From Heterodontus francisci (taxonomy: Eukaryota): a stretch of DNA of 64,000 nt. How positions within the stretch are numbered: position 1 is the first letter of the stretch; each line of letters starts with the position of its first letter. The position numbers and the translations under genes were made by a program. Positions 1 through 64,000 of this stretch are shown here, one piece after another. Location of the stretch: assembly GCF_036365525.1 (NCBI RefSeq), contig NC_090399.1:66210862-66274861 (forward strand). The letters are read 5' to 3'. Below the pieces are notes generated by a model. It did not search any database. It was not told the origin of the DNA and worked only from the letters and a program-made list of their open reading frames with translations.

Positions 1-476
1 TTTCAGAGCATGACAGCCCCCCACTTTACTTTCATTTTTAGTCATTTTTAGTTATTTTTTCTTCCTTTTTTTTTTGCATTCCTTTTTACATTTTTTACAA
101 TCTTTTTTTGCATTTATTTCATTTCATCTTAGTTTGTTCAGTTTGCTTACCCACTGTTTTTTTCAGGTTGTTTTTCTTCAGGTTTGCACTTGCTGCTGTT
201 CAATATTCAGTATATTCACACCTAATCTGTACTAATGCTTTGTCTTTCAACACACCATTAACATATTGTTTGCCTTTGCTCCGTGACCTTTTGGTCAGCT
301 ATGTGGCCTGGTCCAATCTGCACCTTCTCCTTTGTTATCTCTTGCCCAACCCCCACCTCACTTGTTTATAATCTGTGACTTTTCTAATATTTGTCAGTTC
401 CGAAGAAGGGTCACTGACCCGAAACGTTAACTCTGCTTCTCTTTCCACAGATGCTGCCAGACCTGCTGAGTGAATC
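1..476 (+). mobile_element. Penelope-like element 3' terminal repeat (pLTR) with degenerate minimal hammerhead motif
   Basis: T-rich tract then GTCAGTTCCGAAGAAGGGTCACTGACCCGAAACGTTAACTC...CCACAGATGCTGCC, homologous to 43001-43100 downstream of the Penelope ORF in this window. Confidence 0.7.
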
Positions 477-526
477 CAACCTCCTATCCTATGTGCTTTA
501 ACTTTGCTAACCAACCTCCTGTAGAG

Positions 527-710
527 GACATTGTATGTTTTCAAGAAGGGGTTAGATATAGCTCTTGGGTTTAAAGGGATCAAAGGATATGGGGCGAAAG
601 CGGGAACAGGTTACTGAGTTGGATGATCAGCCATGATCATAATGAAAGGCAGAGCAGGCTTGAAGGGCCGAATGGCCTACTCCTGCTTCTATTTTCTACG
701 TTTCTATGTT
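527..710 (+). mobile_element. CR1 LINE 3' tail (5'-truncated), nested in an older CR1
   Basis: Near-identical to the 3' end of CR1 copies at 2103-2290(-) and 32850-32990(+); ends in TTCTACGTTTCTATGTT. Confidence 0.8.
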
Positions 711-2100
711 TTATCAAAAGCCTCCTGAAAATCCAAGTACACCACCAACTCCCCTTTATCAATTCTGTTCGTAACATCCTCAGAAAACTCCAACAGGTTC
801 GTCAAACATGATTTCCCATTCATAAATCCATGTTGACTATGCCCAATCGGATCATTGTTATCCAAGTGTCCATTTATCACATCCTTTAGGATAGATTCTA
901 ACATTTTCCCAATGACTGTGTAAGGCTAACAGGTCGGTAATTCCCTGTTTTCTCTCTCTCTCCCTTCTTAAATAGTGAGGTGACATTTGTGACCTTCCAA
1001 ACTGCAGGAACCGCTCCAGAATCTATAGAATTTTGGAAGATGATCACCAATGCATCCACTATCTCCAATCTCCATAGCGACCTCTTTCAACACTCTGGGA
1101 TGTAGAATATCAGGTCCTGGGGACTTATCAACATTCAGCCCCATAAATCTCTCCAATACAACTTTCTTACTAATACCAATTTCCTTCAATTCCTCATTCT
1201 TCCTAATACCTTGGATCTCTAATTCTGGGAGATTTCTTGTATCTTCCTCAGTGAAGACAGACACAAAGTCATCATTTAGCTTCTCTGCCATTTTTCTATT
1301 CCCCAGACTCTGTCTGTCATGGACCCACATTTGATTTAGCCAAATATTTCCTTTTTAGGTACCTGTAGGAGCTTTTACAGTCTGTTTTTATATTTTTTGC
1401 TAGTTTACATTCATATTCTATTCTCCCTTTCTTTATCAGATCCATTGCCCTCCTTTGCTGTATTCTAAAATCCTCAGGTTTACTACTACGTATTTATTTT
1501 TTATTTATTTATAGATACAGCACTGAAACAGGCCCTTCGGCCCATTGAGTCTGTGCCGACCAACAACCACCCATTTATACTAATCCTGCATTAACCCCAT
1601 ATTCCCTACCACATCCCCACCATTCTCCTATCACCTACCTACACTAGGGGAAACTTACAATGGCCAATTTACCTATCAACCTGCAAGTCTTTAGCTGTGG
1701 GAGGAAACCGGAGCACCCGGAGGAAACCCACACGGTCACAAGGAGAACTTACAAACTCCACACAGGCAGTACCCAGAACTGAACCCAGGTCGCTGGAGCT
1801 GTGAGGCTGCAGTGCTAACCACTGCAACACTGTGCCGCCCACTGTGCTGTACTTCTGGCATCTTTATAGGCCTTTTCTTTTAATCTTATGCAATCCTTAA
1901 CATCCTTTGTTATCCAGTTGACTGCCTTAACGTTTGGGGTTTTTATGCCTTGAAGGGATGTATAGTTGCTGTAAACTATGTAATATTTCTTTAAAGACTA
2001 TCCGTTGTCTCTGTACTGTCAGACCTTTTAATGTATTTTCCCAATCCACCACAGCCAATTTGCCCATCATACGTTCATAATTTCCTTTGTTCAAATTTCA
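711..2100 (-). mobile_element. Decayed CR1 LINE ORF2 fragment (interrupted by a SINE)
   Basis: Minus ORFs with KSPGPDILHPRVLKE, SQHGFMNGKSCLTNLLEF, VYLDFQEAFDK. Confidence 0.85.
1493..1840 (-). mobile_element. HE1-type tRNA-derived V-SINE, full length
   Basis: Minus strand begins GGGCGGCACAGTG...GTGGTTAGCACT (A box), GGGTTC (B box), V-domain GGGTTTCCTCCGGGTGCTCCGGTTTCCTCCCAC, CR1-like tail and (TAAA)n end. Confidence 0.85.
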
Positions 2101-2102
2101 CA

Positions 2103-4640
2103 CATAGAAACATAGAAAATAGAAGCAGGAGTAGGCCATTCGGCCCTTCAAGCCTGCTTCTCCATTCATTATGATCATGGCTGATCATCCAACTCAGTAA
2201 CCTGTTCCCGCTTTCCCCCCATATCCTTTGATCCCTTTAAACCCAAGAGCTATATCTAACTCCTTCTTGAAAACATACAATGTTTTGACCTCAACTGCTT
2301 TCTGTGGTAGCGAATTCCACAGGCTCACCACTCTCTGGGTGAAGAAATTTCTCCTCATCTCAATCCTGAAACCTTTACCCCATATCCTTGGACTATGACC
2401 CCTGGTTCTGGACTCCCCCATCATCGGGAACATCCTTCCTGCATCTAACCTGTCAAGCCCTGTTAGAATTTTATAGGTTTCTCTGAGATCCCCCCCCCCC
2501 CCACTCTTCTGAACTCCAGCGAATATAAACCTAATCAACTCAATCTCTCCTCATATGTCAGTCCTGCCATCCCAGGAATCAGTCTGGTAAACCTTCGCTG
2601 CACTCCCTCTATAGCAAGAACATCCTTCTTCAGATAAGGAGACCAAAACTGCACACAATATTCCAGGTGTGGCCTCACCAAGGCCCTGTATAATTGCAGC
2701 AAGACATCCCTGCTCCTGTACTCGAATCCTCTCGCTATGAAGGCCAACATACCATTTGCCTTTTTTACCGCTTGTTGCACCTGCATGCTTACCTTCAGCG
2801 ACTGGTGTACGAGAACACCCAGGTCTCGTTGCATATTCCCATCTCTCAGTTTATAGCCGCTCAGATAATAATCTGCCTTCCTGTTTTTGCTACCAAAGTG
2901 GATAACCTCACATTTATCCACATTATAGTGCATCTGTCATGCATTTGCCCACTCACTCAACTTGTCCAAATCACCCTGAAGCCTCTCTGCATCCTCCTCA
3001 CAACTCACCCTCCCACCCAGTTTTGTGTCATCTGCAAATTTGGAGATATTACATTTAGTTCCCTCATCTAAATCATTAATATATATTGTAAATAGCTGGG
3101 GTCCTCGCACCGATCCCTGTGGTACCCCACTAGTCACTGCCTGACATTCGGAAAAAGACCCATTTATCCCTCCTCTTTGTTTCCTGTCTGCCAACCAATG
3201 TTCTATCCATTGCAATACACTACCCCCAATCCCATGCATTTTAACTTTACACGCTAATCTCTCATGTGGGACTTTGTCGAAAGCCTTTTGAAAGTCCAAA
3301 TAAACCACATCCACTGGCTCCCCCTCATCAACTCTCCTAGTTACATCCTCGAAGAATTCTCGTAGATTTGTCAAGCATGATTTCCCTTTCGTAAATCCAT
3401 GCTGACTCTGTCCGATTCTACCACTGTTCTCCAAGTGCTCTGTTATAAAATCTTTGATAATGGACTCTAGAATTTTCCCCTCAGTCTGGCTTCAGATTGA
3501 ACTTTCTCACTTTCAAACATAATGTAAAATTTTATCATATTATGGTCACTCATCCCTAAAGGTTCTTTTACAACAAGATTATTAATTAGCCCTTTTTCAT
3601 TACATAATACTCGATCTAAAATAGCCTCTTCTCTTGTCGGTTCCTTAACATTTTGCTCTAGAAAACCATCCCGAACACACTCCAGAAACTTGTCCTCCAC
3701 AGTATTAGTGCTCATTAGATTTACCCAGTCTACATGCAGATTGAAGTCACCCATGATTATTTTATTACCCATGCCACATGCTTCTCTAATCTCCTGATTA
3801 ATACCATGTCCCACACTACCACTACAGTTTGGTGGCCTATAAACAACTCCTACCAGTGTTAGCTGCCCCTTGCTGTTTCCTAGCTCCACCCAAACTGATT
3901 CCACATTTTGTTCTTCTGAACTGAGATCCTCCCTTATTAATATACTGATTCCATTCCTTATTATCAGTGCAACACCACCTCCTTTTCCTTTTTTTCTGTC
4001 CTTCCTAAATGTTGAATATCCTTGAATATTCAGTTCCCAGTTTTGGTCACCCTGTAGCCACATTTCTGTTATGGTAATTAGATCATACCTATTTACCTCT
4101 ATTTGGGCCTTTAAATCATCTCCCTTGTTGCAAATGCTGTGTGCATTCAGTTAGAGTGCCCTTAACCTTGTCTTCTTGACATTATTCTGCATTCTAAGCC
4201 TAGTTGTTGCTTGCTTTTGTTTCGCCTGCTTTCAAATGTCACTTGCTACTTTTCTACCTCATATTGCTTCCTTCTAATTTGAGCTTCCCCTCAGGTTCCC
4301 ATCCCCCTGACAAGCTAGTTTAAACCCTCCCCAACAGCACTAGCAAATATCTCTGCGAGGATGTTAGTTCCGGTCCTGTTAAGGTGTAGCCCGTCCATCT
4401 TGTACAGGTCCCACCTGCCCCAGAACAGGTCCCAATGCCTCAGAAATCAGATGCCCTCCATCCTGCACCAATTCTCCAGTCACGTGTTCAATCGATCAAT
4501 TCTCCTATTCCTATGCTTATAGCACATGGCTGTGGGAGTAATCCTGAGATTACTGCTCTTGAAGTCCTGTTTTTTAATTTCCTTCCTAACTCCCTAAAAT
4601 CTGCTTTCAGGACCTCATCCATCTTCCTACCTATTGCAGG
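2103..4640 (-). mobile_element. CR1 LINE: RT and 3' tail (2103-3480) joined to an APE endonuclease region (3480-4640)
   Basis: ORFs with [28 protein letters not shown]; APE motifs GVVYRPP, MGDFN, SDHN; (TTCTATG)-type tail at 2103; stops and frameshifts present. Confidence 0.9.
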
Positions 4641-4805
4641 ACCTCATCCCTATTCCTGTACATATTATGGCACGTTGTTCCCTTAGGGTCAATCCAGCGA
4701 GGACGTTCACAGGGTTTGTGGGAGGACCTGATGAAGGTCAACCCAGAGAGTGCCAAAGGACTGGAGGCTCCACGCACATTGACAAAGCTGACTGGTGCCC
4801 TGCAC

Positions 4806-5020
4806 TGTAGTATAATGCACATGAGCTATTGCTGGGTAGATTATGTATATAGACCATAAACATCATCACAGGATGTGATGTCACGAGTCTGAACCTCGTG
4901 TTGCTCAGTGATAATGAGTGATAATTAGAGATAAGACCCCTGTTCATAAACTGCTGTTACTTTGACCCAAAGTATGCTATTAACAGGACAATGCCCAGTA
5001 TAGTACATGGTGGCAGCAGT
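4806..5020 (+). mobile_element. Probable 5' LTR (~202 bp) and primer-binding site of a Ty3/Gypsy element
   Basis: TGTAGTATA...TATAGTACA imperfect terminal inverted repeat (4806-5007) followed immediately by TGGTGGCAGCAG, a tRNA-3'-complementary PBS; gag/pol remnants lie downstream. Confidence 0.65.
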
Positions 5021-5349
5021 AAAAATGAATTTTGTAGGGTAATGATAGAAGATGTCAAAAACATTGGAGAGAAGCATGGAAAAGTCGATACCCTTACTGG
5101 AGAGCTTCGAGCCAGTGGCTGGGCCCAGCCAGGCCGAGGTATGGCTGAGGTAGATGTGAAGATTTGATAGGTACCGTTCTGCATTGGATTTGTCAGCACA
5201 ACTAGACAGGGAACAGAAACAGAAACATAGAAAATAGGAGCAGGAGCAGGCCATTCGGCCCTTCGAACCTGCTCTACCTTTCAAAAAAGATCATGGCTGA
5301 TCGTCTAATTCAGTACCCTGTTCCCGCTTTCTCCCCATATCCCTTTGGC

Positions 5350-5690
5350 ATTAAGAAATATATCTATCTCACAGGTCAGTGTTTTATTTTACACCATGGG
5401 AGACAGTGCAGATGACATTTTAACTACCCTGGGGATCGGTGAGCTTGTTTAATCGATAGATTTCTGAATACTAATGACATCGAGGGATATGGTGATAGTG
5501 GGGAAAAATGCTGTAGAGGCAGATGATCAGCCATGATCTGATTGAATTGTGGAGCAGGCTCGATGGGCCGAATGGCCTATTCCTGCTCCGATTTCCTATT
5601 ATTCTCTAAAGCCTTGGACAGATACTTTAGATCAAAAAGAATGTTTTCGTAGAAAGGCTGAAATTCAACAAACGCATTCAAAAGCAAGAT
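5350..5690 (+). mobile_element. Gypsy gag remnants split by a CR1 tail
   Basis: Manual translation QVSVLFYTMGDSADDILTTLG (~5352) and KALDRYF..KNVFVERLKFNKRIQ (~5608), continuing at ~7762 as Q..GESIVTFINDL. Confidence 0.55.
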
Positions 5691-5832
5691 TCTACAGCAC
5701 AGTGTAGGCATGTCCCCACACACCAAATCTAGAGCCCCCTGGTTATCTAGGAGCATCAAGGATAAGATAAAGCAGAAAGAAAAGCTTATGACAATCACAA
5801 AAAACTTTAGAAAGCCTAGAGAAGTATAGAAA

Positions 5833-6138
5833 CCGAGTCTGTGCCAATCATCAACCACCCATTTATACTAATCCTATACTAATTCCATATTCCTACCACA
5901 TCCCCACCTGTCCCTATATTTCCCTACCACCTACCTATACTAGGGGTAATTTATAATGGCCAATTTACCTATCAACCTGCAAGTCTTTGGCATGTGGGAG
6001 GAAACCGGAGCACCCGGAGGAAACACACGCAGACACAGGGAGAACTTGCAAACTCCACACAGACAGTACCCGGAATTGAACCCAGGTCGCCGGAGCTGTG
6101 AGGCTGCGGTGCTAACCACTGCGCCACTGTGCCGCCCC
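5833..6138 (-). mobile_element. HE1-type V-SINE
   Basis: Highly similar to 1493-1840; tRNA head GGGGCGGCACAGTGGCGCAGTGGTTAGC and V-domain present. Confidence 0.85.
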
Positions 6139-6149
6139 TATGTACCATT

Positions 6150-7760
6150 AGCAAATGAGAGAGGAAGTACGAGAGGGTCTGACATCTTTGAAAGTGGATA
6201 AATCACGGTTTGCATCCCGGGTTGTTAAAGGAAGCCAGGGAGGAAATAGTGGGTGCACTTGGGATCATCTTCAAATCCTCACTGGATACAGGAGAGGTAC
6301 CAGAGGATTGGAGGTCTGCAAACGTTGTACTATTGTTTAAAAAGGGTGCGAGGGATAGGCCAAATAATTATAGGCCGGTCAGTCCAACATCGGTGGTGGG
6401 TAAATTATTAGAATCTATTCTGAGAGACAGAATAAATTATCACTTAGAAAGGTACAGATTGATCAGGGATAGTCAGCATGGATTTGTTAAGGGAAGGTCA
6501 TGTCTTACTAACTTGATTGAGTTTTTTGAGGAAGTAACCAGGAGGATTGATAAGGGCAGTGCAGTGGATGTAGTCTACATGGATTTTAGTAAGGCATTTG
6601 ACAAGGTCCCGCATGGCAGACTGGTCAGTAAAATGAAAGCCCATGGGATACAGGGGAATGTGGAAGGTTGGATCCAGAATTGGCTCAGGGTACAGGAAAC
6701 AAAGGGTAGTAGTTGACGGATGTTTTTGTGAATGGAAAGCTCTTTCCAGTGGCGTTCCACAGGGATCAGGGTTGAGTCCTGTGCTGTTTGTGATATATAT
6801 TAATGATTTGGACTTAAATGTGGGAGGCATGATTGGGAAATTTGCAGATGACATAAAAATTGGCCGTGTAGTTAATAGTAGTTAATAATCACTCCAGAAT
6901 GATATCAATGGTTTAGTTGAGTGGGCAGAAAAGAGGTAAATGGAATTCAATCAAGAGAAGTGTGAGGTATTGCATTTGGGGAGGGCAAACAAAGCAAGGG
7001 AATACACAATAAAAGAGAGAATATTGAGAGGGGTAGAAGAAGTGAGACTCCTTGGAGTGCATGTCCACAGGTCCCTGAAGGTGGCAGGACATGTAGATAG
7101 AGTGGTGAAGAAGGCAAATGGAATTCTTTCCTTTATTGGCCAAGGTATAGAATAGAAAAGCAGGGATGTGATGCTGGAACTGTATAAAACACTGGTTAAG
7201 CCACAGCTGGAGTATTGTGTACAGTTCTGGTCACCACCTTACAGGAAGGACGTAATTGCTTTGGAGAGAGTACAGAGGAGATTTACAAGAATGGTACCAG
7301 GGCTTGAAAGTTGCAGCTATGAGGAAAGATTGGATAGGCGAGAGTTGTTTTCCTTAGAACAGAGGAGGCTGAGGGGTGACTTAATTCAGGTGTACAAAAT
7401 TATGAGGAGCCGAGATAGAGTAGACAGGAAGGACCTGTTTCCCCTAGCAGAGAGGTCAATTACCAGGGGGCACAGATTTAAGGTGAATGGTTGAAGGATT
7501 AGAGGGGACATGAGGAAAACCTTTTTCACTCAGAGGGTGCTGGGTATCTGGAATTCACTGCCTGGATCAGTGGTGGAGGCAGAAACCCTCAACTCATTTA
7601 AAAGGTACCTGGACATGTTCCTGAAATGCTGTAACCTGCAAAGCTACGGACCAGGTGTTGGAAGGTGGGATTAAATTAGGTGGTTGTTTTTGTTTTGGCC
7701 AGTACAGACACAAGGGGCTGAATGGTCTCCTTCTGTACCATAATTTTTTTATGGTTCTAT
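6150..7760 (+). mobile_element. 5'-truncated CR1 LINE (RT and 3' tail) inserted in the Gypsy gag
   Basis: [51 protein letters not shown]; ends TTCTATG. Confidence 0.9.
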
Positions 7761-7761
7761 G

Positions 7762-9548
7762 CATGCAAAAATGTGGTGAAAGTATCGTTACATTTATTAA
7801 TGATCTATATAAAATAGCTGAGCATTGCGAGTTTGTGAGCTTGCGAGATGAACTGATTCAGGTCAGAATAGGAGTCAAGGTTATAGTGGAAGCGCTGTCA
7901 GACCAGGTTCAGTTGAAAGAGGATTTCACTTTGCAAAAGGCCATTCTGTTGAGCAGGCAGAGGTCTTAAAATTTAATCCACTACTGGTTCAGTGGGGATC
8001 GGGGTTTCCAACCTCGAAAATTATGGAATCAGTTGAGTTTGTGGGGAAGACAGAGAATAATGGCGGCAAAAAGCTCGAGAGGCAGGGAAGATACCCACAG
8101 GCAGAAGCATTGAATTGCAGTAAGTGTGACTGGGAGCGGCATCGGCGGGAAAGTTGTCCAGTCCAGGAAGCTGAATGTTTCTGCTGCAAGAAAGTGGGGC
8201 ACTTTCAGCAGGTCAGTCGCAACAGGAAACAAATGCTGCAGACAAGTTTAAAAAATGAACTAAAAGAAAATCAAATAATCAATACTCACATCCTTGGGGA
8301 AATTCAAGAGAAAAATGAAATTGTGGAAAGCAGAAATCTTAGTGGGAAAAATAAAACCAACTTCAAGTTAGATACAGGAGCAGCAGTTTCTGTCCAATCT
8401 GGCAAAACACCATGGCTGAGGGACAATTGGCTTAAGATAACCAATAAGAAATTATACAGGCCGGGAGGGATTCAATTAAGGGTTTTAGGAGACATACAAA
8501 TAACGTTAACGCACAAAAATAACACCATTCTGGAAACCCTATATGTTATAAAGAACCAAGCCTGTTCACTACTCAGTAAGAAAACTTGTTTAGCCTTACA
8601 GCTGTAATGCAGGGTGGAAGAGATCAAAGGACAAGAGAAACAGCTCAGTGATTTTAGAGCTGAATTGCCCAAATTATTTGAAGGTTTGGGAAAATTAAAA
8701 ACAGTCTATCACATTACTCGCAACAAAGAGACAGAACCATTATGTTTGTTCACACCGAGAAAGGTCCCACACCCACTCCTGGAAAAGTTAAAGAAGGAAA
8801 TTGATGCCCTGCTAAACCAAGGAGTTATTTCTGCAATAACTAAACCCACATTGGTGCACCGGGATGTTCCAGTAAAGAAACCAAATGGGTCTATTAGGAT
8901 TTATGTGGACCTTACCAACTCAATAAAACTATAGAGAGAGAGAGTCACCCGATGGCATTAGTTGATGTCAGCCTTGCCAAATTGGAAAAAAGCTCCATAT
9001 TCACTAAACTGCATGCAAATAGTGGATTTTGGTAGTTGCGTTTAGACAATGAGTCTAAATTGTTAACTACCTTCATCACACCCTTCAGAAGAGTCTGTTT
9101 CAACAGATTACCAGTCAGTATTGCATCAGCACCAGAGATATTCCAGCAGACAATGTCAAATTTCCTGGAAGGCTTAGAAGGGATCATCTGCCACATGGAT
9201 GATGTTCTGATTCATGGAGCAATCGATGAAGAACACGACATAAGGGTAAGGGCTGAATTATACAGATTATAAGAGGCTGGTCTCACATTTCCTTGGCCAC
9301 ATAATTGATGGATCCGGCATCAGGATAGATCCACAGAGGACGAAGACAATACAAGATTTCCCAGAGCCAAAGAACATAACGGATTCACAGTGATTCATGG
9401 GTATGGTTAACCAGGTAGGGAAATTCCTACCAAATCTAACCACTATTAATGAGCCTTTACAACAACTGCTAAAGAGAAGCAATGGCTGATTCTGGGGTGA
9501 CTGCCGGAAAGATTCTTTTGAGAAGATCAGGAAATGCTAACTTCATCA
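7762..9548 (+). mobile_element. Decayed Ty3/Gypsy gag-pol (zinc knuckles, aspartic protease, RT)
   Basis: CFCCKKVGHF knuckle, FKLDTGAAVS protease, PVKKPNGSIRIYVD, TTFITPF, SAPEIFQ, CHMDDVLI; many stops and frameshifts. Confidence 0.9.
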
Positions 9549-10625
9549 GAACAAAGAACAGTACAGCACAGGAACAGGCCATTCGGCCCTCCAAGCCTGC
9601 GCCGATCTTGATGCCTGCCTAAACTAAAACCTTCTGCACTTCCGGGGACCGTATCCCTCTATTCCCATCCTATTCATGTATTTGTCAAGATGCCTCTTAA
9701 ACATTGCTATCGTATCTGCTTCCACCACCTCCCCTGGCAGCAAGTTCCAGGCACTCACCACCCTCTGTGTAACGAACTTGCCTCACACATCCCCTCTAAA
9801 CTTTGCCCCTCGCACCTTAAACCTATGTCCCCTAGTAACTGACTCTTCCACCCTGGGAAAAATCTTCTGACTATCCACTCTGTCCATGCCGCTCATAACT
9901 TTGTAAACCTCTATCATGTCGCCCCTCCACCTCCGTCGTTCCAGTGAAAACAATCCGAGTTTATCCAACCTCTCCTCATAGCTAATGCCCTCCAGAGCAG
10001 GCAACATCCTGGTAAACCTCTTCTGTACCCTCTCCAAAGCCTCCACGTCCTTCTGGTAGTGTGGCAACCAGAATTGCACGCAATATTCTAAGTATGGCCT
10101 AACTAAAGTTCTGTACAGCTGCAGCATGACTTGCCAATTTTTATACTCTATGCCCCGACCAATGAAGGCAAGCATGCCGTATGCCTTCTTGACTACCTTA
10201 TCCACCTGCGTTGACACTTTCAGTGACCTGTGGACCTATACGCCCAGATCTCTCCGCCTGTCAATACTCCTAAGTGTTCTGCCATTTACTGTATACTTCC
10301 CACCTGCATTAGACCTTCCAAAATGCATTGCCTCACATTTGTCCGGATTAAACTCCATCTGCCATTTCTCCGCCCAAGTCTCCAACCGATCTATATCCTG
10401 CTGTATCCTCTGACAATCCTCATCATTATCCGCAACTCCACCAACCTTTGTATCATCCGCAAACTTACTAATCAGACCAGATATATTTTCCTCCAAATCA
10501 TTTACATATATTACAAACAGCAAAGGTCCCAGCACTGATCCCTGCAGAACACCACTAGTCACAGCCCTCCATTCAGAAAAACACCCTTCCACTGCTCCCC
10601 TCTGTCTTCTATGACCGAACCAGAG
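9549..10625 (-). mobile_element. 5'-truncated CR1 LINE
   Basis: [29 protein letters not shown] on the minus strand; (GTTCTTT) tail at 9549. Confidence 0.9.
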
Positions 10626-11720
10626 CATGGATAGATGATTGGCTGGCTGGCAGAAAACAGACAGTATGCATAAATGGGTCCTTTTCTGAGTGGCAGGATG
10701 TGACAAGTGGAGTCTTGCAGGAGTCTGTGCTGGGGCCTTAACTTTTTACAATTTATATCAATGACTTCGATGAGGGGAGCGATGGCATGGTAACTAAATT
10801 TTCAGATGACACAAAGATAGGTAGGAAGTATGTTGTGAAGAGGATATAAGGAGGTTGCAGACCAATACAGATAGGTTGAGTGAGTGGGCAAACATCAGGC
10901 AGATGGAGTATAATGTGGGGAAATGTGAAGTTGTTCACTTTGGCAGGAAGAATAAAAAAGCAGAGTATTACTTAAACAGAGAACTACTGCAGAATTCCGA
11001 GGTGCAGAGAGATCTAGATGTTCTCGTGCATGAGTCACAAAAAGTTAGTATATAGGTACAGCAAGTGATAAAGAAGGTTCATGGAATGCTATCATTTATT
11101 ATGAGAGAAATTGAAAATAAAAGTAAGGATGTTATGCTTCAGTTAAACGGGGTATTGGTGAGGCCACATCTTGAATACTGTGTGCAGTTTTGGTCTCCAT
11201 ATTTAAGGAAGGATATAAATGCATAGGAGGCGGTTCAGAGGAGGTTTACTGGGTTGATACCTGGAATGAGCAGGTTGTCTTATGAAGAAAGGTTGGACTG
11301 GGGTGTTTTCACTGGAGTTTAGAAGAGTGAGGGGAGACTTGAAGTTTATAAGATCCTGAACGATCTTGACAAAGTGGATGTGGAAAGGATGTTTCTTCTT
11401 GTAGGTGAGTCCAGAACTAGGGGGCACTGTTTTAAAATTAGGGGTTGCCCTTTTAGGACAGAGATGAGGAGAATTTATTTTTCTCATAGAGGATTGTGCG
11501 ACTTTGGAACTCTCTGCCTCAGAAGGTGATGGAGGTGAGGTCATTTAATATTTTTAAGGCAAAGGTAGATAGATTCTTGTTAGGCAAGGTTATCGGGGTA
11601 GATGGGAATGTGGAATTCGAGACACAAACAGATAAGCCATGATCTTATTGAATGGTGGAGGAGGCTCGAGGGGCTGAATGGCCTACTTCTGCTCTTAATT
11701 CTTATGTATGTTCATCTGTT
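10626..11720 (+). mobile_element. Decayed 5'-truncated CR1 LINE
   Basis: QMEYNVGKCEVVHFG and [11 protein letters not shown] homology; typical 3' hairpin/tail near 11660-11710. Confidence 0.85.
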
Positions 11721-11874
11721 TGTATGAAATTGTATCGGGACTTGAAGGAAATAAACATGCAGGGCTTTGGGGATAGAATGAGGGAATGGGACTGACTGGA
11801 TTGCTGTACAGAGAGCTGGCATAGGCTGCATGGGCAGAATGGCCTCCTTCATATGACTCTATGCCCGTATGCCT

Positions 11875-12037
11875 CTAAGACGCACCTGAAAACCTACCTC
11901 ATTGACTGAGCTTTTGGTCGTCTTCCCTAATATCGCCTTATGTGGCTCAGTGTAATATTTTGTTTTATAACTCACCTGCGACGTGTCTTGGCACATTTTA
12001 TTATGGTAAAGGTGCTATATAAATACAAGTTGTTGGT
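11875..12037 (+). mobile_element. L2-type LINE/SINE 3' tail fragment
   Basis: CTGAAAACCTACCTC...GGTGCTATATAAATACAAGTTGTTG resembles L2-clade 3' ends. Confidence 0.45.
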
Positions 12038-12530
12038 GGGTATTTTACATTCAGTACTAGACCTACTCCCACCTGTAATGTACAGGTTCCGTGCTGAACT
12101 GAGTGTTTAAAGTCCAGGGAAAAACACTCAAAAATCACATTAAAGATTCTCAAACCTGTCATTGTGTTCAACTGGAATATTTAAATCCAGAAATATATCT
12201 CATGTCCAATAAAATTTCTAGCCACCAATGGGAACTCAGTGTTTTCCACATCATCAGTATCCGGGGAAAATCTCTCTGTGCCGGTTACCTTCAGCTTTCT
12301 AATTCAAACACTATTTGTCCAAAAGGAAACTCCAACAGTTTATGGGGATCACATTTCAAACAGAACTTTTCCCAACATTACAAAATTACTGATAACACCC
12401 AAAAAACCAAAATTTATAATTTTAACAAACACATTTAATTTCAGATTGCTTTTGTATTCTTAGTTTCCTTTCATTTGTTCTCATATTCATCAACAGATCA
12501 ACAAAGCAGCAAACATTCCCAGGACAGGTA

Positions 12531-13326
12531 ATCTGGCAGTGAGGGGACACCCCGATGGAGGTCTCTCTACGCGGGAGTCTTCCCCCTTTACATCGGGGAC
12601 CTGGGGTGGAGGGTGTTGCGCAGAGCAGTCCCGTGCAATAGACTTTTAAGTAGGTTCACGGACTCCCAGGCCGCCTGTCCTTTCTGCGGCCTGGTCGAGT
12701 CTGTGTTTCACATATATATGGAGTGTGCGAGGTTGCAGCCCCTGTTTCAGTATTTGAAGGGGCTGCTCCTCAAGTTCTGGCTGCACTTCAGTCCCACGCT
12801 CCTGATCTTTGGGCACCCGGTGAGGGGGTGCATGGGATGGGAGGAGGATCTCCTCGTCGGTCTGCTCCTGGGCCTGGCCAAGGTGGCAATTCACAGGTCC
12901 AGGCTGCAGGCCATCTGGGGGTCCGTCCTCCCTGATTGCCTGCCCCTCTTCCGCGGTTACGTTCGCGCCCGGGTGTCCCTGGAGAAGGAGTATGCGGTGT
13001 CCGGCGGTACGGTTGAGGCCTTCCATGACCGGTGGGCACCGCAGGGACAGGAGTGCATCGTCGATGCCGAAAATGGCATTTAATTTGAGTTTTTGCTTTA
13101 TTCATCTGTTTTTAATAAAGTTATTTTTTTTTAAAATGTATATAAAGGGGGCCTGAGGAATAAAGGCCCCCTCGACATAAAATATATAAAAAGGGCCTGG
13201 AGTATAAAGGTCACCTAGAAAAAAATGGGGTTAGAAAAAGAAAGGGGGCCTGAGGAATAAAGGCCCCCTCGACATAAAATATATAAAAGAGACCTGGGGT
13301 ATAAAGGCCACCTTATATTTAAAAAA
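12531..13326 (+). mobile_element. Tx1-clade non-LTR retrotransposon, 5'-truncated copy (copy 0)
   Basis: ORF 12613-13083 matches the ORF2 C-terminus of the downstream copies (CPFCGLVESVFHIYMEC zinc finger); 3' UTR hairpins and A-tail. Confidence 0.92.
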
Positions 13327-13809
13327 CGGGGTTAGATACAGAGTAAAGCTCCCTCTACACAGTCCCCATCAAATACTCCCAGGGCAGGTACAGCTCAGGG
13401 TTAGAGACAGAGTAAAGCTCCCTCTACACTGTCCTCACCAAACACTCCCAAGCCAGGTACAGCATGGGGTTAGATACAGAATAAAACTCCCTCTACACTG
13501 TCCCCATCAAATACTCCCAGGGCAGGTACAGCTCAGGGTTAGAGACAGAGTAAAGCTCCCTCTACACTGTCCTCACCAAACACTCCCAAGCCAGGTACAG
13601 CACGGGGTTAGATACAGAATAAAGCTCCCTCTACACTGTCCCCATCAAATACTCCCAGGGCAGGTGCAGCTCAGGGTAAGAGACAGAGTAAATCTCTCTC
13701 TACACTGTCCTCACCAAACACTCCCAAGCCAGGTACAGCACGGGGTTAGATACAGAATAAAGCTCCCTCTACACTGTCCCCGTCAAACACTCCCAGGACA
13801 GGTACAGCA
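13327..13809 (+). repeat. 69-bp minisatellite, exactly 7 units (Tx1 target array)
   Basis: Unit CGGGGTTAGATACAGAGTAAAGCTCCCTCTACACTGTCCCCATCAAACACTCCCAGGACAGGTACAGCA; units start at 13327, 13396, 13465, 13534, 13603, 13672, 13741. Confidence 0.95.
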
Positions 13810-14487
13810 CTGGGATTGGCTGCTGTCTGATTTGGGAGCCTGAGTGTTGAGAGCCTCAACGAGGTGCAGCTGAGAGTGCTGGTGGCAGTTGGAGGTTGCA
13901 GACGTGGAGAGAGGAGCTGCACTGAGCAAGGGAGAGCAGCTACCAACAAGCAGAGGAAAACTCCAACAACAGTCTCCATTAAAGAGAAGAAAGGGACATT
14001 TTTTGGAAACAAGGCTTTGTCTGGAGGTGGGTGCTGAACACCAGTAATTTACTTTGGACTGTTGGGGGAGGAACAAGTGGCTGGAACAACAAGGGGTGGG
14101 GCTGCCAATTCAGCAGGAATCTGTGCTGCTGCAAAACCACACAGGGAAGCTCCCTCCCCACCCCAATTGCCAAGCCTGGGTCAGCTGAAGCTGCCCAGCT
14201 AAACAGACGGAAGGGGATAGATAGTGCCTGGGCAGCTTCAGCTGACCCAGGTGAAGACGACTCCCCCAACCAGAAGACCAACTTCAAAGACTGTTTGTTT
14301 TAAGTGTACTGTGAGCACCACCTCCAGAAAGCAAGTCATCCCTTCCAGCCTGCCTTTGCCTCTCCTCTCTTACCTCAGCCTCTCCACTAACCTGTTGTTT
14401 GTTTGTTTGTCTTTTCAAATTTTTCTGTGAGTCGCTGTTATTTAGTGTGCAAGTCCACAATTTGGGGTGGGTTTAGCTCTTAGACCC

Positions 14488-16530
14488 ATGGCAAGCCCTT
14501 CATCACCGGTGGCGGGGCCCTCTACTACCTACGCAGCTGCAGCTTCTGTGGCTGCCCACGTGGCCCCGTCACCCTTTAAATTATTGACATGCAGCCATGG
14601 GGTGAAGAGCTATCCCCACCCCAACATGTCTATTGAGGCCTGCGTTAAGGCAATGGCCGTGGTTGTCGGCCCCTCGGCCATTGTTGCGGCCTCAAAGATG
14701 TATGGGAAGGCTGTGTTCTTTCTGAAGACCGAGCGGGCGGTGTCCCTGGCACTGAGTAAAGGGCTCACTGTGGGGGGGACCTTCCTGCCAGTGGACCCTC
14801 TGGGGGCCACTGCGCATCGGATAATGTTGTCCAATGTCCCACCCTTCATTCCCAGTGAGCTCCTCCTCCCCCACCTGCACCATCTAGGGGAGGTGAGGTC
14901 GGGGATCACCCCAGTCCGGCTTGGTCTTCGGGAGCACAGCCTCCAACATGTCTACTCCTTCCGCCGCCAGTTATTTATGCAGCTGGCGCGGGAGGAGGAC
15001 ACGGAGGGCCAATTTAATGTGGAGTTCCAAGGGACGGCCTACCGCGTCATTTGGACCTCGGACGGGGCGCGGTGCCACGTCTGCAAGGGGGTGGGGCATG
15101 TTCGTAAGAACTGCCCCAACCTCCCGGCCGCCAGCTCCACCTCGGCGGCCCAGAGTGGTTCCACAGCACCTCCTCCCACTCCCCCCGCACATCCAACAGA
15201 CACCGCTCAGTAGGTTCCGGAGGCTGTGGTTTTCACAGCCTCTGGCGGGGAGGGGAGCGTCCGTCCGAGCGGAAGGAAGACGCGGGGAAAAAAGAAACAT
15301 CGTGAGGCGCGTCCCCTGGACACTTTGACTCAACCCGAGCCTGAGCTCAGCCCAAAGCCCATTCCCATGGAATCCACCTGTCCCAGGGCTGGGCTCAGGC
15401 CCAGGGTGACTATAAAGGGAAAAAAGGGTGCGGAGGCGGAGGCCTCTGATGACATGGAGGTCTCTGAGTCTCCGCGCCCAAGTGCGAAAAAGAGGAGAAG
15501 GCACCCCTCCACAGAAATAACACAGGGCCCTGAGGTGCAGGGCCCATCTGTTGGAGGGGAGCTGCCTCCTGTTTCTGGTCCTCAGGTGCCCCCTACCGCC
15601 ACCACCAAGGCTACAAAGTCCGGGCAGGTGCTCCCTATTCCTCAGGATGGAGGGGAGGGGATGGCCCCGGTACATGAGGCCCCTCCTGAAGGAGTAAGTG
15701 GGGCCCTGCTTGTGGTGGGGGAGCCTGGGGAAGCTGCCCATTCCGCCACTGCTACTGGGTCGGGTGTCCTGAATGAAGGGGAGGGCGAGGCCCCAGAGGG
15801 TCGGGCCTCCCAGCCGGAGTCCACCACCAACCAGGAGACACCCGACCCAGTTATAACTGAGAATGCTGCCCCATCTGCTGGGCCTGTGGGTGCTGGCGGA
15901 GCGGGAGATCGCCTCCTCCCTCCGCCTCCAGTCTCGGCTCCGGCTGGTTTCCCGGAGTCGGGAACTTCTGTCTCCCCTGGACCACACATTGCCCTGGGGA
16001 CGGAGGTGGAGGGGGTTCCTGAACCGCTGGTGCCTACAGGCTCCAGTTTCACAATAGAACCCAGAGAGGACTCCTCCGCCATCGATCCTGGGGGTGGGAT
16101 CGTGACGGAGGCGGGACCAGCTGGCGCGGCCGGGACGTCCGCCCCACAGTGTGTGGTGGATGTGTCGGCCGCTGGCGGTGACGACCCGGAGGAGGATGGG
16201 GATTCGGTGCGGGGCACGGAGGATGATCTTGATTCCATCGCCAGTGAGGTGGTGGAGTCCCTCGTGCCTCCCACCGAATCTCCTCTCATCCCCACGGCGG
16301 AACTCCGGGATTTCCTCGCGGCTTGCAGAGGTTGCCGCAATAAAGTTCAGCTGGCCCTCGACCGTTGGTCGAATCTGGTGCTGATCATCCAGTCCATCCG
16401 TGCCGCCCTTAAGATAGCGGGCAAGCACGCGGACGTGAAACTGGTTGAGAGGCGCCGTTTTAATGTGTTCCTCAATGGGTTGCTGGGGGAGTGGAGGGCC
16501 AGGTGCACTTCCACTCCCTCCTCACAGTGA
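14488..16530 (+). pseudogene. Tx1 ORF1 (nucleic-acid-binding protein, ~680 aa) with one nonsense codon
   Basis: MASPS start, ASKMYGKAVFFL, LSNVPPFI, CHVCKGVGHVRKNC; TAG at 15211-15213 where copy C has TCG; same frame continues to 16530. Confidence 0.88.
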
Positions 16531-16562
16531 GGTGTTTGTGACGGGTTTTAATTACCTTTGAC

Positions 16563-19500
16563 ATGAAGATAACCATAGCCAGCCTCAACATCAACGGCAG
16601 CAGAGGGGCTCACCGCAGATTTCACAATCTCTCAGTCCTCAGGGAAGGGAGATACGCGGTGAGCTTTCTGCAGGAAACCCACACCGTTCCGGGAGACGAA
16701 GCCACCTGGCTCCTGGAGTGGCAGTGGGGTGGCTATCTTGTTGGCCCCGACTTTTCAGCCGGAGATCTTGGGGGTCAAGGAGCTAGTGCCGGGCCGCTTG
16801 CTCCACCTCGCCGTTCGCCTGGGTAGCGTGCCGCTCCACTTTGTGAACGTGTACGCGCCCAGGCCTGGCGCGTTGCAAGCGCGCTTCTTTGAAGAAGTGT
16901 CCGCTCTCTTGAGCTCCATCGATAGCGGCGAGTGCATCATCCTCGGGGGGGATTTTAACTGCACCCTCGAGGTGGGGGATCGCTCCAGTCCCCAGCGCGG
17001 CCAAGCGTCGGTGGAGAAGTTGAGGGGACTGATCAGCTCCCTTAACTTGGTGGACGTCTGGCAGAATCTCCATCCCGACTCCAGCGCCTTCACGTGGAGG
17101 TCTGGAGGAGGGGGGTCGCGAATCGACCGCCTCTACATTTCGCAGGCGTACGTCTCCCGCGTTTCGGCGGCCTCCATGCGGCTGGTGCCGTGCTCGGACC
17201 ACCACCTGGTGTGGGCGGAGTTTACTCCGCTCCGCACGCGGGCAGGGTCCGCGTACTGGCACTTTAACAACCGGCTGCTGGAGGACGTGCGATTTCGGGA
17301 CTCGTTCTGTCGATTCTGGGCCGACTGGAGAAGGAAGCAGGGGGGCTTCCCCTCCTTGAGGCTATGGTGGGATGTGGGCAAGACTCACATCCGCGTCTTC
17401 TGTCAGGAGTACGCGAAGGGGTCGACCAAGAGGCGGGTAGCCGAGATCGGGCGCCTTGAGAGGGAGGTGCTTGACTTGGAGTCCCGCCTCGGTCATGCCG
17501 TCGTGGACCCGGCTCTGTGGCAGGCGTACAAAGAGAAGAAGGGCGCGCTGAGGGACCTGCAGCTCATAGGGTCCCGAGGCGCGTACGTGAGGTCGCGGAT
17601 CCAGATCCTGGAAGATTTGGACCGCGCCTCTCCCTTCTTCTACTCGCTGGAAAAATGGCGGGGGGTCCGTAAGCAGCTCATCGAGCTGCTGGCCGACGAC
17701 GGATCCTCCATCACGGATCCGGAGGGAATGGGCCTCCTGGTCCGGACGTATTACAGTGCGTTGTTCTCTCCGGATCCGTCCAGCGAGGATGCGCGCAGAG
17801 TTTTGTGGGAGGACCTGCCGCAGGTCAGCCCGGAGGGCGCCGAAGGATTGGTGGCTCCGCTCACGTTGGCGGAGCTGACTGGCGCCCTCCACCAGCTCTC
17901 GTGGGGCAAATCCCCAGGGCTGGATGGGTTGACCCTGGAGTTCCTCAGGGCGTTCTGGGACGTCCTGGGGGACGATTACGCGCGGGTCCTGGGGGAAAGC
18001 CTGGCGACCGGGGAGATGCCCCTCTCGTGGCGCAGGGCGGTCATCGTCCTGCTGCCGAAGAGGGGCGATCTCCGCCTGCTTAAAAACTGGCGTCCGGTCT
18101 CCCTCCTCAGCACGGATTATAAGATCTTTGCCCGGGCTATGTCTACCCGCCTGTGCTCCGTGCTGGCCCACATGATCCACCCCGACCAGTCCTACACAGT
18201 CCCGGGCCGGTCCATCCAGGACAACATCCACCTGGTCCGGGACCTGATCCATCTTTCCCAGAGGACTGGTCAGTCGGTCGCCTTTCTCTCCCTCGATCAG
18301 GAGAAGGCGTTCGACAGGGTGGATCACGATTACCTTTTCGGGACTCTGCGCGCTTTCGGACTCGGGCCGCATTTCGTGGCCCGGGTCCGACTTTTATACG
18401 CCGCCGCAGAGTGTCTAGTCAAAGTTAACGGGTCCTTGACGGCGCCCCTTCGCTTTGGGAGAGGAGTGCGTCAGGGGTGCCCCATGTCCGGCCAATTGTA
18501 TACCATCTGCGTGGAGCCCTTCCTGTGCCTGCTTCGCAGGAGGTTGACGGGATTGGCTCTGCGCGAGCCGGCCATGCGGGTCGTCCTCTCGGCTTACGCC
18601 GACGACGTGCTCCTCGCAATCACAGATCCCGTTGACTTGCGGAGGATGCGCGACTGCCAGCAGACCTTTTCTGCCGCGTCCTCCGCGAGGATCAATTGGG
18701 AGAAATGTTCCGGACTCCTGGTTGGTCAGTGGCGGGTGGACTCCCTGCCGGAGGAGATGACACCTTTTGCGTGGAGAACCACGCACCTCCTCTATCTGGG
18801 AGTCCACCTTAGCCCCGCTGAGGAAGCCTGGCCGGCAAACTGGCAGGAGTTGGAGGCGAAAGTCACCGCTCGGCTGGGGCGCTGGACAGGACTGCTCCGA
18901 GTGCTTTCCTACAGGGGCCGAGTGTTGGTCATAAACCAACTGGTGGCCTCCATGCTGTGGTACCGGTTGGTCACTTTGGCCCCGCCCCCTGTATTTGCCA
19001 CCAAGATCCGGAAGAAACTCATCGATTTCTTCTGGGGCAAGAGGAAACACTGGGTCTCTGCCGCGGTCCTGAGTCTCCCGATCGAGGAGGGCGGTCAGTC
19101 GCTGGTGTGCGTCCGCACCCAGGCTGCGACTCTCCGCCTTCGGACCCTGCAGAGATACCTGTACGTCGAGCGTCCTCCCAGATGGTGTGCGCTGGCGACG
19201 TATTTTTTCCGCCAGTGTCACTGCCTTCAAGACGACACGCAGCTCCCGGTGGAGTCCGTTAGCCGCGCCTCTCTGAGGGAGTTGCCTGTCTTTTACCGGG
19301 ATCTTTTCCGAGTCTGGAACATGGTCGCCTCCAGTCAGGGCGCTCCCCCGCCGGCGGAGGAGAGCGCCTCGGCTGTCCGGGCGGCCGACTCCGGGGACGG
19401 TCCGGCGGGCGGAGGAGTAGCCGAAACCCCCGGGACGCCCCTCACTGCGGGTGGCGAGGGGGCTCGGGAGTGCGGAGCGATCCCGGCCGAGCTGACCCCC

Positions 19501-20262
19501 GCTCGGCCGGAACTGCTCATCGGACCCAGGCCCCGAAACCCTCCTCGGGAGCCAGTCCCGCACAACCCGAGCCGCCTCTCGGAAATGCCCTCCGTGCCAT
19601 TCCAATCGGCGCGGAGGGGTTTCCTGTACGGGCTGCTCCTGCACACTCTCCACTTCCTCGCCCTCGTCAGCCGGCCGGACACGCCCTGGCGGTCCGCGTT
19701 GCCATCTGGCGGCGAGGGGAAACCTCGATGGAGGTCTCTCTCCGCGGGAGTCTTCCCCCTTTACATCGGGGACCTGGGGTGGAGGGTGCTGCACAGAGCA
19801 GTCCCGTGCAATAGGCTTTTAAGTAGGTTCACGGACTCCCAGGCCACCTGTACTTTCTGCGGCCTGGACGAGTCCGTGTTCCACGTTTATACGGAGTGTG
19901 CGAGGTTGCAGCCCCTATTTGAGTATCTGAAGGGGCTGCTCCTCAAATTCTGGCTGCACTTCAGTCCCACGCTCCTGATCTTTGGGCACTCGGTGCGGAG
20001 GGGCTTGGGCCGGGAGGAGGATCTCCTCGTCGGTCTGGTCCTGGGCCTGGCCAAGGTTGCAATTCACAGGTCCAGGTTGCGGGCCGTCGGGGGGTCCGTC
20101 CTCCCCGATTGCCTGCCCCTCTTCCGCGGTTACGTTCGCGCCCGGGTGTCCCTGGAAAAGGAGCATGCGGTGTCTGCCGGTACGCTTGAGGCCTTCCGCG
20201 ACCGGTGGGCAACGCAGGGACTGGAGTGCATAGTCGACGCCGAGAATGGCATTTTAATTTGA
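16563..20262 (+). pseudogene. Tx1 ORF2 (APE endonuclease, reverse transcriptase, CCHC finger), frameshifted by a 38-bp deletion
   Basis: SLNING, FLQETH, GGDFN, RIDR, SDH; KNWRPVSLL, LDQEKAFDRV, GVRQGCP, AYADD; CTFC..H..C; 38 nt missing at ~16724 relative to copy B. Confidence 0.92.
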
Positions 20263-20400
20263 GTTTTTTGTTTATTTATCTGTTTTTAATAGTGATTTTA
20301 AAAATATAAGTGTGTATATAAAGGGGGCCTGAGGAATAAAGGCCCCCTCGACATACAAAATATATATAATGGGGGCCTGAGGAATAAAGGCCCCCTCGAC

Positions 20401-20638
20401 AAAAAAAAAACGGGGGTTCGATACAGAGTAAAGCTCCCTCTGCACTGTCCCCATCAAACACTCCCAAAAAAAAAGAAAAAAAAACGGGATTACATACAGA
20501 GGAAAGCTCCCTCCACACAAAAAAAAACGGGGTTTGATACAGAGTAAAGCTCCCTCCACAAAAAAAAAAACGGGGTTTGATACAGAGTAAAGCTCCCTCG
20601 ACACTGTCCCATTAAACACTCCCAGGACAGGTACAGCA
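20401..20638 (+). repeat. Stack of poly(A) tracts alternating with truncated and full 69-bp target units
   Basis: Units start at 20411, 20485, 20528 and 20571, each directly after an A-run; only the last is complete. Confidence 0.9.
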
Positions 20639-21346
20639 CAGGGATTGGCTGGTCAATTTGGAGCACTTCCTGCCAGCAATCAGGGGGAGCAGCTGCACCT
20701 GTGTTGCTGCAACTGGAGAGGAGAGAGGAGACTGGAGTTACTGCAGAGAGGTGACTGTAGACAGCTGTATTTACTGTGGAACTGTTGCACTTTTTCAAGA
20801 CTAAGAAGACCTGAGAGTCATTTTGGAGAGGTGGGTGTTGGAACACCAGAGAACTGTTGGTTGTTTGGACTGTTGGGGGAGGGAGAAGGCACCGGAAGAT
20901 CCAGGGGTGGGGCTGCCAAATTCTATAGGGAGCCCCTGTACGAGCTCTTGTGTTTATCTGCCATCCTGCACAAAAGGGGCTCCCTCCCCACCCCCAACTG
21001 TGTGGCTCGGGACGGCTGGAGCTGCCCGGCTGAAGAAAATCCTTATACAACAACAGAAAAGGGAGAGAACCGGGCGGCTCTAACCGACCCGGGCGAAGAA
21101 CCCTCCCCTAACTGGAAGAGTGGACTGTCGACTCTGCAGGAAGGTGCTCCAACCACCAATTGAAGTGTAACATCCTTGCAGCTGTTCTCTCTCTTCCATC
21201 ACTCGGCCACCTATCCTCTCCTCTCCTTGTCCTTTTCAGCCCTATCCTCCTCTATTCCCATCCCCCCCTCCCCCATCATATTGCTTGTGTTAAAGAAAAC
21301 TGTCGTGTGTTTTGTTTCTTGGGGGTGGGCGTAGCTCTGCGACCCC

Positions 21347-23378
21347 ATGGCAAGCCCCTCTTTGCCGGTGGCGGGGCCTTCCCGTTCATATGCTGCTGCG
21401 GCTGCACCTGTTGCCCCGTCACCGTTTGCTTTATTAACATCGAAGCATGGGGTCAAGAGCTATGTCCACCCAAACATGACTATAGAGGCATGCATGAAAG
21501 CAATGGCCGAGGTTGTCGGCCCTTCGGCCATTGTTGCAGCCTCTAAAATGTACGGGAAGGCAGTGTTTTTCCTGAAGACCGAGCGGGCGGTGTCCCTGGC
21601 TCTGAGCAAGGGGCTCACCGTGGGCGGGACCTTTCTGCCAGTGGACCCCCTGGAGGCCACTGCGCAAAGGCTCATTCTATCCAATGTCCCGCCCTTCATT
21701 CCTGGTGAGCTCCTCCTTCCCCACCTGCACCATCTGGGGGAGGTAAAGACGGGGCTCACCCCAGTCCCGCTCAGTCTTCGGGAGAACAGCCTCCGACACG
21801 TGTACTCCTTCCGCCGCCAGTTATTCATGCAGCTGGCGCGGGTGGAGGTGACAGAGGGCCACTTTAATATAGAATTCCAGGGGACGGCCTACCGCGTCTT
21901 CTGGACCTTGGACGGGGTGCGGTGCCATGTCTGTAAGGGGGTGGGGCATGTTCGTAAGAACTGCCCCAACCTCCCGGCTGCCAACTCCAACTTGGCGGCC
22001 CAGGTTGGCGACGCTGCACCTCCTCCCACCCCCCCCTACACCTCCACCAGATACCATTCAGTCGGTACCGGAGGCTGTGGTTTTCACGGCCTCCGGCAGG
22101 GAGGGGGGTGACCGTCCAAGTGGAAGGAAGGCGCGGAGGAGAAATAAACATCGAGAGGCGCGTCCCCTGGACACCGTGAGACTACCCGAGTCTGAGATCA
22201 GCACAAAGCCCGATCTCGGGAAGTCAACTTGCCCCAGGGCTGGGCTCAGGGCCAGGGTGAATAAAAAAAAGGAGAGTGTGGAGGTGGAGGCCTCTGATGA
22301 TATGGAGGTCTCTGAGCCTCCGCACACAACTGGGAAAAAGAGGAGAAGGCACCCCTCCACAGAGGTAACAAGGGGCCCTGAGGCGCAGGGCCCATCTGTT
22401 GGAGGGGAGCTGTCTCCTGTTTCGGGTCCCCAGGCTTCCCCTACCGCCACCACCAAGGCTGCAAAGTCCGGGCAGGAGCACTCTATTCCTCAGGATGGAG
22501 GGGAGGGGAAGGCCCCGGTACTTGAGGCCCCTCCTGAAGGAGTAAGTGGGGCCCTGCTTGTGGTGGGGGAGCCTGGGGACTCCGCCCATTCTGCCACTGC
22601 TACTGGGTCGGGTGCTCTGAATGAAGGGGAGGGCGAGGCCCCAGAGGGTCGGGCCTCCCAGCCGGAGTCCACCACCAACCAGGAGACACCCGACCCAGTT
22701 ATAACTGAGAATGCTGCCCCATCTGCTGGGCCTGTGGGTGCTGGCGGAGCGGGAGATAGCCTCCTCCCTCTGCCTCCAGTCTCGGCTCCGGCTGGTTTCC
22801 CGGAGTCCGGAACTTCTGTCTCCCCTGGACCACACATTGCCCTGGGGACGGAGGTGGAGGGGGTTCCTGAACCGCTGGTGCCTACAGGCTCCAGTTTCAC
22901 AATAGAACCCAGAGAGGACTCCTCCGCCATCGATCCTGGGGGTGGGATCGTGACAGAGGCGGGACCAGCTGGCGCGGCCGGGACGTCCGCCCCACAGTGT
23001 GTGGTGGATGTGTCGGCCGCTGGCGGTGACGACCCGGAGGAGGATGGGGATTCGGTGCGGGGCACGGAGGATGATCTTGATTCCATCACCAGTGAGGTGG
23101 TGGAGTCCCTCGTGCCTCCCACCGAATCACCTCTCATCCCCACGGCGGAACTCCGGGATTTCCTCGCGGCTTACAGGGGTTGCCGCAATAAACTACAGCT
23201 GGCCCTCGACCGTTGGTCGAATCTGGCGCTGATCATAGAGTCCGTCCGTGCCGCTCTTAAGATAGCGGGCAAGCGTGCGGACGTGAAACTGATTGAGAGG
23301 CGCCGTTTTAATGTGTTCCTCAATGGGTTGCTGGGGGAGTGGAGGGCCAGGTGCACTTCCACTCCCTCCTCACAGTGA
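21347..23378 (+). pseudogene. Tx1 ORF1, frameshifted near a C-run (~22030)
   Basis: ORFs 21347-22111 and 21927-23378 together match copy A ORF1 in different frames. Confidence 0.88.
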
Positions 23379-23410
23379 GGTGTTTGTGTCGGGTTTTAAG
23401 TACCTTTGAC

Positions 23411-26400
23411 ATGAAGATAACCATAGCCAGCCTCAACATCAACGGCAGCAGAGGGGCTCACCGCAGATTTCACAATCTCTCAGTCCTTAGGGAAGGGAGA
23501 TACGCGGTGAGCTTTCTGCAGGAAACCCACACCGTTCCGGGAGACGAAGCCACCTGGCTCCTGGAGTGGCAGGGTGGGGTCTACATGAGTCACCTCACCC
23601 CTATTTCTAGTGGGGTGGCTATCTTGTTGGCCCCGACTTTTCAGCCGGAGATCTTGGGGGTCAAGGAGCTCGTGCCGGGCCGCTTGCTCCACCACGCCGT
23701 TTGCCTGGGTAGCGTGCCGCTCCACTTTGTGAACGTGTACGCGCCCAGGCCCGGCGCGTTGCAAGCGCGCTTCTTTGAAGAAGTGTCCGCTCTCTTGAGC
23801 TCCATCGATAGCGGCGAGTGCATCATCCTCGGGGATTTTAACTGCACCCTCGAGGTGGGGGATCGCTCTGGTCCCCAGCGTGGCCAAACGTCGGTGGAGA
23901 AGTTGAGGGGACTGATCAGCTCCCTTAACTTGGTGGACGTCTGGCGGAATCTCCATCCCGACTCCAGCGCCTTCACGTGGAGGTCTGGAGGAGGGGGGTC
24001 GCGAATCGACCGCCTCTCCATTTCGCAGGTGTACGTCTCCCGCATTTCGGCGGCCTCCATGCGGCTGGTGCCGTGCTCGGACCACCGCCTGGTGTGGGCG
24101 GAGTTTACTCCGCGCCGCATGCGGGCGGGGTCCGCGTACTGGCACTTGAACAACCGGCTGCTGGAGGACGTGCGATTTCGGGACTCGTTCTGTCGATTCT
24201 GGGCCGACTGGAGAAGGAAGCAGGGGGGCTTCCCCTCCTTGAGGCTATGGTGGGATGTGGGCAAGACTCACATCCGCGTCTTCTGTCAGGAGTACGCGAA
24301 GGGGTCGACCAAGAGGCGGGAAGCCGAGATCGGGCGCCTTGAGAGGGAGGTGCTCGACTTGGAGTCCCGCCTCGGTCATGCCATCGTGGACCCGGCCCTG
24401 TGGCAGGCGTACAAAGAGAAGAAGGGCGCGCTGAGGGACCTGCAGCTCATAGGGTCCCGAGGCGCGTACGTGAGGTCGTGGATCCAGATCCTGGAAGATT
24501 TGGACCGCGCCTCACCCTTCTTCTACTCGCTGGAATAATGGCGGGGGGTCCGTAAGCAGCTCGTCGAGCTGCTGGCCGACGACGGATCCTCCATCACGGA
24601 TCCGGAGGGAATGGGCCTCCTGGTCCGGACTTATTACAGTGCGTTGTTCTCTCCGGATCCGTCCAGCGAGGATGCGCGCAGAGTTTTGTGGGTGGACCTG
24701 CCGCAGGTCAGCCCGGAGGGCGCCGAAGGATTGGAGGCTCCGCTCACGTTGGCGGAGCTGACTGGCGCCCTCCACCGGCTCTCGAGGGGCAAATCCCCAG
24801 GGCTGGATGGGTTGACCGTGGAGTTCCTCAGGGCGTTCTGGGACGTCCTGGGGGAAAGCCTGGCGACCGGGGAGATGCCCCTCTCGTGGCGCAGGGCGGT
24901 CATCGTCCTGCTGCCGAAGAGGGGCGATCTCCACCTGCTTAAAAACTGGCGTCCTGTCTCCCTCCTCAGCACGGATTATAAGATCTTTGCCCGGGCTATG
25001 TCTACCCGCCTGGGCTCCGTGCTGGCCCACATGATCCACCCCGACCAGTCCTACACGGTCCCGGGCAGGTCCATCCAGGACAACATCCACCTGGTCCGGG
25101 ACCTGATCCATCTTTCCCAGAGGACTGGTCAGTCGGTCGCCTTTCTCTCCCTCGATCAGGAGAAGGCGTTCGACAGGGTGGATCACGATTATCTTTTCGG
25201 GACTCTGCGCGCTTTGGGACTCGGGCCGCATTTCGTGGCCCGGGTCCGACTTTTATGCGCCGCCGCAGAGTGTCTAGTCAAAGTTAACGGGTCCTTGACG
25301 GCGCCCCTTCGATTTGGGAGAGGAGTGCGTCAGGGGTGCCCCATGTCCGGCCAATTGTATACCATCTGCGTGGAGCCCTTCCTGTGCCTGATTCGCAGGA
25401 GGCTGACGGGATTGGCTCTGCGCGTGCTGGCCATGCGGGTCGTCCTCTCGGCTTACGCCGACGACGTGCTCCTCGCAATCACAGATCCCGTTGACTTGCG
25501 GAGGATGCGCGACTGCCAGCAGACCTTTTCTGCCACGTCCTCCGCGAGGATCAATTGGGAGAAATGTTCCGGACTCCTGGTTGGTCAGTGGCGGGTGGAC
25601 TCCCTGCCGGAGGAGATGACACCTTTTGCGTGGAGAACCACGCACCTCCTCTATCTGGGAGTCCACCTTAGCCCCGCTGAGGAAGCCTGGCCGGCAAACT
25701 GGCAGGAGTTGGAGGCGAAAGTCACCGCTCGGCTGGGGCGCTGGACAGGACTGCTCCGAGTGCTTTCCTACAGGGGCCGAGCGTTGGTCATAAACCAACT
25801 GGTGGCCTCCATGCTGTGGTACCGGTTGGTCACTTTGGCCCCGCCCCCTGTATTTGCCACCAAGATCCAGAAGAAACTCGTCGATTTCTTCTGGGGCAAG
25901 AGGAAACACTGGGTCTCTGCCGCGGTCCTGAGTCTCCCGATCGAGGAGGGCGGTCAGTCGCTGGTGTGCGTCCGCACCCCGGCTGCGACTCTCCGCCTTC
26001 GAACCCTGCAGAGATACCTGTACGTCGAGCATCCTCCCAGATGGTGTGCGCTGGCGACGTATTGTTTCCGCCAGTGTCACTGCCTTCAAGACGACACGCA
26101 GCTCCCGGTGGAGTCCGTTAGCCGCGCCTCTCTGAGGAAGTTGCCTGTCTTTTACCGGGATCTATTCCAAGTCTGGAACATGGTCGCCTCCAGTCAGGGC
26201 GCTCCCCCGCCGGCGGAGGAGAGCGCCTCGGCTGTCCGGGCGGCCGACTCCGGGGACGGGTCGGCGGGCGGAGGAGTAGCCGAAACCCCCGGGACGCCCC
26301 TCACTGCAGGTGGCGAGGGGGCTCGGGAGTGCGGAGCAATCCCGGCCGAGCTGACACCCGCTCGGCCGGAACTGCTCATCGGACCCAGGCCCCGAAACCC

Positions 26401-27121
26401 TCCTCGGGAGCCGGTCCCGCACAACCCGAGCCGCCTCTCGGAAATGCCCTCCGTGCCATTCCAATTGGCGCGGAGGAGTTTCCTGTACGGTCTGCTCCTG
26501 CACACTTTCCACTTCCTCGCCCTCATGAGCCGGCCGGACACGCCCTGGCGGTCCGCGTTGCCATCTGGCGGCGAGGGGATACCCCGATGGAGGTCTCTCT
26601 ACGCGGGAGTCTTCCCCCTTTACATCGGGGACCTGGGGTGGAGGGTGCTGCACAGAGCAGTCCCGTGCAATAGGCTTTTAAGTAGGTTCACGGACTCCCA
26701 GGCCACCTGTACTTTCTGCGGCCTGGATGAGTCCGTGTTCCACATTTATACGGAGTGTGCGAGGTTGCAGCCCCTATTTGAGTATCTGAAGGGGCTGCTC
26801 CTCAAATTCTGGCTGCACTTCAGTCCCACGCCCCTGATCTTTGGGCACCCAGTGCGGAGGGGCTTGGGCCGGGAGGAGGATCTCCTCGTCGGTCTGCTCC
26901 TGGGCCTGGCCAAGGTGGCAATTCACAGGTCCAGGTTGCGGGCCGTCGGGGGGTCCGTCCTCCCCGATTGCCTGCCCCTCTTCCGCGGTTATGTTCGCGC
27001 CCGGGTGTCCCTGGAAAAGGAGCATGCGGTGTCCGCCGGCAGGCTTGAGACCTTCCGCGACCGGTGGGCACCGCAGGGACTGGAGTGCATTGTCGACGCC
27101 GAGAATGGCATTTTAATTTGA
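23411..27121 (+). pseudogene. Tx1 ORF2 with one nonsense codon and two in-frame deletions
   Basis: ATG at 23411; TAA at 24536-24538 where copy A has AAA; ILGDF vs ILGGDF; DVLGES vs DVLGDDYARVLGES. Confidence 0.92.
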
Positions 27122-27258
27122 GTTTTTTGTTTATTTATCTGGTTTTAATAAAGTTATTTTAAAAATATAAGTGTGTATATAAAGGGGGCCTGAGGAATAA
27201 AGGCCCCCCTCAACATAAAAAATATATAAAAGGGGCCTGGGGTATAAAGGTCACCTTG

Positions 27259-27397
27259 AAAAAAAAAATGGGGGTTAGAAAAAAAAACGGGGTTAGATAC
27301 AGAGTAAAAAAAAAGAAAAAAAAAAACGGGGTTAGATACAGAGTCAAGCTCCCTCTACACTATCCACATCAAACACTCGCAGGACAGGAAAAAAAAA
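27259..27397 (+). repeat. Second stack of poly(A) and truncated 69-bp target units
   Basis: Units start at 27269, 27288 and 27327 (about 10, 18 and 62 nt), each after an A-run; the final A-run abuts the 5' end of copy C. Confidence 0.9.
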
Positions 27398-30300
27398 CTG
27401 GGATTGGCTCCTCTCTGATTGGGAATACTGAGTGCTGAGTGCCTCAATGAGGTGCAGCTGACAGTGCTGCAGTCAGTTGCTGGAGAGGGAGAGCTGAGGA
27501 GGGAACTGCAAAAAAACCTTTCAACAACTTTTGCTGCAGAGGAGGAAAGACTTTGAAAAAGGCTGTATTTCGAGCACAAAACTTTCATTTCATTTGGACT
27601 GTTGTGGGAGATGAAAGAGGCCAGAAGAACAAGGGGTGGGGGCTATACAATTCTGCAGGGAGCTGTGCAGTTGCACTGAAGTTGCAGGGAAGCTCCCTCC
27701 CCACCTCAATTGCCCAGCCTGAGTCAGCTGAAGCTGCCTGGATAATAGAGACATAAGGATCGAACTAGAGCCTGGGTAGCTTTCGGCTGACCCAGGTGAA
27801 GACCCCTCCCACAACCAGAAGACCGGAAGACCAAAAGTGTTTACAGTGCTCTGAGTACCACCCTTTAAGGGGAAAAAAAGCAAAGTCATCGCTTGCAGCC
27901 TGTCTTTCCCATTTCCTGTATACCCTCAGTCTCTCCCCAAACCTCCTAGTTGGTTTCTTTGTTTGTTTGCTTGCTTGCTTACCTGCAAATTGGGGGTGGG
28001 TTTGGCTCTTGAGCCATGGCAAGCCCATCATCACCGGTGGCGGGGCCTTCTCATACCTATGCGGCTGTAGCCTCTGTGGCCACCCGTGTGACCCCGTCAC
28101 CTTTTAAATTCATTACTTCAAGCCATGGGGTAAAGAGCTAACCCCACCCCAATATGTCTATAGAGGCCTGCGTAAAGGCAATGGCCGAGGTTGTCGGCCC
28201 CTCGGCCATTGTGGCAGCCTCAAAAATGTACGGGAAGGCTGTGTTCTTCCTGAAGACCGAGCGGGCCGTGTCCCTGGCCCTGAGTAAAGGGCTCACTGTG
28301 GGTGAGACTTTCCCGCCGGTGGACCCTCTAGGGGCCACTGCGCAGCGGATAATCTTATCAAACGTCCCGCCCTTTATTCCCAGTGAGCTCCTCCTTCCCC
28401 ACCTGCACCACATGGGGGAGGAGAGGTCGGGGATCACCCCAGTCCGGCTTGGTCTTCGGGAGCACAGCCTCCAACATGTCTACTCCTTCCGCCGCCAGGT
28501 ATTTATGCAGCTGGCGCGGGAGGAGGACTCGGATGGCCAATTTAATGTGGAGTTCCAGGGGACGGTCTACCGCGTCTTTTGGACCTCGGACGGGGCGCGG
28601 TGCCATGTCTGCAAGGGGGTGGGGCATGTTCGTAAGAACTGCCCCAACCTCCCGGTCGCCAGCTCCACCTCGGCAGCCCAGGGTCCTCCCACTCCCCCCA
28701 CACATCCAACAGACACCGCTCAGTCGGTTCCGGAGGCTGTGGTTTTCACAGCCTCCAGCGGGGAGGGGACCGCCCGTCTGAGTGGAAGGAAGACGCGGAG
28801 GCAAAAGAAACATCAAGAGGCGCGTCCCCTGGACACATTGAAACAACCCGAGCCTGAGCTCAGCCCAAAGCCCGTTCTCACGGAATCCACCTGTCCCAGG
28901 GCTGGGCTCAGGCCCAGGGTGACCAAAAAAAAGGAGGGTGCGGAGGCGGAGGCCTCTGATGACATGGAGGTCTCTGAGCCTCTGCGCCCTAGTGTGAAAA
29001 AGAGGTGAAGGCACCCCTCCACAGAGGTAACGAGGGGCCCTGAGGCGCAGGGCCCATCTGTTGGAGGGGAGCTGTCTCCTGTTTCGGGTCCCCAGGTTTC
29101 CCCTACTGCCACCACCAAGGCTACAAAGTCCAGGCAGGAGCTCCCTATTCCTCAGGATGGAGGGGAGGGGAAGGCCCCGGTACTTGAAGCCCCTCCTGAA
29201 GGAGTAAGTTGGGCCCTGCTTGTGGTGGGGGAGCCTGGGGACGCCGCCCATTCTGCCACTGCTACTAGGTCGGGTGCCCTGAGTGAAGGGGAGGGTGAGG
29301 CCGAGGCCCCAGAGGGTCGGCCCTCCCAGCCGGAGTCCACCACCAACATGGAGACACCTGACCCGGTTATAACCAAGAATGCTGCACCATCTGCTGGGCC
29401 TGTGGGTGCTGGTGGAGCTGGAGATGGCCTCCTCTCGCCGCCTCCGGTCTCGGCTCCGGCTGGATTTCCGGAGTCGGGAACTTCTGTCTCCCCTGGACCA
29501 CTCATTGGCCTGGGGACGGAGGTGGAGGGGGGTCCTGAACTGCTGGCGCCCACAGGCTCCAGTTTCACAGTAGAACCCAGAGAGGACTCCTCCGCCATCG
29601 ATCCTGGGGGTGGGATCGTGACGGAGGCAGGGCCAGCTGGCGCGGCTGGGACATCCGCCCCACAGTGTGTGGTGGATGTGTCGGCCACTGGCGGTGACGA
29701 TCCGGAGAAGGATGGGGATTCGGTGCGGGGCACGGAGGATGATCTTGATTCCATCGCCAGTGAGGTGATGGAGTCCCTCGTGCCTCCCACCGAATCTCCT
29801 CTCATCCCCACGGCGGAACTCCGGGATTTCCTCGCGGCTTGCAGGGGTTGCCGCAATAAAGTTCAGCTGGCCCTCGACCGTTGGTTGAATCTGGCGCTGA
29901 TCATCCAGTCCGTCCGTGCCGCCCTTAAGATAGCGGGCAAGCGCGCAGACGTGAAACTGGTTGAGAGGCGCCGTTTTAATGTGTTCCTCAATGGGTTGCT
30001 GTGGGAGTGGAAGGCCAGGTGCACTTCCACTCCCTCCTCACAGTGAGGTGTTGGTGACGGGTTTTAAGTACCTTTGACATGAAGATAACCATAGCCAGCC
30101 TCAACATCAACGGCAGCAGGGGGTCTCACCGCAGATTTCACAATCTCTCAGTCCTTGGGGAAGGGAGATACGCGGTGAGCTTTCTGCAGGAAACCCACAC
30201 CGTTCCGGGAGACGAAGCCACCTGGCTCCTGGAGCGGCAGGGTGCAGCCCTTCTTTGAATATTTAAAGGGGTTGCCCCTCAAGCTTTGGCTGCACTTCAG

Positions 30301-30460
30301 CCCCACGCTCCTGATCTTTCAGCACCTGGTGTGAAGGGGGGTGTGTCAGGAGGAGGATCTCCTCGTCAGTCTGCTCCAGGGCCTGGCCAAGGTGGCAATT
30401 CACGGGTCCAGGTAGTGGGCAGTTGGGGAGTCCGTTTGACTTATTGCCTGCCCCTTTTCT
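27398..30460 (+). mobile_element. Tx1-clade copy C: 5' UTR, disrupted ORF1, start of ORF2 joined to a diverged ORF2 C-terminal fragment
   Basis: ORF1 ATG 28016, frameshift ~28103, TGA 29006, end 30046; ORF2 ATG 30079 breaks at ~30243 into a ...QPFFEYLKG.. region. Confidence 0.9.
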
Positions 30461-30462
30461 GA

Positions 30463-30885
30463 GCATACGAAGATACGAATTAGGAGCAGGAGTAGGCCAC
30501 TCGGCCGTTCGAGCCTGCTCTGCCATTCAATAAGTTCATGGCTGAACTGATTACTCCACATTTCCACCCAGCCCCAATAACTTTCCACCCCTTTGCTTAT
30601 CAAGAATCTATCTACCTCTGTCTTAAACATATTCAAAGACTCTGCTTCTACCGCCTTTTGAGGAAGAGAATTCCAAAGACTTACGATCTTCTGAGAGAAA
30701 AAATTTCTCCTCATCTCTGTCTTAAATGGGCAACCCCTTATTTTTAAACAGTGACTCCTAGTCCTAGATTCTCCTATAAGGGGAAACATCCTTTCCACAT
30801 CCACCCTGTCAAGATCCCTCAGGATCTTATATGTTTCAATCAAGTCACCTCTTACTCTTCTAAACTCCAGCAGATACAAGCCTAG
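30463..30885 (-). mobile_element. CR1 LINE 3' end
   Basis: LEFRRVRGDLIETYKIL...RRNFFSQ on the minus strand plus tail. Confidence 0.85.
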
Positions 30886-32990
30886 CCAAAGGTATCCAAA
30901 CCATGGCTTACAAGGGAGATTAGAGATAGCATTAGATCCAAGGAAGAGGCATATAAATTCACCAGGAAAAAACAACAGACCTGAGGATTGGGAGCAGTTT
31001 AGAATTCAACAAAGGAGGACCAAGGGATTGATTAAGAAGGGGAAAACAGAGTACGAGGGCAAGCTTGCGGGGAACATAAAAACTGATTGTAAAAGTTTCT
31101 ACAGGTGTGTGAAGAGACAAAGATTGGTGAAGACAAATGTAGGTCCCTTACAGTCAGAAACAGGGGAATTTATTATGGAGAACAAAGAAATGGCCGACCA
31201 ACTAAAGGCATACTTTGGTTCTGTCTTCACAAAGGAGGACACAAATGTCATACCAGAAATGTTGGGGAACAGAGGGTTTAGTGAGAGAGAGGAACTGAAG
31301 GAAATCAGTCATGGTACAGAAATGGTATTGGGGAAATTGATGGGATTGAAGGCCGATAAATCCCCAGGGCCTGATGGTCTGCATCCCAGAGCACTTAAGG
31401 AAGTGGCCCTAGAAATAGTGGATGCATTGGTGGTCATCTTCCAAGATTCTATAGACTCTGGAACAGTTCTTACAGATTGGAGGGTAGCTAATGTAACCCC
31501 ACTACTTAAAAAGGGAGGTAGAGAGAAGGCAGGGAATTATAGACCAGTCAGCCTGACGTCGGTAATGGGGAAAATTCTAGAGTCCATTATCAAAGATTTT
31601 ATAGCAGAGCACATGGAGAACAGTGGTAGAATCAGACAGAGTCAGCATGGATTTACGAAAGGGAAATCATGCTTGACAAATCTACGAGAATTCTTTGAGG
31701 ATGTAACTAATAGAGTTGATGAGGGGGAGCCAGTGGATGTGGTTTATTTGGACTTTCAGAAGGCTTTCGACAAAGTCCCACATAAGAGATTAGCATGTAA
31801 AATTAAAACGTATGGGATTGGGGGTAGTGTATTGCGATGGATAGAAAATTGGTTGGCAGACAGGAAACAAAAAGTAGGGATAAATGGGTCTTTTTCCGAA
31901 TGTCAGGCAGTGACCAGTGAGATACCGCAGGGATTGGTGCTAGGACCCCAGCTATTCACAATATACATTAATGATTTAGATGAGGGAACTAAATGTAATA
32001 TCTCCAAATTTGCAGATGACACAAAACTGGGTGGGAGGGTGAGTTGTGAGGAGGATGCAGAGAGGCTTCAGGGTGATTTGGACAAGTTGAGTGAGTGGGC
32101 AAATGCATGGCAGATGCAGTATAATGTAGATAAATGTGAGGTTATCCACTTTGGTAGCAAAAACAGGAAGGCAGATTATTATCTGAAAGGTTATAAACTG
32201 AGAGAGGGGACTGTGCAATGAGACCTGGGTGTTCTCGTACACCAGTCGCTGAAGGTAAGCATGCAGGTGCAACAGGTGGTAAAAAAGGCAAATGGTATTA
32301 GGTAGACAGGTCAGGTGTCTTTAATGCATCAGTGCAGACTCGATGGGCCGAAGGGCCTCTTCTGCACCGAATTATTCTGTGATTCCGTGGTATGTTGGCC
32401 TTCATAGTGAGACGATTTGAGTACAGGAGCAGGGATGTCTTGCTGCATTTATACAGGGCCTTGGTGAGGCCACACCTGGAATATTGTGTGCAGTTTTGGT
32501 CTCCTCATCTGAGGAAGGAGGTTCTTGCTATAGAGGGAGTGCAGCGAAGGTTTACCAGACTGATTCCTGGGATGGCGGGACTGACATATGAGGAGAGATT
32601 GAGTCGGTTAGGATTATATTCGCTGGAGTTCGGAAGAGTGGGGGGAGATCTCATAGAAACCTATAAAATTCTAACAGGACTTGACAGAGTAAATGCAGGA
32701 AGGATGTTCCCGATGGTGGGGGAGTCCAGAACCAGGGGTCATAGTCTAAGGATATGGGGTAAACCTTTCAGGATTGAGATGAGGAGAAATTTCTTCACCC
32801 AGAGAGTGGTGAGCCTGTGGAATTCGCTACCACAGAAAGCAGTTGAGGCCAAAACATTGTATGTTTTCAAGAAGGAGTTAGATATAGCTCTTGGGTTTAA
32901 AGGGATCAAAGGATATGGGGGGAAAGCGGGAACAGGTTACTGAGTTGGATGATCAGCCATGATCATAATGAATGGCGGAGCAGGCTCAAA
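30886..32990 (+). mobile_element. Young 5'-truncated CR1 LINE (RT), same family as 2103-3480
   Basis: 397-aa and 183-aa RT ORFs (NYRPVSLTS, KFADDTKL); 89-bp CR1-tail insert at 32299-32387 flanked by a TGGTAT duplication. Confidence 0.92.
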
Positions 32991-33685
32991 AGCGTACAGG
33001 TCCACAGGTCACTGAAAGTGGCAACGCAGGTGGTTAAGGTAGTCAAGAAGGCATACGGCACGCTTGCCTTCATCGGTCGGGGCATAGAGTATAAAAATTG
33101 GCAAGTCATGCTGCAGCTGTACAGAACTTTAGTCAGGCCACACTTAGAATATTGCGTGCAATTCTGGTCACCACACTACCAGAAGGACGTGGAGGCTTTG
33201 GAGAGGGTACAGAGGAGGTTTACCAGGGTGTTGCCTGGTCTGGAGGGCATTAGCTATGAGGAGAGGTTGGATAAACTCGGATTGTTTTCACTGTAACGAC
33301 GGAGGTGGAGGGGCGACATGATAGAGGTTTACAAAGTTATGAGTGGCATGGACAGAGTGGATAGTCAGAAGATTTTTCCCAGGGTGGAAGAGTCAGTTAC
33401 TAGGGGACATAGGTTTAAGGTGAGAGGGACAAAGTTTAGAGGGGATGTGCGAGGCAAGTTCTTTACACAGAGGATGGTGAGTGCCTGGAACTTGCTGCCG
33501 GGGGAGGTGGTGGAAGCAGGTACGATAGCGACTTTTAAGAGGCATCTTGACAAATACATGAATGGGATGGGAATAGAGGGATATGGTCCCCGGAAGTGCA
33601 GAAGGTTTTAGTTTAGGCAGGCATCAAGATTGGCGCAGACTTAGAGGGCCAAATGACCTGTTCCTGTTCTGTTCTTTGTTGTTTG
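32991..33685 (+). mobile_element. CR1 LINE 3' part, same family as 9549-10625
   Basis: [19 protein letters not shown]; near-identical to the reverse complement of 9549-10240. Confidence 0.9.
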
Positions 33686-33989
33686 TTTAAACAAGCCTTT
33701 CCAGGAAACCACCTGACTTCCAACTCAATAAACAGAGAACTTTGGACACCTGGAGAAATTGTTTACAAAGAAGTGACAGGTCAAGATTGATGGAGGTCGA
33801 AAGGTTGACCTCCTGTTATCGGTTTTGCTTTTGATTTGTTTTGAGTTGGGGTTGAACTGTATAAAAAGGGAGAGAACTTCCAAGAAGAGAACTTCCAAGG
33901 AAAGAAGAGAATTCCCAAGAAAGGAGAGAAGACCAGAACCCAGCTCAGCTTTCCAGCACCTCTTAAAAGACTCTGAGAAGTCTACTGTG

Positions 33990-34710
33990 TTCTTTTTTTA
34001 TTCGTTCAAGGGATATGGACATCACTGACCAGGCCAACATTTATTACCCATCCCTAATTTCCCTTGAGAAAGTGATAGTGAGCTGCCATATTGAACTGCT
34101 GCAGTCCTTGGGCTTTCAGTATACCAACTGTGAGGAAGTTTCAGGATTTTGACCCAGTGACAGTAAAAGAACAGTGATATAGTTCCAAGTCAGGATGTTG
34201 TATGACTTGGAGGGGGATCTTGCAGGTGATGGTGTGCCTATGCATCTACTGCCCTTGTCCTTCCAGGTGGTAGAGGTTATGGGTTTGGAAGGTGCTAGGA
34301 AGCCTTGGTGCATTGCTGCAGTGCATCTTGCAGATAGTACACACTACTGCCACTGTACATCAGCGGTGAAGGGAATGTTTGTAGATGGGGTGCCAATCAA
34401 GCAGATTGCTTTGTTCTGGATGGTGTCGAGCTTCTTGAGTGTTGTTGGAGCTGCACCCATCCAGGCAAGTGGAGATTATTCCATCACACTCCTGACTTGT
34501 GTCTTGCAGACAGTGGACAGGCTTTGGGGAGTCAGGAGGTGAGTTACTCGCCACAGGATTCCTAGACTCTGACCTGCTCTTGTAGCCATTTATATGGCTG
34601 GTCCAGTTCAGTTTCTGGTCAATGGTAACCCCCAGGATGTTGATAGTGGGGGATTCAGCTATCATGCTGTAATGCCATTGGATGTCAAGGAGAGATGGTT
34701 AGATTCTCTC
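33990..34710 (-). mobile_element. Older CR1-family LINE fragment (probably continues at 36700-37045)
   Basis: INILGVTIDQKLNWTSHI on the minus strand; 36700-36940 carries the GVPQGSVLGP and ADD region. Confidence 0.7.
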
Positions 34711-36700
34711 GGACAAACAAGTCCAGGGAACACTAGATGTCAAGGGATATAGAGCAGTGGATAAGGGAAAAAAAAGGAGGCTTATGGCAGATTCAAAGCA
34801 CTTAACAGCAGAGGCATTAGAGGAGTATAGAAAGTGTAGTGGGGATACCTAAAAAAGTAATTAGGAGAGCGAAGAGGGGACATGAAAAAACACTGGTGGG
34901 CAAGATAAAGGAAAATCCTAAGGTATTTTATAAGTATATAAGGGCAAGAGGATAACCGGGAAAGAGTAAGACCAATTAAGGACCAAAGTGACAATGTGTG
35001 TGTGGAGCCGAAGGACGTAGGTGAGGTTTTAAATGATTATTTTTCATCTGTGTTCACTATGGAGAAGGACGATGTTGGTATAGAGATCAGGGAGGGGGAT
35101 TGTGATATACTTGAAAAAGTTAGCATTGAAAGGGAAAAAGTATTAGCTGCTTTAGCAGGATTAAAATTGGATAAATCCCCAGGCTCAGATGAGATGTATC
35201 CCCAGGCTGTTATGTGAGGCAGGGGAGGAGATTGCAGGGGCTCTGTCACAAATTTTCAAATCCTCTCTGGCCACAGGAGAGGTACCAGAGGACTGGAGGA
35301 CAGCGAATGTGGTACCAATATTCAAGAAGGGTAGCAGGGATAAACCAGGTAATTACAGGCCAGTGAGTCTAACATCAGTGGTAGGGAAACTATTGGCAAA
35401 GATTCTGAGGGACAGGATTAATCTCCACTTGGCAAGGCAGGGATTAATTAGGGATAGTCAGCATGGATTTGTCAGGGAGATCATGTCTAACATATTTAAT
35501 TGAATTTTTCGAGAAGGTGACTAGTTGTGTAGATGAGGGTAAAGCAGTTGATGTCATGTACATGGACTTAAGTAAGGCTTTTGAGAAGGTCCCACATGGG
35601 AGATTGGTTAAGAAGGTAAGCGCCCATGGGATCCAGGGCAATTTGGCAAATTGGATCCAAAATTGGCTTAGTGGCAGGAGGCAGAGGGTGATGGTCGAGG
35701 GTTGTTTTTGTGAGTGGAAGCCTGTGACCAGTGGTGTATCGCAGGGATCAGTGCTGGGACCCTTGCTGTTTGTAGTGTACATGAATGATTTAGACGTGAA
35801 TACAGAGGTATGATCAGTAAGTTTGCAGATGACATGAAAATTGGTGGTGTTGTAAATAGTGAGGAGGAAAACCTTAGATTACAGAACGATATTGATGGGC
35901 TGATAAGATGGGTGGAGCTGTGGAAAATGGAATTTAATCCTGAGAAGTGTGACGTGATGCATTTTGGGAGGACTAACAAGGCAAGAGAATATGCAATGGA
36001 TGGTAGGACCCGAGGAAGTACAGAGGGACCTTGGTGTACTTGTCCATAGATCACTGAAGACAGCAGCACAGGTAGATAAGGTGGTTAGGAAGGCATATGA
36101 GATAGTTGCCTTTATTCGCCGAGGCATAGAATATAAGAGCAGGGAGGTTATGACTGAGCTGTATAAAACGCTAGTTAGGCCACAGCTGGAGTACTGTGTA
36201 CAGTTCTGGGCACCACACTAGGAAGGATGTGATTGCACTGGAGAGGGTGCAGAGGAGATTCACCAGGATGTTGCCTGGGCTGGAGCATTTCAGCTATGAA
36301 GAGAGACTGGATAGGCTAGGGTTGTTTTCCTTAGAACAGAGAAGGCTGAGGGGGGGACCTGATTGAGGTACACAAAATTATGAGGGGCATAGATAGGTTA
36401 GATAGCAAGAAACTTTTTCCCTAGATTTAAGGTAAGGGGCAGGAGGTTTAGAGGGGATTTGAGGAAATATTTTTTCACCCAGAGGGTGGTTGGAATCTGG
36501 AACACACGACCTGAAGAGGTGGTAGAGGCAGGATACCTCACAGCATTCAAGAAGTATTTAGCTGAGCACTTGAAATGCCACAGCATGCAAGGCTATGGGC
36601 CATGTGCTGGAAAATGAATTCGAATAGGTGCTTGATGGCTGGCACAGACACGATAGGCTGAAGGGCCTGTTTCTGTGCTGGATAACTCTATGATTCTTGT
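34710..36700 (+). mobile_element. 5'-truncated CR1 LINE
   Basis: [39 protein letters not shown]; tail CTCTATGATTCT. Confidence 0.9.
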
Positions 36701-37044
36701 TGTAGACGGTAACATTGCATTTGTGTGGAGCGAATGTCACTTGTCAGCCCAAGCCAGGTCTTGCGACATTTCTACACGGACTGCTTCAGTATCTGAGGAG
36801 TCACAAATGGTGCTGAACATAGTGCAATCATCAGCGAACATCCCCACTTCTGACCTTATGATTGAAGGAAGATCATTGATGAAGCAGCTGAAGATGGTTG
36901 GGCCTAGGACACTACCCTGAGGAACTCCTGCAGTGATGTCCTGGAGCTCAGATGATATGACTCCAACCAGCAGAAAGTTTTTCCCTTGATTCAGTTTTGC
37001 TAGGGCTCCTTGATGTCAAGGGCAGTCACTCTCACCTCACCTCC

Positions 37045-37570
37045 TGTCTTTGAACAAAAGCCTGCTAAATTAATTCTCAACTCCGCCTGAAAAGGACTGT
37101 TCTAAAAGATCCCAGTGACCTGTCGACGTGTACTCGGAAGGCAGACTGGATGCCAGTTTAGGAACACAACATATATCATCTGCTGTTTCTTGAAGAATAA
37201 ACAAGTGTTCAGCCCAAGTGTTTTTTTTTTGGTCTATAAAAGAGCTCTGAAAACAAAAATCCCTTTATTTTTCCGGTTAATTGCTGTATATGGATGTGTG
37301 GGTGAGTGTGTTGGGGTCGAAGGTAAAAAGGGAACTTTAATATTTCAATCTGTGTGTTTATGCTTTACTCCATTACTGGTAAAGACTTGTTTTATAATAA
37401 ACTGATAATTTGGTTGTTGATTAAAGAAACCTGGTTGGTGTGTTTTATTCTGGGAAAAATAGAGTCTGTGATTGACCGTATCGGTAAGTGGGAAAATTTT
37501 ATATATGTTGTGATTTGTAGAGAAGTGGAACTAGAATAAACAGAATTCTCCGTCCACCTCGGTTATAACA
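37045..37570 (+). mobile_element. Possible LTR 3' portion (5' portion perhaps at 33690-33990)
   Basis: AATAAA/ATTAAA signals and a ...TTATAACA terminus; no coding homology visible. Confidence 0.3.
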
Positions 37571-38952
37571 CAGTTACCTGGGATTTTCATTGTTAGATCT
37601 GAACATTCTCCACCATTAGATACATTAGACAGAGACAGGAAGTGGAGTCCAAACCTCATTTATTATTGGAATTTCGGGAATACAAAATTGCATTACAGAG
37701 CCCCCTCTCACAAAGCACATGCCCCACCACTCCCCTCCCCCCATAAACCCCAGCAAAATATAAATCTGATCACACTCCCCGATCTCCCAATGATCAACAC
37801 ATTCCCATGTCCCGGGACTGTCACGCAGAGCAGGACCACCCCACTCTCCCACCCCATCTACAACCTCCATCAGGATTGATGGTCTTGGGGATTAGGCCCC
37901 CCTCCCCCGCCCCAGGGACCAGTCCCTGTGGGTTCCAGTTGGTCAAGGGCCACTTGGACGGAGTGAGAGTGTATCTCCACTCCCAGTTAGTACATCGGAC
38001 AATTTAACCAGAAACTGAGTGAGGGTGAGGAGATGATCAGGGTCACGCTCATTAATTATTCTTGATGAAGTAAAGGATTCAAAGACAGTTAACATTTAAA
38101 AAGCAAAAGTGTAAACAAGCCCCCCCATTGAAATCAGTGAATGATTCAACATTCCCAGAGCATATGCAGAGTAAACCATACAGGTCAAAGTTCAAAATGA
38201 TCAGAGAGTACAGACATTCATAATCAACAACCCCCCCCCCCCCCCCCCCCCCCAAGTTACAATTAAACAGAGTCACAGATGTAGAGCTATGATCAGTCAC
38301 TCGCCATCACCTCGATGATAAACCGCCCTCCCTGATTCAGCAATTCATCCCGCTGACTGTGCACTGAACTCCCTGGAATTTCAGCGGGACACGGGAGACC
38401 ACTGGGGAAGAGAAATAAATACATGGTTAGAGAGAGAGGCAAATCCATCAGAGCCAACCAAACACCAGCAACAAAACCCATCAAATGCCACCCCCCCCAA
38501 AACAAGGGCAGCAAAACCCAGATGCCCTCGAAACACCATCAGACCCATCCGAACACCAGCAGCAAAACTCATTAGACCATTCACTCTCCAAAAACTAGTA
38601 ACACTGAATCCTCGGGGAGAGACAACACGAAACCCCAGTGACCAATTTGAAGAAAACCTGCCTCCTTTAGATGAAACTGAGAGGCTGACAGGAGGCCATG
38701 TCCTGACAGGAAATGTTATGAGAAGTGTTTATCACTCCCCAACACTCATATCTCCAGTCTCAGACTGAACAGGACCAGCATCTCCAGTCGGCCATTCTCA
38801 AAGCTGAGTGTTGAATTGTATGATCCAGCCTTTGATGTGTATAGAGAGAGACACTGCACTCAAATTCCACCCAGGAGATTGTACAGGAAACACCAACTGT
38901 AATAGCCCAGTTAGAAGACCAGTGAAGAATATACTATTGAAATATTCATACC

Positions 38953-38999
38953 TCAGGCATTGGCAGAGGAGTTTGATGAGGATTCCCCCCTATCAGAAG
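38953..38999 (-). CDS. MHC class I heavy chain, last coding (cytoplasmic) exon
   Basis: Acceptor TTAACAG|; (T)SDRGESSSNSSANA*; G|GTATGA donor 1 nt after the stop (exon 38952-38999, 48 nt). Confidence 0.88.
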
Positions 39000-39273
39000 C
39001 TGTTAATAGAAGGACAAGTATTAAAAATCTGTTCACTATTAGAGACAGAGAGACAGACAGAGGGTAACACACACAAAGACCGGGCGGTGGGGTGGGGGGA
39101 GTAGGAGGGGAGGGGGATGCTGTTGGGGGCAGGGGAATACACACAGAGAGGAAGATACCACACACAGATGGAGACAGAGCAATAAACGTTTCACTGTACA
39201 GACACTATTAGCAGCAATTCCTGCTCTTCATACAGTTATTTGAAGATCCAGTTGTAGTTTGAGGTAAACTTAC

Positions 39274-39306
39274 TCTTTGCTGGATTGTAGCCGGTCTTCT
39301 CCCCCG
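39274..39306 (-). CDS. MHC class I heavy chain, 33-nt cytoplasmic exon with conserved Tyr
   Basis: TTGTTTTACAG| (A)GEKTGYNPAK |GTAAGT; phase 1-1, in frame with the flanking exons. Confidence 0.9.
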
Positions 39307-39862
39307 CTGTAAAACAAGGAATTCTCAGTTAGTGACCAGACACTGACAGTCAGAGAGGAGAGAGACGGAAGATAGTGACAGCTTTATCATTCCCAGTCAC
39401 CTTCCCCCTGGGACCACCACTCATAGGAAGATAAGTACATAGGAACAGGAGTAGGCCATTTACTCATTCAATGAGTTCATGGCTGATCTGCAATCTAATT
39501 CCATCGACCCACCTTTGCCTCATATCCCTTCATACCTCTGGCTAACAAAAAAACTATTACTTAATTTTAAAATTAACTGTTGCTGTTTGGGGAAGAGAAT
39601 TCCAAACTTCTACCACCCTTGTGAGAAGCATCACCTAATTTCACTGCTGAAAGGTCTGGCTCTAATTTCTCGACAATGCTCCGAGTCCTACACTCCCCAA
39701 ACAGTGGAAATAGTTTCTAACTCCATTAATATCTTAAAAATGACCATCAAATCACCCCTTCACCTAAATTCAATGCAATACAATCCTAGTTTGTGTATTC
39801 TCTCCTCATAGCTTAACCCTTGGAGTCCAAGTATCATTCTGGTAAATTAAGAGCAAAATTCA

Positions 39863-41550
39863 ATGGAATACAATTCTAACCCTGATATTGTTATCAAACC
39901 TGCTGACGAGGCTGGTGCTGTTGGTGTCTGGTGGACCGACCTCTACATTGCAGAGGCTGAGTGCCAAATCACAGACACTTCTTCCTACCTCCCCTGGACC
40001 ATGATCCCATCACCAAACATCAAGCTACCGTATCCAGGACTATCAATGACCTCATCTCCTCTGGAGATCTTCCCTCTACAGCTTCCCACCTCAGTCTCAC
40101 AACTCCGAACAGATTGCTTCTATCTCCATCCTAAAATCCACAAACAGGACTGTCCTGGTAGACCCATCACTTCAGCCTGTTCCTGCCCCACTGAACTTAC
40201 TGCCTCCTATCTTGATTCTATTTTTTCACCCCTTGTCCAGTCTGTTCCCACCGACATCCGTGACTCTTCCAACTCCCTACGTCATTTCGATAGTTCCCAG
40301 TTTCCTGGCCCTAACCGCCTCCTCTTCACTACGGACGTCTAATCTCTCTACACTTCCATCCCCCACCAGGATGGTTTGAGGGCTCTCCGCTTCTTCCTGG
40401 AACAGAGGCCCAACCAGTCCCCATCCACCACTACCTTCCTCCACCTGGCTGAACTTGTTCTCACATTGAACAACTTCTCTTTCAACTCCACTCACTTCCT
40501 TCAAGTAAAAGGTGTTGCTATGGGTACCCGCATGGGTCCTAATTATGTCTGTCTTTTTGTGGGATATGTCGAACATTCCTTGTTCCAGTCCAACTCAGGC
40601 CCCCTCCCCCAACTCTTTCTGGTGAATTGTTGACTGTATTGATGCTGTTTCCTGCTCCCGCCCTGAACTGGAAAACTTCATGAACTTTGCTTCCAATTTC
40701 ACCCTTCTCCCACCCTCACATAATCCATCTCCGACACTTTCCTTCCTCGACTTCTCTGTCTCCATCTCTGGGAATAGGCTGTCCACTAGTATTTATTATA
40801 AGCCACCAACTCCCCCGGCTACCTTGACTACACTTCCTCACATTCTCCGTCTCCAACGCATCTGCTCTGATGATGCAACCTTCCACAACAGCGTTTCTGA
40901 TAGGTCTTCCTTTTTCCTCAACCAAAGATACCTCCCCCAACTGTGGTTGACAGGGCCCTCAAACGTGTCCGGCCCATTTCCTGCACCTCTTCCCTCACCC
41001 CTTCCCCTCCCTCCCAGAACCGTGACAGGGTTCCCCTTGTCCTCACTTTCCACCCCACCAGCCTCCACATCCAAAGGATCATCCTCCGCCATTTCCACCA
41101 CCTCCAATGTGATGCCGAATACAGCTCCCCTCCGAAAGGATCAATAATCTCAGTGACACCCTGGTCCACTCCTCCATTACCCCCGACACCTTCCCTTTTC
41201 CACGACACCTTCCCCTGCAATCCCAGGTGTAATACCTACCCTTTTACCTCCTCTCTCCTCACTATCCAAGTTCCCAAACACTTCCTCCAGGTGAAGCAGT
41301 GATTTACTTGTACTTCTTTCAATTCACTGCTCACAGTGCAGTCTCCTCTACATTGGGGAGACCAAACGCAGAGTGGGCGACCACTTTGCAGAACACCTCT
41401 GCTCGGACTGCAAGCATGATCCTGAGCTTCCGGTTACTTGCAATTTTAATTCTCCTTCCTGCTCTCATACCCATATTTCTGTTCTTGGTCTGTAGCAGTG
41501 TTCCAGTGAACATCAACGCAAGCTCGAGGAACAGCACCTCATTTTTTGAC
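39863..41550 (+). mobile_element. Decayed Penelope-like element (RT and GIY-YIG endonuclease); terminal repeat resumes ~42660-43110
   Basis: IVIKPADEAGA, PKIHKQDCPGRPI, DV*SLYTSIP, QVKGVAMGTRMGP, LYIGETKRRVGDHFAEHL (~41345). Confidence 0.88.
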
Positions 41551-41551
41551 T

Positions 41552-42640
41552 AGGAACATAGGAGCAGGAGGAGTAGGCCATTCAGCCCATCGAGCCTGCT
41601 CTGCCATTCAATATGATCATGGCTGATCATCCACTTCAATGCCTTTTTCCCCCACACTATCCCCATATCCCCTTATGTCATTTGTATTTCGAAATCTGTC
41701 AATCTCTGCTTTAAACATGTTCATGTAAGCCCCCACCTGCCAAGAACGAGGCACATTTGTTTTGTCATATGAACTTTAATTTTGAACTGTTGCTGGATTG
41801 AGGAAATGATTTGTTGAACAGATCACCTGTAGCTGCCTGCATCTACTCTGTCTATCCTTTTAAGTATTTTGTAGGTTTAAAAGAGATCACCTCACATTCT
41901 TCGAAACTCTAGACAATACAGGCCTAGTTTCCCCAATCTCTCTTCATAGGACAGTCCCGACATAGAATCATAGAAGGTTTAAGGCACAGAAAGAGGCCAC
42001 TTGGCCCATCATGCCCCTGCCGGCCAAAAAACGATCCACCTATTCTAATCCCACCTTCCAGCATTTGGTCCGTAGCCCTGCAGATTACAGCACTTGAGGT
42101 GTATATCCAGACTCCTTTTGAACGAGTTGAGGGTTTCTGCCTCAACTACCCTTTCAGGCAGTGAGTTCCAGACTCCCACCACCCTCTGGGTGAACAAGTT
42201 TTTCCTCATCTCCCCTCTAATTTTGTACCAATCACTTTAAATCGATTCCCCCTCGTCACTGACCTCTCTGCTAAGGTGAATAGACCCTTCACCTCCACTC
42301 TATCCAAGCCCCTCAAAATTGTATACATTTCAATCAGATCTCCCCTCAGCCTAAAGAGAACAACCCCAGCCTATCCAATCTTTCCTCATAGCTGCATTTT
42401 CCAGTCCTGGCAACATCCTTGTAAATCTCCTCTGTACCCTCTCTGGTGCAATTACATCCTTTCTGTAATGAGGTGACCAGAACTGCCATCTTGGGAACAA
42501 GTCCAGTGAACCTTTGTTGCACTCCCTCTATGGCAATAATATCCTTCCTAAGGTAAGGGAACCAAAATTGCACACAGTACTCCAGGTGCGGTCTAACTAA
42601 CGTTCTATACAATTGAAGTAAGACTTCAAGCACTCTACAT
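41552..42640 (-). mobile_element. Nested CR1 3' fragments
   Basis: CR1 tails at ~41552 and ~41960; [11 protein letters not shown] on the minus strand. Confidence 0.8.
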
Positions 42641-44269
42641 CCTTCTGGACTCAATATTAAGATCAATCATTTCAGACCATGAGCCCCATTTTTTTTGTGT
42701 ATTTATTTTAAAAATATATTTCAGATTTATTTATTTATTTTTTAACCATGTGTTAGTCTCAAACTTATTTTTCATGTTTTTGTTTTCGCACGGACCTGTT
42801 CATTATTCTGCCTTTAACACTCTCTCTGGACTGTGCTTTGTCTTTTGCTGTAACTATTTAGCACTTCATTTACATTACATTCCATGACATCTCTCATTTA
42901 ACATCTCCCCCTCCGTCCGATCACAGTCTGTCCTTCTTGTTCTACTTCACCCCCTCCCCCCCCTCCCCCCCCCCCCCTCAAAGACTGTTACATTTCTAAC
43001 CTTTGACAGTTCTGATGAAGGGTCACAGACTTAAAAAGTTAACTGTGTTTCTCTCTCCACAGATGCTGCCACACCTGCTGAGTATTTCCGGCACTTTCTG
43101 TTCTCATTTCATCATTCTGGTAAATCCGTGCTGCACTCCCTCCAAGACCTATATATTCATCCTGGTATCCAGAACTGTTCACAGTAACTCCAGGTTAACC
43201 AGGGCTTTGTATCGCTGAGGTGTGACTTCTACTCCCTTATATCCTAGACCTCTAGATATAAAGGTCAGCATTTCATTAGTCTTTTAGATTATTTTCTGTA
43301 CATGCTGCGAGGGGAATGTATTTTTATGCCATGTTTTTATTCAGCTATCTGATTGTAACAGTTTTTGCTGAATTTCAGTTTGTGTTTTAACTGTTCTGAC
43401 AAATTGTAACAATATCTTGTTACAGATATAAACTGGGACTTGGTGATTTAATGTGCTTTCATGTGCAGAGTTTGACAAAGGCTGGTAAAAACATGGAGTG
43501 CGGAGGACATCGGGACACAGGGAGAAGAGGAATTCCGACCAAAGATCTCATCATTGGGGCTTATATTGGACTTGTTAAAAATAAAGACAGTTTAACTGAA
43601 CAAGGACACACACAGAAACCCTACACACACCCGAGTCAGGACATGTCATTAAGGTGGTAGTCTCAGACTATTACAACATCAAACATTGTCTACAACAGTT
43701 CTCAGACAATGACCTCTCAGACTATGTGTGAATGATTTCCTCCTGCCTTATTAAGATGTACATATCACATCATTGCTGGTATGGACCCAAACTCACCCCC
43801 TCCCACCTGCTGAGAGCAGGATATGACCGCATGTAGGTGGTCTTGCAAAGCCATGGTGGGATTGATAAGGCACTGAAACCCAATCGGATGACCCAATTTG
43901 AGACATTACTCATTATGTCACAGGACCAGGGTCAGAAAGGGGGAGAAAGCCACAGCCCTCAAGGATATTGTTGCTGCAGTTGGGAAGAGTGACCTAGTCA
44001 GTCACTACAGATGTGAAGAGAACTCGTTCAGCGGACCGACTACTGGAGGACGGACTCTTACACGCGAGGTTACCAACTAGCAGTATAGTGAGTATTTACC
44101 TTCTACCCAAACTATACGGATATTAAGTAGTTTGTGGGAACAAATACTTTGTCTCCTTGTTAAGTGCCATTGTTATCAAGAGTAAGGCAAAATTCCACAC
44201 TATTTGGGGGAAGGTACCTGGGGTAAATGACATTTTAATGATCTACGTACCTAGAACCTGGACCGCCCT

Positions 44270-46620
44270 GTTTCTAGTATTTCATCATTCAGAAAGTACT
44301 CTGGTTTACCTTTCATTGGTCCAAAGTGGATGATGTCACATTTGCCGACATTGAAATCCATTTGCCATAGTTTTGCCCATTCACTTAATCTATCAATTTT
44401 ATCTCTTCAATTAATCTCTTTGTAATTTTATGCTTCCATCTACACTGCCTACAATACTGTCTATTTTTGTGTCGTCTACAAATCTGGATATGTGATTTTC
44501 TATCTCATTGTTTGTTAATAAATACAGTGAATAGTTGAGACTCCAACACAGATCCTTGTGGGACATGACTAATCACATCCTGACAATTACACTACCTGTC
44601 CATTATCCCTACTCTCCGTCTCCTGTCACTCAGCTAACTTCCTAACAGGTCGATAATTTATCTTCAATTTCCTGAGCTTCACCTTTAACTAAACAGTCTC
44701 TTTTGAGGAACTTTATCAAATGCCTTCTGGAAGACCATATAAATAACATCCATAGACATTCCCCTATTCCTTTAGTCACCTCTTCAAACAATTCAGTATC
44801 AAATCCATGCTGGTTTTCTATGATCAGCTGACAATGTTCAAGGTGCTGAATTCTCCAATTAAATTATCGACTCTAGTAATTTTCTGATAACAGATGTGAG
44901 GCTAACTGGTCTATAATTTCCACCTTCCTTCAATAGCAGACTGACAGGCACAATTTTCCAATCTTAAGGAACAGTTCCTGAATCAAGCAAACTTCAGAAG
45001 ATTATAGTTAGGGATCTGCACTGTTCTCACCTCCTTCCTTTAAAACTCTGGGATAGAACCATCTGATCCTGGGGATTTATCACTTTTTAGTGTCATTAAT
45101 TTCTCCATTACTGTTACATTACTGATGTTAATTTTACTGAGTTCCTGTCTCTGATCCAATAATAGTTTCCTTGGGAAGTCTGTCATTCTTTTCTCTTCCT
45201 CCACTGTAAATATTGACACAAATTAATTATTCAACATGTCCACCATTTCCTTCTCATTGACAACATCACCATCATCAGTTTTCAAAGGGACTGCTTTGCT
45301 TCTGACCCTCTTTTTCCGAATGTAACTAAGTTCTTTGTGTTGATTTTGATCACCCTTGCAAGTTTCTTTTCGTACTTCTTCTTGTAACCCTTACTATCTG
45401 CTGTGTCATCCTTTGCTGTTCTTTGCACCTTCCTCATTCACCAGGATCTGTGCTATTTTTTACATTTCTGTATGTTTTTTACAGTTTGTTATCTCTTACC
45501 TTTTTAATTGCCCATAGCTGTCTTTTTTGGCAGGTAGAACACTTGCCCTTTAGTGATATAAACTGCTTTTGGATCACTTTAAATTCTCTTTTGAACACCT
45601 CCCACTGATCTTCTGTTTTACTCATTAATAGATTTGTCCAGTTTACTCTGGACAATCTGTGTCTTATCCTGTTAAAATCAGCATTACCTAATTCTAGAAT
45701 CTGAGTGGCTGTTTCATGTTTCTCCATTTCAACACTACGAGAACTCAATCATATTATGATCACTATTTGATCAATATTCTTCCACTGTTAGGGTGTTAAC
45801 TAAATCAGTCTCATTACTCATTATTAATCTAATAGAGCATGTCTCCTTGTTGGATTTTAGATTAGAGATACTGCACTGAAACAGGCCCTTCGGCCCACCG
45901 AGTCTGTGCCGAACATCAACCACCCATTTATACTAATCCTACACTAATCCCATATTCCTATCACATCCCCACCTGTCCCTATATATTTCCCTACCACCTA
46001 CCTATACTAGGGGCAATCTATAATGGCCAATTTACCTATCAACCTGCAAGTCTTTTGGCTTGTGGGAGGAAACCGGAGCACCCGGAGAAAACCCACGCAG
46101 ACACAGGGAGAACTTGCAAACTCTGGGACGTTTCTGAAAACTATCCTGGACACACTCTAGAAATTCACTACCTTTCTGATGTGTGGTAGTCTGCTTATCC
46201 CAGTCTATAATGAAAGTTAAAATCCCTACTTAAAACCATTCCGGTTTGACTACTTGCTTATCTAAACTTTATACAAGTTACAGCTTCACAGCTACTACCT
46301 GGGGGTCTATACAGCACTCCCGCTAGTCTTAAATACTTCTCAATTTCTTAATACGACCCATAAGTTCTCCACTGCCTGCTGAACTCTGGTTATATCCTCT
46401 CTTCCCACTGAAGTGATTTCATCTTTCATCACTAAGGTAACTGTTCCTCCTTCACCATTTTTCCGATCTTTCCTGTGGACCGGATAACCTGGTATATTTC
46501 ATTCCCATTCCTCCCCATCTTCCATCCCAGTCTCCTTAATGGCTGCCTTGTCATAGCCTCCAAGTTGAATTCAAGTCTGCAATTCATGGAACTTGTTCCT
46601 GATACTCTATGTGTTTTTAT
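44270..46620 (-). mobile_element. Old, heavily decayed CR1 LINE ORF2
   Basis: Recognisable minus-strand remnants of the WQMDFN..KCD, DF.KAFDKVP, YRPVSLTS and KSPG.DG regions. Confidence 0.7.
45858..46122 (-). mobile_element. 5'-truncated HE1-type SINE
   Basis: Matches the body and tail of 1493-1840 and 5833-6138. Confidence 0.85.
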
Positions 46621-46844
46621 AAAGAATGCTGACTTGGGACACAAACACTAACACTGTCATTCTGTTTGAATATTTTACTCACACATTTCCCATTTCTCTC
46701 CCTCTCCTGGTTTAATTTCTTCACATCGTTTAGTTTTGCCTTAATTTGTGGTTCCGAAAGAACATCCTCTCCTCCGCTCACTGGACCCAGTGTCGACATT
46801 TCCTTGTTCACCATCTTCAGACCCGGAGCCAACCCCCATCCACC

Positions 46845-48200
46845 CCACCCCGGGTCACCATTCCCCACACACCAGGAATCCCACCCCCACCATGGGCTCC
46901 CAAACACTCCCCCACTCCACCCCGGGTCACCATTCCCCACCCACCAGCAATCCACCCCCACCCTGGGCTCCCAAACACTCCCCCACTCCACCCCGAGTCA
47001 CCATTCCCCACCCACCAGCAATCCCACCCCCACCCTGGGCTCCCAAACACTCCCCCACTCCACCCCGGGTCACCATTCCCCACCCACCAGCAATCCACCC
47101 CCACCATGGGCCCCAAACACTCCCCCACTCCACCCCGGGTCACCATTCCTCACACACCAGGAATCCCACCCCCACCATGGGCTCCCAAACACTCCCCCAC
47201 TCCACCCCGGGTCACCATTCCCCACCCACTGGCAATCCCACCCACACCCTGGGTCCCCAAACACTCCTCCACTCCATCCCAGGTCACCATTCCCCACACA
47301 CCAGCAATCCCACCCACACCCTGGGTCCCCAAACACTCCCCCACTCCACCCCGTGTCACCATTCCCCACACACCAGCAATCCCACCCCCACTCTGGGTCC
47401 CCAAACACCCCCCCACTCCACCCCGGGTCACCATTCCCCACCCACCAGCAATCCCACCCACACCCTGGGTCCCCAAACACTCCCCCACTCCACCCCGGGT
47501 CACCATTCCCCACCCACCAGCAATCCCACCCACACCCTGGGTCCCCAAACACTCCCCCACTCCACCCCGAGTCACCATTCCCCACCCACTGGCAATCCCA
47601 CCCCCACCCTGGGTCCCCAAACACCCCCCCACTCCACCCCGGGTCACCATTCCCCACCCACCAGCAATCCCACCCCCACCCTGGGTCCCCAAACACTCCC
47701 CCACTCCACCCCGTGTCACCATTCCCCACCCACTGGCAATCCCACCCCCACCCTGGTCCCCAAACACTCCCCCACTCCACCCCGAGTCACCATTCCCCAC
47801 CCACTGGCAATCCCACCCCCACCCTGGGCTCCCAAACACTCCCCCACTCCACCCCGGGTCACCATTCCCCACCCACCAGCAATCCCACCCACATCCTGGG
47901 TCCCCAAACACTCCCCCACTCCACCCCGTGTCACCATTCCCCACCCACTGGCAATCCCACCCCCACCCTGGGCTCCCAAACACTCCCCCACTCCACCCCG
48001 GGTCACCATTCCCCACCCACCAGCAATCCCACCCCCACCCTGGGCTCCCAAACACTCCCCCACTCCACCCCGGGTCACCATTCCCCACCCACCAGCAATC
48101 CCACCCCCACCCTGGGCCCCCAAACACCCCCCACTACACCCCGAGTCACCATTCCCCACCCACTGGCAATCCCACCCCCACCCTGGGCCCCCAAACACAC
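46845..48200. repeat. 72-bp C-rich minisatellite, ~19 units
   Basis: Unit CCCCGGGTCACCATTCCCCACCCACCAGCAATCCCACCCCCACCCTGGGTCCCCAAACACTCCCCCACTCCA. Confidence 0.95.
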
Positions 48201-48285
48201 CCCTGTCCCCCTCCCCCAAACTTACATCACCCAGAGTCCGCACGGCCCCAGTGAGCATTTTGGCCATTTTCTCTCCAATTCCTAC

Positions 48286-48390
48286 CTTTCTTTTTGTAGA
48301 TGACGACACCCACGACAACAGCGATGATCAGCAGAACAACAACAACCAGAACACCGACAATAATAGGGAGCAGGGAGACAGACTTCCGTT
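48286..48390 (-). CDS. MHC class I heavy chain, connecting peptide/transmembrane exon
   Basis: TTTATCAG| (E)RKSVSLLPIIVGVLVVVVLLIIAVVVGVVIYKKK G|GTAGGA; 105 nt, phase 1-1; not in the ORF track. Confidence 0.9.
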
Positions 48391-48502
48391 CTGATAAATA
48401 GAACCAGAGAGAGAGCGTGAATCAGACATCAGGGAACAGACACAGGCAGAGAGAGAGAGCGAGAGGACACACAGAGCCCCACGCGCTGTAATATCCCGGG
48501 AC

Positions 48503-50465
48503 ACACTGACCCTCCCTCCCTCCTGGAGTGAGACTGGATCCTCACACAGCTCAGCACTGACCCTCCCTCCTGTAGTGAGACTGGATCCTCACACAGCTCA
48601 GCACTGACCCTCCCTCCCTCCTGTAGTGAGACTGGATCCTCACACAGCTCAGCATGGACCCTCCCTCCTGTAGTGAGACTGGATCCTCACACAGCTCAGC
48701 ACTGACCGTCCCTCCTGTAGTGAGACTGGATCCTCACACAGCTCAGCACTGACCCTCCCTCCCTCCTGTAGTGAGACTGGATCCTCACACAGCTCAGCAC
48801 TGACCCTCCCTCCTGTAGTGAGACTGGATCCTCACACAGCTCAGCACTGACCCTCCCTCCCTCCTGTAGTGAGACTGGATCCTCACACAGCTCAGCACTG
48901 ACCCTCCCTCCCTCCTGGAGTGAGACTGGATCCTCACACAGCTCAGCACTGACCCTCCCTCCTGTAGTGAGACTGGATCCTCACACAGCTCAGCACTGAC
49001 CCTCCCTCCCTCCTGTAGTGAGACTGGATCCTCACACAGCTCAGCACCGACCCTCCCTCCCTCCTGTCGTGAGACTGGATCCTCACACAGCTCAGCACTG
49101 ACCCTCCCTCCCTCCTGTAGTGAGACTGGATCCTCACACAGCTCAGCACTGACCCTCCCTCCTGTAGTGAGACTGGATCCTCACACAGCTCAGCACTGAC
49201 CCTCCCTCCTGTAGTGGAGACTGGATCCTCACACAGCTCAGCACTGACCCTCCCTCCTGTAGTGAGACTGGATCCTCACACAGCTCAGCACTGACCCTCC
49301 CTCCTGTAGTGAGACTGGATCCTCACACAGCTCAGCACTGACCCTCCATCCTGTATTGAGACTGGATCCTCACACAGCTCAGCACTGACCCTCCCTCCTG
49401 TAGTGGAGACTGGATCCTCACACAGCTCAGCACTGACCCTCCCTCCTGTAGTGAGACTGGATCCTCACACAGCTCAGCACTGACCCTCCCTCCTGTAGTG
49501 AGACTGGATCCTCACACAGCTCAGCACTGACCCTCCCTCCTGTAGTGAGACTGGATCCTCACACAGCTCAGCACTGACCCTCCCTCCTGTAGTGAGACTG
49601 GATCCTCACACAGCTCAGCATGGACCCTCCCTCCTGTAGTGAGACTGGATCCTCACACAGCTCAGCCCTGACCCTCCCTCCTGTAGTGAGACTGGATCCT
49701 CACACAGCTCAGCACTGACCCTCCCTCCTGTAGTGAGACTGGATCCTCACACAGCTCAGCACGGACCCTCCCTCCTGTAGTGAGACTGGATCCTCACACA
49801 GCTCAGCACTGACCCTCCCTCCTGTAGTGAGACTGGACCCTCACACAGCTCAGCACTGACCCTCCCATCTGCAGTGAGACTGGATCCTCACACAGCTCAG
49901 CACTGACCCTCCTTCCTGTAGTGAGACTGGATCCTTACACAGCTCAGCACTGACCCTCCTTCCTGTAGTGAGACTGGATCCTCACACAGCTCAGCACTGA
50001 CCCTCCCTCCTGTAGTGAGACTGGATCCTCACACAGCTCAGCACGGACCCTCCCTCCTGTAGTGAGACTGGATCCTTACACAGCTCAGCACTGACCCTCC
50101 TTCCTGTAGTGAGACTGGATCCTCACACAGCTCAGCACTGACCCTCCCTCCTGTAGTGAGACTGGATCCTCACACAGCTCAGCACGGACCCTCCCTCCTG
50201 TAGTGAGACTGGATCCTCACACAGCTCAGCACTGACCCTCCCTCCCTCCTGTAGTGAGACTGGATCCTCACGCAGCTCAGCACTGACCCTCCCTCCTGTA
50301 GTGAGACTGGATCCTCACACAGCTCAGCCCTGACCCTCCCTCCTGTAGTGAGACTGGATCCTCACACAGCTCAGCACGGACCCTCCCTCCTGTAGTGAGA
50401 CTGGATCCTCACGCAGCTCAGCACTGACCCTCCCTCCCTCCTGTAGTGAGACTGGATCCTCTCAC
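48503..50465. repeat. 47/51-bp minisatellite, ~41 units
   Basis: Unit CACTGACCCTCCCT(CCCT)CCTGTAGTGAGACTGGATCCTCACACAGCTCAG. Confidence 0.95.
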
Positions 50466-50483
50466 TGTGGGAGAAAGACTTAC

Positions 50484-50747
50484 CATAAAACACCACCATC
50501 TTCTCCTTCAGCCCGCTGTGATCCACCTCACAGGAGAACTTGGCCTGGTCCGCAGGATCAATATCAGTCCATTTGTGGGTCTGGTAGGTGCCATCGTGAT
50601 TGGGAAGGATCCCGTCGAAGTGAGACTCATCGAGGGAAACCCCATCTCTGCGCAGAGTCACCTCGATGGCTTGAGGGTAAAACCCAGTGGTGACACAGGA
50701 CAGTCGGTGACTATCACCGCGACGGGTAAAGGACACGGATGGAGCAA
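50484..50747 (-). CDS. MHC class I heavy chain alpha3 (C1-set Ig) exon, shark UAA-like
   Basis: TCTCTGTCTCAG| APSVSFTRRGDSHRLSCVTTGFYPQAIEVTL..GILPNHDGTYQ..FSCEVDHSGL..VVFY G|GTAAGT; 264 nt, phase 1-1. Confidence 0.93.
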
Positions 50748-50914
50748 CTGAGACAGAGAGAGAGGAGTTAGTACAGTAATCCAGAGAAACAGACTCGCCC
50801 ACTCTCGGTCCATCCCACTCCCCTCACCCGCCCGCCTCAGTTACCCCCCTCAATCACTCACTCGCTCACTCTCAGTTCCCCCTCCACTCGCTCACTCTCC
50901 AGTACCCCCTCCAT

Positions 50915-51112
50915 AAGACTTGCAGGTTGATAGGTAAATTGGCCATTATAAATTGCCCCTAGTATAGGTAGGTGGTAGGGGAATATAGGGACAGGTGAGG
51001 ATGTGGTAGGAATATGGGATTAGTGTAGGATTAGTATAAATGGGTGGTTAATGGTTGGCACAGACTTGGTGGGCCGAAGGGCCTGTTTCAGTGCTGTATC
51101 TCCAAATCAAAT
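50915..51112 (+). mobile_element. 5'-truncated HE1-type SINE at the edge of the minisatellite
   Basis: AAGACTTGCAGGTTGATAGG...GTTTCAGTGCTGTATCTCCAAATCAAATC is the reverse complement of the SINE 3' half elsewhere in the window. Confidence 0.85.
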
Positions 51113-51490
51113 CACTCGCTCACTCTCAGTTCCCCCCCCACTCGCCCACTCTCCAGTTCCCCCCCACTCGCTCACTCTCCAGTTCCCCCCCACTCGCTCA
51201 CTCTCCAGATCCCCCCACTCGCTCACTCTCCAGTTCCCCCCCACTCGCTCACTCTCCAGTTCCCCCCCACTCGCTCACTCTCCAGTTCCCCCCCACTCGC
51301 TCACTCTCCAGTTCCCCCCCACTCGCTCACTCTCCAGTTCCCCCCCACTCGCTCACTCTCCAGTTTCCCCCCATTCGCTCACTCTCCAGTTCCCCCCCAC
51401 TCGCTCACTCTCCAGTTCCCCCCCACTCGCTCACTCTCCAGTTCCCCCCCACTCGCTCACTCTCCAGTTCCCCCCCACTCGCTCACTCTC
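51113..51490. repeat. 26-bp minisatellite
   Basis: Unit TCCAGTTCCCCCCCACTCGCTCACTC, ~14 copies. Confidence 0.9.
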
Positions 51491-54400
51491 CAGTTCCCCC
51501 CTCACTCGTTCCCTCGCTCTCAGTTCCCCCCTCACCTGTTCTGTCGCTCTCAGTTCCCCCCTCACTCGTCCCCTCGCTCTCAGTTCACCCCTCACTCGTT
51601 CCCTCGCTCTCAGTTCCCCCCTCACTCGTTCACTCGCTCTCAGTTACCCCCTCACTCGTTCACTCGCTCTCAGTTCCCCCCTCACTCGTTCACTCGCTCT
51701 CAGTTCCCCCCTCACTCGTTCCCTCGCTCTCAGTTACCCCCTCACTCGTCCCCTCGTTCTCAGTTCCCCCCTCACTCGTTCCCCCCTCACTCGTTCACAC
51801 ACTATCAGTTCCCCCCTCACTCGTTCCCTCGCTCTCAGTTCCCCCCTCACTCGTTCCCTCGCTCTCAGTTCCCCGCTCACTCGTTCCCTGACTCTCAGTT
51901 CCCCCCTCACTCGTTCCCTCGCTCTCAGTTCCCCCCTCACTCGTTCCCTCGCTCTCAGGTCCCCCCTCACTCGTTCCCTCGCTCTCAGGTCCCCCCTCAC
52001 TCGTTCCCTCGCTCTCAGGTCCCCCCTCACTCGTTCCCTCGCTCTCAGGTCCCCTCCACTCGTTCACTCGCTCTCAGTTCCCCCCTCACTCGTTCCCTCG
52101 CTCTCAGTTCCCCCCTCACTCGTTCACACACTATCAGTTCCCCCCTCACTCGTTCCCTCGCTCTCAGTTCCCCCCTCACTCGTTCACTCGCTATCAGTTC
52201 CCCCCTCACTCGTTCCCTCACTCGCAGTTCCCCCCTCACTCGTTCCCTCGCTCTCAGTTCCCCCCTCACTCGTTCGCTCACTCTCAGTTCCCCCCTCACT
52301 CGTTCGCTCACTCTCAGTGCCCACCTCACTTGTTCGCTCACTCTCAGTTCCCCCGTCACTCGTTCCCTGACTCTCAGTTCCCCCCTCACTCTTTCCCAGA
52401 CTCTCAGTTCCCCCCTCACTCGTTCACTCGCACTCAGTTCCCCCATGACTCGCTCACTCACTCTCAGTTCCCCCCTCACTCGTTCCCTGACTCTCAGTTC
52501 CCCCCTCACTCTTTCCCAGACTCTCAGTTCCCCCCTCACTCGTTCGCTCGCTCTCAGTTCCCCCCTCACTCGTTCCCTCGCTCTCAGTTCCCCCCTCACT
52601 CGTTCCCTCGCTCTCAGTTCCCCCCTCACTCGCTCCCTCGCTCTCAGTTCCCCCCTCACTCGCTCCCTCGCTCTCAGTTCCCCCCTCACTCGCTCCCTCG
52701 CTCTCAGTTCCCCCCTCACTCGCTCCCTCGCTCTCAGTTCCCCCCTCACTCGTTCCCTCGCTCTCAGTTCCCCCCTCACTCGTTCCCTCGCTCTCAGTTC
52801 CCCCCTCACTCGTTCCCTCGCTCTCAGTTCCCCCCTCACTCGTTCCCTCGCTCTCAGTTCCCCCCTCACTCGTTCCCTCGCTCTCAGTTCCCCCCTCACT
52901 CGTTCCCTCGCTCTCAGTTCCCCCCTCACTCGTTCCCTCGCTCTCAGTTCCCCCCTCACTCGTTCCCTCGCTCTCAGTTCCCCCCTCACTCGTTCCCTCG
53001 CTCTCAGTTCCCCCCTCACTCGTTCCCTCGCTCTCAGTTCCCCCCTCACTCTCAGTTCCCCTCCACTCGTTCACTCGCTCTCAGTTCCCCCCTCACTCGT
53101 TCCCTCGCTCTCAGTTCCCCCCTCACTCGTTCACACACTATCAGTTCCCCCCCCACTCGTTCACACACTATCAGTTCCCCCCTCACTCGTTCCCTCGCTC
53201 TCAGTTCCCCCCTCACTCGTTCACTCGCTATCAGTTCCCCCCTCACTCGTTCCCTCACTCGCAGTTCCCCCCTCACTCGTTCCCTCGCTCTCAGTTCCCC
53301 CCTCACTCGTTCGCTCATCTCAGTTCCCCCCTCACTCGTTCGCTCACTCTCAGTTCCCACCTCACTTGTTCGCTCACTCTCAGTTCCCCCATGACTCGCT
53401 CACTCACTCTCAGTTCCCCCCTCACTCGTTCCCTGACTCTCAGTTCCCCCCTCACTCTTTCCCAGACTCTCAGTTCCCCCCTCACTCGTTCGCTCGCTCT
53501 CAGTTCCCCCCTCACTCGTTCCCTCGCTCTCAGTTCCCCCCTCACTCGTTCCCTCACTCTCAGTTCCCCCCTCACTCGTTCCCTCGCTCTCAGTTCCCCC
53601 CTCACTCGTTCCCTCGCTCTCAGTTCCCCCCTCACTCGCTCCCTCGCTCTCAGTTCCCCCCTCACTCGCTCCCTCGCTCTCAGTTCCCCCCTCACTCGTT
53701 CCCTCGCTCTCAGTTCCCCCCTCACTCGTTCCCTCGCTCTCAGTTCCCCCCTCACTCGTTCCCTCGCTCTCAGTTCCCCCCTCACTCGTTCCCTCGCTCT
53801 CAGTTCCCCCCTCACTCGTTCCCTCGCTCTCAGTTCCCCCCTCACTCGTTCCCTCGCTCTCAGTTCCCCCCTCACTCGTTCACTCGCTCTCAGTTCCCCC
53901 CTCACTCGTTCACTCGCTCTCAGTTCCCCCCTCACTCGTTCGCTCGCTCTCAGTTCCCCCCTCACTCGTTCCCTCGCTTTCAGTTCCCCCCTCACTCGTT
54001 CCCTCGCTCTCAGTTCCCCCCTCACTCGTTCCCTCGCTCTCAGTTCCCCCCTCACTCGTTCCCTCGCACTCAGTTCCCCCCTCACTCGTTCACTCGCTTT
54101 CAGATCCCCCCTCACTCGTTCACTCGCTCTCAGATCCCCCCTCACTCGTTCCCTGACTCTCAGTTCCCCCCTCACTCGTTCCCTGACTCTCAGTTTCCCC
54201 CTCACTCGTCCCCCCGCTCAGTTCCCCCCTCACTTGTTCCCTCGCTCTCAGTTACCCCCTCACTTGTTCCCTCGCTCTCAATTCCCCCCTCACTCGTTCA
54301 CTCGCTCTCAGTTCCCCCCTCACTCGTTCACTCGCTCTCAGTTCCCACCTCACTCGTCCCCTCGCTCTCAGTTCCCACCTCACTCATTCACTCACTATCA

Positions 54401-57400
54401 GTTCCCCCCTCACTCGTTCCCTCGCTCTCAGTTCCCCCCTCACTCGTTCGCTCACTCTCAGTTACCCACTCACTCGTTCGCTCACTCTCAGTTACCCCCT
54501 CACTCGTTCACTCACTCTCAGTTCCCACCTCACTCGTTCGCTCACTCTCAGTTCCCACCTCACTCGTTCGCTCACTCTCAGTTCCCACCTCACTCGTCCC
54601 CTCGCTCTCAGTTCCCCCCTCACTCGTTCCCTCGCTCTCAGATCCCCCCTCACTCGTTCACACACTATCAGTTCCCCCCTCACTCGTTCCCTCGCTCTCA
54701 GTTCCCCCCTCACTCGTTCACTCACTATCAGTTCCCCCCTCACTCGTTCACTCACTATCAGTTCCCCCTCACTTGTTTCCTCGCTCTCAGTTACCCCCTC
54801 ACTCGTTCGCTCACTCTCAGTTCCCCCCTCACTCGTTCGCTCACTCTCAGTTCCCACCTCACTCGTTCGCTCACTCTCAGTTCCCCCCTCACTCGTTCGC
54901 TCACTCTCAGTTCCCACCTCACTCGTTCGCTCACTCTCAGTTCCCCCCTCACTCGTTCGCTCACTCTCAGTTCCCCCCTCACTCGTTCGCTCACTCTCAG
55001 TTCCCACCTCACTCGTTCGCTCGCTCTCAGTTCCCACCTCACTGGTTCACTCGCACTCAGTTCCCCCCTCATTCATTCAATCACTCTCAGTTCCCCCTTC
55101 ACTCGTTCCCTCGCTCTCAGTTCCCCCTCACTCGTTCCCTCGCTCTCAGTTCCCCCCTCATTCATTCACTCACTCTCAGTTCCCCCCTCATTCATTCACT
55201 CACTCTCAGTTCCCCCCTCATTTATTCACTCACTCTCAGTTCCCCCCTCATTCATTCAGTCACTCTCAGTTCCCCCCTCATTCATTCACTCTCTCTCAGT
55301 TCCCCCCTCATTCATTCACTCGCTCTCAGTTCCCCCCTCATTCATTGACTCGCTCTCAGTTCCCCCCTCATTCTTTCACTCGCTCTCAGTTCCCCCCTCA
55401 CTCGTTCACCCGCTCTCAGTTCCCCCCTCACTCGTTCTCTCGCTCTCAGTTCCCCCCTCACCTGTTCTGTCGCTCTCAGTTCCCCCCTCGCTCTCAGTTC
55501 CCCCCTCGCTCGTTCCCTCGCTCTCAGTTCCCCCCTCGCTCGTTCCCTCGCTCTCAGTTCCCCCCTCACTCGTTCACTCGCTCTCAGTTCCCCCGTCACT
55601 CGTCCCCTCGCTCTCAGTTCCCCCTTCACTCGATCCCTCGCTCTCAGTTCCCCCCTCACTCGATCCCTCGCTCTCAGTTCCCCCCTCACTCGATCCCTCG
55701 CTCTCAGTTCCCCCCTCACTCGTTCCCTCGCTCTCAGTTCCCCCCTCACTCGTTCCCTCGCTCTCAGTTCCCCCCTCACTCGTTCACTCGCTCTCAGTTC
55801 CCCCCTCACTCGTTCCCTCGCTCTCAGTTCCCCCCTCACTCGTCCCCTCGCTCTCAGTTCCCCCCTCACTCGATCCCTCGCTCTCAGTTCCCCCCTCACT
55901 CGATCCCTCGCTCTCAGTTCCCCCTCACTCGTCCCCTCGCTCTCAGTTCCCTCCTCACTCGTTCCCTCGCTCTCAGTTCCCCCCTCACTCGTTCACTCGC
56001 TCTCAGTTCCCCCCTCACTCGTTCACTCGCTCTCAGTTCCCCCCTCACTCGTTCGCTCACTCTCAGTTCCCTCCTCACTCGTTCCCTCGCTCTCAGTTCC
56101 CCCTCACTCGTCCCCTCGCTCTCAGTTCCCTCCTCACTCGTTCGCTCACTCTCAGTTCCCTCCTCACTCGTTCCCTCGCTCTCAGTTCCCCCCTCACTCG
56201 TTCACTCGCTCTCAGTTCCCCCCTCACTCGTTCCCTCGCTCTCAGTTCCCCCCTCACTCGTTCCCTCGCTCTCAGTTCCCCCCTCACTCGTTCCCTCGCT
56301 CTCAGTTCCCCCCTCACTCGTTCCCTCGCTCTCAGTTCCCCCCTCACTCGTTCCCTCGCTCTCAGTTCCCCCCTCACTCGTTCCCTCGCTCTCAGTTCCC
56401 CCCTCACTCGTTCCCTCGCTCTCAGTTCCCCCCTCACTCGTTCCCTCGCTCTCAGTTCCCCCCTCACTCGTTCCCTCGCTCTCAGTTCCCCCCTCAGTCG
56501 TTCCCTCGCTCTCAGTTCCCCCCTCACTAGTTCCCTCGCTCTCAGTTCCCCCCTCACTCGTTCACACGCTCTCAGTTCCCCCCTCACTCGTTCCCTCGCT
56601 CTCAGTTCCCCCCTCACTCGTTCCCTCGCTCTCAGTTCCCCCCTCACTCGTTCCCTCGCTCTCAGTTCCCCCCTCACTCGTTCACACGCTCTCAGATCCC
56701 CCCTCACTCGTTCACACGCTCTCAGTTCCCCCCTCACTCGTTCACACGCTCTCAGTTCCCCCCTCACTCGTTCCCTCGCTCTCAGTTCCCCCCTCACTCG
56801 TTCCCTCGCTCTCAGTTCCCCCCTCACCCGTTCACACGCACTTAGTTCCCCCCTCACATGTTCACTCGCTCTCAGTTCCCCCCTCACTCGTCCCCTCGCT
56901 CTCAGTTCCCCCCTCACTCGTCCCTTCGCTCTCAGTTCCCCCCTCACTCGTTCCCTCACTCTCAGTTCCCCCCTCACTCGTTCACACACTATCAGTTCCC
57001 CCCTCACTCGTTCCCTCGCTCTCAGTTCCCCCCTCACTCGTTCACTCACTCTCAGTTCCCCCCTCACTCGTTCACTCACTCTCAGTTCCCCCCTCACTCG
57101 TTCGCTCACTCTCAGTTCCCCCTCACTCGTTCGCTGACTCTCAGTTCCCCCCTCACTCGTTCGCTCACTCTCAGTTCCCCCCTCACTCGTTCGCTCACTC
57201 TCAGTTCCCCCCTCACTCGTTCGCTCACTCTCAGTTCCCCCCTCACTCGTTCGCTCACTCTCAGTTCCCCCCTCACTCGTACGCTGACTCTCAGTTCCCC
57301 CCTCACTCGTTCGCTGACTCTCAGTTCCCACCTCACTCGTTCGCTCACTCTCAGTTCCCCCCTCACTCGTTCGCTCGTTCTCAGTTCCCCCCTCACTCGT

Positions 57401-60400
57401 TCCCTCGCTCTCAGTTCCCCCCTCACTCGTCCCCTCGTTCTCAGTTCCCCCCTCACTCGTTCCCTCGCTCTCAGTTCCCCCCTCACTCGTTCACACACTA
57501 TCAGTTCCCCCCTCACTCGTTCCCTCGCTCTCAGTTCCCCCCTCACTCGTTCCCTCGCTCTCAGTTCCCCCCTCACTCGTTCACTCACTATCAGTTCCCC
57601 CCTCACTCGTTCCCTCGCTCTCAGTTCCCCCTCACTCGTTCCCTCGCTCTCAGTTACCCCCTCACTCGTTCACTCACTCTCAGTTCCCCCCTCACTCGTT
57701 CGCTCACTCTCAGTTCCCCCCTCACTCGTTCGCTCACTCTCAGTTCCCACCTCACTCGTTCGCTCACTCTCAGTTCCCACCTCACTCGTTCGCTCACTCT
57801 CACTTCCCCCGTCACTGGTTCACTCGCACTCAGTTCCCCCCTGACTCTCTCACTCACTCTCAGTTCCCCCCTCATTCATTCACTCACTCTCCGTTCCCCC
57901 CTCATTCATTCACTCACTCTCAGTTCCCCCCTCACTCGTACACCCGCTCTCAGTTCCCCCCTCGCTCGTTCTCTCGCTCTCAGTTCCCCCCTCGCTCGTT
58001 CCCTCGCTCTCAGTTCCCCCCTCGCTCTCAGTTCCCCCCTCGCTCGTTCCCTCGCTCTCAGTTCCCCCCTCACTCGTTCCCTCGCTCTCAGTTCCCCCCT
58101 CACTCGTTCCCTCGCTCTCAGTTCCCCCCTCACTCGTTCCCTCGCTCTCAGTTCCCCCCTCACTCGTTCCCTCGCTCTCAGTTCCCCCCTCACTCGTTCC
58201 CTCGCTCTCAGTTCCCCCCTCACTCGTTCCCTCGCTCTCAGTTCCCCCCTCACTCGTTCCCTCGCTCTCAGTTCCCCCCTCACTCGTTCCCTCGCTCTCA
58301 GTTACCCCCTCACTCGTTCCCTCGCTCTCAGTTACCCCCTCACTCGTTCCCTCGCTCTCAGTTACCCCCTCACTCGTTCCCTCGCTCTCAGTTCCCCCCT
58401 CACTCGTTCCCTCGCTCTCAGTTACCCCCTCACTCGTTCCCTCGCTCTCAGTTACCCCCTCACTCGTCCCCTCGTTCTCAGTTCCCCCCTCACTCGTTCC
58501 CTCGCTCTCAGTTCCCCCCTCACTCGTTCACACACTATCAGTTCCCCCCTCACTCGTTCCCTCGCTCTCAGTTCCCCCCTCACTCGTTCCCTCGCTCTCA
58601 GTTCCCCCCTCACTCGTTCACTCACTATCAGTTCCCCCCTCACTCGTTCCCTCGCTCTCAGTTCCCCCTCACTCGTTCCCTCGCTCTCAGTTACCCCCTC
58701 ACTCGTTCACTCACTCTCAGTTCCCCCCTCACTCGTTCACTCACTCTCAGTTCCCCCCTCACTCGTTCACTCACTCTCAGTTCCCCCCTCACTCGTTCAC
58801 TCACTCTCAGTTCCCCCCTCACTCGTTCACTCACTATCAGTTCCCCCCTCACTCGTTCCCTCGCTCTCAGTTCCCCCCTCACTCGTTCGCTCACTCTCAG
58901 TTGCCCCCTCACTCGTTCGCTCACTCTCAGTTTCCCCCTCACTCGTTCGCTCACTCTCAGATCCCCCCTCACTCGTTCGCTCACTCTCAGTTCCCCCCTC
59001 ACTCGTTCCCTCGCTCTCAGTTCCCCCCTCACTCGTTCCCTCGCTCTCAGTTCCCCCCCTCACTCGTTCCCTCGCTCTCAGTTCCCCCCCTCACTCGTTC
59101 CCTCGCTCTCAGTTCCCCCCTCACTCGTTCCCTCGCTCTCAGTTCCCCCCTCACTCGTTCCCTCGCTCTCAGTTCCCCCCTCACTCGTTCCCTCGCTCTC
59201 AGTTCCCCCCTCACTCGTTCCCTCGCTCTCAGTTCCCTCCTCACTCGTTCCCTCGCACTCAGTTCCCCCCTCACTCGTTCACTCGCTCTCAGATCCCCCC
59301 TCACTCGTTCACTCGTTCTCAGATCCCCCCTCACTCGTTCCCTGACTCTCAGTTCCCCCCTCACTCGTTCCCTGACTCTCAGTTCCCCCCTCACTCGTCC
59401 CCCCGCTCAGTTCCCCCCTCACTTGTTCCCTCGCTCTCAGTTACCCCCTCGCTCGTCCCCTCGCTCTCAGTTCCCCCCTCGCTCTCAGTTCCCCCCTCGC
59501 TCGTCCCCTCGCTCTCAGTTCCCCCCTCGCTCTCAGTTCCCCCCTCGCTCTCAGTTCCCCCCTCGCTCTCAGTTCCCCCCTCGCTCGTTCCCTCGCTCTC
59601 AGTTCCCCCCTCACTCGTTCCCTTGCTCTCAGTTCCCCCCTCACTCGTTCCCTCGCTCTCAGTTCCCCCCTCACTCGTTCCCTCGCTCTCAGTTCCCCCC
59701 TCACTCGTTCCCTCGCTCTCAGTTCCCCCCTCACTCGTTCACTCGCTCTCAGTTCCCCCCTCACTCGTCCCCTCGCTCTCAGTTCCCCCCTCACTCGATC
59801 CCTCGCTCTCAGTTCCCCCCTCACTCGTTCCCTCGCTCTCAGTTCCCCCCTCACTCGTTCCCTCGCTCTCAGTTCCCCCCTCACTCGTTCCCTCGCTCTC
59901 AGTTCCCCCCTCACTCGTTCCCTCGCTCTCAGTTCCCCCCTCACCTGTTCTGTCGCTCACAGTTCCCCCTCACTCGTCCCCTTGCTCTCAGTTCCCCCCT
60001 CACTCGTTCCCTCGCTCTCAGTTCCCCCCTCACTCGTTCGCTCACTCTCAGTTGCCCCCTCACTCGTTCGCTCACTCTCAGTTTCCCCCTCACTCGTTCG
60101 CTCACTCTCAGATCCCCCCTCACTCGTTCGCTCACTCTCAGTTCCCCCCTCACTCGTTCCCTCGCTCTCAGTTCCCCCCTCACTCGTTCCCTCGCTCTCA
60201 GTTCCCCCCCTCACTCGTTCCCTCGCTCTCAGTTCCCCCCCTCACTCGTTCCCTCGCTCTCAGTTCCCCCCTCACTCGTTCCCTCGCTCTCAGTTCCCCC
60301 CTCACTCGTTCCCTCGCTCTCAGTTCCCCCCTCACTCGTTCCCTCGCTCTCAGTTCCCCCCTCACTCGTTCCCTCGCTCTCAGTTCCCTCCTCACTCGTT

Positions 60401-63400
60401 CCCTCGCACTCAGTTCCCCCCTCACTCGTTCACTCGCTCTCAGATCCCCCCTCACTCGTTCACTCGTTCTCAGATCCCCCCTCACTCGTTCCCTGACTCT
60501 CAGTTCCCCCCTCACTCGTTCCCTGACTCTCAGTTCCCCCCTCACTCGTCCCCCCGCTCAGTTCCCCCCTCACTTGTTCCCTCGCTCTCAGTTACCCCCT
60601 CGCTCGTCCCCTCGCTCTCAGTTCCCCCCTCGCTCTCAGTTCCCCCCTCGCTCGTCCCCTCGCTCTCAGTTCCCCCCTCGCTCTCAGTTCCCCCCTCGCT
60701 CTCAGTTCCCCCCTCGCTCGTTCCCTCGCTCTCAGTTCCCCCCTCACTCGTTCCCTTGCTCTCAGTTCCCCCCTCACTCGTTCCCTCGCTCTCAGTTCCC
60801 CCCTCACTCGTTCCCTCGCTCTCAGTTCCCCCCTCACTCGTTCCCTCGCTCTCAGTTCCCCCCTCACTCGTTCACTCGCTCTCAGTTCCCCCCTCACTCG
60901 TCCCCTCGCTCTCAGTTCCCCCCTCACTCGATCCCTCGCTCTCAGTTCCCCCCTCACTCGTTCCCTCGCTCTCAGTTCCCCCCTCACTCGTTCCCTCGCT
61001 CTCAGTTCCCCCCTCACTCGTTCCCTCGCTCTCAGTTCCCCCCTCACTCGTTCCCTCGCTCTCAGTTCCCCCCTCACCTGTTCTGTCGCTCACAGTTCCC
61101 CCTCACTCGTCCCCTTGCTCTCAGTTCCCCCCTCACTCGTTCCCTCGCTCTCAGTTCCCTCCTCACTCGTTCCCTCGCACTCAGTTCCCCCCTCACTCGT
61201 TCACTCGCTCTCAGATCCCCCCTCACTCGTTCACTCGTTCTCAGATCCCCCCTCACTCGTTCCCTGACTCTCAGTTCCCCCCTCACTCGTTCCCTGACTC
61301 TCAGTTCCCCCCTCACTCGTCCCCCCGCTCAGTTCCCCCCTCACTTGTTCCCTCGCTCTCAGTTACCCCCTCGCTCGTCCCCTCGCTCTCAGTTCCCCCC
61401 TCGCTCTCAGTTCCCCCCTCGCTCGTCCCCTCGCTCTCAGTTCCCCCCTCGCTCTCAGTTCCCCCCTCGCTCTCAGTTCCCCCCTCGCTCGTTCCCTCGC
61501 TCTCAGTTCCCCCCTCACTCGTTCCCTTGCTCTCAGTTCCCCCCTCACTCGTTCCCTCGCTCTCAGTTCCCCCCTCACTCGTTCCCTCGCTCTCAGTTCC
61601 CCCCTCACTCGTTCACTCGCTCTCAGTTCCCCCCTCACTCGTCCCCTCGCTCTCAGTTCCCCCCTCACTCGTCCCCTCGCTCTCAGTTCCCCCCTCACTC
61701 GATCCCTCGCTCTCAGTTCCCCCCTCACTCGTTCCCTCGCTCTCAGTTCCCCCCTCACTCGTTCCCTCGCTCTCAGTTCCCCCCTCACTCGTTCCCTCGC
61801 TCTCAGTTCCCCCCTCACTCGTTCCCTCGCTCTCAGTTCCCCCCTCACCTGTTCTGTCGCTCACAGTTCCCCCTCACTCGTCCCCTTGCTCTCAGTTCCC
61901 CCCTCACTCGTTCCCTCGCTCTTAGTTCCCCCCTCACTCGTTCCCTCACTCTCAGTTCCCCCCTCACTCGTTCACACACTATCAGTTCCCCCCTCACTCG
62001 TTCCCTCGCTCTCAGTTCCCCCCTCACTCGTTCACTCACTCTCAGTTCCCCCCTCACTCGTTCGCTCACTCTCAGTTCCCCCTCACTCGTTCGCTGACTC
62101 TCAGTTCCCCCCTCACTCGTTCGCTCACTCTCAGTTCCCCCCTCACTCGTTCGCTCACTCTCAGTTCCCCCCTCACTCGTTCGCTCACTCTCAGTTCCCC
62201 CCTCACTCGTTCGCTCACTCTCAGTTCCCCCCTCACTCGTTCGCTCACTCTCAGTTCCCACCTCACTCGTTCGCTCACTCTCACTTCCCCCGTCACTGGT
62301 TCACTCGCACTCAGTTCCCCCCTGACTCTCTCACTCACTCTCAGTTCCCCCCTCATTCATTCACTCACTCTCCGTTCCCCCCTCATTCATTCACTCACTC
62401 TCAGTTCCCCCCTCACTCGTACACCCGCTCTCAGTTCCCCCCTCGCTCGTTCTCTCGCTCTCAGTTCCCCCCTCGCTCGTTCCCTCGCTCTCAGTTCCCC
62501 CCTCGCTCTCAGTTCCCCCCCTCGCTCGTTCCCTCGCTCTCAGTTCCCCCCTCACTCGTTCCCTCGCTCTCAGTTCCCCCCTCACTCGTTCCCTCGCTCT
62601 CAGTTCCCCCCTCACTCGTTCCCTCGCTCTCAGTTCCCCCCTCACTCGTTCCCTCGCTCTCAGTTCCCCCCTCACTCGTTCCCTCGCTCTCAGTTCCCCC
62701 CTCACTCGTTCCCTCGCTCTCAGTTCCCCCCTCACTCGTTCCCTCGCTCTCAGTTCCCCCCTCACTCGTTCCCTCGCTCTCAGTTCCCCCCTCACTCGTT
62801 CCCTCGCTCTCAGTTCCCCCCTCACTCGTTCCCTCGCTCTCAGTTCCCCCCTCACTCGTTCCCTCGCTCTCAGTTCCCCCCTCACTCGTTCCCTCGCTCT
62901 CAGTTCCCCCCTCACTCGTTCCCTCGCTCTCAGTTACCCCCTCACTCGTTCCCTCGCTCTCAGTTACCCCCTCACTCGTTCCCTCGCTCTCAGTTACCCC
63001 CTCACTCGTTCCCTCGCTCTCAGTTCCCCCCTCACTCGTTCCCTCGCTCTCAGTTACCCCCTCACTCGTTCCCTCGCTCTCAGTTACCCCCTCACTCGTC
63101 CCCTCGTTCTCAGTTCCCCCCTCACTCGTTCCCTCGCTCTCAGTTCCCCCCTCACTCGTTCACACACTATCAGTTCCCCCCTCACTCGTTCCCTCGCTCT
63201 CAGTTCCCCCCTCACTCGTTCCCTCGCTCTCAGTTCCCCCCTCACTCGTTCACTCACTATCAGTTCCCCCCTCACTCGTTCCCTCGCTCTCAGTTCCCCC
63301 CTCACTCGTTCGCTCACTCTCAGTTGCCCCCTCACTCGTTCGCTCACTCTCAGTTTCCCCCTCACTCGTTCGCTCACTCTCAGATCCCCCCTCACTCGTT

Positions 63401-64000
63401 CGCTCACTCTCAGTTCCCCCCTCACTCGTTCCCTCGCTCTCAGTTCCCCCCTCACTCGTTCCCTCGCTCTCAGTTCCCCCCCTCACTCGTTCCCTCGCTC
63501 TCAGTTCCCCCCCTCACTCGTTCCCTCGCTCTCAGTTCCCCCCTCACTCGTTCCCTCGCTCTCAGTTCCCCCCTCACTCGTTCCCTCGCTCTCAGTTCCC
63601 CCCTCACTCGTTCCCTCGCTCTCAGTTCCCCCCTCACTCGTTCCCTCGCTCTCAGTTCCCTCCTCACTCGTTCCCTCGCTCTCAGTTCCCTCCTCACTCG
63701 TTCCCTCGCACTCAGTTCCCCCCTCACTCGTTCACTCGCTCTCAGATCCCCCCTCACTCGTTCACTCGTTCTCAGATCCCCCCTCACTCGTTCCCTGACT
63801 CTCAGTTCCCCCCTCACTCGTTCCCTGACTCTCAGTTCCCCCCTCACTCGTCCCCCCGCTCAGTTCCCCCCTCACTTGTTCCCTCGCTCTCAGTTACCCC
63901 CTCGCTCGTCCCCTCGCTCTCAGTTCCCCCCTCGCTCTCAGTTCCCCCCTCGCTCGTCCCCTCGCTCTCAGTTCCCCCCTCGCTCTCAGTTCCCCCCTCG
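51490..64000. repeat. 30-bp pyrimidine-rich minisatellite, >12.5 kb, running off the window, with higher-order duplications
   Basis: Unit CTCAGTTCCCCCCTCACTCGTTCCCTCGCT with variants; roughly 400 units. Confidence 0.97.

Follow-up and report, generated by a model that had tools for sequence, protein, structure and literature searches.

A head-to-tail LINE array

The window, by which we mean the whole 64,000-nucleotide stretch of Heterodontus francisci DNA analysed here, contains four copies of one LINE family in a head-to-tail array (12531–30460). Copy 1 (12531–13225, forward strand) is a 5′-truncated Tx1-clade LINE that keeps the last 183 ORF2 codons, with the stop codon at 13081–13083, a 3′ untranslated region (UTR) with two hairpins, and A7. 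Copy 2 (13811–20410, forward strand) is full length, with ORF1 at 14488–16530 interrupted by one stop and an ORF2 that begins at the ATG at 16563, carries an early frameshifting deletion and ends at 20262. Copy 3 (20640–27268, forward strand) is also full length, with broken ORFs, and matches copy 2 at 71% in the 5′ UTR and at 97.7% in ORF2. Copy 4 (27398–30460, forward strand) consists of a 5′ part, which runs to 30244, and a more divergent 3′ piece of ORF2; at 30244/30245 it leaps from early ORF2 to this piece, which is 81–83% like copies 1–3. The break appears to be either a 3.2-kb internal deletion (across two copies) or a chimera. At about 30460, copy 4 is cut off by another repeat ahead of a CR1-like reverse transcriptase (RT), and the right end of the array lies outside the window. 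Copies 1–3 end in A7–A10, and copy 4 is without a 3′ end. No copy has an intact ORF pair (copies 2–4 contain stops or frameshifts and copy 1 is truncated), and none of the four qualifies as an active element, for which both ORFs must be intact.

The 5′ UTRs of copies 2–4 are 69–80% alike and their ORF1 sequences 89–93%, yet all three copies start in an identical phase. This divergence indicates separate insertions rather than tandem duplication. The 5′ end of the element (CTGGGATTGG) resembles the right half of the target described below (CGGGGTTAG), and this target-like end is conserved at 13810–13820, 20639–20649 and 27398–27408 despite the divergence of the UTRs. Copy 1, which matches copy 2 at 86% on the amino acid level, has 37 private changes in 553 nt, compared with 8 and 7 in copies 2 and 3; by this count it is the oldest copy. 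Reads mostly disagree with copy 1 at at least 26 positions, taken from the best-supported rows.

ORF2 has Exo_endo_phos and RVT_1 matches above cut-off, the zf-RVT match of copy 1 (E = 1.7e-4) falls under the curated cut-off, and a CCHC motif was read in ORF1. The closest named full-length relative is the Tx1 ORF2 of Xenopus laevis (P0004), which matches at 49% over 98% and at 64.7% in the RT; a horn shark gene model shares 93% identity across 29% of the query. In an RT tree of 22 rows (20 of 120 listed homologues used, one dropped for short overlap, no L1 rows), copies 2 and 3 group with a Hemitrygon (stingray) row with support of 100/98, and these three with Tx1L, turtle and sturgeon rows with 100/99. 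Domains and tree together indicate a Tx1-clade non-LTR retrotransposon of the Tx1L lineage. The family is abundant in the shark, as read depth on ORF2 in run X8 shows high copy number. DNA pattern scans of viral contigs, metagenomes and prokaryote genomes gave no match, and none of 282 matches to an ORF2 C-terminus pattern in metagenomes was confirmed.

The 69-bp unit and the insertion phase

Copy 2 is preceded by seven 69-bp units (13327–13810, forward strand), which the unit table and TRF periods of 69 and 138 resolve into three 138-bp A/B higher-order pairs and a last unit, U7. Three of the unit–unit junctions are intact and empty (13464/5, 13602/3 and 13740/1). A single whole unit (20571–20639, forward strand) forms both the right flank of copy 2 and the left flank of copy 3. 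The unit starts with GGGTTAG, a permutation of the vertebrate telomere repeat, and the 138-bp higher-order structure spans 13327–13740. Three more tandem arrays occur in the window (46840–48203, 72 bp; 48514–50465, 47 bp; 51113–64000, 30 bp), and the 72-bp and 69-bp units have 11 nt in common. An isolated 146-nt Tx1 ORF2 fragment at 4660–4805, 76% to copies 2 and 3, has no adjoining unit sequence.

Copies 2 and 3 start directly after a complete unit end (CAGCAC). At 9 of 11 poly(A) ends, the poly(A) is followed by (C/T)GGG in unit phase; of the remaining two, judged by eye, one runs into the start of copy 4 (27398) and the other into a piece of 3′ UTR (13240). The 5′ starts and the phase of the poly(A) ends together place insertion at CAGCA/CGGGGTTAG and imply that no more than one base is duplicated. 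All four copies in the window contact the unit at this phase and are flanked by target, at one locus. There is one clear case of a 5′-truncated copy, and it adjoins the target (copy 1, 1/1); A9 at 27389–27397 is a possible second. The common phase of the poly(A) ends is stronger evidence for targeting than the junction of copy 1. A GGACAGG variant of the unit end is found at 4/4 ends that touch an element, including that at copy 1, which has no 5′ UTR, and at 0/6 untouched ends. Because these six ends are two near-identical types present three times each, they are not independent, and the contrast is suggestive only.

In the genome, the target is most likely the 69-bp unit, and target specificity of the family throughout the genome seems likely. 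In a Scyliorhinus gene model, 28 residues translate the unit across an empty junction (21/28; database E = 9.5e-4), which weakly suggests that the unit is present without the element in another shark. The translated array matched 1 of 7,822 and 1 of 7,999 candidates among proteins; against 1.84 billion representatives it gave nine matches, among which P0122 and P0123 are unit-like and the three that were inspected are unrelated repeats. P0050, P0041 and P0123 are shark and ray gene models that incorporate either parts of Tx1 ORF2 or the translation of a 69-bp unit, and are probably annotation artefacts. An RNA-gene target (U2, U5, 5S or tRNA) was rejected because Rfam gave no match at the target, just two chance mir-6794 hits (E = 0.9), and no tRNA gene was found there.

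The left junction of copy 1

Copy 1 abuts the left half of the target (12507–12530, forward strand), the end of a 69-bp unit of the GGACAGG variant that stops 5 nt before the insertion phase. The initial annotation had matched 12511–12530 to the unit end at 19 of 20 positions. Recomputation gave the same score, with a single mismatch to the unit ends at 13785–13804 and 20614–20633, and the match extends leftward to 20/21 from 12510 and to 21/24 from 12507, the latter score being the same for U7 and for the unit at 20571–20639. The reported lack of the final CAGCA also stands, as 5 nt are missing when measured against the 3′ junction phase; the loss is 6 nt when the 5′ junctions of the two full-length copies, 2 and 3, are the reference. 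The description of the upstream DNA as non-repetitive agrees with our comparison, in which the 45 nt left of the match reach 6–10/45 against the units, the background level. Fusion to ORF2 is direct, as had been stated, in a blunt join without microhomology or extra bases, and 12531 is the first base shared with ORF2 of the full copies, where its counterparts are 19704 and 26563. The breakpoint had been placed in mid-ORF2, but it falls at about residue 1015 of the 1,199-aa frame, close to the end of ORF2. The sequence from 12476 to 12533 reads as a pyrimidine tract, AG, 31 nt and a GT where the target remnant ends, a micro-exon-like arrangement that is probably due to chance.

Allowing up to three mismatches, the 20-mer matches nine sites in the window, every one of them within the array, and none in 100 shuffles. 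Of 27,980 positions outside the array (1–12480 and 30501–46000), none scores above 16/20 when compared with the seven array units in every phase, against 19 at 12511, and a score of 19/20 at one given position has a probability of about 8e-9 when all phases and strands are counted. These values, together with contigs that bridge the junction, already refute chance similarity or an assembly artefact, an explanation with nothing in its favour except that the match is short and to which we assign virtually no probability.

The flank on the left (12040–12506, no strand assigned) is low-copy DNA without decayed units, as judged from depth and from unit 20-mer matches of at most 13/20 outside the junction. 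Summed contig depth at 12080–12484 is at most 26, versus about 1e5 on the element. Contigs from runs X1 and X3 bridge the junction at 12236–12568, with 5 differences in 333, and an X4 contig does so at 12152–12570, with 11 differences and 9 gap letters. As these contigs reach 295–379 nt to the left and 38–40 nt to the right of the junction, an assembly artefact is ruled out. X1, X3 and X4 represent one sample, which may be the source of the window itself; the flank occurs in 4 of the 12 listed sequencing runs, from one sample and one study, with no RNA run listed. The junction is identical in both haplotype contigs. In contigs of this sample (S1), the flank also has a gap of 25 letters (X3; 12010–12265), and the X4 contig departs from the window left of 12152; these differences are a structural polymorphism adjoining the insertion.

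The raw reads of X8 have a depth of 0 over 12080–12439 and of 750–1,200 on the ORF2 part, so X8 is uninformative on an empty allele. Its depth of 27 at 12485–12529 was considered as a sign of many target-fused copies and rejected, since a simple model of reads with short overhangs predicts 22–27. The loose end at 12531 is ordinary ORF2 continuation (518 reads of X8, among 24 of 2,541 loose-end rows listed), and no other truncated junction is readable among those 24 rows.

Unit pieces at the 3′ ends

Behind copy 2 lie three poly(A)-separated unit pieces, or tags, of 55, 34 and about 32 nt (20411–20570, forward strand), and behind copy 3 lie three of 10, 18 and 62 nt (27269–27397, forward strand), each beginning at the insertion phase. 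Behind copy 3, the last A9 runs straight into the start of copy 4, without an intervening unit end; at 27388–27398 a unit end, A9 and the copy 4 5′ end follow one another, and 7 nt of target are missing. One of three events would account for this contact: the element re-inserted where a site had been regenerated, the RT jumped templates, or an insertion consisting of poly(A) alone took out 7 nt of target, which would parallel copy 1. The 3′ end of copy 1 is composite (13226–13326, forward strand), comprising a 9-nt target tag, A5, an 80-nt 3′ UTR piece of a different variant and A6, and the two junctions of this copy may therefore stem from separate events. Its first tag is common to copy 3, in identical placement, so at least that tag was inherited through RNA.

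Neighbouring tag pairs are near-identical in two cases (31/32 and 18/18) and less so in two (27/34 and 28/32). Local target-site duplication was rejected as their origin: it fits the first two pairs but fails for the other two and for the tag that copies 1 and 3 have in common. We infer that the tags are mainly stacked 3′ transductions, and they may record successive rounds of read-through and re-insertion.

Because unit pieces are attached to the 3′ end of the element and one tag is shared, the 24 nt to the left of copy 1 might also have arrived by way of RNA. Reverse transcription would have stopped in ORF2, jumped to the 3′ end of a read-through transcript that ended inside a unit and copied 24 nt of it, and the product would have been joined to non-target DNA. 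Read-through tags do exist, one of them common to copies 1 and 3; the tag at 27327–27388 ends 2 nt from the end point of the copy 1 flank, the 3′ end of copy 1 resembles a join of two RNAs, and template jumping is established for R2 (PMC2912911). This route, however, requires a second truncation as well as loss of the true left flank, and no poly(A) lies between the 24 nt and ORF2. We consider it improbable.

Origin of the copy 1 junction

In the reading we prefer, copy 1 is probably a 5′-truncated product of target-primed reverse transcription that inserted where a small array of 69-bp units begins on the left, with loss of 5 nt of upstream target. From the junction, phase and family, which are directly observed, a probable course of events can be drawn. 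A Tx1L-lineage APE/RT LINE of cartilaginous fish would nick the top strand of the 69-bp minisatellite at CAGCA/CGGGGTTAG, and reverse transcription would start from the poly(A) tail of the element. As to the presumed order, copy 1 would be an older insertion into the leftmost junction of a small array, the first, partial unit of which was about 29 nt, and its reverse transcription would have halted after about 700 nt. The target-like 5′ end may help full-length copies to join precisely; the truncated cDNA of copy 1, without that end, would have been joined after 5 nt of upstream target had been lost. With copy 1 at the left edge of the array, the non-repeat DNA upstream merely marks that edge.

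The left boundary is sharp and the 5–7% divergence of copy 1 could not have erased it, the unit match at the junction is beyond chance, one phase recurs at the poly(A) ends, and empty junctions occur in the array and in the Scyliorhinus gene model. Against an insertion of this kind, the junction lacks microhomology, unlike most truncated R2 junctions; the flank lies outside the local A/B pattern (20/24 to U1–U4 and U6, 19/24 to U5) and the 3′ end of the copy is composite; and no empty allele was seen in the flank-covering runs, all from one sample.

Copy 1 may alternatively have been longer or full length and later have lost the stretch from the last unit bases to ORF2 codon ~1015. Copy 4 of the same array has a 3.2-kb internal deletion or is a chimera, copy 1 is the oldest copy, and a blunt join is compatible with end joining. 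Such a loss would have to place its left break within 6 nt of the old 5′ junction, where a chance deletion would seldom end, and its right break 5.9 kb away, and the junction is the same in both haplotype contigs; we rate this history as unlikely. Were it true, the unit would still be the target, but the junction would not be independent evidence for it and the 5-nt loss would say nothing about insertion.

It is also conceivable, though we consider it very unlikely, that copy 1 entered a solitary degenerate target in unique DNA. The seven-unit array would in that case have arisen through 3′ transduction and expansion, either at the time of insertion or afterwards, and a short left flank would be sufficient, as the initial annotation had suggested. 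Only 24 nt of unit stand on the left, in a variant that differs from the adjacent A/B units, and transduced tags reach 62 nt. Against this, none of the observed tags reaches the length of a unit, the array ends at 13810 without a poly(A), and the right end of the locus is lost, hence no matching flank is there for comparison. Under the truncated-insertion reading, the later deletion and the solitary target alike, the unit end is the genomic target.

The initial annotation had taken the junction as independent evidence that the unit is the target. The empty junctions and the Scyliorhinus model uphold the target itself; independence is weakened by the 3′ unit pieces, the possible later deletion and the composite 3′ end. 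Its suggestion that about 20 nt of left flank may be enough is unproven, as this is a single locus where the flank at insertion was probably about 29 nt (24 + 5).

Comparison with known elements

Tx1L makes a 23-bp target-site duplication, unlike the 0–1 nt duplicated here. Dewa targets a tRNA spacer, and Keno, Dewa and other RNA-gene-targeting Tx1 families differ from this element, whose target contains no U2, U5, 5S or tRNA array. The (TC)n/(TTC)n microsatellites of Kibi and Koshi are likewise not what is seen here, the TRF period being 69/138. R2 uses a restriction-like endonuclease. This endonuclease class is treated in PMC4640811.

With Tx1L the element shares the two-ORF layout, the APE-RT-zinc-finger arrangement, the well-supported clade (100/99) and sequence-specific insertion into a repeat, the last as described for Tx1L in PMC1950540. 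The conserved APE motifs align with those of Tx1L, and endonuclease activity is predicted. The betaB5–betaB6 loop, a specificity element of the Tx1L endonuclease (PMC1950540), has 7 residues here and 11 in Tx1L, 4 fewer, and the target is a 69-bp minisatellite, whereas that of Tx1L is the transposon Tx1D. By target and by loop length, the element is thus not Tx1L.

Tx1 elements are described as target-specific in PMC3747384. Other target-specific Tx1 families include Keno, Kibi, Koshi and Tx1-Mar. In Kojima 2015 (PMC4494074), many Tx1 families are reported to prefer a target, satellites are one target class (Fig. 3 legend), target site truncation is described, and 5′-truncated copies serve as a test of independence from hitch-hiking; a family counts as target-specific there if the target is found in >20% of flanks. 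The horn shark element would resemble such families in its repeat target, its 5′-truncated copy at the target and its target truncation. As in Drosophila R1 and R2, the 3′ junction is fixed and the 5′ junction variable, although R1 and R2 belong to other clades and target rDNA. PMC2718515 reports that truncated R2 copies can carry upstream target deletions, that most truncated R2 junctions have 1–5 nt of microhomology, and that R1 forms tandem arrays by re-insertion at the 5′ junction, some of its transcripts carrying upstream target. By analogy, the element would work like a target-specific Tx1 element of R1 style.

PMC2912911 deals with template jumping and with the changes to target sites seen where L1 copies are truncated; PMC6530143 and PMC7265360 deal with read-through and 3′ transduction. 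As in L1 3′ transduction, read-through downstream gains a new poly(A) and the flank is carried to the next site (PMC7265360). Unlike in L1, the flank carried here is always the right half of the target, so the tags stack in register.

Implications

Target-specific LINEs are known to leave truncated copies with target deletions, to form tandem arrays and to use satellites as targets, and the junction is the expected behaviour of such an element; its value is that it helps to define the target and nick phase of the family. In the open literature we found no paper on a shark Tx1 family with this 69-bp target, and 'Tx1' does not occur in two elasmobranch genome papers. The family and its target thus seem to be undescribed, although Repbase or Dfam may already catalogue the family. 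A vertebrate APE endonuclease with an apparently new specificity, and with a loop shorter than that of Tx1L, would be useful for work on how LINEs choose their targets.

More speculatively, and with a clear leaning against it on present evidence, this might be a shark and ray Tx1 lineage that makes its own landing sites: its 5′ end, by mimicking the right half of the target, would allow head-to-tail stacking, and read-through unit pieces would seed new arrays at short look-alike sites such as 12507–12530. If so, the stacked tags would log the chain of earlier insertions of each copy, and the element would be a main agent that spreads the 69-bp repeat through elasmobranch genomes. If the element does spread the minisatellite, it would also connect a transposon with those parts of shark chromosomes that are rich in tandem repeats.

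What the first reader, a model, noticed from the sequence alone, without database searches (positions are those of the whole stretch)
12511..30460. Head-to-tail array of Tx1 retrotransposons all inserted at one position of a 69-bp minisatellite: candidate new target-specific family
Seen in sequence: four co-oriented Tx1 copies. Each intact 3' end (copies 0, A, B) is poly(A) followed by (C/T)GGGGTT.G, the first base of the 69-bp unit. The 5' ends of A (13810) and B (20639) follow ...CAGGACAGGTACAGCA, the last bases of the unit. Established: Tx1-clade APE elements are often sequence-specific (Tx1L, Kibi/Koshi microsatellites, Keno U2 snRNA, Mutsu 5S, Dewa tRNA spacers). Inference: this family's endonuclease recognises the unit junction ACAGCA|CGGGGTTAG of a shark minisatellite. 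I do not know of this target being described, but I could not check Repbase or Dfam.
Basis: partly seen in the sequence, partly recalled or inferred. Interest (0 to 1): 0.9.

Follow-up and report, generated by a model that had tools for sequence, protein, structure and literature searches.

The report
Shark Tx1 retrotransposon homing to satellite
A jumping gene of the frog-Tx1 type has inserted again and again at one exact nucleotide of an abundant 69-bp repeat in a shark genome; target-specific insertion is the known habit of this group, so only the target appears to be new.

Summary
Window 12531-30460 holds four co-oriented non-LTR retrotransposon copies. Their ORF2 (endonuclease plus reverse transcriptase) is colinear with Xenopus Tx1L ORF2 and 49% identical to it. 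Every recognisable 3' end is poly(A) followed by (C/T)GGGGTTAG, position 1 of a 69-bp unit. The two full-length 5' ends that abut the repeat follow its last bases, ...CAGGACAGGTACAGCA.

The copies differ by 6-12%, and A and B have unlike 5' UTRs, so they are separate insertions and not a segmental duplication. The unit is not part of the element:
- the 5'-truncated copy still has a unit tail upstream;
- copy C is separated from the unit by A9;
- the unsplit site ACAGCA|CGGGGTTAG occurs in many contigs of public runs;
- in a second organism the unit is hugely abundant while this family's UTRs are nearly absent.

Best reading: a target-specific Tx1-clade family that nicks the bottom strand at 5'-CTAACCCCG|T-3' of a satellite. 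That its endonuclease makes the choice is inferred. Recognition of the upstream half-site is doubtful.

Tx1 families that target satellites, transposons, microsatellites and small RNA genes are already known, so I class this as a new member of a known kind. This scan noted the same association on many other pieces of this genome, and one earlier follow-up reached the same verdict.

The parts
12510..12530 (+). Remnant of the unit's tail (caaacattcccaggacaggta) directly upstream of the 5'-truncated copy c0. Non-repeat, AT-rich DNA lies further upstream.
   Evidence: 19/20 match to unit positions about 44-64
12531..13225 (+). Copy c0, 5'-truncated. It holds the last about 173 codons of ORF2, a 3' UTR with two hairpin modules, and A7.
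   Evidence: 89-90% to A and B; Tx1L residues 1120-1292
13226..13234 (+). Nine-base piece of the unit start (TGGGGTTAG) between two A-runs. The same tag, also with the T variant, follows copy B.
13235..13326 (+). A5G, then an 80-nt 3'-UTR fragment (13241-13320), then A6. This is a second, extremely 5'-truncated insertion at the same site.
   Evidence: (87% to A 6511-6587)
13327..13809 (+). Seven 69-bp units with a 138-bp two-unit periodicity. This is the target repeat.
   Evidence: abundance and unit|unit junctions in public runs
13810..20410 (+). Copy A, full length (6.6 kb). 5' UTR from CTGGGATTGGCTG. ORF1 14467-16530 has one in-frame stop. ORF2 16563-20262 has a frameshift near Tx1L residues 55-63. 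3' UTR 20263-20400, then A10.
20411..20638 (+). Unit pieces of 56, 34 and 32 bases, each followed by an A-run, then one whole unit (20571-20638) that abuts copy B.
20639..27268 (+). Copy B, full length. Its 5' UTR is unlike A's over about 650 bases. ORF1 21347-23378 has a frameshift. ORF2 23411-27121 has one in-frame stop at 24536. 3' UTR 27122-27258, then A10.
27269..27397 (+). Unit pieces of 10, 18 and 62 bases, each followed by an A-run. The last A9 abuts copy C.
27398..30460 (+). Copy C. It has an A-type 5' UTR and an ORF1. An internal deletion joins the start of ORF2 to its C-terminal part near 30240. The copy is cut off at 30460, where unrelated repeat sequence begins.

Best explanation
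This is a target-specific non-LTR retrotransposon family of the Tx1 clade (L1 superfamily; apurinic-type endonuclease plus reverse transcriptase). It integrates by target-primed reverse transcription at one fixed phosphodiester bond of an abundant 69-bp satellite.

Shown: the position of every 3' junction. On the element's strand the bond lies between ...GGTACAGCA and CGGGGTTAGATACAG...

Inferred: the first nick is on the bottom strand, 5'-CTAACCCCG|TGCTGT-3', and the ...CCCCG-3' end primes cDNA synthesis on the poly(A) tail. That would explain why each insertion ends as poly(A)|CGGGGTTAG.

The 5' junction is looser. It is flush with the unit end for A and B, lies at unit position about 64 for truncated c0, and follows an A-run for C.

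Repeated hits at the same bond, by full-length, 5'-truncated and nearly poly(A)-only copies, built the head-to-tail array. The short unit pieces between A-runs are most likely of two kinds: local copies made at insertion (variable target-site duplications, or slippage of a 43-bp module), and in one case a read-through tag inherited in the RNA.

Because most hits have poly(A) upstream of the nick, the recognised bases probably lie downstream of it. That the element's own endonuclease makes the choice is inferred from Tx1L, R1 and related elements; it is not shown here.
For: Tx1 identity:
- ORF2 of A aligns colinearly with Xenopus Tx1L ORF2 residues 69-1292 at 49% identity, including the C-terminal Cys/His motif.
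- Pfam finds Exo_endo_phos and RVT_1.
- Human L1 ORF2p matches far more weakly.

Fixed site:
- Nine A-run|YGGGG junctions, all at unit position 1, against 0.26 expected.
- Four of them carry recognisable element 3' UTR sequence.

Independent events:
- A/B are 93.6% identical, A/C 88%, c0 89-90%.
- The 5' UTRs of A and B are unalike over about 650 bases.

The unit is separate from the element:
- 5'-truncated c0 has a unit tail upstream.
- C is separated from the unit by A9.
- In one search, 17 contigs of organism A and 51 of organism B run from the A/B-type unit end (...ACAGCA, 13810) back into a unit start, which is the unsplit site.
- In organism B the summed depth of the unit is 4e5-6e6, while this family's 3' and 5' UTRs are at 2-70.
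- In organism A, 19 contigs show varied A-rich sequence before the unit start, and 32 show poly(A) after unit position 34.

Other loci: notes of this scan report the same association on many other pieces of the genome. I did not check them.
Against:
- The small A-run/unit-piece modules may be slippage products or inherited tags rather than separate insertions. The number of independent events in this window is therefore 4-5, not 9 or more.
- Endonuclease specificity is untested.
- None of the four copies has intact ORFs.
- Near-identical low-depth contigs of A's 5' UTR in organisms B and C could be orthologous copies or cross-sample carry-over, which blurs the between-species contrast.
Confidence: 0.8

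Rival explanations
1. Homing is guided mainly by RNA-target pairing and not by a sequence-reading endonuclease. Read-through transcripts carry the first bases of the unit at their 3' end. These anneal to the nicked bottom strand, as proposed for R1Bm, and the element's 5' end also resembles the unit start. The endonuclease itself would have only modest specificity.
For: - c0 and B, which are independent copies, share the same tag ...CACCT(A/T)G-A(n)-TGGGG(G)TTAG-A(n), including the T variant. The tag therefore seems to be inherited in the RNA.
- The primer end ...CCCCG-3' has no complementarity to poly(A).
- All three 5' ends read C(T/A)GGGATTGG against the unit's CGGGGTTAG.
- A 960-nt contig of a possibly RNA run joins the 3' UTR to the unit (joint 13210>13330).
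Against: - Copy A has no such tag: poly(A) is followed directly by a 56-base unit piece.
- The 5' resemblance is only about 7 of 10 bases, and it overlaps an ATTGG (CCAAT-box) motif that could be promoter sequence.
- Run X6 is only guessed to be RNA.
- Tx1L endonuclease is reported to be target-specific (cited in PMC4494074).
Confidence: 0.12
2. The array arose from one or two insertions followed by unequal crossing-over, segmental tandem duplication or gene conversion within the satellite. The shared junction would then be inherited and not re-created.
For: - The locus is tandemly repetitive.
- The 43-bp A-run plus 34-base module is repeated three times at 91%, and U32 matches the next unit 31/32, so some local duplication did occur.
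Against: - The A and B 5' UTRs are unalike over about 650 bases although the rest is 93.6% identical.
- C carries the A-type UTR but is 88% identical.
- The junction structures differ: 7 units, 1 unit plus pieces, or pieces plus A9. c0 is 5'-truncated at a different point.
- The same junction is reported at other loci.
Confidence: 0.05
3. The 69-bp units are part of the element itself, as 5' monomers or a 3' tail. The insertions are ordinary L1-like hits into A-rich tails of earlier copies.
For: - Some LINEs have tandem 5' monomers.
- In this window the unit is seen only next to elements.
Against: - 5'-truncated c0 still has a unit tail upstream.
- Copy C begins after A9 without a complete unit.
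- The number of units between copies varies from 0 to 7.
- In organism B the unit is about 10^4-10^5 times deeper than this family's UTRs, with many unit|unit junctions.
- The nick leaves ...CCCCG-3', not a T-run, at the unsplit site.
Confidence: 0.03

Closest known systems
Tx1L of Xenopus laevis (inserts into the non-autonomous piggyBac transposon Tx1D)
   Same: - ORF2 is colinear and 49% identical over the whole length.
- A long ORF1 of about 690 codons.
- A poly(A) 3' end.
- Insertion at one fixed position of a repeated host sequence.
- The closest named protein in the search.
   Different: The target is a free-standing 69-bp satellite unit and not a site inside a DNA transposon. The target sequence is unrelated as far as I can tell; the Tx1L target paper (PMC85248) is not held in the library. 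The host is a cartilaginous fish.
Other target-specific Tx1-clade families: Kibi (TC)n, Koshi (TTC)n, Keno (U2 snRNA), Mutsu (5S), Dewa (tRNA arrays), Tx1-Mar (Mariner-N4_AMi), and families marked 'Sat' in Kojima 2015 Fig. 3 (PMC4494074)
   Same: Same clade and same habit: repeated, co-oriented, often tandem insertions at one position of a multicopy sequence. Target-derived sequence is sometimes found at the element ends.
   Different: The target is different.
R1Bm / R2 (rDNA-specific LINEs)
   Same: Precise 3' junction, a looser 5' junction, tandem and truncated copies at one site, and possible use of read-through target sequence at the RNA 3' end.
   Different: These are different clades. 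R2 uses a restriction-like endonuclease. R1 has no poly(A)-only dependence, and the target is an rRNA gene. The resemblance is in how it works, not in membership.

Membership tests
Tx1 clade of non-LTR retrotransposons (L1 superfamily) | ORF2 with an N-terminal apurinic-type endonuclease and a reverse transcriptase | tested here: met
   Pfam Exo_endo_phos (full domain in copy B) and RVT_1
Tx1 clade of non-LTR retrotransposons (L1 superfamily) | RT/ORF2 groups with Tx1L rather than with L1 or other clades | tested here: inconclusive
   The best named hit is Tx1L ORF2, 49% identical and colinear over residues 69-1292. Human L1 ORF2p reaches only E 1e-70 over part of the length. No phylogeny against Repbase clade references could be run.
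Tx1 clade of non-LTR retrotransposons (L1 superfamily) | C-terminal Cys/His motif of ORF2 and a poly(A) 3' end | tested here: met
   CTFCGLDESVFHVYTEC aligns with Tx1L CPFCGKGESVFHAYFTC. A-runs of 6-11 stand at every 3' end.
Target-specific LINE family (criterion of Kojima 2015: one sequence type in more than 20% of flanks) | The same flanking sequence at independent insertions genome-wide | tested here: inconclusive
   All 4 recognisable 3' ends in the window meet it. Contigs of public runs show poly(A)|unit junctions and the unsplit site.
Target-specific LINE family (criterion of Kojima 2015: one sequence type in more than 20% of flanks) | The target exists independently of the element (unsplit sites) | tested here: met
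   Contigs running from the A/B-type unit end (...ACAGCA, 13810) back into a unit start: 17 in X1 and 51 in X5. The unit is far more abundant than the element's UTRs in organism B.
Target-specific LINE family (criterion of Kojima 2015: one sequence type in more than 20% of flanks) | The endonuclease cleaves the target sequence specifically | not testable with these tools
   Needs an in vitro nicking assay.

The most novel reading that the evidence does not exclude
The family homes by a two-part mechanism that is unusual for an L1-superfamily element. A fixed bottom-strand nick is combined with pairing between the nicked target and target-derived tags carried at both ends of the RNA (3' A(n)-TGGGGTTAG-A(n); 5' CNGGGATTGG). 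The satellite then serves as a conserved 'safe harbour' across related sharks. According to an unchecked scan note, it also collects trans-mobilised host mRNA retrocopies.
Probability: 0.15. Interest if true: 0.6.

Novelty: new member of a known kind. Interest (0 to 1): 0.4.

Why it matters
Target-specific LINEs are natural examples of precise, RNA-templated DNA insertion. Each new pair of endonuclease and target adds a data point on how apurinic-type endonucleases read sequence, a question of interest for programmable insertion.

This family is young: its copies carry only one or two lesions each. Its target is long, well defined and abundant, and the unsplit site is available in the same genome. 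These features make a nicking test straightforward.

For genome annotation, the finding explains a recurrent structure in this shark assembly, namely head-to-tail LINE stacks inside a 69-bp satellite with poly(A)/unit-piece modules. It also warns against reading those modules as a separate repeat family.

Tried and rejected
Tools that gave nothing:
- Exact-pattern scans of metagenome contigs for the junction and for the unit, and of genome contigs for the unit: no match.
- The search of earlier findings by sequence: blank.
- The Tx1L endonuclease paper PMC85248: not held.
- Full-text search for a 20-mer of the unit: 0 papers. 'L1-Tx1' with 'shark': 0 papers.
- Protein Atlas on ORF1 of copy B: no usable hit. 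Pfam on the ORF1 pieces: no family.

Ideas rejected:
- The unit derives from a small RNA gene, as with other Tx1 targets. Rfam gives only chance-level matches, E 0.25 or worse, and none lies on the unit array.
- L1-like preference for T-runs. The unsplit site has none at the nick.
- 3' transduction from distant source loci as the general origin of the unit pieces. It does not fit U32 and U18, which match their right-hand neighbour 31/32 and 18/18 and share a rare TTTGA variant. It remains likely for the TGGGG(G)TTAG tag shared by c0 and B.

Full report
WHAT IS THERE. Window 12531-30460 carries four copies of one non-LTR retrotransposon family, all on the + strand.
- c0 (12531-13225) is 5'-truncated to the last about 173 codons of ORF2 plus the 3' UTR.
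- A (13810-20410) and B (20639-27268) are full length at 6.6 kb.
- C starts at 27398. An internal deletion joins the first about 55 codons of ORF2 to its C-terminal part near 30240. It is cut off at 30460, where an unrelated repeat begins.

Pfam finds Exo_endo_phos and RVT_1 in ORF2. ORF2 of A aligns colinearly with Xenopus Tx1L ORF2 (YTX2_XENLA, P0007) from residue 69 to 1292 at 49% identity, including the C-terminal Cys/His motif. Human L1 ORF2p is a much weaker match. The closest annotated proteins are from Heterodontus francisci (93%) and Hemitrygon akajei (73%). The host is therefore an elasmobranch, probably a shark close to or identical with Heterodontus; that is inference.

None of the copies is intact:
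- A has a frameshift near Tx1L residues 55-63 and one stop in ORF1.
- B has one in-frame stop in ORF2 (24536) and a frameshift in ORF1.

THE JUNCTIONS. The unit is CGGGGTTAGATACAGAGTAAAGCTCCCTCTACACTGTCCCCATCAAACACTCCCAGGACAGGTACAGCA. Seven copies lie between c0 and A (13327-13809), with a two-unit (138-bp) periodicity.

Every element 3' end is an A-run followed by position 1 of the unit, at 13226, 13327, 20411 and 27269. Five more A-run|CGGGG junctions lie at 20485, 20528, 20571, 27288 and 27327. Nine of the 33 A-runs of 6 or more on the + strand are followed by YGGG(G/A), against 0.26 expected. The one such case on the - strand is unrelated sequence.

On the 5' side:
- A and B start as C(T/A)GGGATTGGCTG right after ...CAGGACAGGTACAGCA.
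- C has the same 5' end but follows CAGGACAGG + A9.
- Truncated c0 follows a 21-base unit tail (12510-12530), beyond which the DNA is not repeat.

INDEPENDENT INSERTIONS, NOT DUPLICATION. A and B are 93.6% identical from about base 650 onward, but their first 650 bases barely align. C has the A-type 5' UTR yet is only 88% identical. c0 is 89-90% identical to A and B. The spacers also differ: seven units, one unit plus three pieces, or three pieces plus A9. A segmental duplication would have copied UTRs and junctions alike.

THE UNIT IS A SEPARATE, ABUNDANT SATELLITE. Four lines of evidence:
- A 5'-truncated copy flanked upstream by a unit tail, and a full-length copy separated from the unit by A9, are both incompatible with the unit being the element's 5' end.
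- Laying Logan contigs of four public runs on 12900-14400 showed summed word depth over the unit of 6e4-7e5 in organism A and 4e5-6.4e6 in organism B.
- This family's 3' UTR (13104-13307) and A's 5' UTR are at 8e3-8.5e4 and 5e3-2.5e4 in A, but only 2-70 and 5-17 in B.
- Contigs that run from the A/B-type unit end (...ACAGCA, 13810) back into a unit start, which is the unsplit target, number 17 in A and 51 in B.

In A, 19 contigs carry varied A-rich sequence just before the unit start. Another 32 carry poly(A) after unit position 34, and 9 show the 43-bp 'A-run + 34 bases' module repeated.

Depth from contigs is not copy number, and near-identical low-depth contigs of A's 5' UTR in organisms B and C may be orthologues or carry-over. 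The contrast of four to five orders of magnitude is still hard to explain if the unit belonged to the element. Rfam gives no hint that the unit derives from an RNA gene.

HOW IT MOST LIKELY WORKS. The fixed poly(A)|CGGGG junction is what target-primed reverse transcription predicts if the first nick is always on the bottom strand at 5'-CTAACCCCG|TGCTGT-3'. This is inference from the junctions and from the established TPRT mechanism.

The 5' junction is variable, as in other site-specific LINEs. Because most junctions have poly(A) and not ACAGCA upstream of the nick, and C sits directly behind A9, later hits seem to have used a site that keeps only the downstream half. Recognition therefore probably lies in CGGGGTTAGATACAG... 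and not in the junction as a whole. All nine junctions are of the ...GATACAG/CATACAG type; the alternate CAGGGTTAGAGACAG units of the 138-bp periodicity are not hit. The sample is too small and not independent enough to conclude from this.

The short unit pieces between A-runs have at least two origins:
- U32 (20528-20559) matches the following whole unit 31/32 and shares its rare TTTGA variant. U18 matches the next piece 18/18. These are local copies, either variable target-site duplications of almost poly(A)-only insertions or slippage of the module.
- The tag ...CACCT(A/T)G-A(n)-TGGGG(G)TTAG-A(n), by contrast, is shared by c0 and B, which are independent copies. It seems to travel in the RNA, which implies read-through into the target and re-polyadenylation in a source copy.

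That raises the rival that RNA-target pairing contributes to precision, as proposed for R1Bm. I give it 0.12 as the main determinant.

COMPARISON WITH WHAT IS KNOWN. Target-specific insertion is the hallmark of the Tx1 clade:
- Tx1L inserts into Tx1D.
- Keno targets U2.
- Kibi and Koshi target microsatellites.
- Tx1-Mar targets a Mariner family.
- The legend of Fig. 3 in Kojima 2015 (PMC4494074) lists 'Sat, satellites' among known targets.

Tandem, co-oriented stacks at one site are described there too. I found no paper that describes this shark family or prints the unit. Repbase and Dfam could not be consulted.

Within this scan, many first-reader notes on other pieces of the same genome describe the same association. 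One follow-up (s1-872051) reached the same verdict. One note (s1-874058) reports host mRNA retrocopies at the same position. I used these only as leads.

I therefore could not tabulate flanks of other copies. The genome-wide claim rests on contig evidence and on unchecked scan notes. Endonuclease specificity is untested.

VERDICT.

Noticed in passing
window 14173-14264 (A), 21008-21098 (B), 27717-27807 (C): A 25-bp hairpin in the 5' UTR is conserved in all three copies although the B UTR is otherwise unlike A's. Four pairs are kept through changes on both sides. With only three sequences this is a lead, not proof of a structured RNA or promoter palindrome.
   Followed up: partly
window 20322-20396, 27183-27258, 13146-13218: The 3' UTR ends in two tandem modules. 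Each is a GGGGGCC...GGCCCCC stem whose loop holds AAUAAA/UAUAAA (z = -5.6 for copy A). The polyadenylation signal thus sits in a hairpin next to the poly(A) tail, and could be an RT recognition element.
   Followed up: partly
window 13810-13822, 20639-20651, 27398-27410: All three full-length 5' ends begin C(T/A)GGGATTGGCT. This resembles the unit start CGGGGTTAG and also contains ATTGG (an inverted CCAAT box). A second ATTGG follows in C.
   Followed up: no
window 12900-14400 in runs X1 and X6: Run X6 (148 M letters, guessed to be RNA) shows the unit at the same summed depth as the 17-fold larger DNA run X1 of the same sample, while the element's UTRs scale with run size. The satellite may be strongly transcribed, or the library may be enriched for it.
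   Followed up: no
window 46840-64000: Long C-rich minisatellite arrays lie downstream of the element array: 72-bp x19, 47-bp x41, then a 30/60/90-bp array of over 12 kb that runs off the window end. They are unrelated to the 69-bp unit.
   Followed up: no
window 30461-33000 and 4660-4805: Other repeats. Unrelated repeat sequence abuts truncated copy C at 30461, with ORFs at 31028-32221 and 32392-32943. A 147-bp fragment at 4660-4805 is 76% identical to the RT region of copy A.
   Followed up: no

Follow-up and report, generated by a model that had tools for sequence, protein, structure and literature searches.

A stack of A-runs and pieces of a 69-bp minisatellite unit occupies positions 20401-20638 of the window (the whole stretch of DNA that was analysed, 64 kb), and parsing of the sequence confirmed it as a real feature. 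The stack sits at the 3' end of E2, a Tx1-lineage LINE, and is one of three at which tails of such elements alternate with pieces of their own target. The explanation that we lean towards for the stacks is serial 3' read-through capture (3' transduction). This was one of two models in the original prediction, and it proved the best-supported origin, but the structure of the captured pieces lends no support to the corollary attached to it there, by which the element would carry and spread its own target. The stacks are described below together with the elements that carry them, the geometry of their insertion site, and the alternative origins that have to be weighed.

The element train and its lineage

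The cluster is a head-to-tail train on the plus strand, made up of E1, E1b, an array of intact 69-bp units, E2, the stack, E3, stack C, and half of E4 (Table 1). All element copies have interrupted frames. E3 carries a frameshift in ORF1 and an in-frame stop in ORF2, while E2, besides the stop in its ORF1, has a 38-nt deletion near the start of ORF2 relative to E3. The 3' tails are A-rich, consisting of A-runs behind AATAAA/TATAAA hairpins, and in E2 the native tail begins 18 nt past the first base of the second AATAAA.

Table 1. Features of the element cluster, with positions in the window
Feature	Positions	Strand	Basis
Unit 3'-end remnant (unit ~41-64), left edge of original array	12507-12530	+	
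E1, 5'-truncated Tx1-lineage copy: ORF2 end, 3' UTR, hairpins HP1 and HP2	12531-13218	+	
Stack A: A7, 9-nt target piece TGGGGTTAG, A5GA3	13219-13243	+	
E1b, second copy of terminal hairpin pair only (HP1 and diverged HP2), ends A6	13241-13326	+	
Seven intact 69-bp minisatellite units, 138-bp dimer structure	13327-13809	+	
E2, full-length Tx1-lineage LINE with 5' UTR, ORF1, ORF2, 3' UTR	13810-20400	+	
E2 ORF1, CCHC knuckle, in-frame stop at 15211-15213	14488-16530	+	
E2 ORF2: APE-type endonuclease, RT, C-terminal Cys/His motif	16563-20262	+	
Two near-identical 48-bp 3'-terminal repeats of E2, each a 9-bp stem with AATAA(A) at loop (HP1)	20315-20400	+	
Native tail of E2, A10	20401-20410	+	sequence parse
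Piece 1, unit 1-54, 55 nt with extra G in G-run, A8>C, A31>G	20411-20465	+	
A9GA9 spacer	20466-20484	+	
Piece 2, unit 1-34, 34 nt, G5>A, G9>C, T18>G, T30>C	20485-20518	+	
A9 spacer	20519-20527	+	
Piece 3, unit 1-32, 32 nt, A8>T and T30>C	20528-20559	+	
A11 spacer	20560-20570	+	
Piece 4, resident full unit, 68 nt, one C of C-run missing	20571-20638	+	
E3, full-length Tx1-lineage LINE, ends HP1-HP2	20639-27258	+	
Stack C: A10, TGGGGGTTAG, A9, unit 1-18, A9GA11, unit 1-62, A9	27259-27397	+	
E4, 5' half of third full-length-type copy	27398-30240	+	

Within 16663-20259 the Pfam models Exo_endo_phos (E 2.4e-11) and RVT_1 (E 3.6e-38) were matched, and the CCHC zinc knuckle of ORF1 reads CHVCKGVGHVRKNC. 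The ORF2 product is 49% identical to the 149-kDa protein of Xenopus Tx1 over 98% of its length and 93% identical to a predicted protein of Heterodontus francisci over 29%. A reverse transcriptase tree of 27 rows (24 chosen from 120 listed matches, together with E2, E3, and a CR1 of the window, and holding no named L1, Keno, Kibi or Dewa reference) recovered a 100/100 clade of E2/E3, a Hemitrygon record, Xenopus Tx1, turtle records, and an Acipenser-labelled record, in which E2/E3 are sister to the Hemitrygon record. On the features examined, the element is thus classed by its sequence as a member of the Tx1 lineage, and the family may already stand in the Repbase/Dfam catalogue. From these relationships a shark is the most probable host.

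Over the shared ORF2 end, E1 is 91.6% identical to E2 and 91.8% identical to E3, and so is equally distant from both. E1b lies directly behind the tail of E1, with a second short insertion, a template jump or a duplication in the donor as candidate origins. E2 and E3 differ at 84 of 3573 sites in the ORF2 region (2.35%), whereas the 5' UTRs of the full-length-type copies are mutually only 57-75% identical (about 60-68% between E3 and E2), and the copies are therefore read as separate insertions of mosaic subfamilies and not as a tandem duplication. When 13810-15500, 20639-22300, and 27398-29100 were compared, E2 stood nearer to E4 in the 5' UTR and early ORF1, and from about 15800 on it is 96-99% identical to E3. 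Mosaic subfamilies of this kind suggest that 5' ends have been swapped. At about 30239, just past the start of ORF2, E4 joins a diverged (82%) Tx1 3' fragment, and this fragment (30239-30463) gives way to CR1-like sequence near 30464, so that the cluster has lost its right end.

The 5' UTRs of E2, E3, and E4 keep a stem of 25 pairs (14175-14251, about 21005-21094, and about 27717-27797). Among these three sequences, four of the pairs are changed on both sides and three are broken in one sequence, and the stem is likely a functional RNA or DNA element. The three 5' ends (13810-13821, 20639-20650, and 27398-27409) open with C-T/A-GGGATTGGCT, within which lies what we take to be an inverted CCAAT motif. 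It is possible that this start serves as an internal promoter element.

A phase-specific and near-blunt insertion site

The insertion point is the boundary between two 69-bp units, GGTACAGCA/CGGGG, and the three full-length-type copies begin C-T/A-GGGATTGG. Within this window insertion into the 69-bp repeat is phase-specific, as in target-specific Tx1 families: a single unit phase is found at 3/3 full-length-type 5' ends and at all 3 tail stacks. E2 and E3 are each preceded by a unit ending in GGTACAGCA. If an element and the stack behind it are taken as one cargo, the flanks of E2 are GGTACAGCA/CGGGG, which is how an intact boundary reads, and E3 is flanked by GGTACAGCA/CTGGG, as found at the junction between the array and E2. 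The bracket around an element and its cargo duplicates only 0-2 nt, which is too short to be diagnostic of a target-site duplication (TSD) pair.

This geometry bears on the second model of the original prediction, in which repeated poly(A)-only insertions at one nick create TSDs of variable length. Such duplications would place copies of the same sequence on both sides of an insertion, but the unit before E2 (array unit 7) differs from piece 1 at 5/54 positions and from piece 4 at 6/69, while piece 4 differs from the 62-nt piece behind E3 at 7/62. Upstream of E1 there is only a 24-nt remnant of the unit, and about 5 nt of target are lost at its 5' junction. A 64-nt TSD for E1 was considered and ruled out, the match extending over just 24 nt. 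Because the left units are not copies of the right units and E1 shows a small loss, insertion here is near-blunt, with a duplication of 0-2 nt or the loss of a few bases, and the insertions of E1-E3 have no long TSDs. The 62-nt piece is likewise without a right-hand copy, and pieces 1, 2, and 4 are too diverged to be TSDs unless the stack predates E2. The model does accommodate the nested variants of the stack (C30 in pieces 2 and 3, T8 in pieces 3 and 4), which fit a left-to-right order of age with equal parsimony. Tandems with a TSD sandwiched between copies are also known for the Tx1-mobilised SINEU-3 (PMC4494074) and for R1 with its 33-nt duplications (10.1101/158386). In the present stacks, however, sandwich lengths would run from 9 to 62 with none characteristic, and only the comparison of piece 3 with piece 4 fits (1 difference in 32). 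Variable-length TSDs are therefore disfavoured, and we regard them as an improbable origin of the stacks.

The endonuclease of Tx1L is reported to read about 10 bp around its cut (PMC1919474). The 5' junction of the element preserves 9/10 of the bases around the cut, and new copies can therefore land before old ones, which explains the train. The junction of an A-run with CGGGG keeps the downstream half-site only, so the captured pieces are probably not targets themselves. It is on this point that the idea of an element spreading its own target lacks support, as the insertion site is represented in 7/7 truncated pieces by its downstream half alone. None of them reaches the unit end ACAGCA, which precedes both full-length insertions.

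Structure of the stacks

The coordinates of the stack at 20401-20638 and the lengths of its pieces (55, 34, 32, and 68 nt) had been given correctly in the original prediction, and 4/4 pieces do start, as claimed, at one base, the C of CGGGG that is base 1 of the 69-bp unit. Four truncated units with variable stops had been described. Truncation holds for pieces 1-3, but piece 4 is a full unit that is followed by E3 with no A-run, and it forms both the right flank of the E2 insertion and the left flank of the E3 insertion. The stops do vary, although those at 34 and 32 may be one and the same, their ends differing by a single C/A. The GTTTG variant (A8>T) is indeed common to the last two units, pieces 3 and 4. 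Beyond this earlier observation, the T30>C of piece 3 is also present in piece 2, and pieces 2 and 3 stand in a 43-bp register without indels.

The same architecture is found in stack A, with its single piece of 9 nt, and in stack C, where the pieces measure 10, 18, and 62 nt (the last at 27327-27388) and E4 begins immediately behind the stack, without an intervening full unit. The window contains 13 runs of at least 8 A, and 10 of these lie inside the stacks at 20401-20638 and 27259-27397, a clustering that is more than chance. Three A-runs are broken by one G, namely A5GA3 (13235-13243), A9GA9 (20466-20484), and A9GA11 (27306-27326). The single G could have arisen by substitution, be the last base left over from an element end, or have been added without a template between two tails.

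Proposed read-through capture and its rivals

Serial capture would proceed in a few steps. The element inserts at the unit boundary GGTACAGCA/CGGGG with a 0-2 nt duplication, a step that can be read from the junctions. A transcript of the inserted copy would then read beyond the element's poly(A) signal and end tens of bases into the unit, giving an RNA that closes with the tail, unit 1 to k, and a new tail. Read-through would always capture from unit base 1 because each donor has unit base 1 directly behind its tail. Target-primed reverse transcription would copy the tailed piece into a new boundary, and repeats of the cycle would stack pieces that share a start and vary in their stops. In the case of E2, pieces 1 and 2 would have been brought along as the first and second captured flanks, with piece 4 as the resident unit. 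A tail may also be trimmed back through use of an upstream AATAAA, as is suggested by E2, which has neither HP2 nor the 9-mer.

The arrangement of the pieces is consistent with such a process, as are the flanks that E2 and E3 regain once element and stack are counted as one cargo. All of the truncated pieces (7/7) are contiguous with an element tail, and each is closed by an A-run. A-runs stand at 6/6 boundaries of the stack at 20401-20638 and stack C as against 0/6 in the array (Fisher P=0.002, a value that overstates the case because the array units are related and not independent). Inheritance of a captured piece is suggested by E1 and E3, both of which end in HP2, an A-run, TGGGG(G)TTAG, and a further A-run, though their bodies are about 8% apart. 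The C>T of this shared 9-10-nt piece is found at 1/10 other CG-type unit starts, a rarity which argues that the piece was inherited with the element end; both elements lie in one cluster, so an old gene conversion keeps some probability.

The main rival is one that the original prediction did not contain, poly(A)-only insertion with deletion of target. Here pieces 1, 2, and 4 would be consecutive resident units, each boundary having been struck by a severely truncated insertion of which just an A-run stayed behind, with 7-60 nt lost upstream of the cut, and a fixed start, a variable stop, and divergence at the level of the array would all follow without transduction. Losses of this kind have a local precedent: at this site the truncated E1 is about 5 nt short of target, and 7 nt would have to be deleted to give the 62-nt piece. 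The stop of that piece lies 2 nt from where E1 joins and fits a small target deletion as well as it fits capture. Solitary poly(A) insertions and target-site deletions are known products of L1 (10.1101/2024.08.27.596794; PMC4859970), and target deletions have been inferred for the site-specific Utopia elements (PMC4640811). The deletions would, however, have to accompany 5-6 poly(A)-only events, all of them beside tails and none at the 6 internal boundaries of the array, and they leave the 9-10-nt piece common to E1 and E3 unexplained. We consider this origin unlikely.

The age of the pieces narrows the choice further. Pieces 1, 2, and 4 carry 9 substitutions in 157 nt (homopolymer indels dropped) and differ mutually by 11-21%, a divergence like that among unrelated units of the array. 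Were they younger than E2, taken as half the E2-E3 distance, 1.9 substitutions would be expected (P=1.4e-4, or P=1.5e-3 with the synonymous rate). Duplication after E2 is therefore excluded, while a stack older than E2 is still compatible with the count. A local nested order, with piece 1 followed by 2 and then by 3 and 4, needs the same 9 substitutions and is ruled out only if the stack is younger than E2.

Divergence also counts against slippage or unequal exchange at the DNA level as the only process, in which one junction of tail and unit is duplicated repeatedly through short homology, either the CCCTC-N-ACA that the hairpin end shares with unit 25-33 or single A's. Slippage fits piece 3 well, with its 43-bp period, lack of indels, and chimeric variants, and it fits the 48-bp duplication of the hairpin; the hairpin end also resembles unit 14-33. 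Against this, pieces 1, 2, and 4 stand 11-21% apart, and at the stops 9, 18, 54, and 62 the homology of this kind amounts to no more than 0-3 A's. Slippage without conversion, moreover, cannot give the inheritance seen between E1 and E3, whose neighbouring 3' UTRs differ. We give it very little credence as the sole origin.

Alternatively, the pieces of a stack could have been joined within one insertion by template jumping. The reverse transcriptase would copy short polyadenylated RNAs that start at unit base 1, jump from the 5' end of each to the next tail, and end on the element RNA, which would yield the same architecture along with unrelated variants. All three full-length elements begin with C at the boundary phase, as would suit this route, and a template switch or jump has been proposed for the 5' additions of SINEU, which is thought to be mobilised by Tx1-Mar (PMC4494074). 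The route nevertheless presupposes a putative class of short RNAs from the unit, and each of the two complete full-length copies would have required several jumps. An Rfam scan of 13000-14000 gave one weak match only (E=0.28, far under the gathering score), and the piece common to E1 and E3 points to inheritance instead. Template jumping thus seems a very improbable source of the stacks.

An artefact of assembly or base calling is scarcely credible. Homopolymer lengths are uncertain in long reads, and both the extra G of piece 1 and the missing C of piece 4 are homopolymer indels. The pieces, however, differ by substitutions, the architecture is seen at three junctions, and E2 retains an open frame of 1199 codons with few 1-nt indels relative to E3.

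Read-through capture has its own difficulties, among them the places where the pieces stop. At 4 native tails the tail starts 16-21 nt after the signal hexamer, and the 32/34 stop, 17 nt beyond the first base of the AGTAAA in piece 3, lies inside that range and speaks for capture. For the 9/10-nt pieces the distance from TATAAA to the stop is 32 and 36 nt, for piece 1 the distance from AGTAAA is 39 nt, and the 18- and 62-nt pieces lack all of the 12 tested hexamers within 60 nt. The spacing of poly(A) signals therefore fits only 1 independent stop, and since the remaining stops are 32-39 nt off or have no hexamer, A-rich upstream sequence or non-canonical tailing would have to serve for them. 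Stops fall before an A in 4/5 or 4/6 cases (P=0.04-0.09), which does not separate the models. The occurrence of T>C and T>G at base 30 in adjacent pieces is a coincidence under capture.

Piece 3 and the terminal hairpin

Piece 3 is identical to piece 4 through base 29 (A8>T) and to piece 2 from base 30 (T30>C), and it has no private changes. It is probably a later, local duplication of 43 bp that produced a chimera of pieces 4 and 2. Piece 4 would have been misaligned on piece 2, with the 5' part of piece 3 derived from piece 4 and its end and A-run from piece 2, and such a duplication accounts for both common variants, the equal spacing, and the lack of private changes. The stack would then stand for two captures plus one local duplication rather than four rounds. 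Local duplication had already been suggested for the last pair of units, correctly as it appears, and a 43-bp event at the DNA level explains the pair at least as well as a TSD. Alternatively, piece 3 may have arisen as a TSD of 32 nt or have hopped in from some closely related unit.

The 3' terminus of the element itself folds into a 9-bp stem, at whose loop the poly(A) signal lies (z=-3.8). For 30 nt of hairpin HP1, the best alignment among 138 phase and strand choices falls on unit 2-32, and its score was reached by 25-86 of 20000 shuffles across four controls, for a likeness that was noticed first and tested afterwards. An unanchored local test was weaker, with the score reached by 51 of 3000 shuffles and by 11 of 1166 windows of the element body. 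HP1 ends at the same base as the 32-nt piece. No resemblance to the unit was found for HP2, whose score was reached by 1385 and 2093 of 3000 shuffles.

A doubtful interpretation of this likeness is that the element builds its 3' UTR from its own target, HP1 being an ancient captured unit 1-32 that has hardened into an AATAAA stem. Were it true, a single ratchet of capture, fixation, and trimming would have produced HP2, the inherited 9-mer, and the present stacks as its successive layers. As heritable lineage barcodes, the stacks would then give the order of hops between minisatellite arrays, with the 5' end of the element regenerating the cut site for the next copy. Alternatively, the likeness of HP1 to the unit could reflect convergence of two poly(A)-signal contexts.

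The 69-bp array and its surroundings

The array at 13327-13809 is built of two alternating unit types (a 138-bp higher-order repeat with 95% matches), and unrelated units in it differ by 9-15%. None of its internal boundaries is interrupted (0/6). In units 3, 5, and 7, AATAAA replaces AGTAAA. No further likeness to the unit was found upstream of 12507, and the 64-kb window holds no 69-bp units outside the element cluster. The repeat is presumably one that is abundant in shark genomes. Two other readings of the unit were tried. That it is a structured RNA was rejected for now, given a fold z of -0.79 and the single weak Rfam match. That it is part of the 5' end of the element, as a promoter monomer, was rejected for E2 because the unit before E2 carries the GAATAAA variant of array units 3 and 5.

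Elsewhere in the window, an older Tx1-like ORF2 fragment lies outside the cluster at 4660-4805 and is 76% identical to E2. The regions 1-12500 and 30464-46800 hold many mutually similar LINE fragments on both strands, which we take to be CR1-like, and the frame 30755-32221 contains an RT domain. Some pairs of these fragments across the cluster are 95% identical and inverted (2749-3480 with 31567-32298, and 9550-10243 with 32992-33687). From 46840 to 64000 there follows a series of C-rich satellites with a strong strand skew: a 72-bp repeat in 19 copies, a 47-bp repeat in about 41 copies, and one of 30/60/90 bp that covers more than 12 kb. The very long ORFs of this region are stop-free repeat frames.

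Searches, novelty, and significance

Frame translations of the stack and the array found no match in protein collections (8000 candidates at E 1e-5, 0 at E 0.001, and 7 candidates at E 0.01). Exact-pattern scans for stray host DNA gave 0 matches; they covered prokaryotic genomes only and are uninformative on eukaryotic ones. The same applies to the search for a donor locus or a second copy of pieces 1 or 2, none of which appeared in the protein and prokaryotic proxies. For five unit motifs, the sole match in the full-text literature was an unrelated yeast paper. The literature searched, which consisted mostly of non-subscription texts, contained no shark Tx1 in a 69-bp repeat and no same-phase target stacks. 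The accessible portions of PMC5537684, PMC10620051, and 10.1101/2025.06.08.657570 (0 occurrences of 'Tx1') likewise hold nothing on same-phase stacks.

Read-through, polyadenylation, target-primed reverse transcription, and tandem insertion are all known, as is serial 3' transduction for L1. What is new here, within the literature searched, is same-phase capture of an element's own target, a variant of L1 transduction. The surprise is moderate, as the component steps are all known and the evidence comes from one cluster. If capture is the true origin, each copy holds an ordered record of ancestral arrays, and the lineages from master to daughter of a site-specific LINE could be traced in the vertebrate germ line, as has been possible with human and mouse L1 transductions. 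The stacks would also show how the 3' end of a site-specific element grows and is trimmed. The junctions, for their part, define what appears to be a near-blunt and minisatellite-phase-specific insertion site for a vertebrate Tx1 endonuclease.

Comparison with known systems

The closest parallel to the stacks is serial 3' transduction by L1, in which a tail is followed by a short flank piece, an A-run, the next piece, and another A-run, and in which the earlier piece was inherited from the donor (PMC5932605). In a mouse L1 TF insertion described there, a 16-bp piece lies between poly(A)52 and poly(A)33 and a 682-bp piece between poly(A)33 and poly(A)38, and the donor had carried the 16-bp piece before. 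The flank pieces of L1 stem from random sites and are unrelated, unique sequences, whereas here site-specific insertion means that every piece represents one minisatellite in one phase; the L1 donor is documented, while the donors here are presumed. Judged by sequence, the stacks thus belong only in part to the L1-type class of serial 3' transduction.

In the layout of the element itself, with two ORFs, APE and RT domains, and a repeated target, the family resembles Tx1 of Xenopus laevis (Tx1L) and the target-specific Tx1 clade (Keno, Kibi, Koshi, and Tx1-Mar), as set out in PMC4494074. The targets named there are Tx1D, U2, and a microsatellite, in contrast to the 69-bp minisatellite, although the legend of Fig. 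3 lists satellite targets for some Tx1 families (PMC4494074). The junctions described here duplicate 0-2 nt, and stacked target pieces do not occur in the accessible text of that account. Head-to-tail trains at one target with target fragments between the elements are known from SINEU-3 (PMC4494074) and Drosophila R1 (10.1101/158386). There, however, a single TSD of fixed length stands between two elements, unlike the several pieces of variable length found here, with their A-runs and no long TSD.

The site-specific APE elements SART1Bm and R1Bm also live in repeats, and target-like bases near the 3' end of their RNA can join in priming (PMC7265360). There, reverse transcription starts at the target-like bases and nothing is captured, whereas in the present stacks a further A-run follows and the target bases are copied.

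By analogy, the stack can be viewed as the 3' mirror of the 5' tags of Drosophila HeT-A. Those tags accumulate as a string, each closed by an oligo(A). In both systems, pieces derived from a neighbour are added by transcription across a boundary and preserve a record of earlier rounds, as 10.1101/782904 relates for HeT-A. HeT-A tags are 5' additions supplied by the element upstream (10.1101/782904), while the pieces described here stand at the 3' end and would come from the downstream target.

Follow-up and report, generated by a model that had tools for sequence, protein, structure and literature searches.

Full-length copies of an apparently sequence-specific LINE of the Tx1 clade appear to rebuild a usable target at their own 5′ junction, onto which later copies insert. 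We consider such re-targeting of a hybrid site the likely best explanation of the observations taken as a whole. Re-use of the hybrid junction is supported because inserts at it are flanked by duplications of the older copy's 5′ end and because upstream copies are younger; from these patterns we infer cleavage. A single insertion point, duplications of 1–13 bp at both types of site, 3′ transduction and capture of host mRNAs could all be read from the DNA. The features concerned are collected in Table 1, where the window is the whole 64,000-nucleotide stretch analysed.

Table 1. Features of the window, and 5′-end duplications at numbered junction loci
Feature	Position or locus	Strand	Remarks
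Older 5′-truncated copy, 3′ end only	12531..13326	+	5 target bases lost at left flank
Seven 69-bp target repeat units (CGGGGTTAG...ACAGCA)	13327..13809	+	
Copy A, full-length Tx1-clade LINE with A-tail	13810..20410	+	
Copy A ORF2, open part	16663..20262	+	APE-type endonuclease (partial in frame) and reverse transcriptase
Three truncated units plus A-runs, following copy A	20411..20570	+	
Single whole target unit separating copies A and B	20571..20638	+	
Copy B, full length	20639..27268	+	A10 tail
Truncated unit 1, 10 bp (27269-27278), and A9	27269..27287	+	
Truncated unit 2, 18 bp (27288-27305), and A9-G-A11	27288..27326	+	
Truncated unit 3, 62 bp	27327..27388	+	without last 7 bases
A9, directly joined to copy C	27389..27397	+	
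Conserved 5′ 12-mer CTGGGATTGGCT of copy C	27398..27409	+	inverted CCAAT inside
Copy C, 5′ UTR, ORF1 and start of ORF2	27398..30244	+	
ORF2 3′ fragment joined to copy C	30239..30459	+	without tail
5′-end duplication	L009		9 bp
5′-end duplication	L105		10 bp
5′-end duplication	L017, L118		13 bp, one mismatch each
5′-end duplication	L020, L122, L125		13 bp
5′-end duplication	L124		4 bp

Because of its APE and reverse transcriptase (RT) domains, its RT phylogeny and its two ORFs with a poly(A) tail, we assign the element to the Tx1 clade of non-LTR retrotransposons. ORF2 of the window copies and of one intact copy matched PF03372 (APE endonuclease) and PF00078 (reverse transcriptase) above cut-off, and shared 50% identity with Xenopus Tx1 across 1299 columns. 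A midpoint-rooted RT tree of 23 rows, with no named L1 outgroup, placed it with Xenopus Tx1 and with proteins of sturgeon, stingray and turtle in a clade of 6 rows (support 100/100). The most identical named match of ORF2 came from Heterodontus francisci (93% over 29% of the query), and sequencing-run contigs from two organisms contained both the 69-bp target unit and the element. Both ORFs were open in many copies (ORF1 ~690 aa, ORF2 ~1250 aa); a Pfam search of ORF1 found no match. At least five subfamilies have a common ORF2 and differ in 5′ UTR and ORF1 starts, with the first 12 bases kept in all. GC hairpins whose loop contains AATAAA or TATAAA are repeated in the 3′ UTR (window 27184-27256 and equivalents; z −2.5); copy B has two, and the number differs among copies.

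In the window, copy A starts with CTGGGATTGGCT (13810) and copy B with CAGGGATTGGCT (20639), each directly after ACAGCA; the 5′ junction of copy A is seamless, and neither copy has a target duplication there. The 5′ UTRs diverge past this conserved start. Copy B, whose ORF2 frame is split by a frameshift near 24538, ends in its A-tail at 27259-27268 and is followed by three 3′-truncated repeat units, after which an A-run (27389-27397) abuts the first bases of copy C, just as the original prediction had described. The first of these stubs recurs at ~13227, inside the 3′ end that remains of the older copy, and the third carries 4 substitutions in 62 bp. Copy C belongs to an older subfamily and its 3′ part is missing; the ORF2 fragment joined to it is 82% identical to copies A and B. 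The left flank of the older copy at 12531 terminates in GGACAGGTA, with 5 target bases lost. Three more tandem arrays lie 16-34 kb downstream in the window (46840-48203, 48514-50465 and 51113-64000), built of 72-bp, 47-bp and 30-bp-based units respectively, the last spanning ~13 kb.

The insertion point falls between ACAGCA and CGGGGTTAGAT inside the 69-bp repeat. At one base of this repeat lay 903 + 175 5′ ends, a count from queries that contained the target and so covered on-target copies only. When the displaced CGGGGTTAGAT was compared with the element's first 12 bases, 8 positions matched with one gap, a score that only 0.6% of element-body 12-mers equalled, which bears out the resemblance first proposed for the 5′ ends. 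That all full 5′ ends begin C(T/A)GGG proved correct for copies A, B and C and too broad for the genome, where 175 mosaic junctions start CGGG(A/G)TTGGCT, part target and part element. Folding of the 5′ end or of the unit gave no structure beyond that of shuffled sequences (z 0.27 and −0.79).

We counted junctions genome-wide with exact patterns, which give lower bounds; reversed controls all returned 0. The A-tail to 5′-end junction that the original prediction asked to be counted (A8 directly before CWGGGATTGG) occurred at least 102 times, compared with 0 in its control. Intact 5′ junctions (GGTACAGCA before CWGGGATTGG) numbered at least 903 and mosaic ones (GGTACAGCA before CGGGRTTGGCT) at least 175, many of the latter clustered on one chromosome. 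A-tails abutted a unit (A8 before CGGGGTTAGA) at least 2375 times, and unit followed unit (GGTACAGCA before CGGGGTTAGA) at least 3514 times, for the four-G variant only; the 69-bp repeat may be far commoner than these exact-match counts. An A-tail was carried by ~10% of hybrid sites and ~40% of normal sites, figures both inflated by transduced copies and drawn from site types of different age. This suggests that the hybrid site is a weaker target than the normal one, receiving seemingly several-fold fewer insertions.

Two irregularities accompanied these counts. About 30 mosaic CGGGATTGGCT junctions lie in one region of chromosome C29 (~54.7-63.5 Mb), probably a segmentally amplified copy. Matches of A8 to the unit were uneven by strand (851 vs 1524), which suggests one large tandem array of that junction.

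We examined 92 of the 102 A-tail to 5′-end junctions. By script, a long 5′ end followed in 65 and was absent in 27; by eye the split was 64 to 28 (L002 moved in, L016 and L098 out). The 27-28 junctions without a long 5′ end mostly look like 3′ transductions, and one of the 92, L106, was an unrelated chance match. The preceding A-runs were interrupted in 49/92, by G in 31 loci and often near position 9-10; mixed tailing, one-base stubs or later mutation could be responsible.

The same junction could come about in four ways: by re-use of the hybrid site, by template jumping, by re-use of a 3′ junction, or by transduction of a junction that already existed. What is duplicated, and the age order, tell them apart. 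At 8/92 junctions a duplication of 4-13 bp from the 5′ end of the older copy flanked the insert: ACAGCA came first with the initial 4-13 bases of that 5′ end, then the insert, then its A-tail joined to the 5′ end. Such duplications are what the proposal that a full-length insertion regenerates a usable target calls for. Each insert was a truncated copy or a host mRNA; internal deletion is excluded because four of the eight consist of non-element sequence. That at L118 is a histone H2B-type retrocopy (L118:1638-2012, minus strand) with an open frame and an A-tail; replication histone mRNAs usually lack one. An RPS27 retrocopy with an open frame (L021:996-1247) sits exactly at a hybrid junction, and no duplication was found around it. 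L094 and L112, in which CAGGG is kept ahead of a CAGGG-type copy, are ambiguous. It counts against the hybrid-site reading that duplications are visible at only these 8 of 92; they are hidden where the upstream copy is full length.

To avoid selecting on the right flank, we also searched from the left side, with patterns covering only some stub lengths. The 46 matches comprised 30 point variants of the 5′ UTR, one unrelated minisatellite, 12 cases of a 5′ stub with poly(A) and three of a 5′ stub with other (non-A, non-UTR) sequence. All three of the last class terminated in an A-tail joined to a 5′ end. The five stub-plus-poly(A) sites that were fetched, with 9-10-bp stubs, led to a repeat unit and not to a 5′ end; 5′ stubs can thus arise without the hybrid site and by themselves prove nothing. 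These short stubs fit transductions halted at microhomology, or abortive RNAs. At L111 and in the L126 group the order stub, insert, unit was seen after an A-run.

At normal sites, truncated copies kept target bases in 13/26 rows, 1-13 of them in 12 rows and 24 in one. The range of second-strand cutting is the same at hybrid and normal sites, since the 4-13-bp duplications of the former fall within the 1-13-bp duplications of the latter. Target deletions of 3-6 bp were seen at window position 12531 and at L003, L021 and L028.

Age order agreed with the original expectation that upstream array copies are younger. A first comparison over 640 bp of ORF1 held too few differences and was replaced by comparisons of 2.2-6.4 kb per pair. 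In 16 of 19 pairs the upstream copy carried fewer private mutations (sign p=0.004), with totals of 227 upstream and 620 downstream in a balanced panel; changes in conserved columns were likewise fewer upstream in 16/19. CpG decay alone favoured the same order in 13 pairs and the reverse in 6 (sign p=0.17, Wilcoxon 0.024). All 19 pairs had been selected by length, not at random; two share a trimer, and some cross subfamilies, which inflates differences. For the window pair, itself across subfamilies, B had 33 and C 67 private mutations over 2236 columns; the window junction most likely reflects a B younger than C, an order that it fits without proving.

These data bear on template jumping, in which the RT reaches the 5′ end of one RNA and jumps to the poly(A) of another in a single event at a normal site, as reported for R2 in the part of PMC2718515 available. 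Many full-length pairs do belong wholly to the youngest subfamily, the members at L113 and L128 are identical over the 640 bp compared, and the RPS27 retrocopy at L021 has no duplication. Jumping, however, predicts equal ages, contrary to the mutation totals, and duplications drawn from the unit instead of from the 5′ end; none of nine unit stubs matched the 3′ flank of the downstream copy. As a general account we regard it as very unlikely.

Re-targeting of the 3′ junction is about equally improbable as the main explanation. There, an A-tail joined to CGGGG keeps the true right half of the target, and a new full-length copy would be placed behind the older one. L007 has, behind an A-run, foreign DNA accompanied by a 15-bp duplication of the unit, and at L109, L098 and L096 an A-run precedes CGGGGTTGGCT or TGGGGATTGGCT, a 5′ end fused to A-tail and target bases. 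Since re-targeting of the L007 type yields the same junction in reverse order, it counts against a simple hybrid-site picture, and in 3/19 pairs the younger copy does lie downstream. The order is opposite in the other 16, C is the older copy in the window, and this route is unable to create 5′-end duplications; it probably remains a minority route beside re-use of the hybrid site.

The truncated units between copies required a separate account. Duplication of the next unit was rejected as their origin: all private bases were shared in only 1 of 13 informative rows (mean of 0.4 in shuffles), and that stub lies in a local tandem array. Duplication by the downstream copy was also rejected, as 0/9 stubs shared private bases with its 3′ flank (14 flanks fetched, of which 6 were uninformative and 8 informative; the ninth stub came from a separate check). 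A flank shared by two loci indicates 3′ transduction: the unique flank is continuous at L172, and at L010 it breaks off in a poly(A) tract that runs straight into a 5′ end. The L172 element is 98% identical, and L172 is not the exact donor state because the stretch between element and flank differs. The lengths of 67 stubs cluster at 9-11 and ~29-45 bases, the longer class ending shortly after the unit's AGTAAA hexamer, which we take to be a weak poly(A) signal. Such transduction is the best reading of the truncated units in general and likely accounts for those after copy A, though the third of these may have arisen by duplication of the unit that follows it.

In ~25/92 junctions a 5′-end stub is followed by an A-run and then a unit, as expected for offspring of copies sitting before another copy; six of these share one composite tail and may be a single event. 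At L018-L020, a copy whose polyadenylation lies inside ORF1 is repeated head to tail as three units of 2.2 kb, a hybrid-site dimer expanded into a small array.

For the window junction alone, a different history would have B enter a normal site lying one unit upstream, the last 7 bases of C's resident unit being removed by a poly(A)-only insertion at C's 5′ junction. The four substitutions of stub 3, no second copy of whose private variant was found in the assembly, would suit this, and the 3-6-bp target deletions supply a precedent. Yet long stubs before A-runs are common and usually unlike the next unit, and such an insertion would still require a cut at the hybrid site; we judge this history rather unlikely. 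Stub 3 may have been transduced with B, or may be C's resident unit trimmed by 7 bases at insertion, and under either reading the cut would have fallen at C's first base.

A further alternative is that the 12-mer was kept as a promoter element, its likeness to the target being secondary or the fossil of a captured duplication. It contains ATTGG, an inverted CCAAT box which presumably approximates the NF-Y consensus, and copies A and C have a second motif, TGATT(G/T)GG, no more than 30 bp further on. The 12-mer also never converged on an exact copy of the target, although mosaics recreate it; with the inverted CCAAT, this makes a promoter constraint possible. Promoter function leaves the duplications, age order and mosaics unexplained, and the conserved length equals that of the overhang. 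Thus the early caveat that ATTGG might merely be a promoter box fails for the duplications and may still hold as a constraint on the motif. As a replacement for the hybrid-target explanation a promoter role is unlikely; the two are not mutually exclusive.

In the hybrid-site scheme that we favour, the LINE would nick ACAGCA/CGGGGTTAG in the 69-bp repeat, prime reverse transcription on its poly(A) and cut the second strand mostly within ~13 bases downstream. Truncated copies would keep the overhang as a duplication. Full-length copies would lack one because their first 12 bases resemble the overhang: the cDNA end would pair with the overhang and replace it. The product, ACAGCA directly before C(T/A)GGGATTGGCT, would be an imperfect but usable target. 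Later copies, transduced tails and host mRNAs would insert directly before the older copy, giving A-tail to 5′-end junctions, and truncated units would pile up from read-through transcripts whose polyadenylation falls in the unit downstream or in the 5′ end of the following copy. In the window, the 5′ junction of the older C would most likely have received B together with its tail. The same resemblance probably also splints 5′ joining, at the 175 mosaic junctions. Pairing with the overhang may thus underlie seamless and mosaic junctions alike, and the 12-mer may be under selection.

The proposal that arrays grow head to tail through the hybrid site is supported as to the route, which is the minor one. 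Another copy lay less than 1.5 kb upstream across whole units at 6/30 intact 5′ junctions. If these are representative, ~180 of the 903 would have a neighbour across whole units, compared with ~70 direct junctions. Spare repeat units, as between A and B, build more arrays than the hybrid site.

The closest known system is Drosophila R1 in 28S rDNA. According to the available part of Stage and Eickbush (PMC2718515), R1 arrays form by insertion into a 14-bp duplication at the resident copy's 5′ end, never without it. Both are APE-type LINEs, R1 site-specific and the shark element apparently so, and in both new copies enter at the residents' 5′ junction and form head-to-tail arrays. R1 needs its 14-bp target duplication and uses rDNA, whereas the shark element targets a 69-bp repeat and its first 12 bases stand in for a duplication that full-length copies do not leave. 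What lies between partners here is poly(A), in some cases with transduced stubs, and not a target-site duplication of host DNA; the arrays work like R1 double insertion, yet are not of the R1 type. Double insertion was generalised to duplication-making elements as a source of tandem copies by McGurk and Barbash (10.1101/158386, in part). Their model shares with ours site preference and a preserved target that lead to dimers, but requires a duplication between partners that here are joined by poly(A) alone. For R2 and melanogaster-type R1, the same portion of PMC2718515 describes annealing of the cDNA 3′ end to the cut target, giving precise 5′ junctions; that pairing involves 2 terminal bases or upstream left-half rDNA, while the ~12 shark bases mimic the downstream right-half overhang.

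Target-specific Tx1 families include Xenopus Tx1L, Keno, Kibi, Koshi and Tx1-Mar, and tandem SINEU-3 copies occur around a duplication (Kojima, PMC4494074, in the part available). The shark element resembles Tx1L in ORF2, in RT clade and, apparently, in sequence-specific insertion; its target differs from those of the Tx1 families, and that part of the source contains neither a self-regenerated target nor transduced stubs. In the literature searched, with Repbase Reports, most subscription journals and supplements outside its scope and some sources available only in part, no description of the family or of an element-encoded stand-in for a duplication was found; the family may already be deposited in a repeat library. 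What appears to be new is that stand-in, array building by double insertion being known.

The likeness to telomeric arrays that had been suggested holds in part. The accessible portions of PMC10088271 and PMC3446292 describe telomeric or nested elements (HeT-A/TART, Zepp and the anole telomere-specific Tx1-1_ACar), and head-to-tail or nested clusters, GGGTTAG in the target and distal sites are points in common. On chromosomes C3-C30, 38/44 junctions lay less than 15 Mb from an end, compared with 12.4 expected. The sites are nevertheless in distal domains, megabases from contig ends (8 Mb for the window itself), off the chromosome tips and not in chromosome-terminal repeats, with no sign of end extension, and Drosophila R1 in rDNA is the closer analogy.

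If hybrid-site re-use is correct, a site-specific retrotransposon can keep targets available while leaving no duplication. From the mosaic junctions and the 1-13-bp duplications one could read with unusual clarity how the second strand is cut and the 5′ end joined, the half of LINE integration that is least understood. With many intact young copies, precise full-length 5′ joining and poly(A) mRNA retrocopies into one site, the family is a candidate vertebrate APE-type system for work on 5′ homology and insertion fidelity. More tentatively, and on balance somewhat doubtfully, LINE and repeat may form a self-propagating pair, with the 5′ end selected as a pseudo-duplication, transduction seeding and extending the distal 69-bp repeat, and the repeat serving as a sink for host retrocopies.

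Shark chromosome ends are rich in tandem repeats, and the portion of that report available (10.1101/2022.10.17.512540) does not name the 69-bp repeat. A 15-mer from the unit was not found in the literature searched, Repbase Reports and subscription journals being outside its scope. The right half of the target includes GGGTTAG, seven bases of the vertebrate telomere repeat (unit positions 3-9, e.g. 13743-13749). In four sequencing runs the contig depth of the 69-bp unit was hundreds to thousands of times that of the element, as summed contig depth and not copy number.
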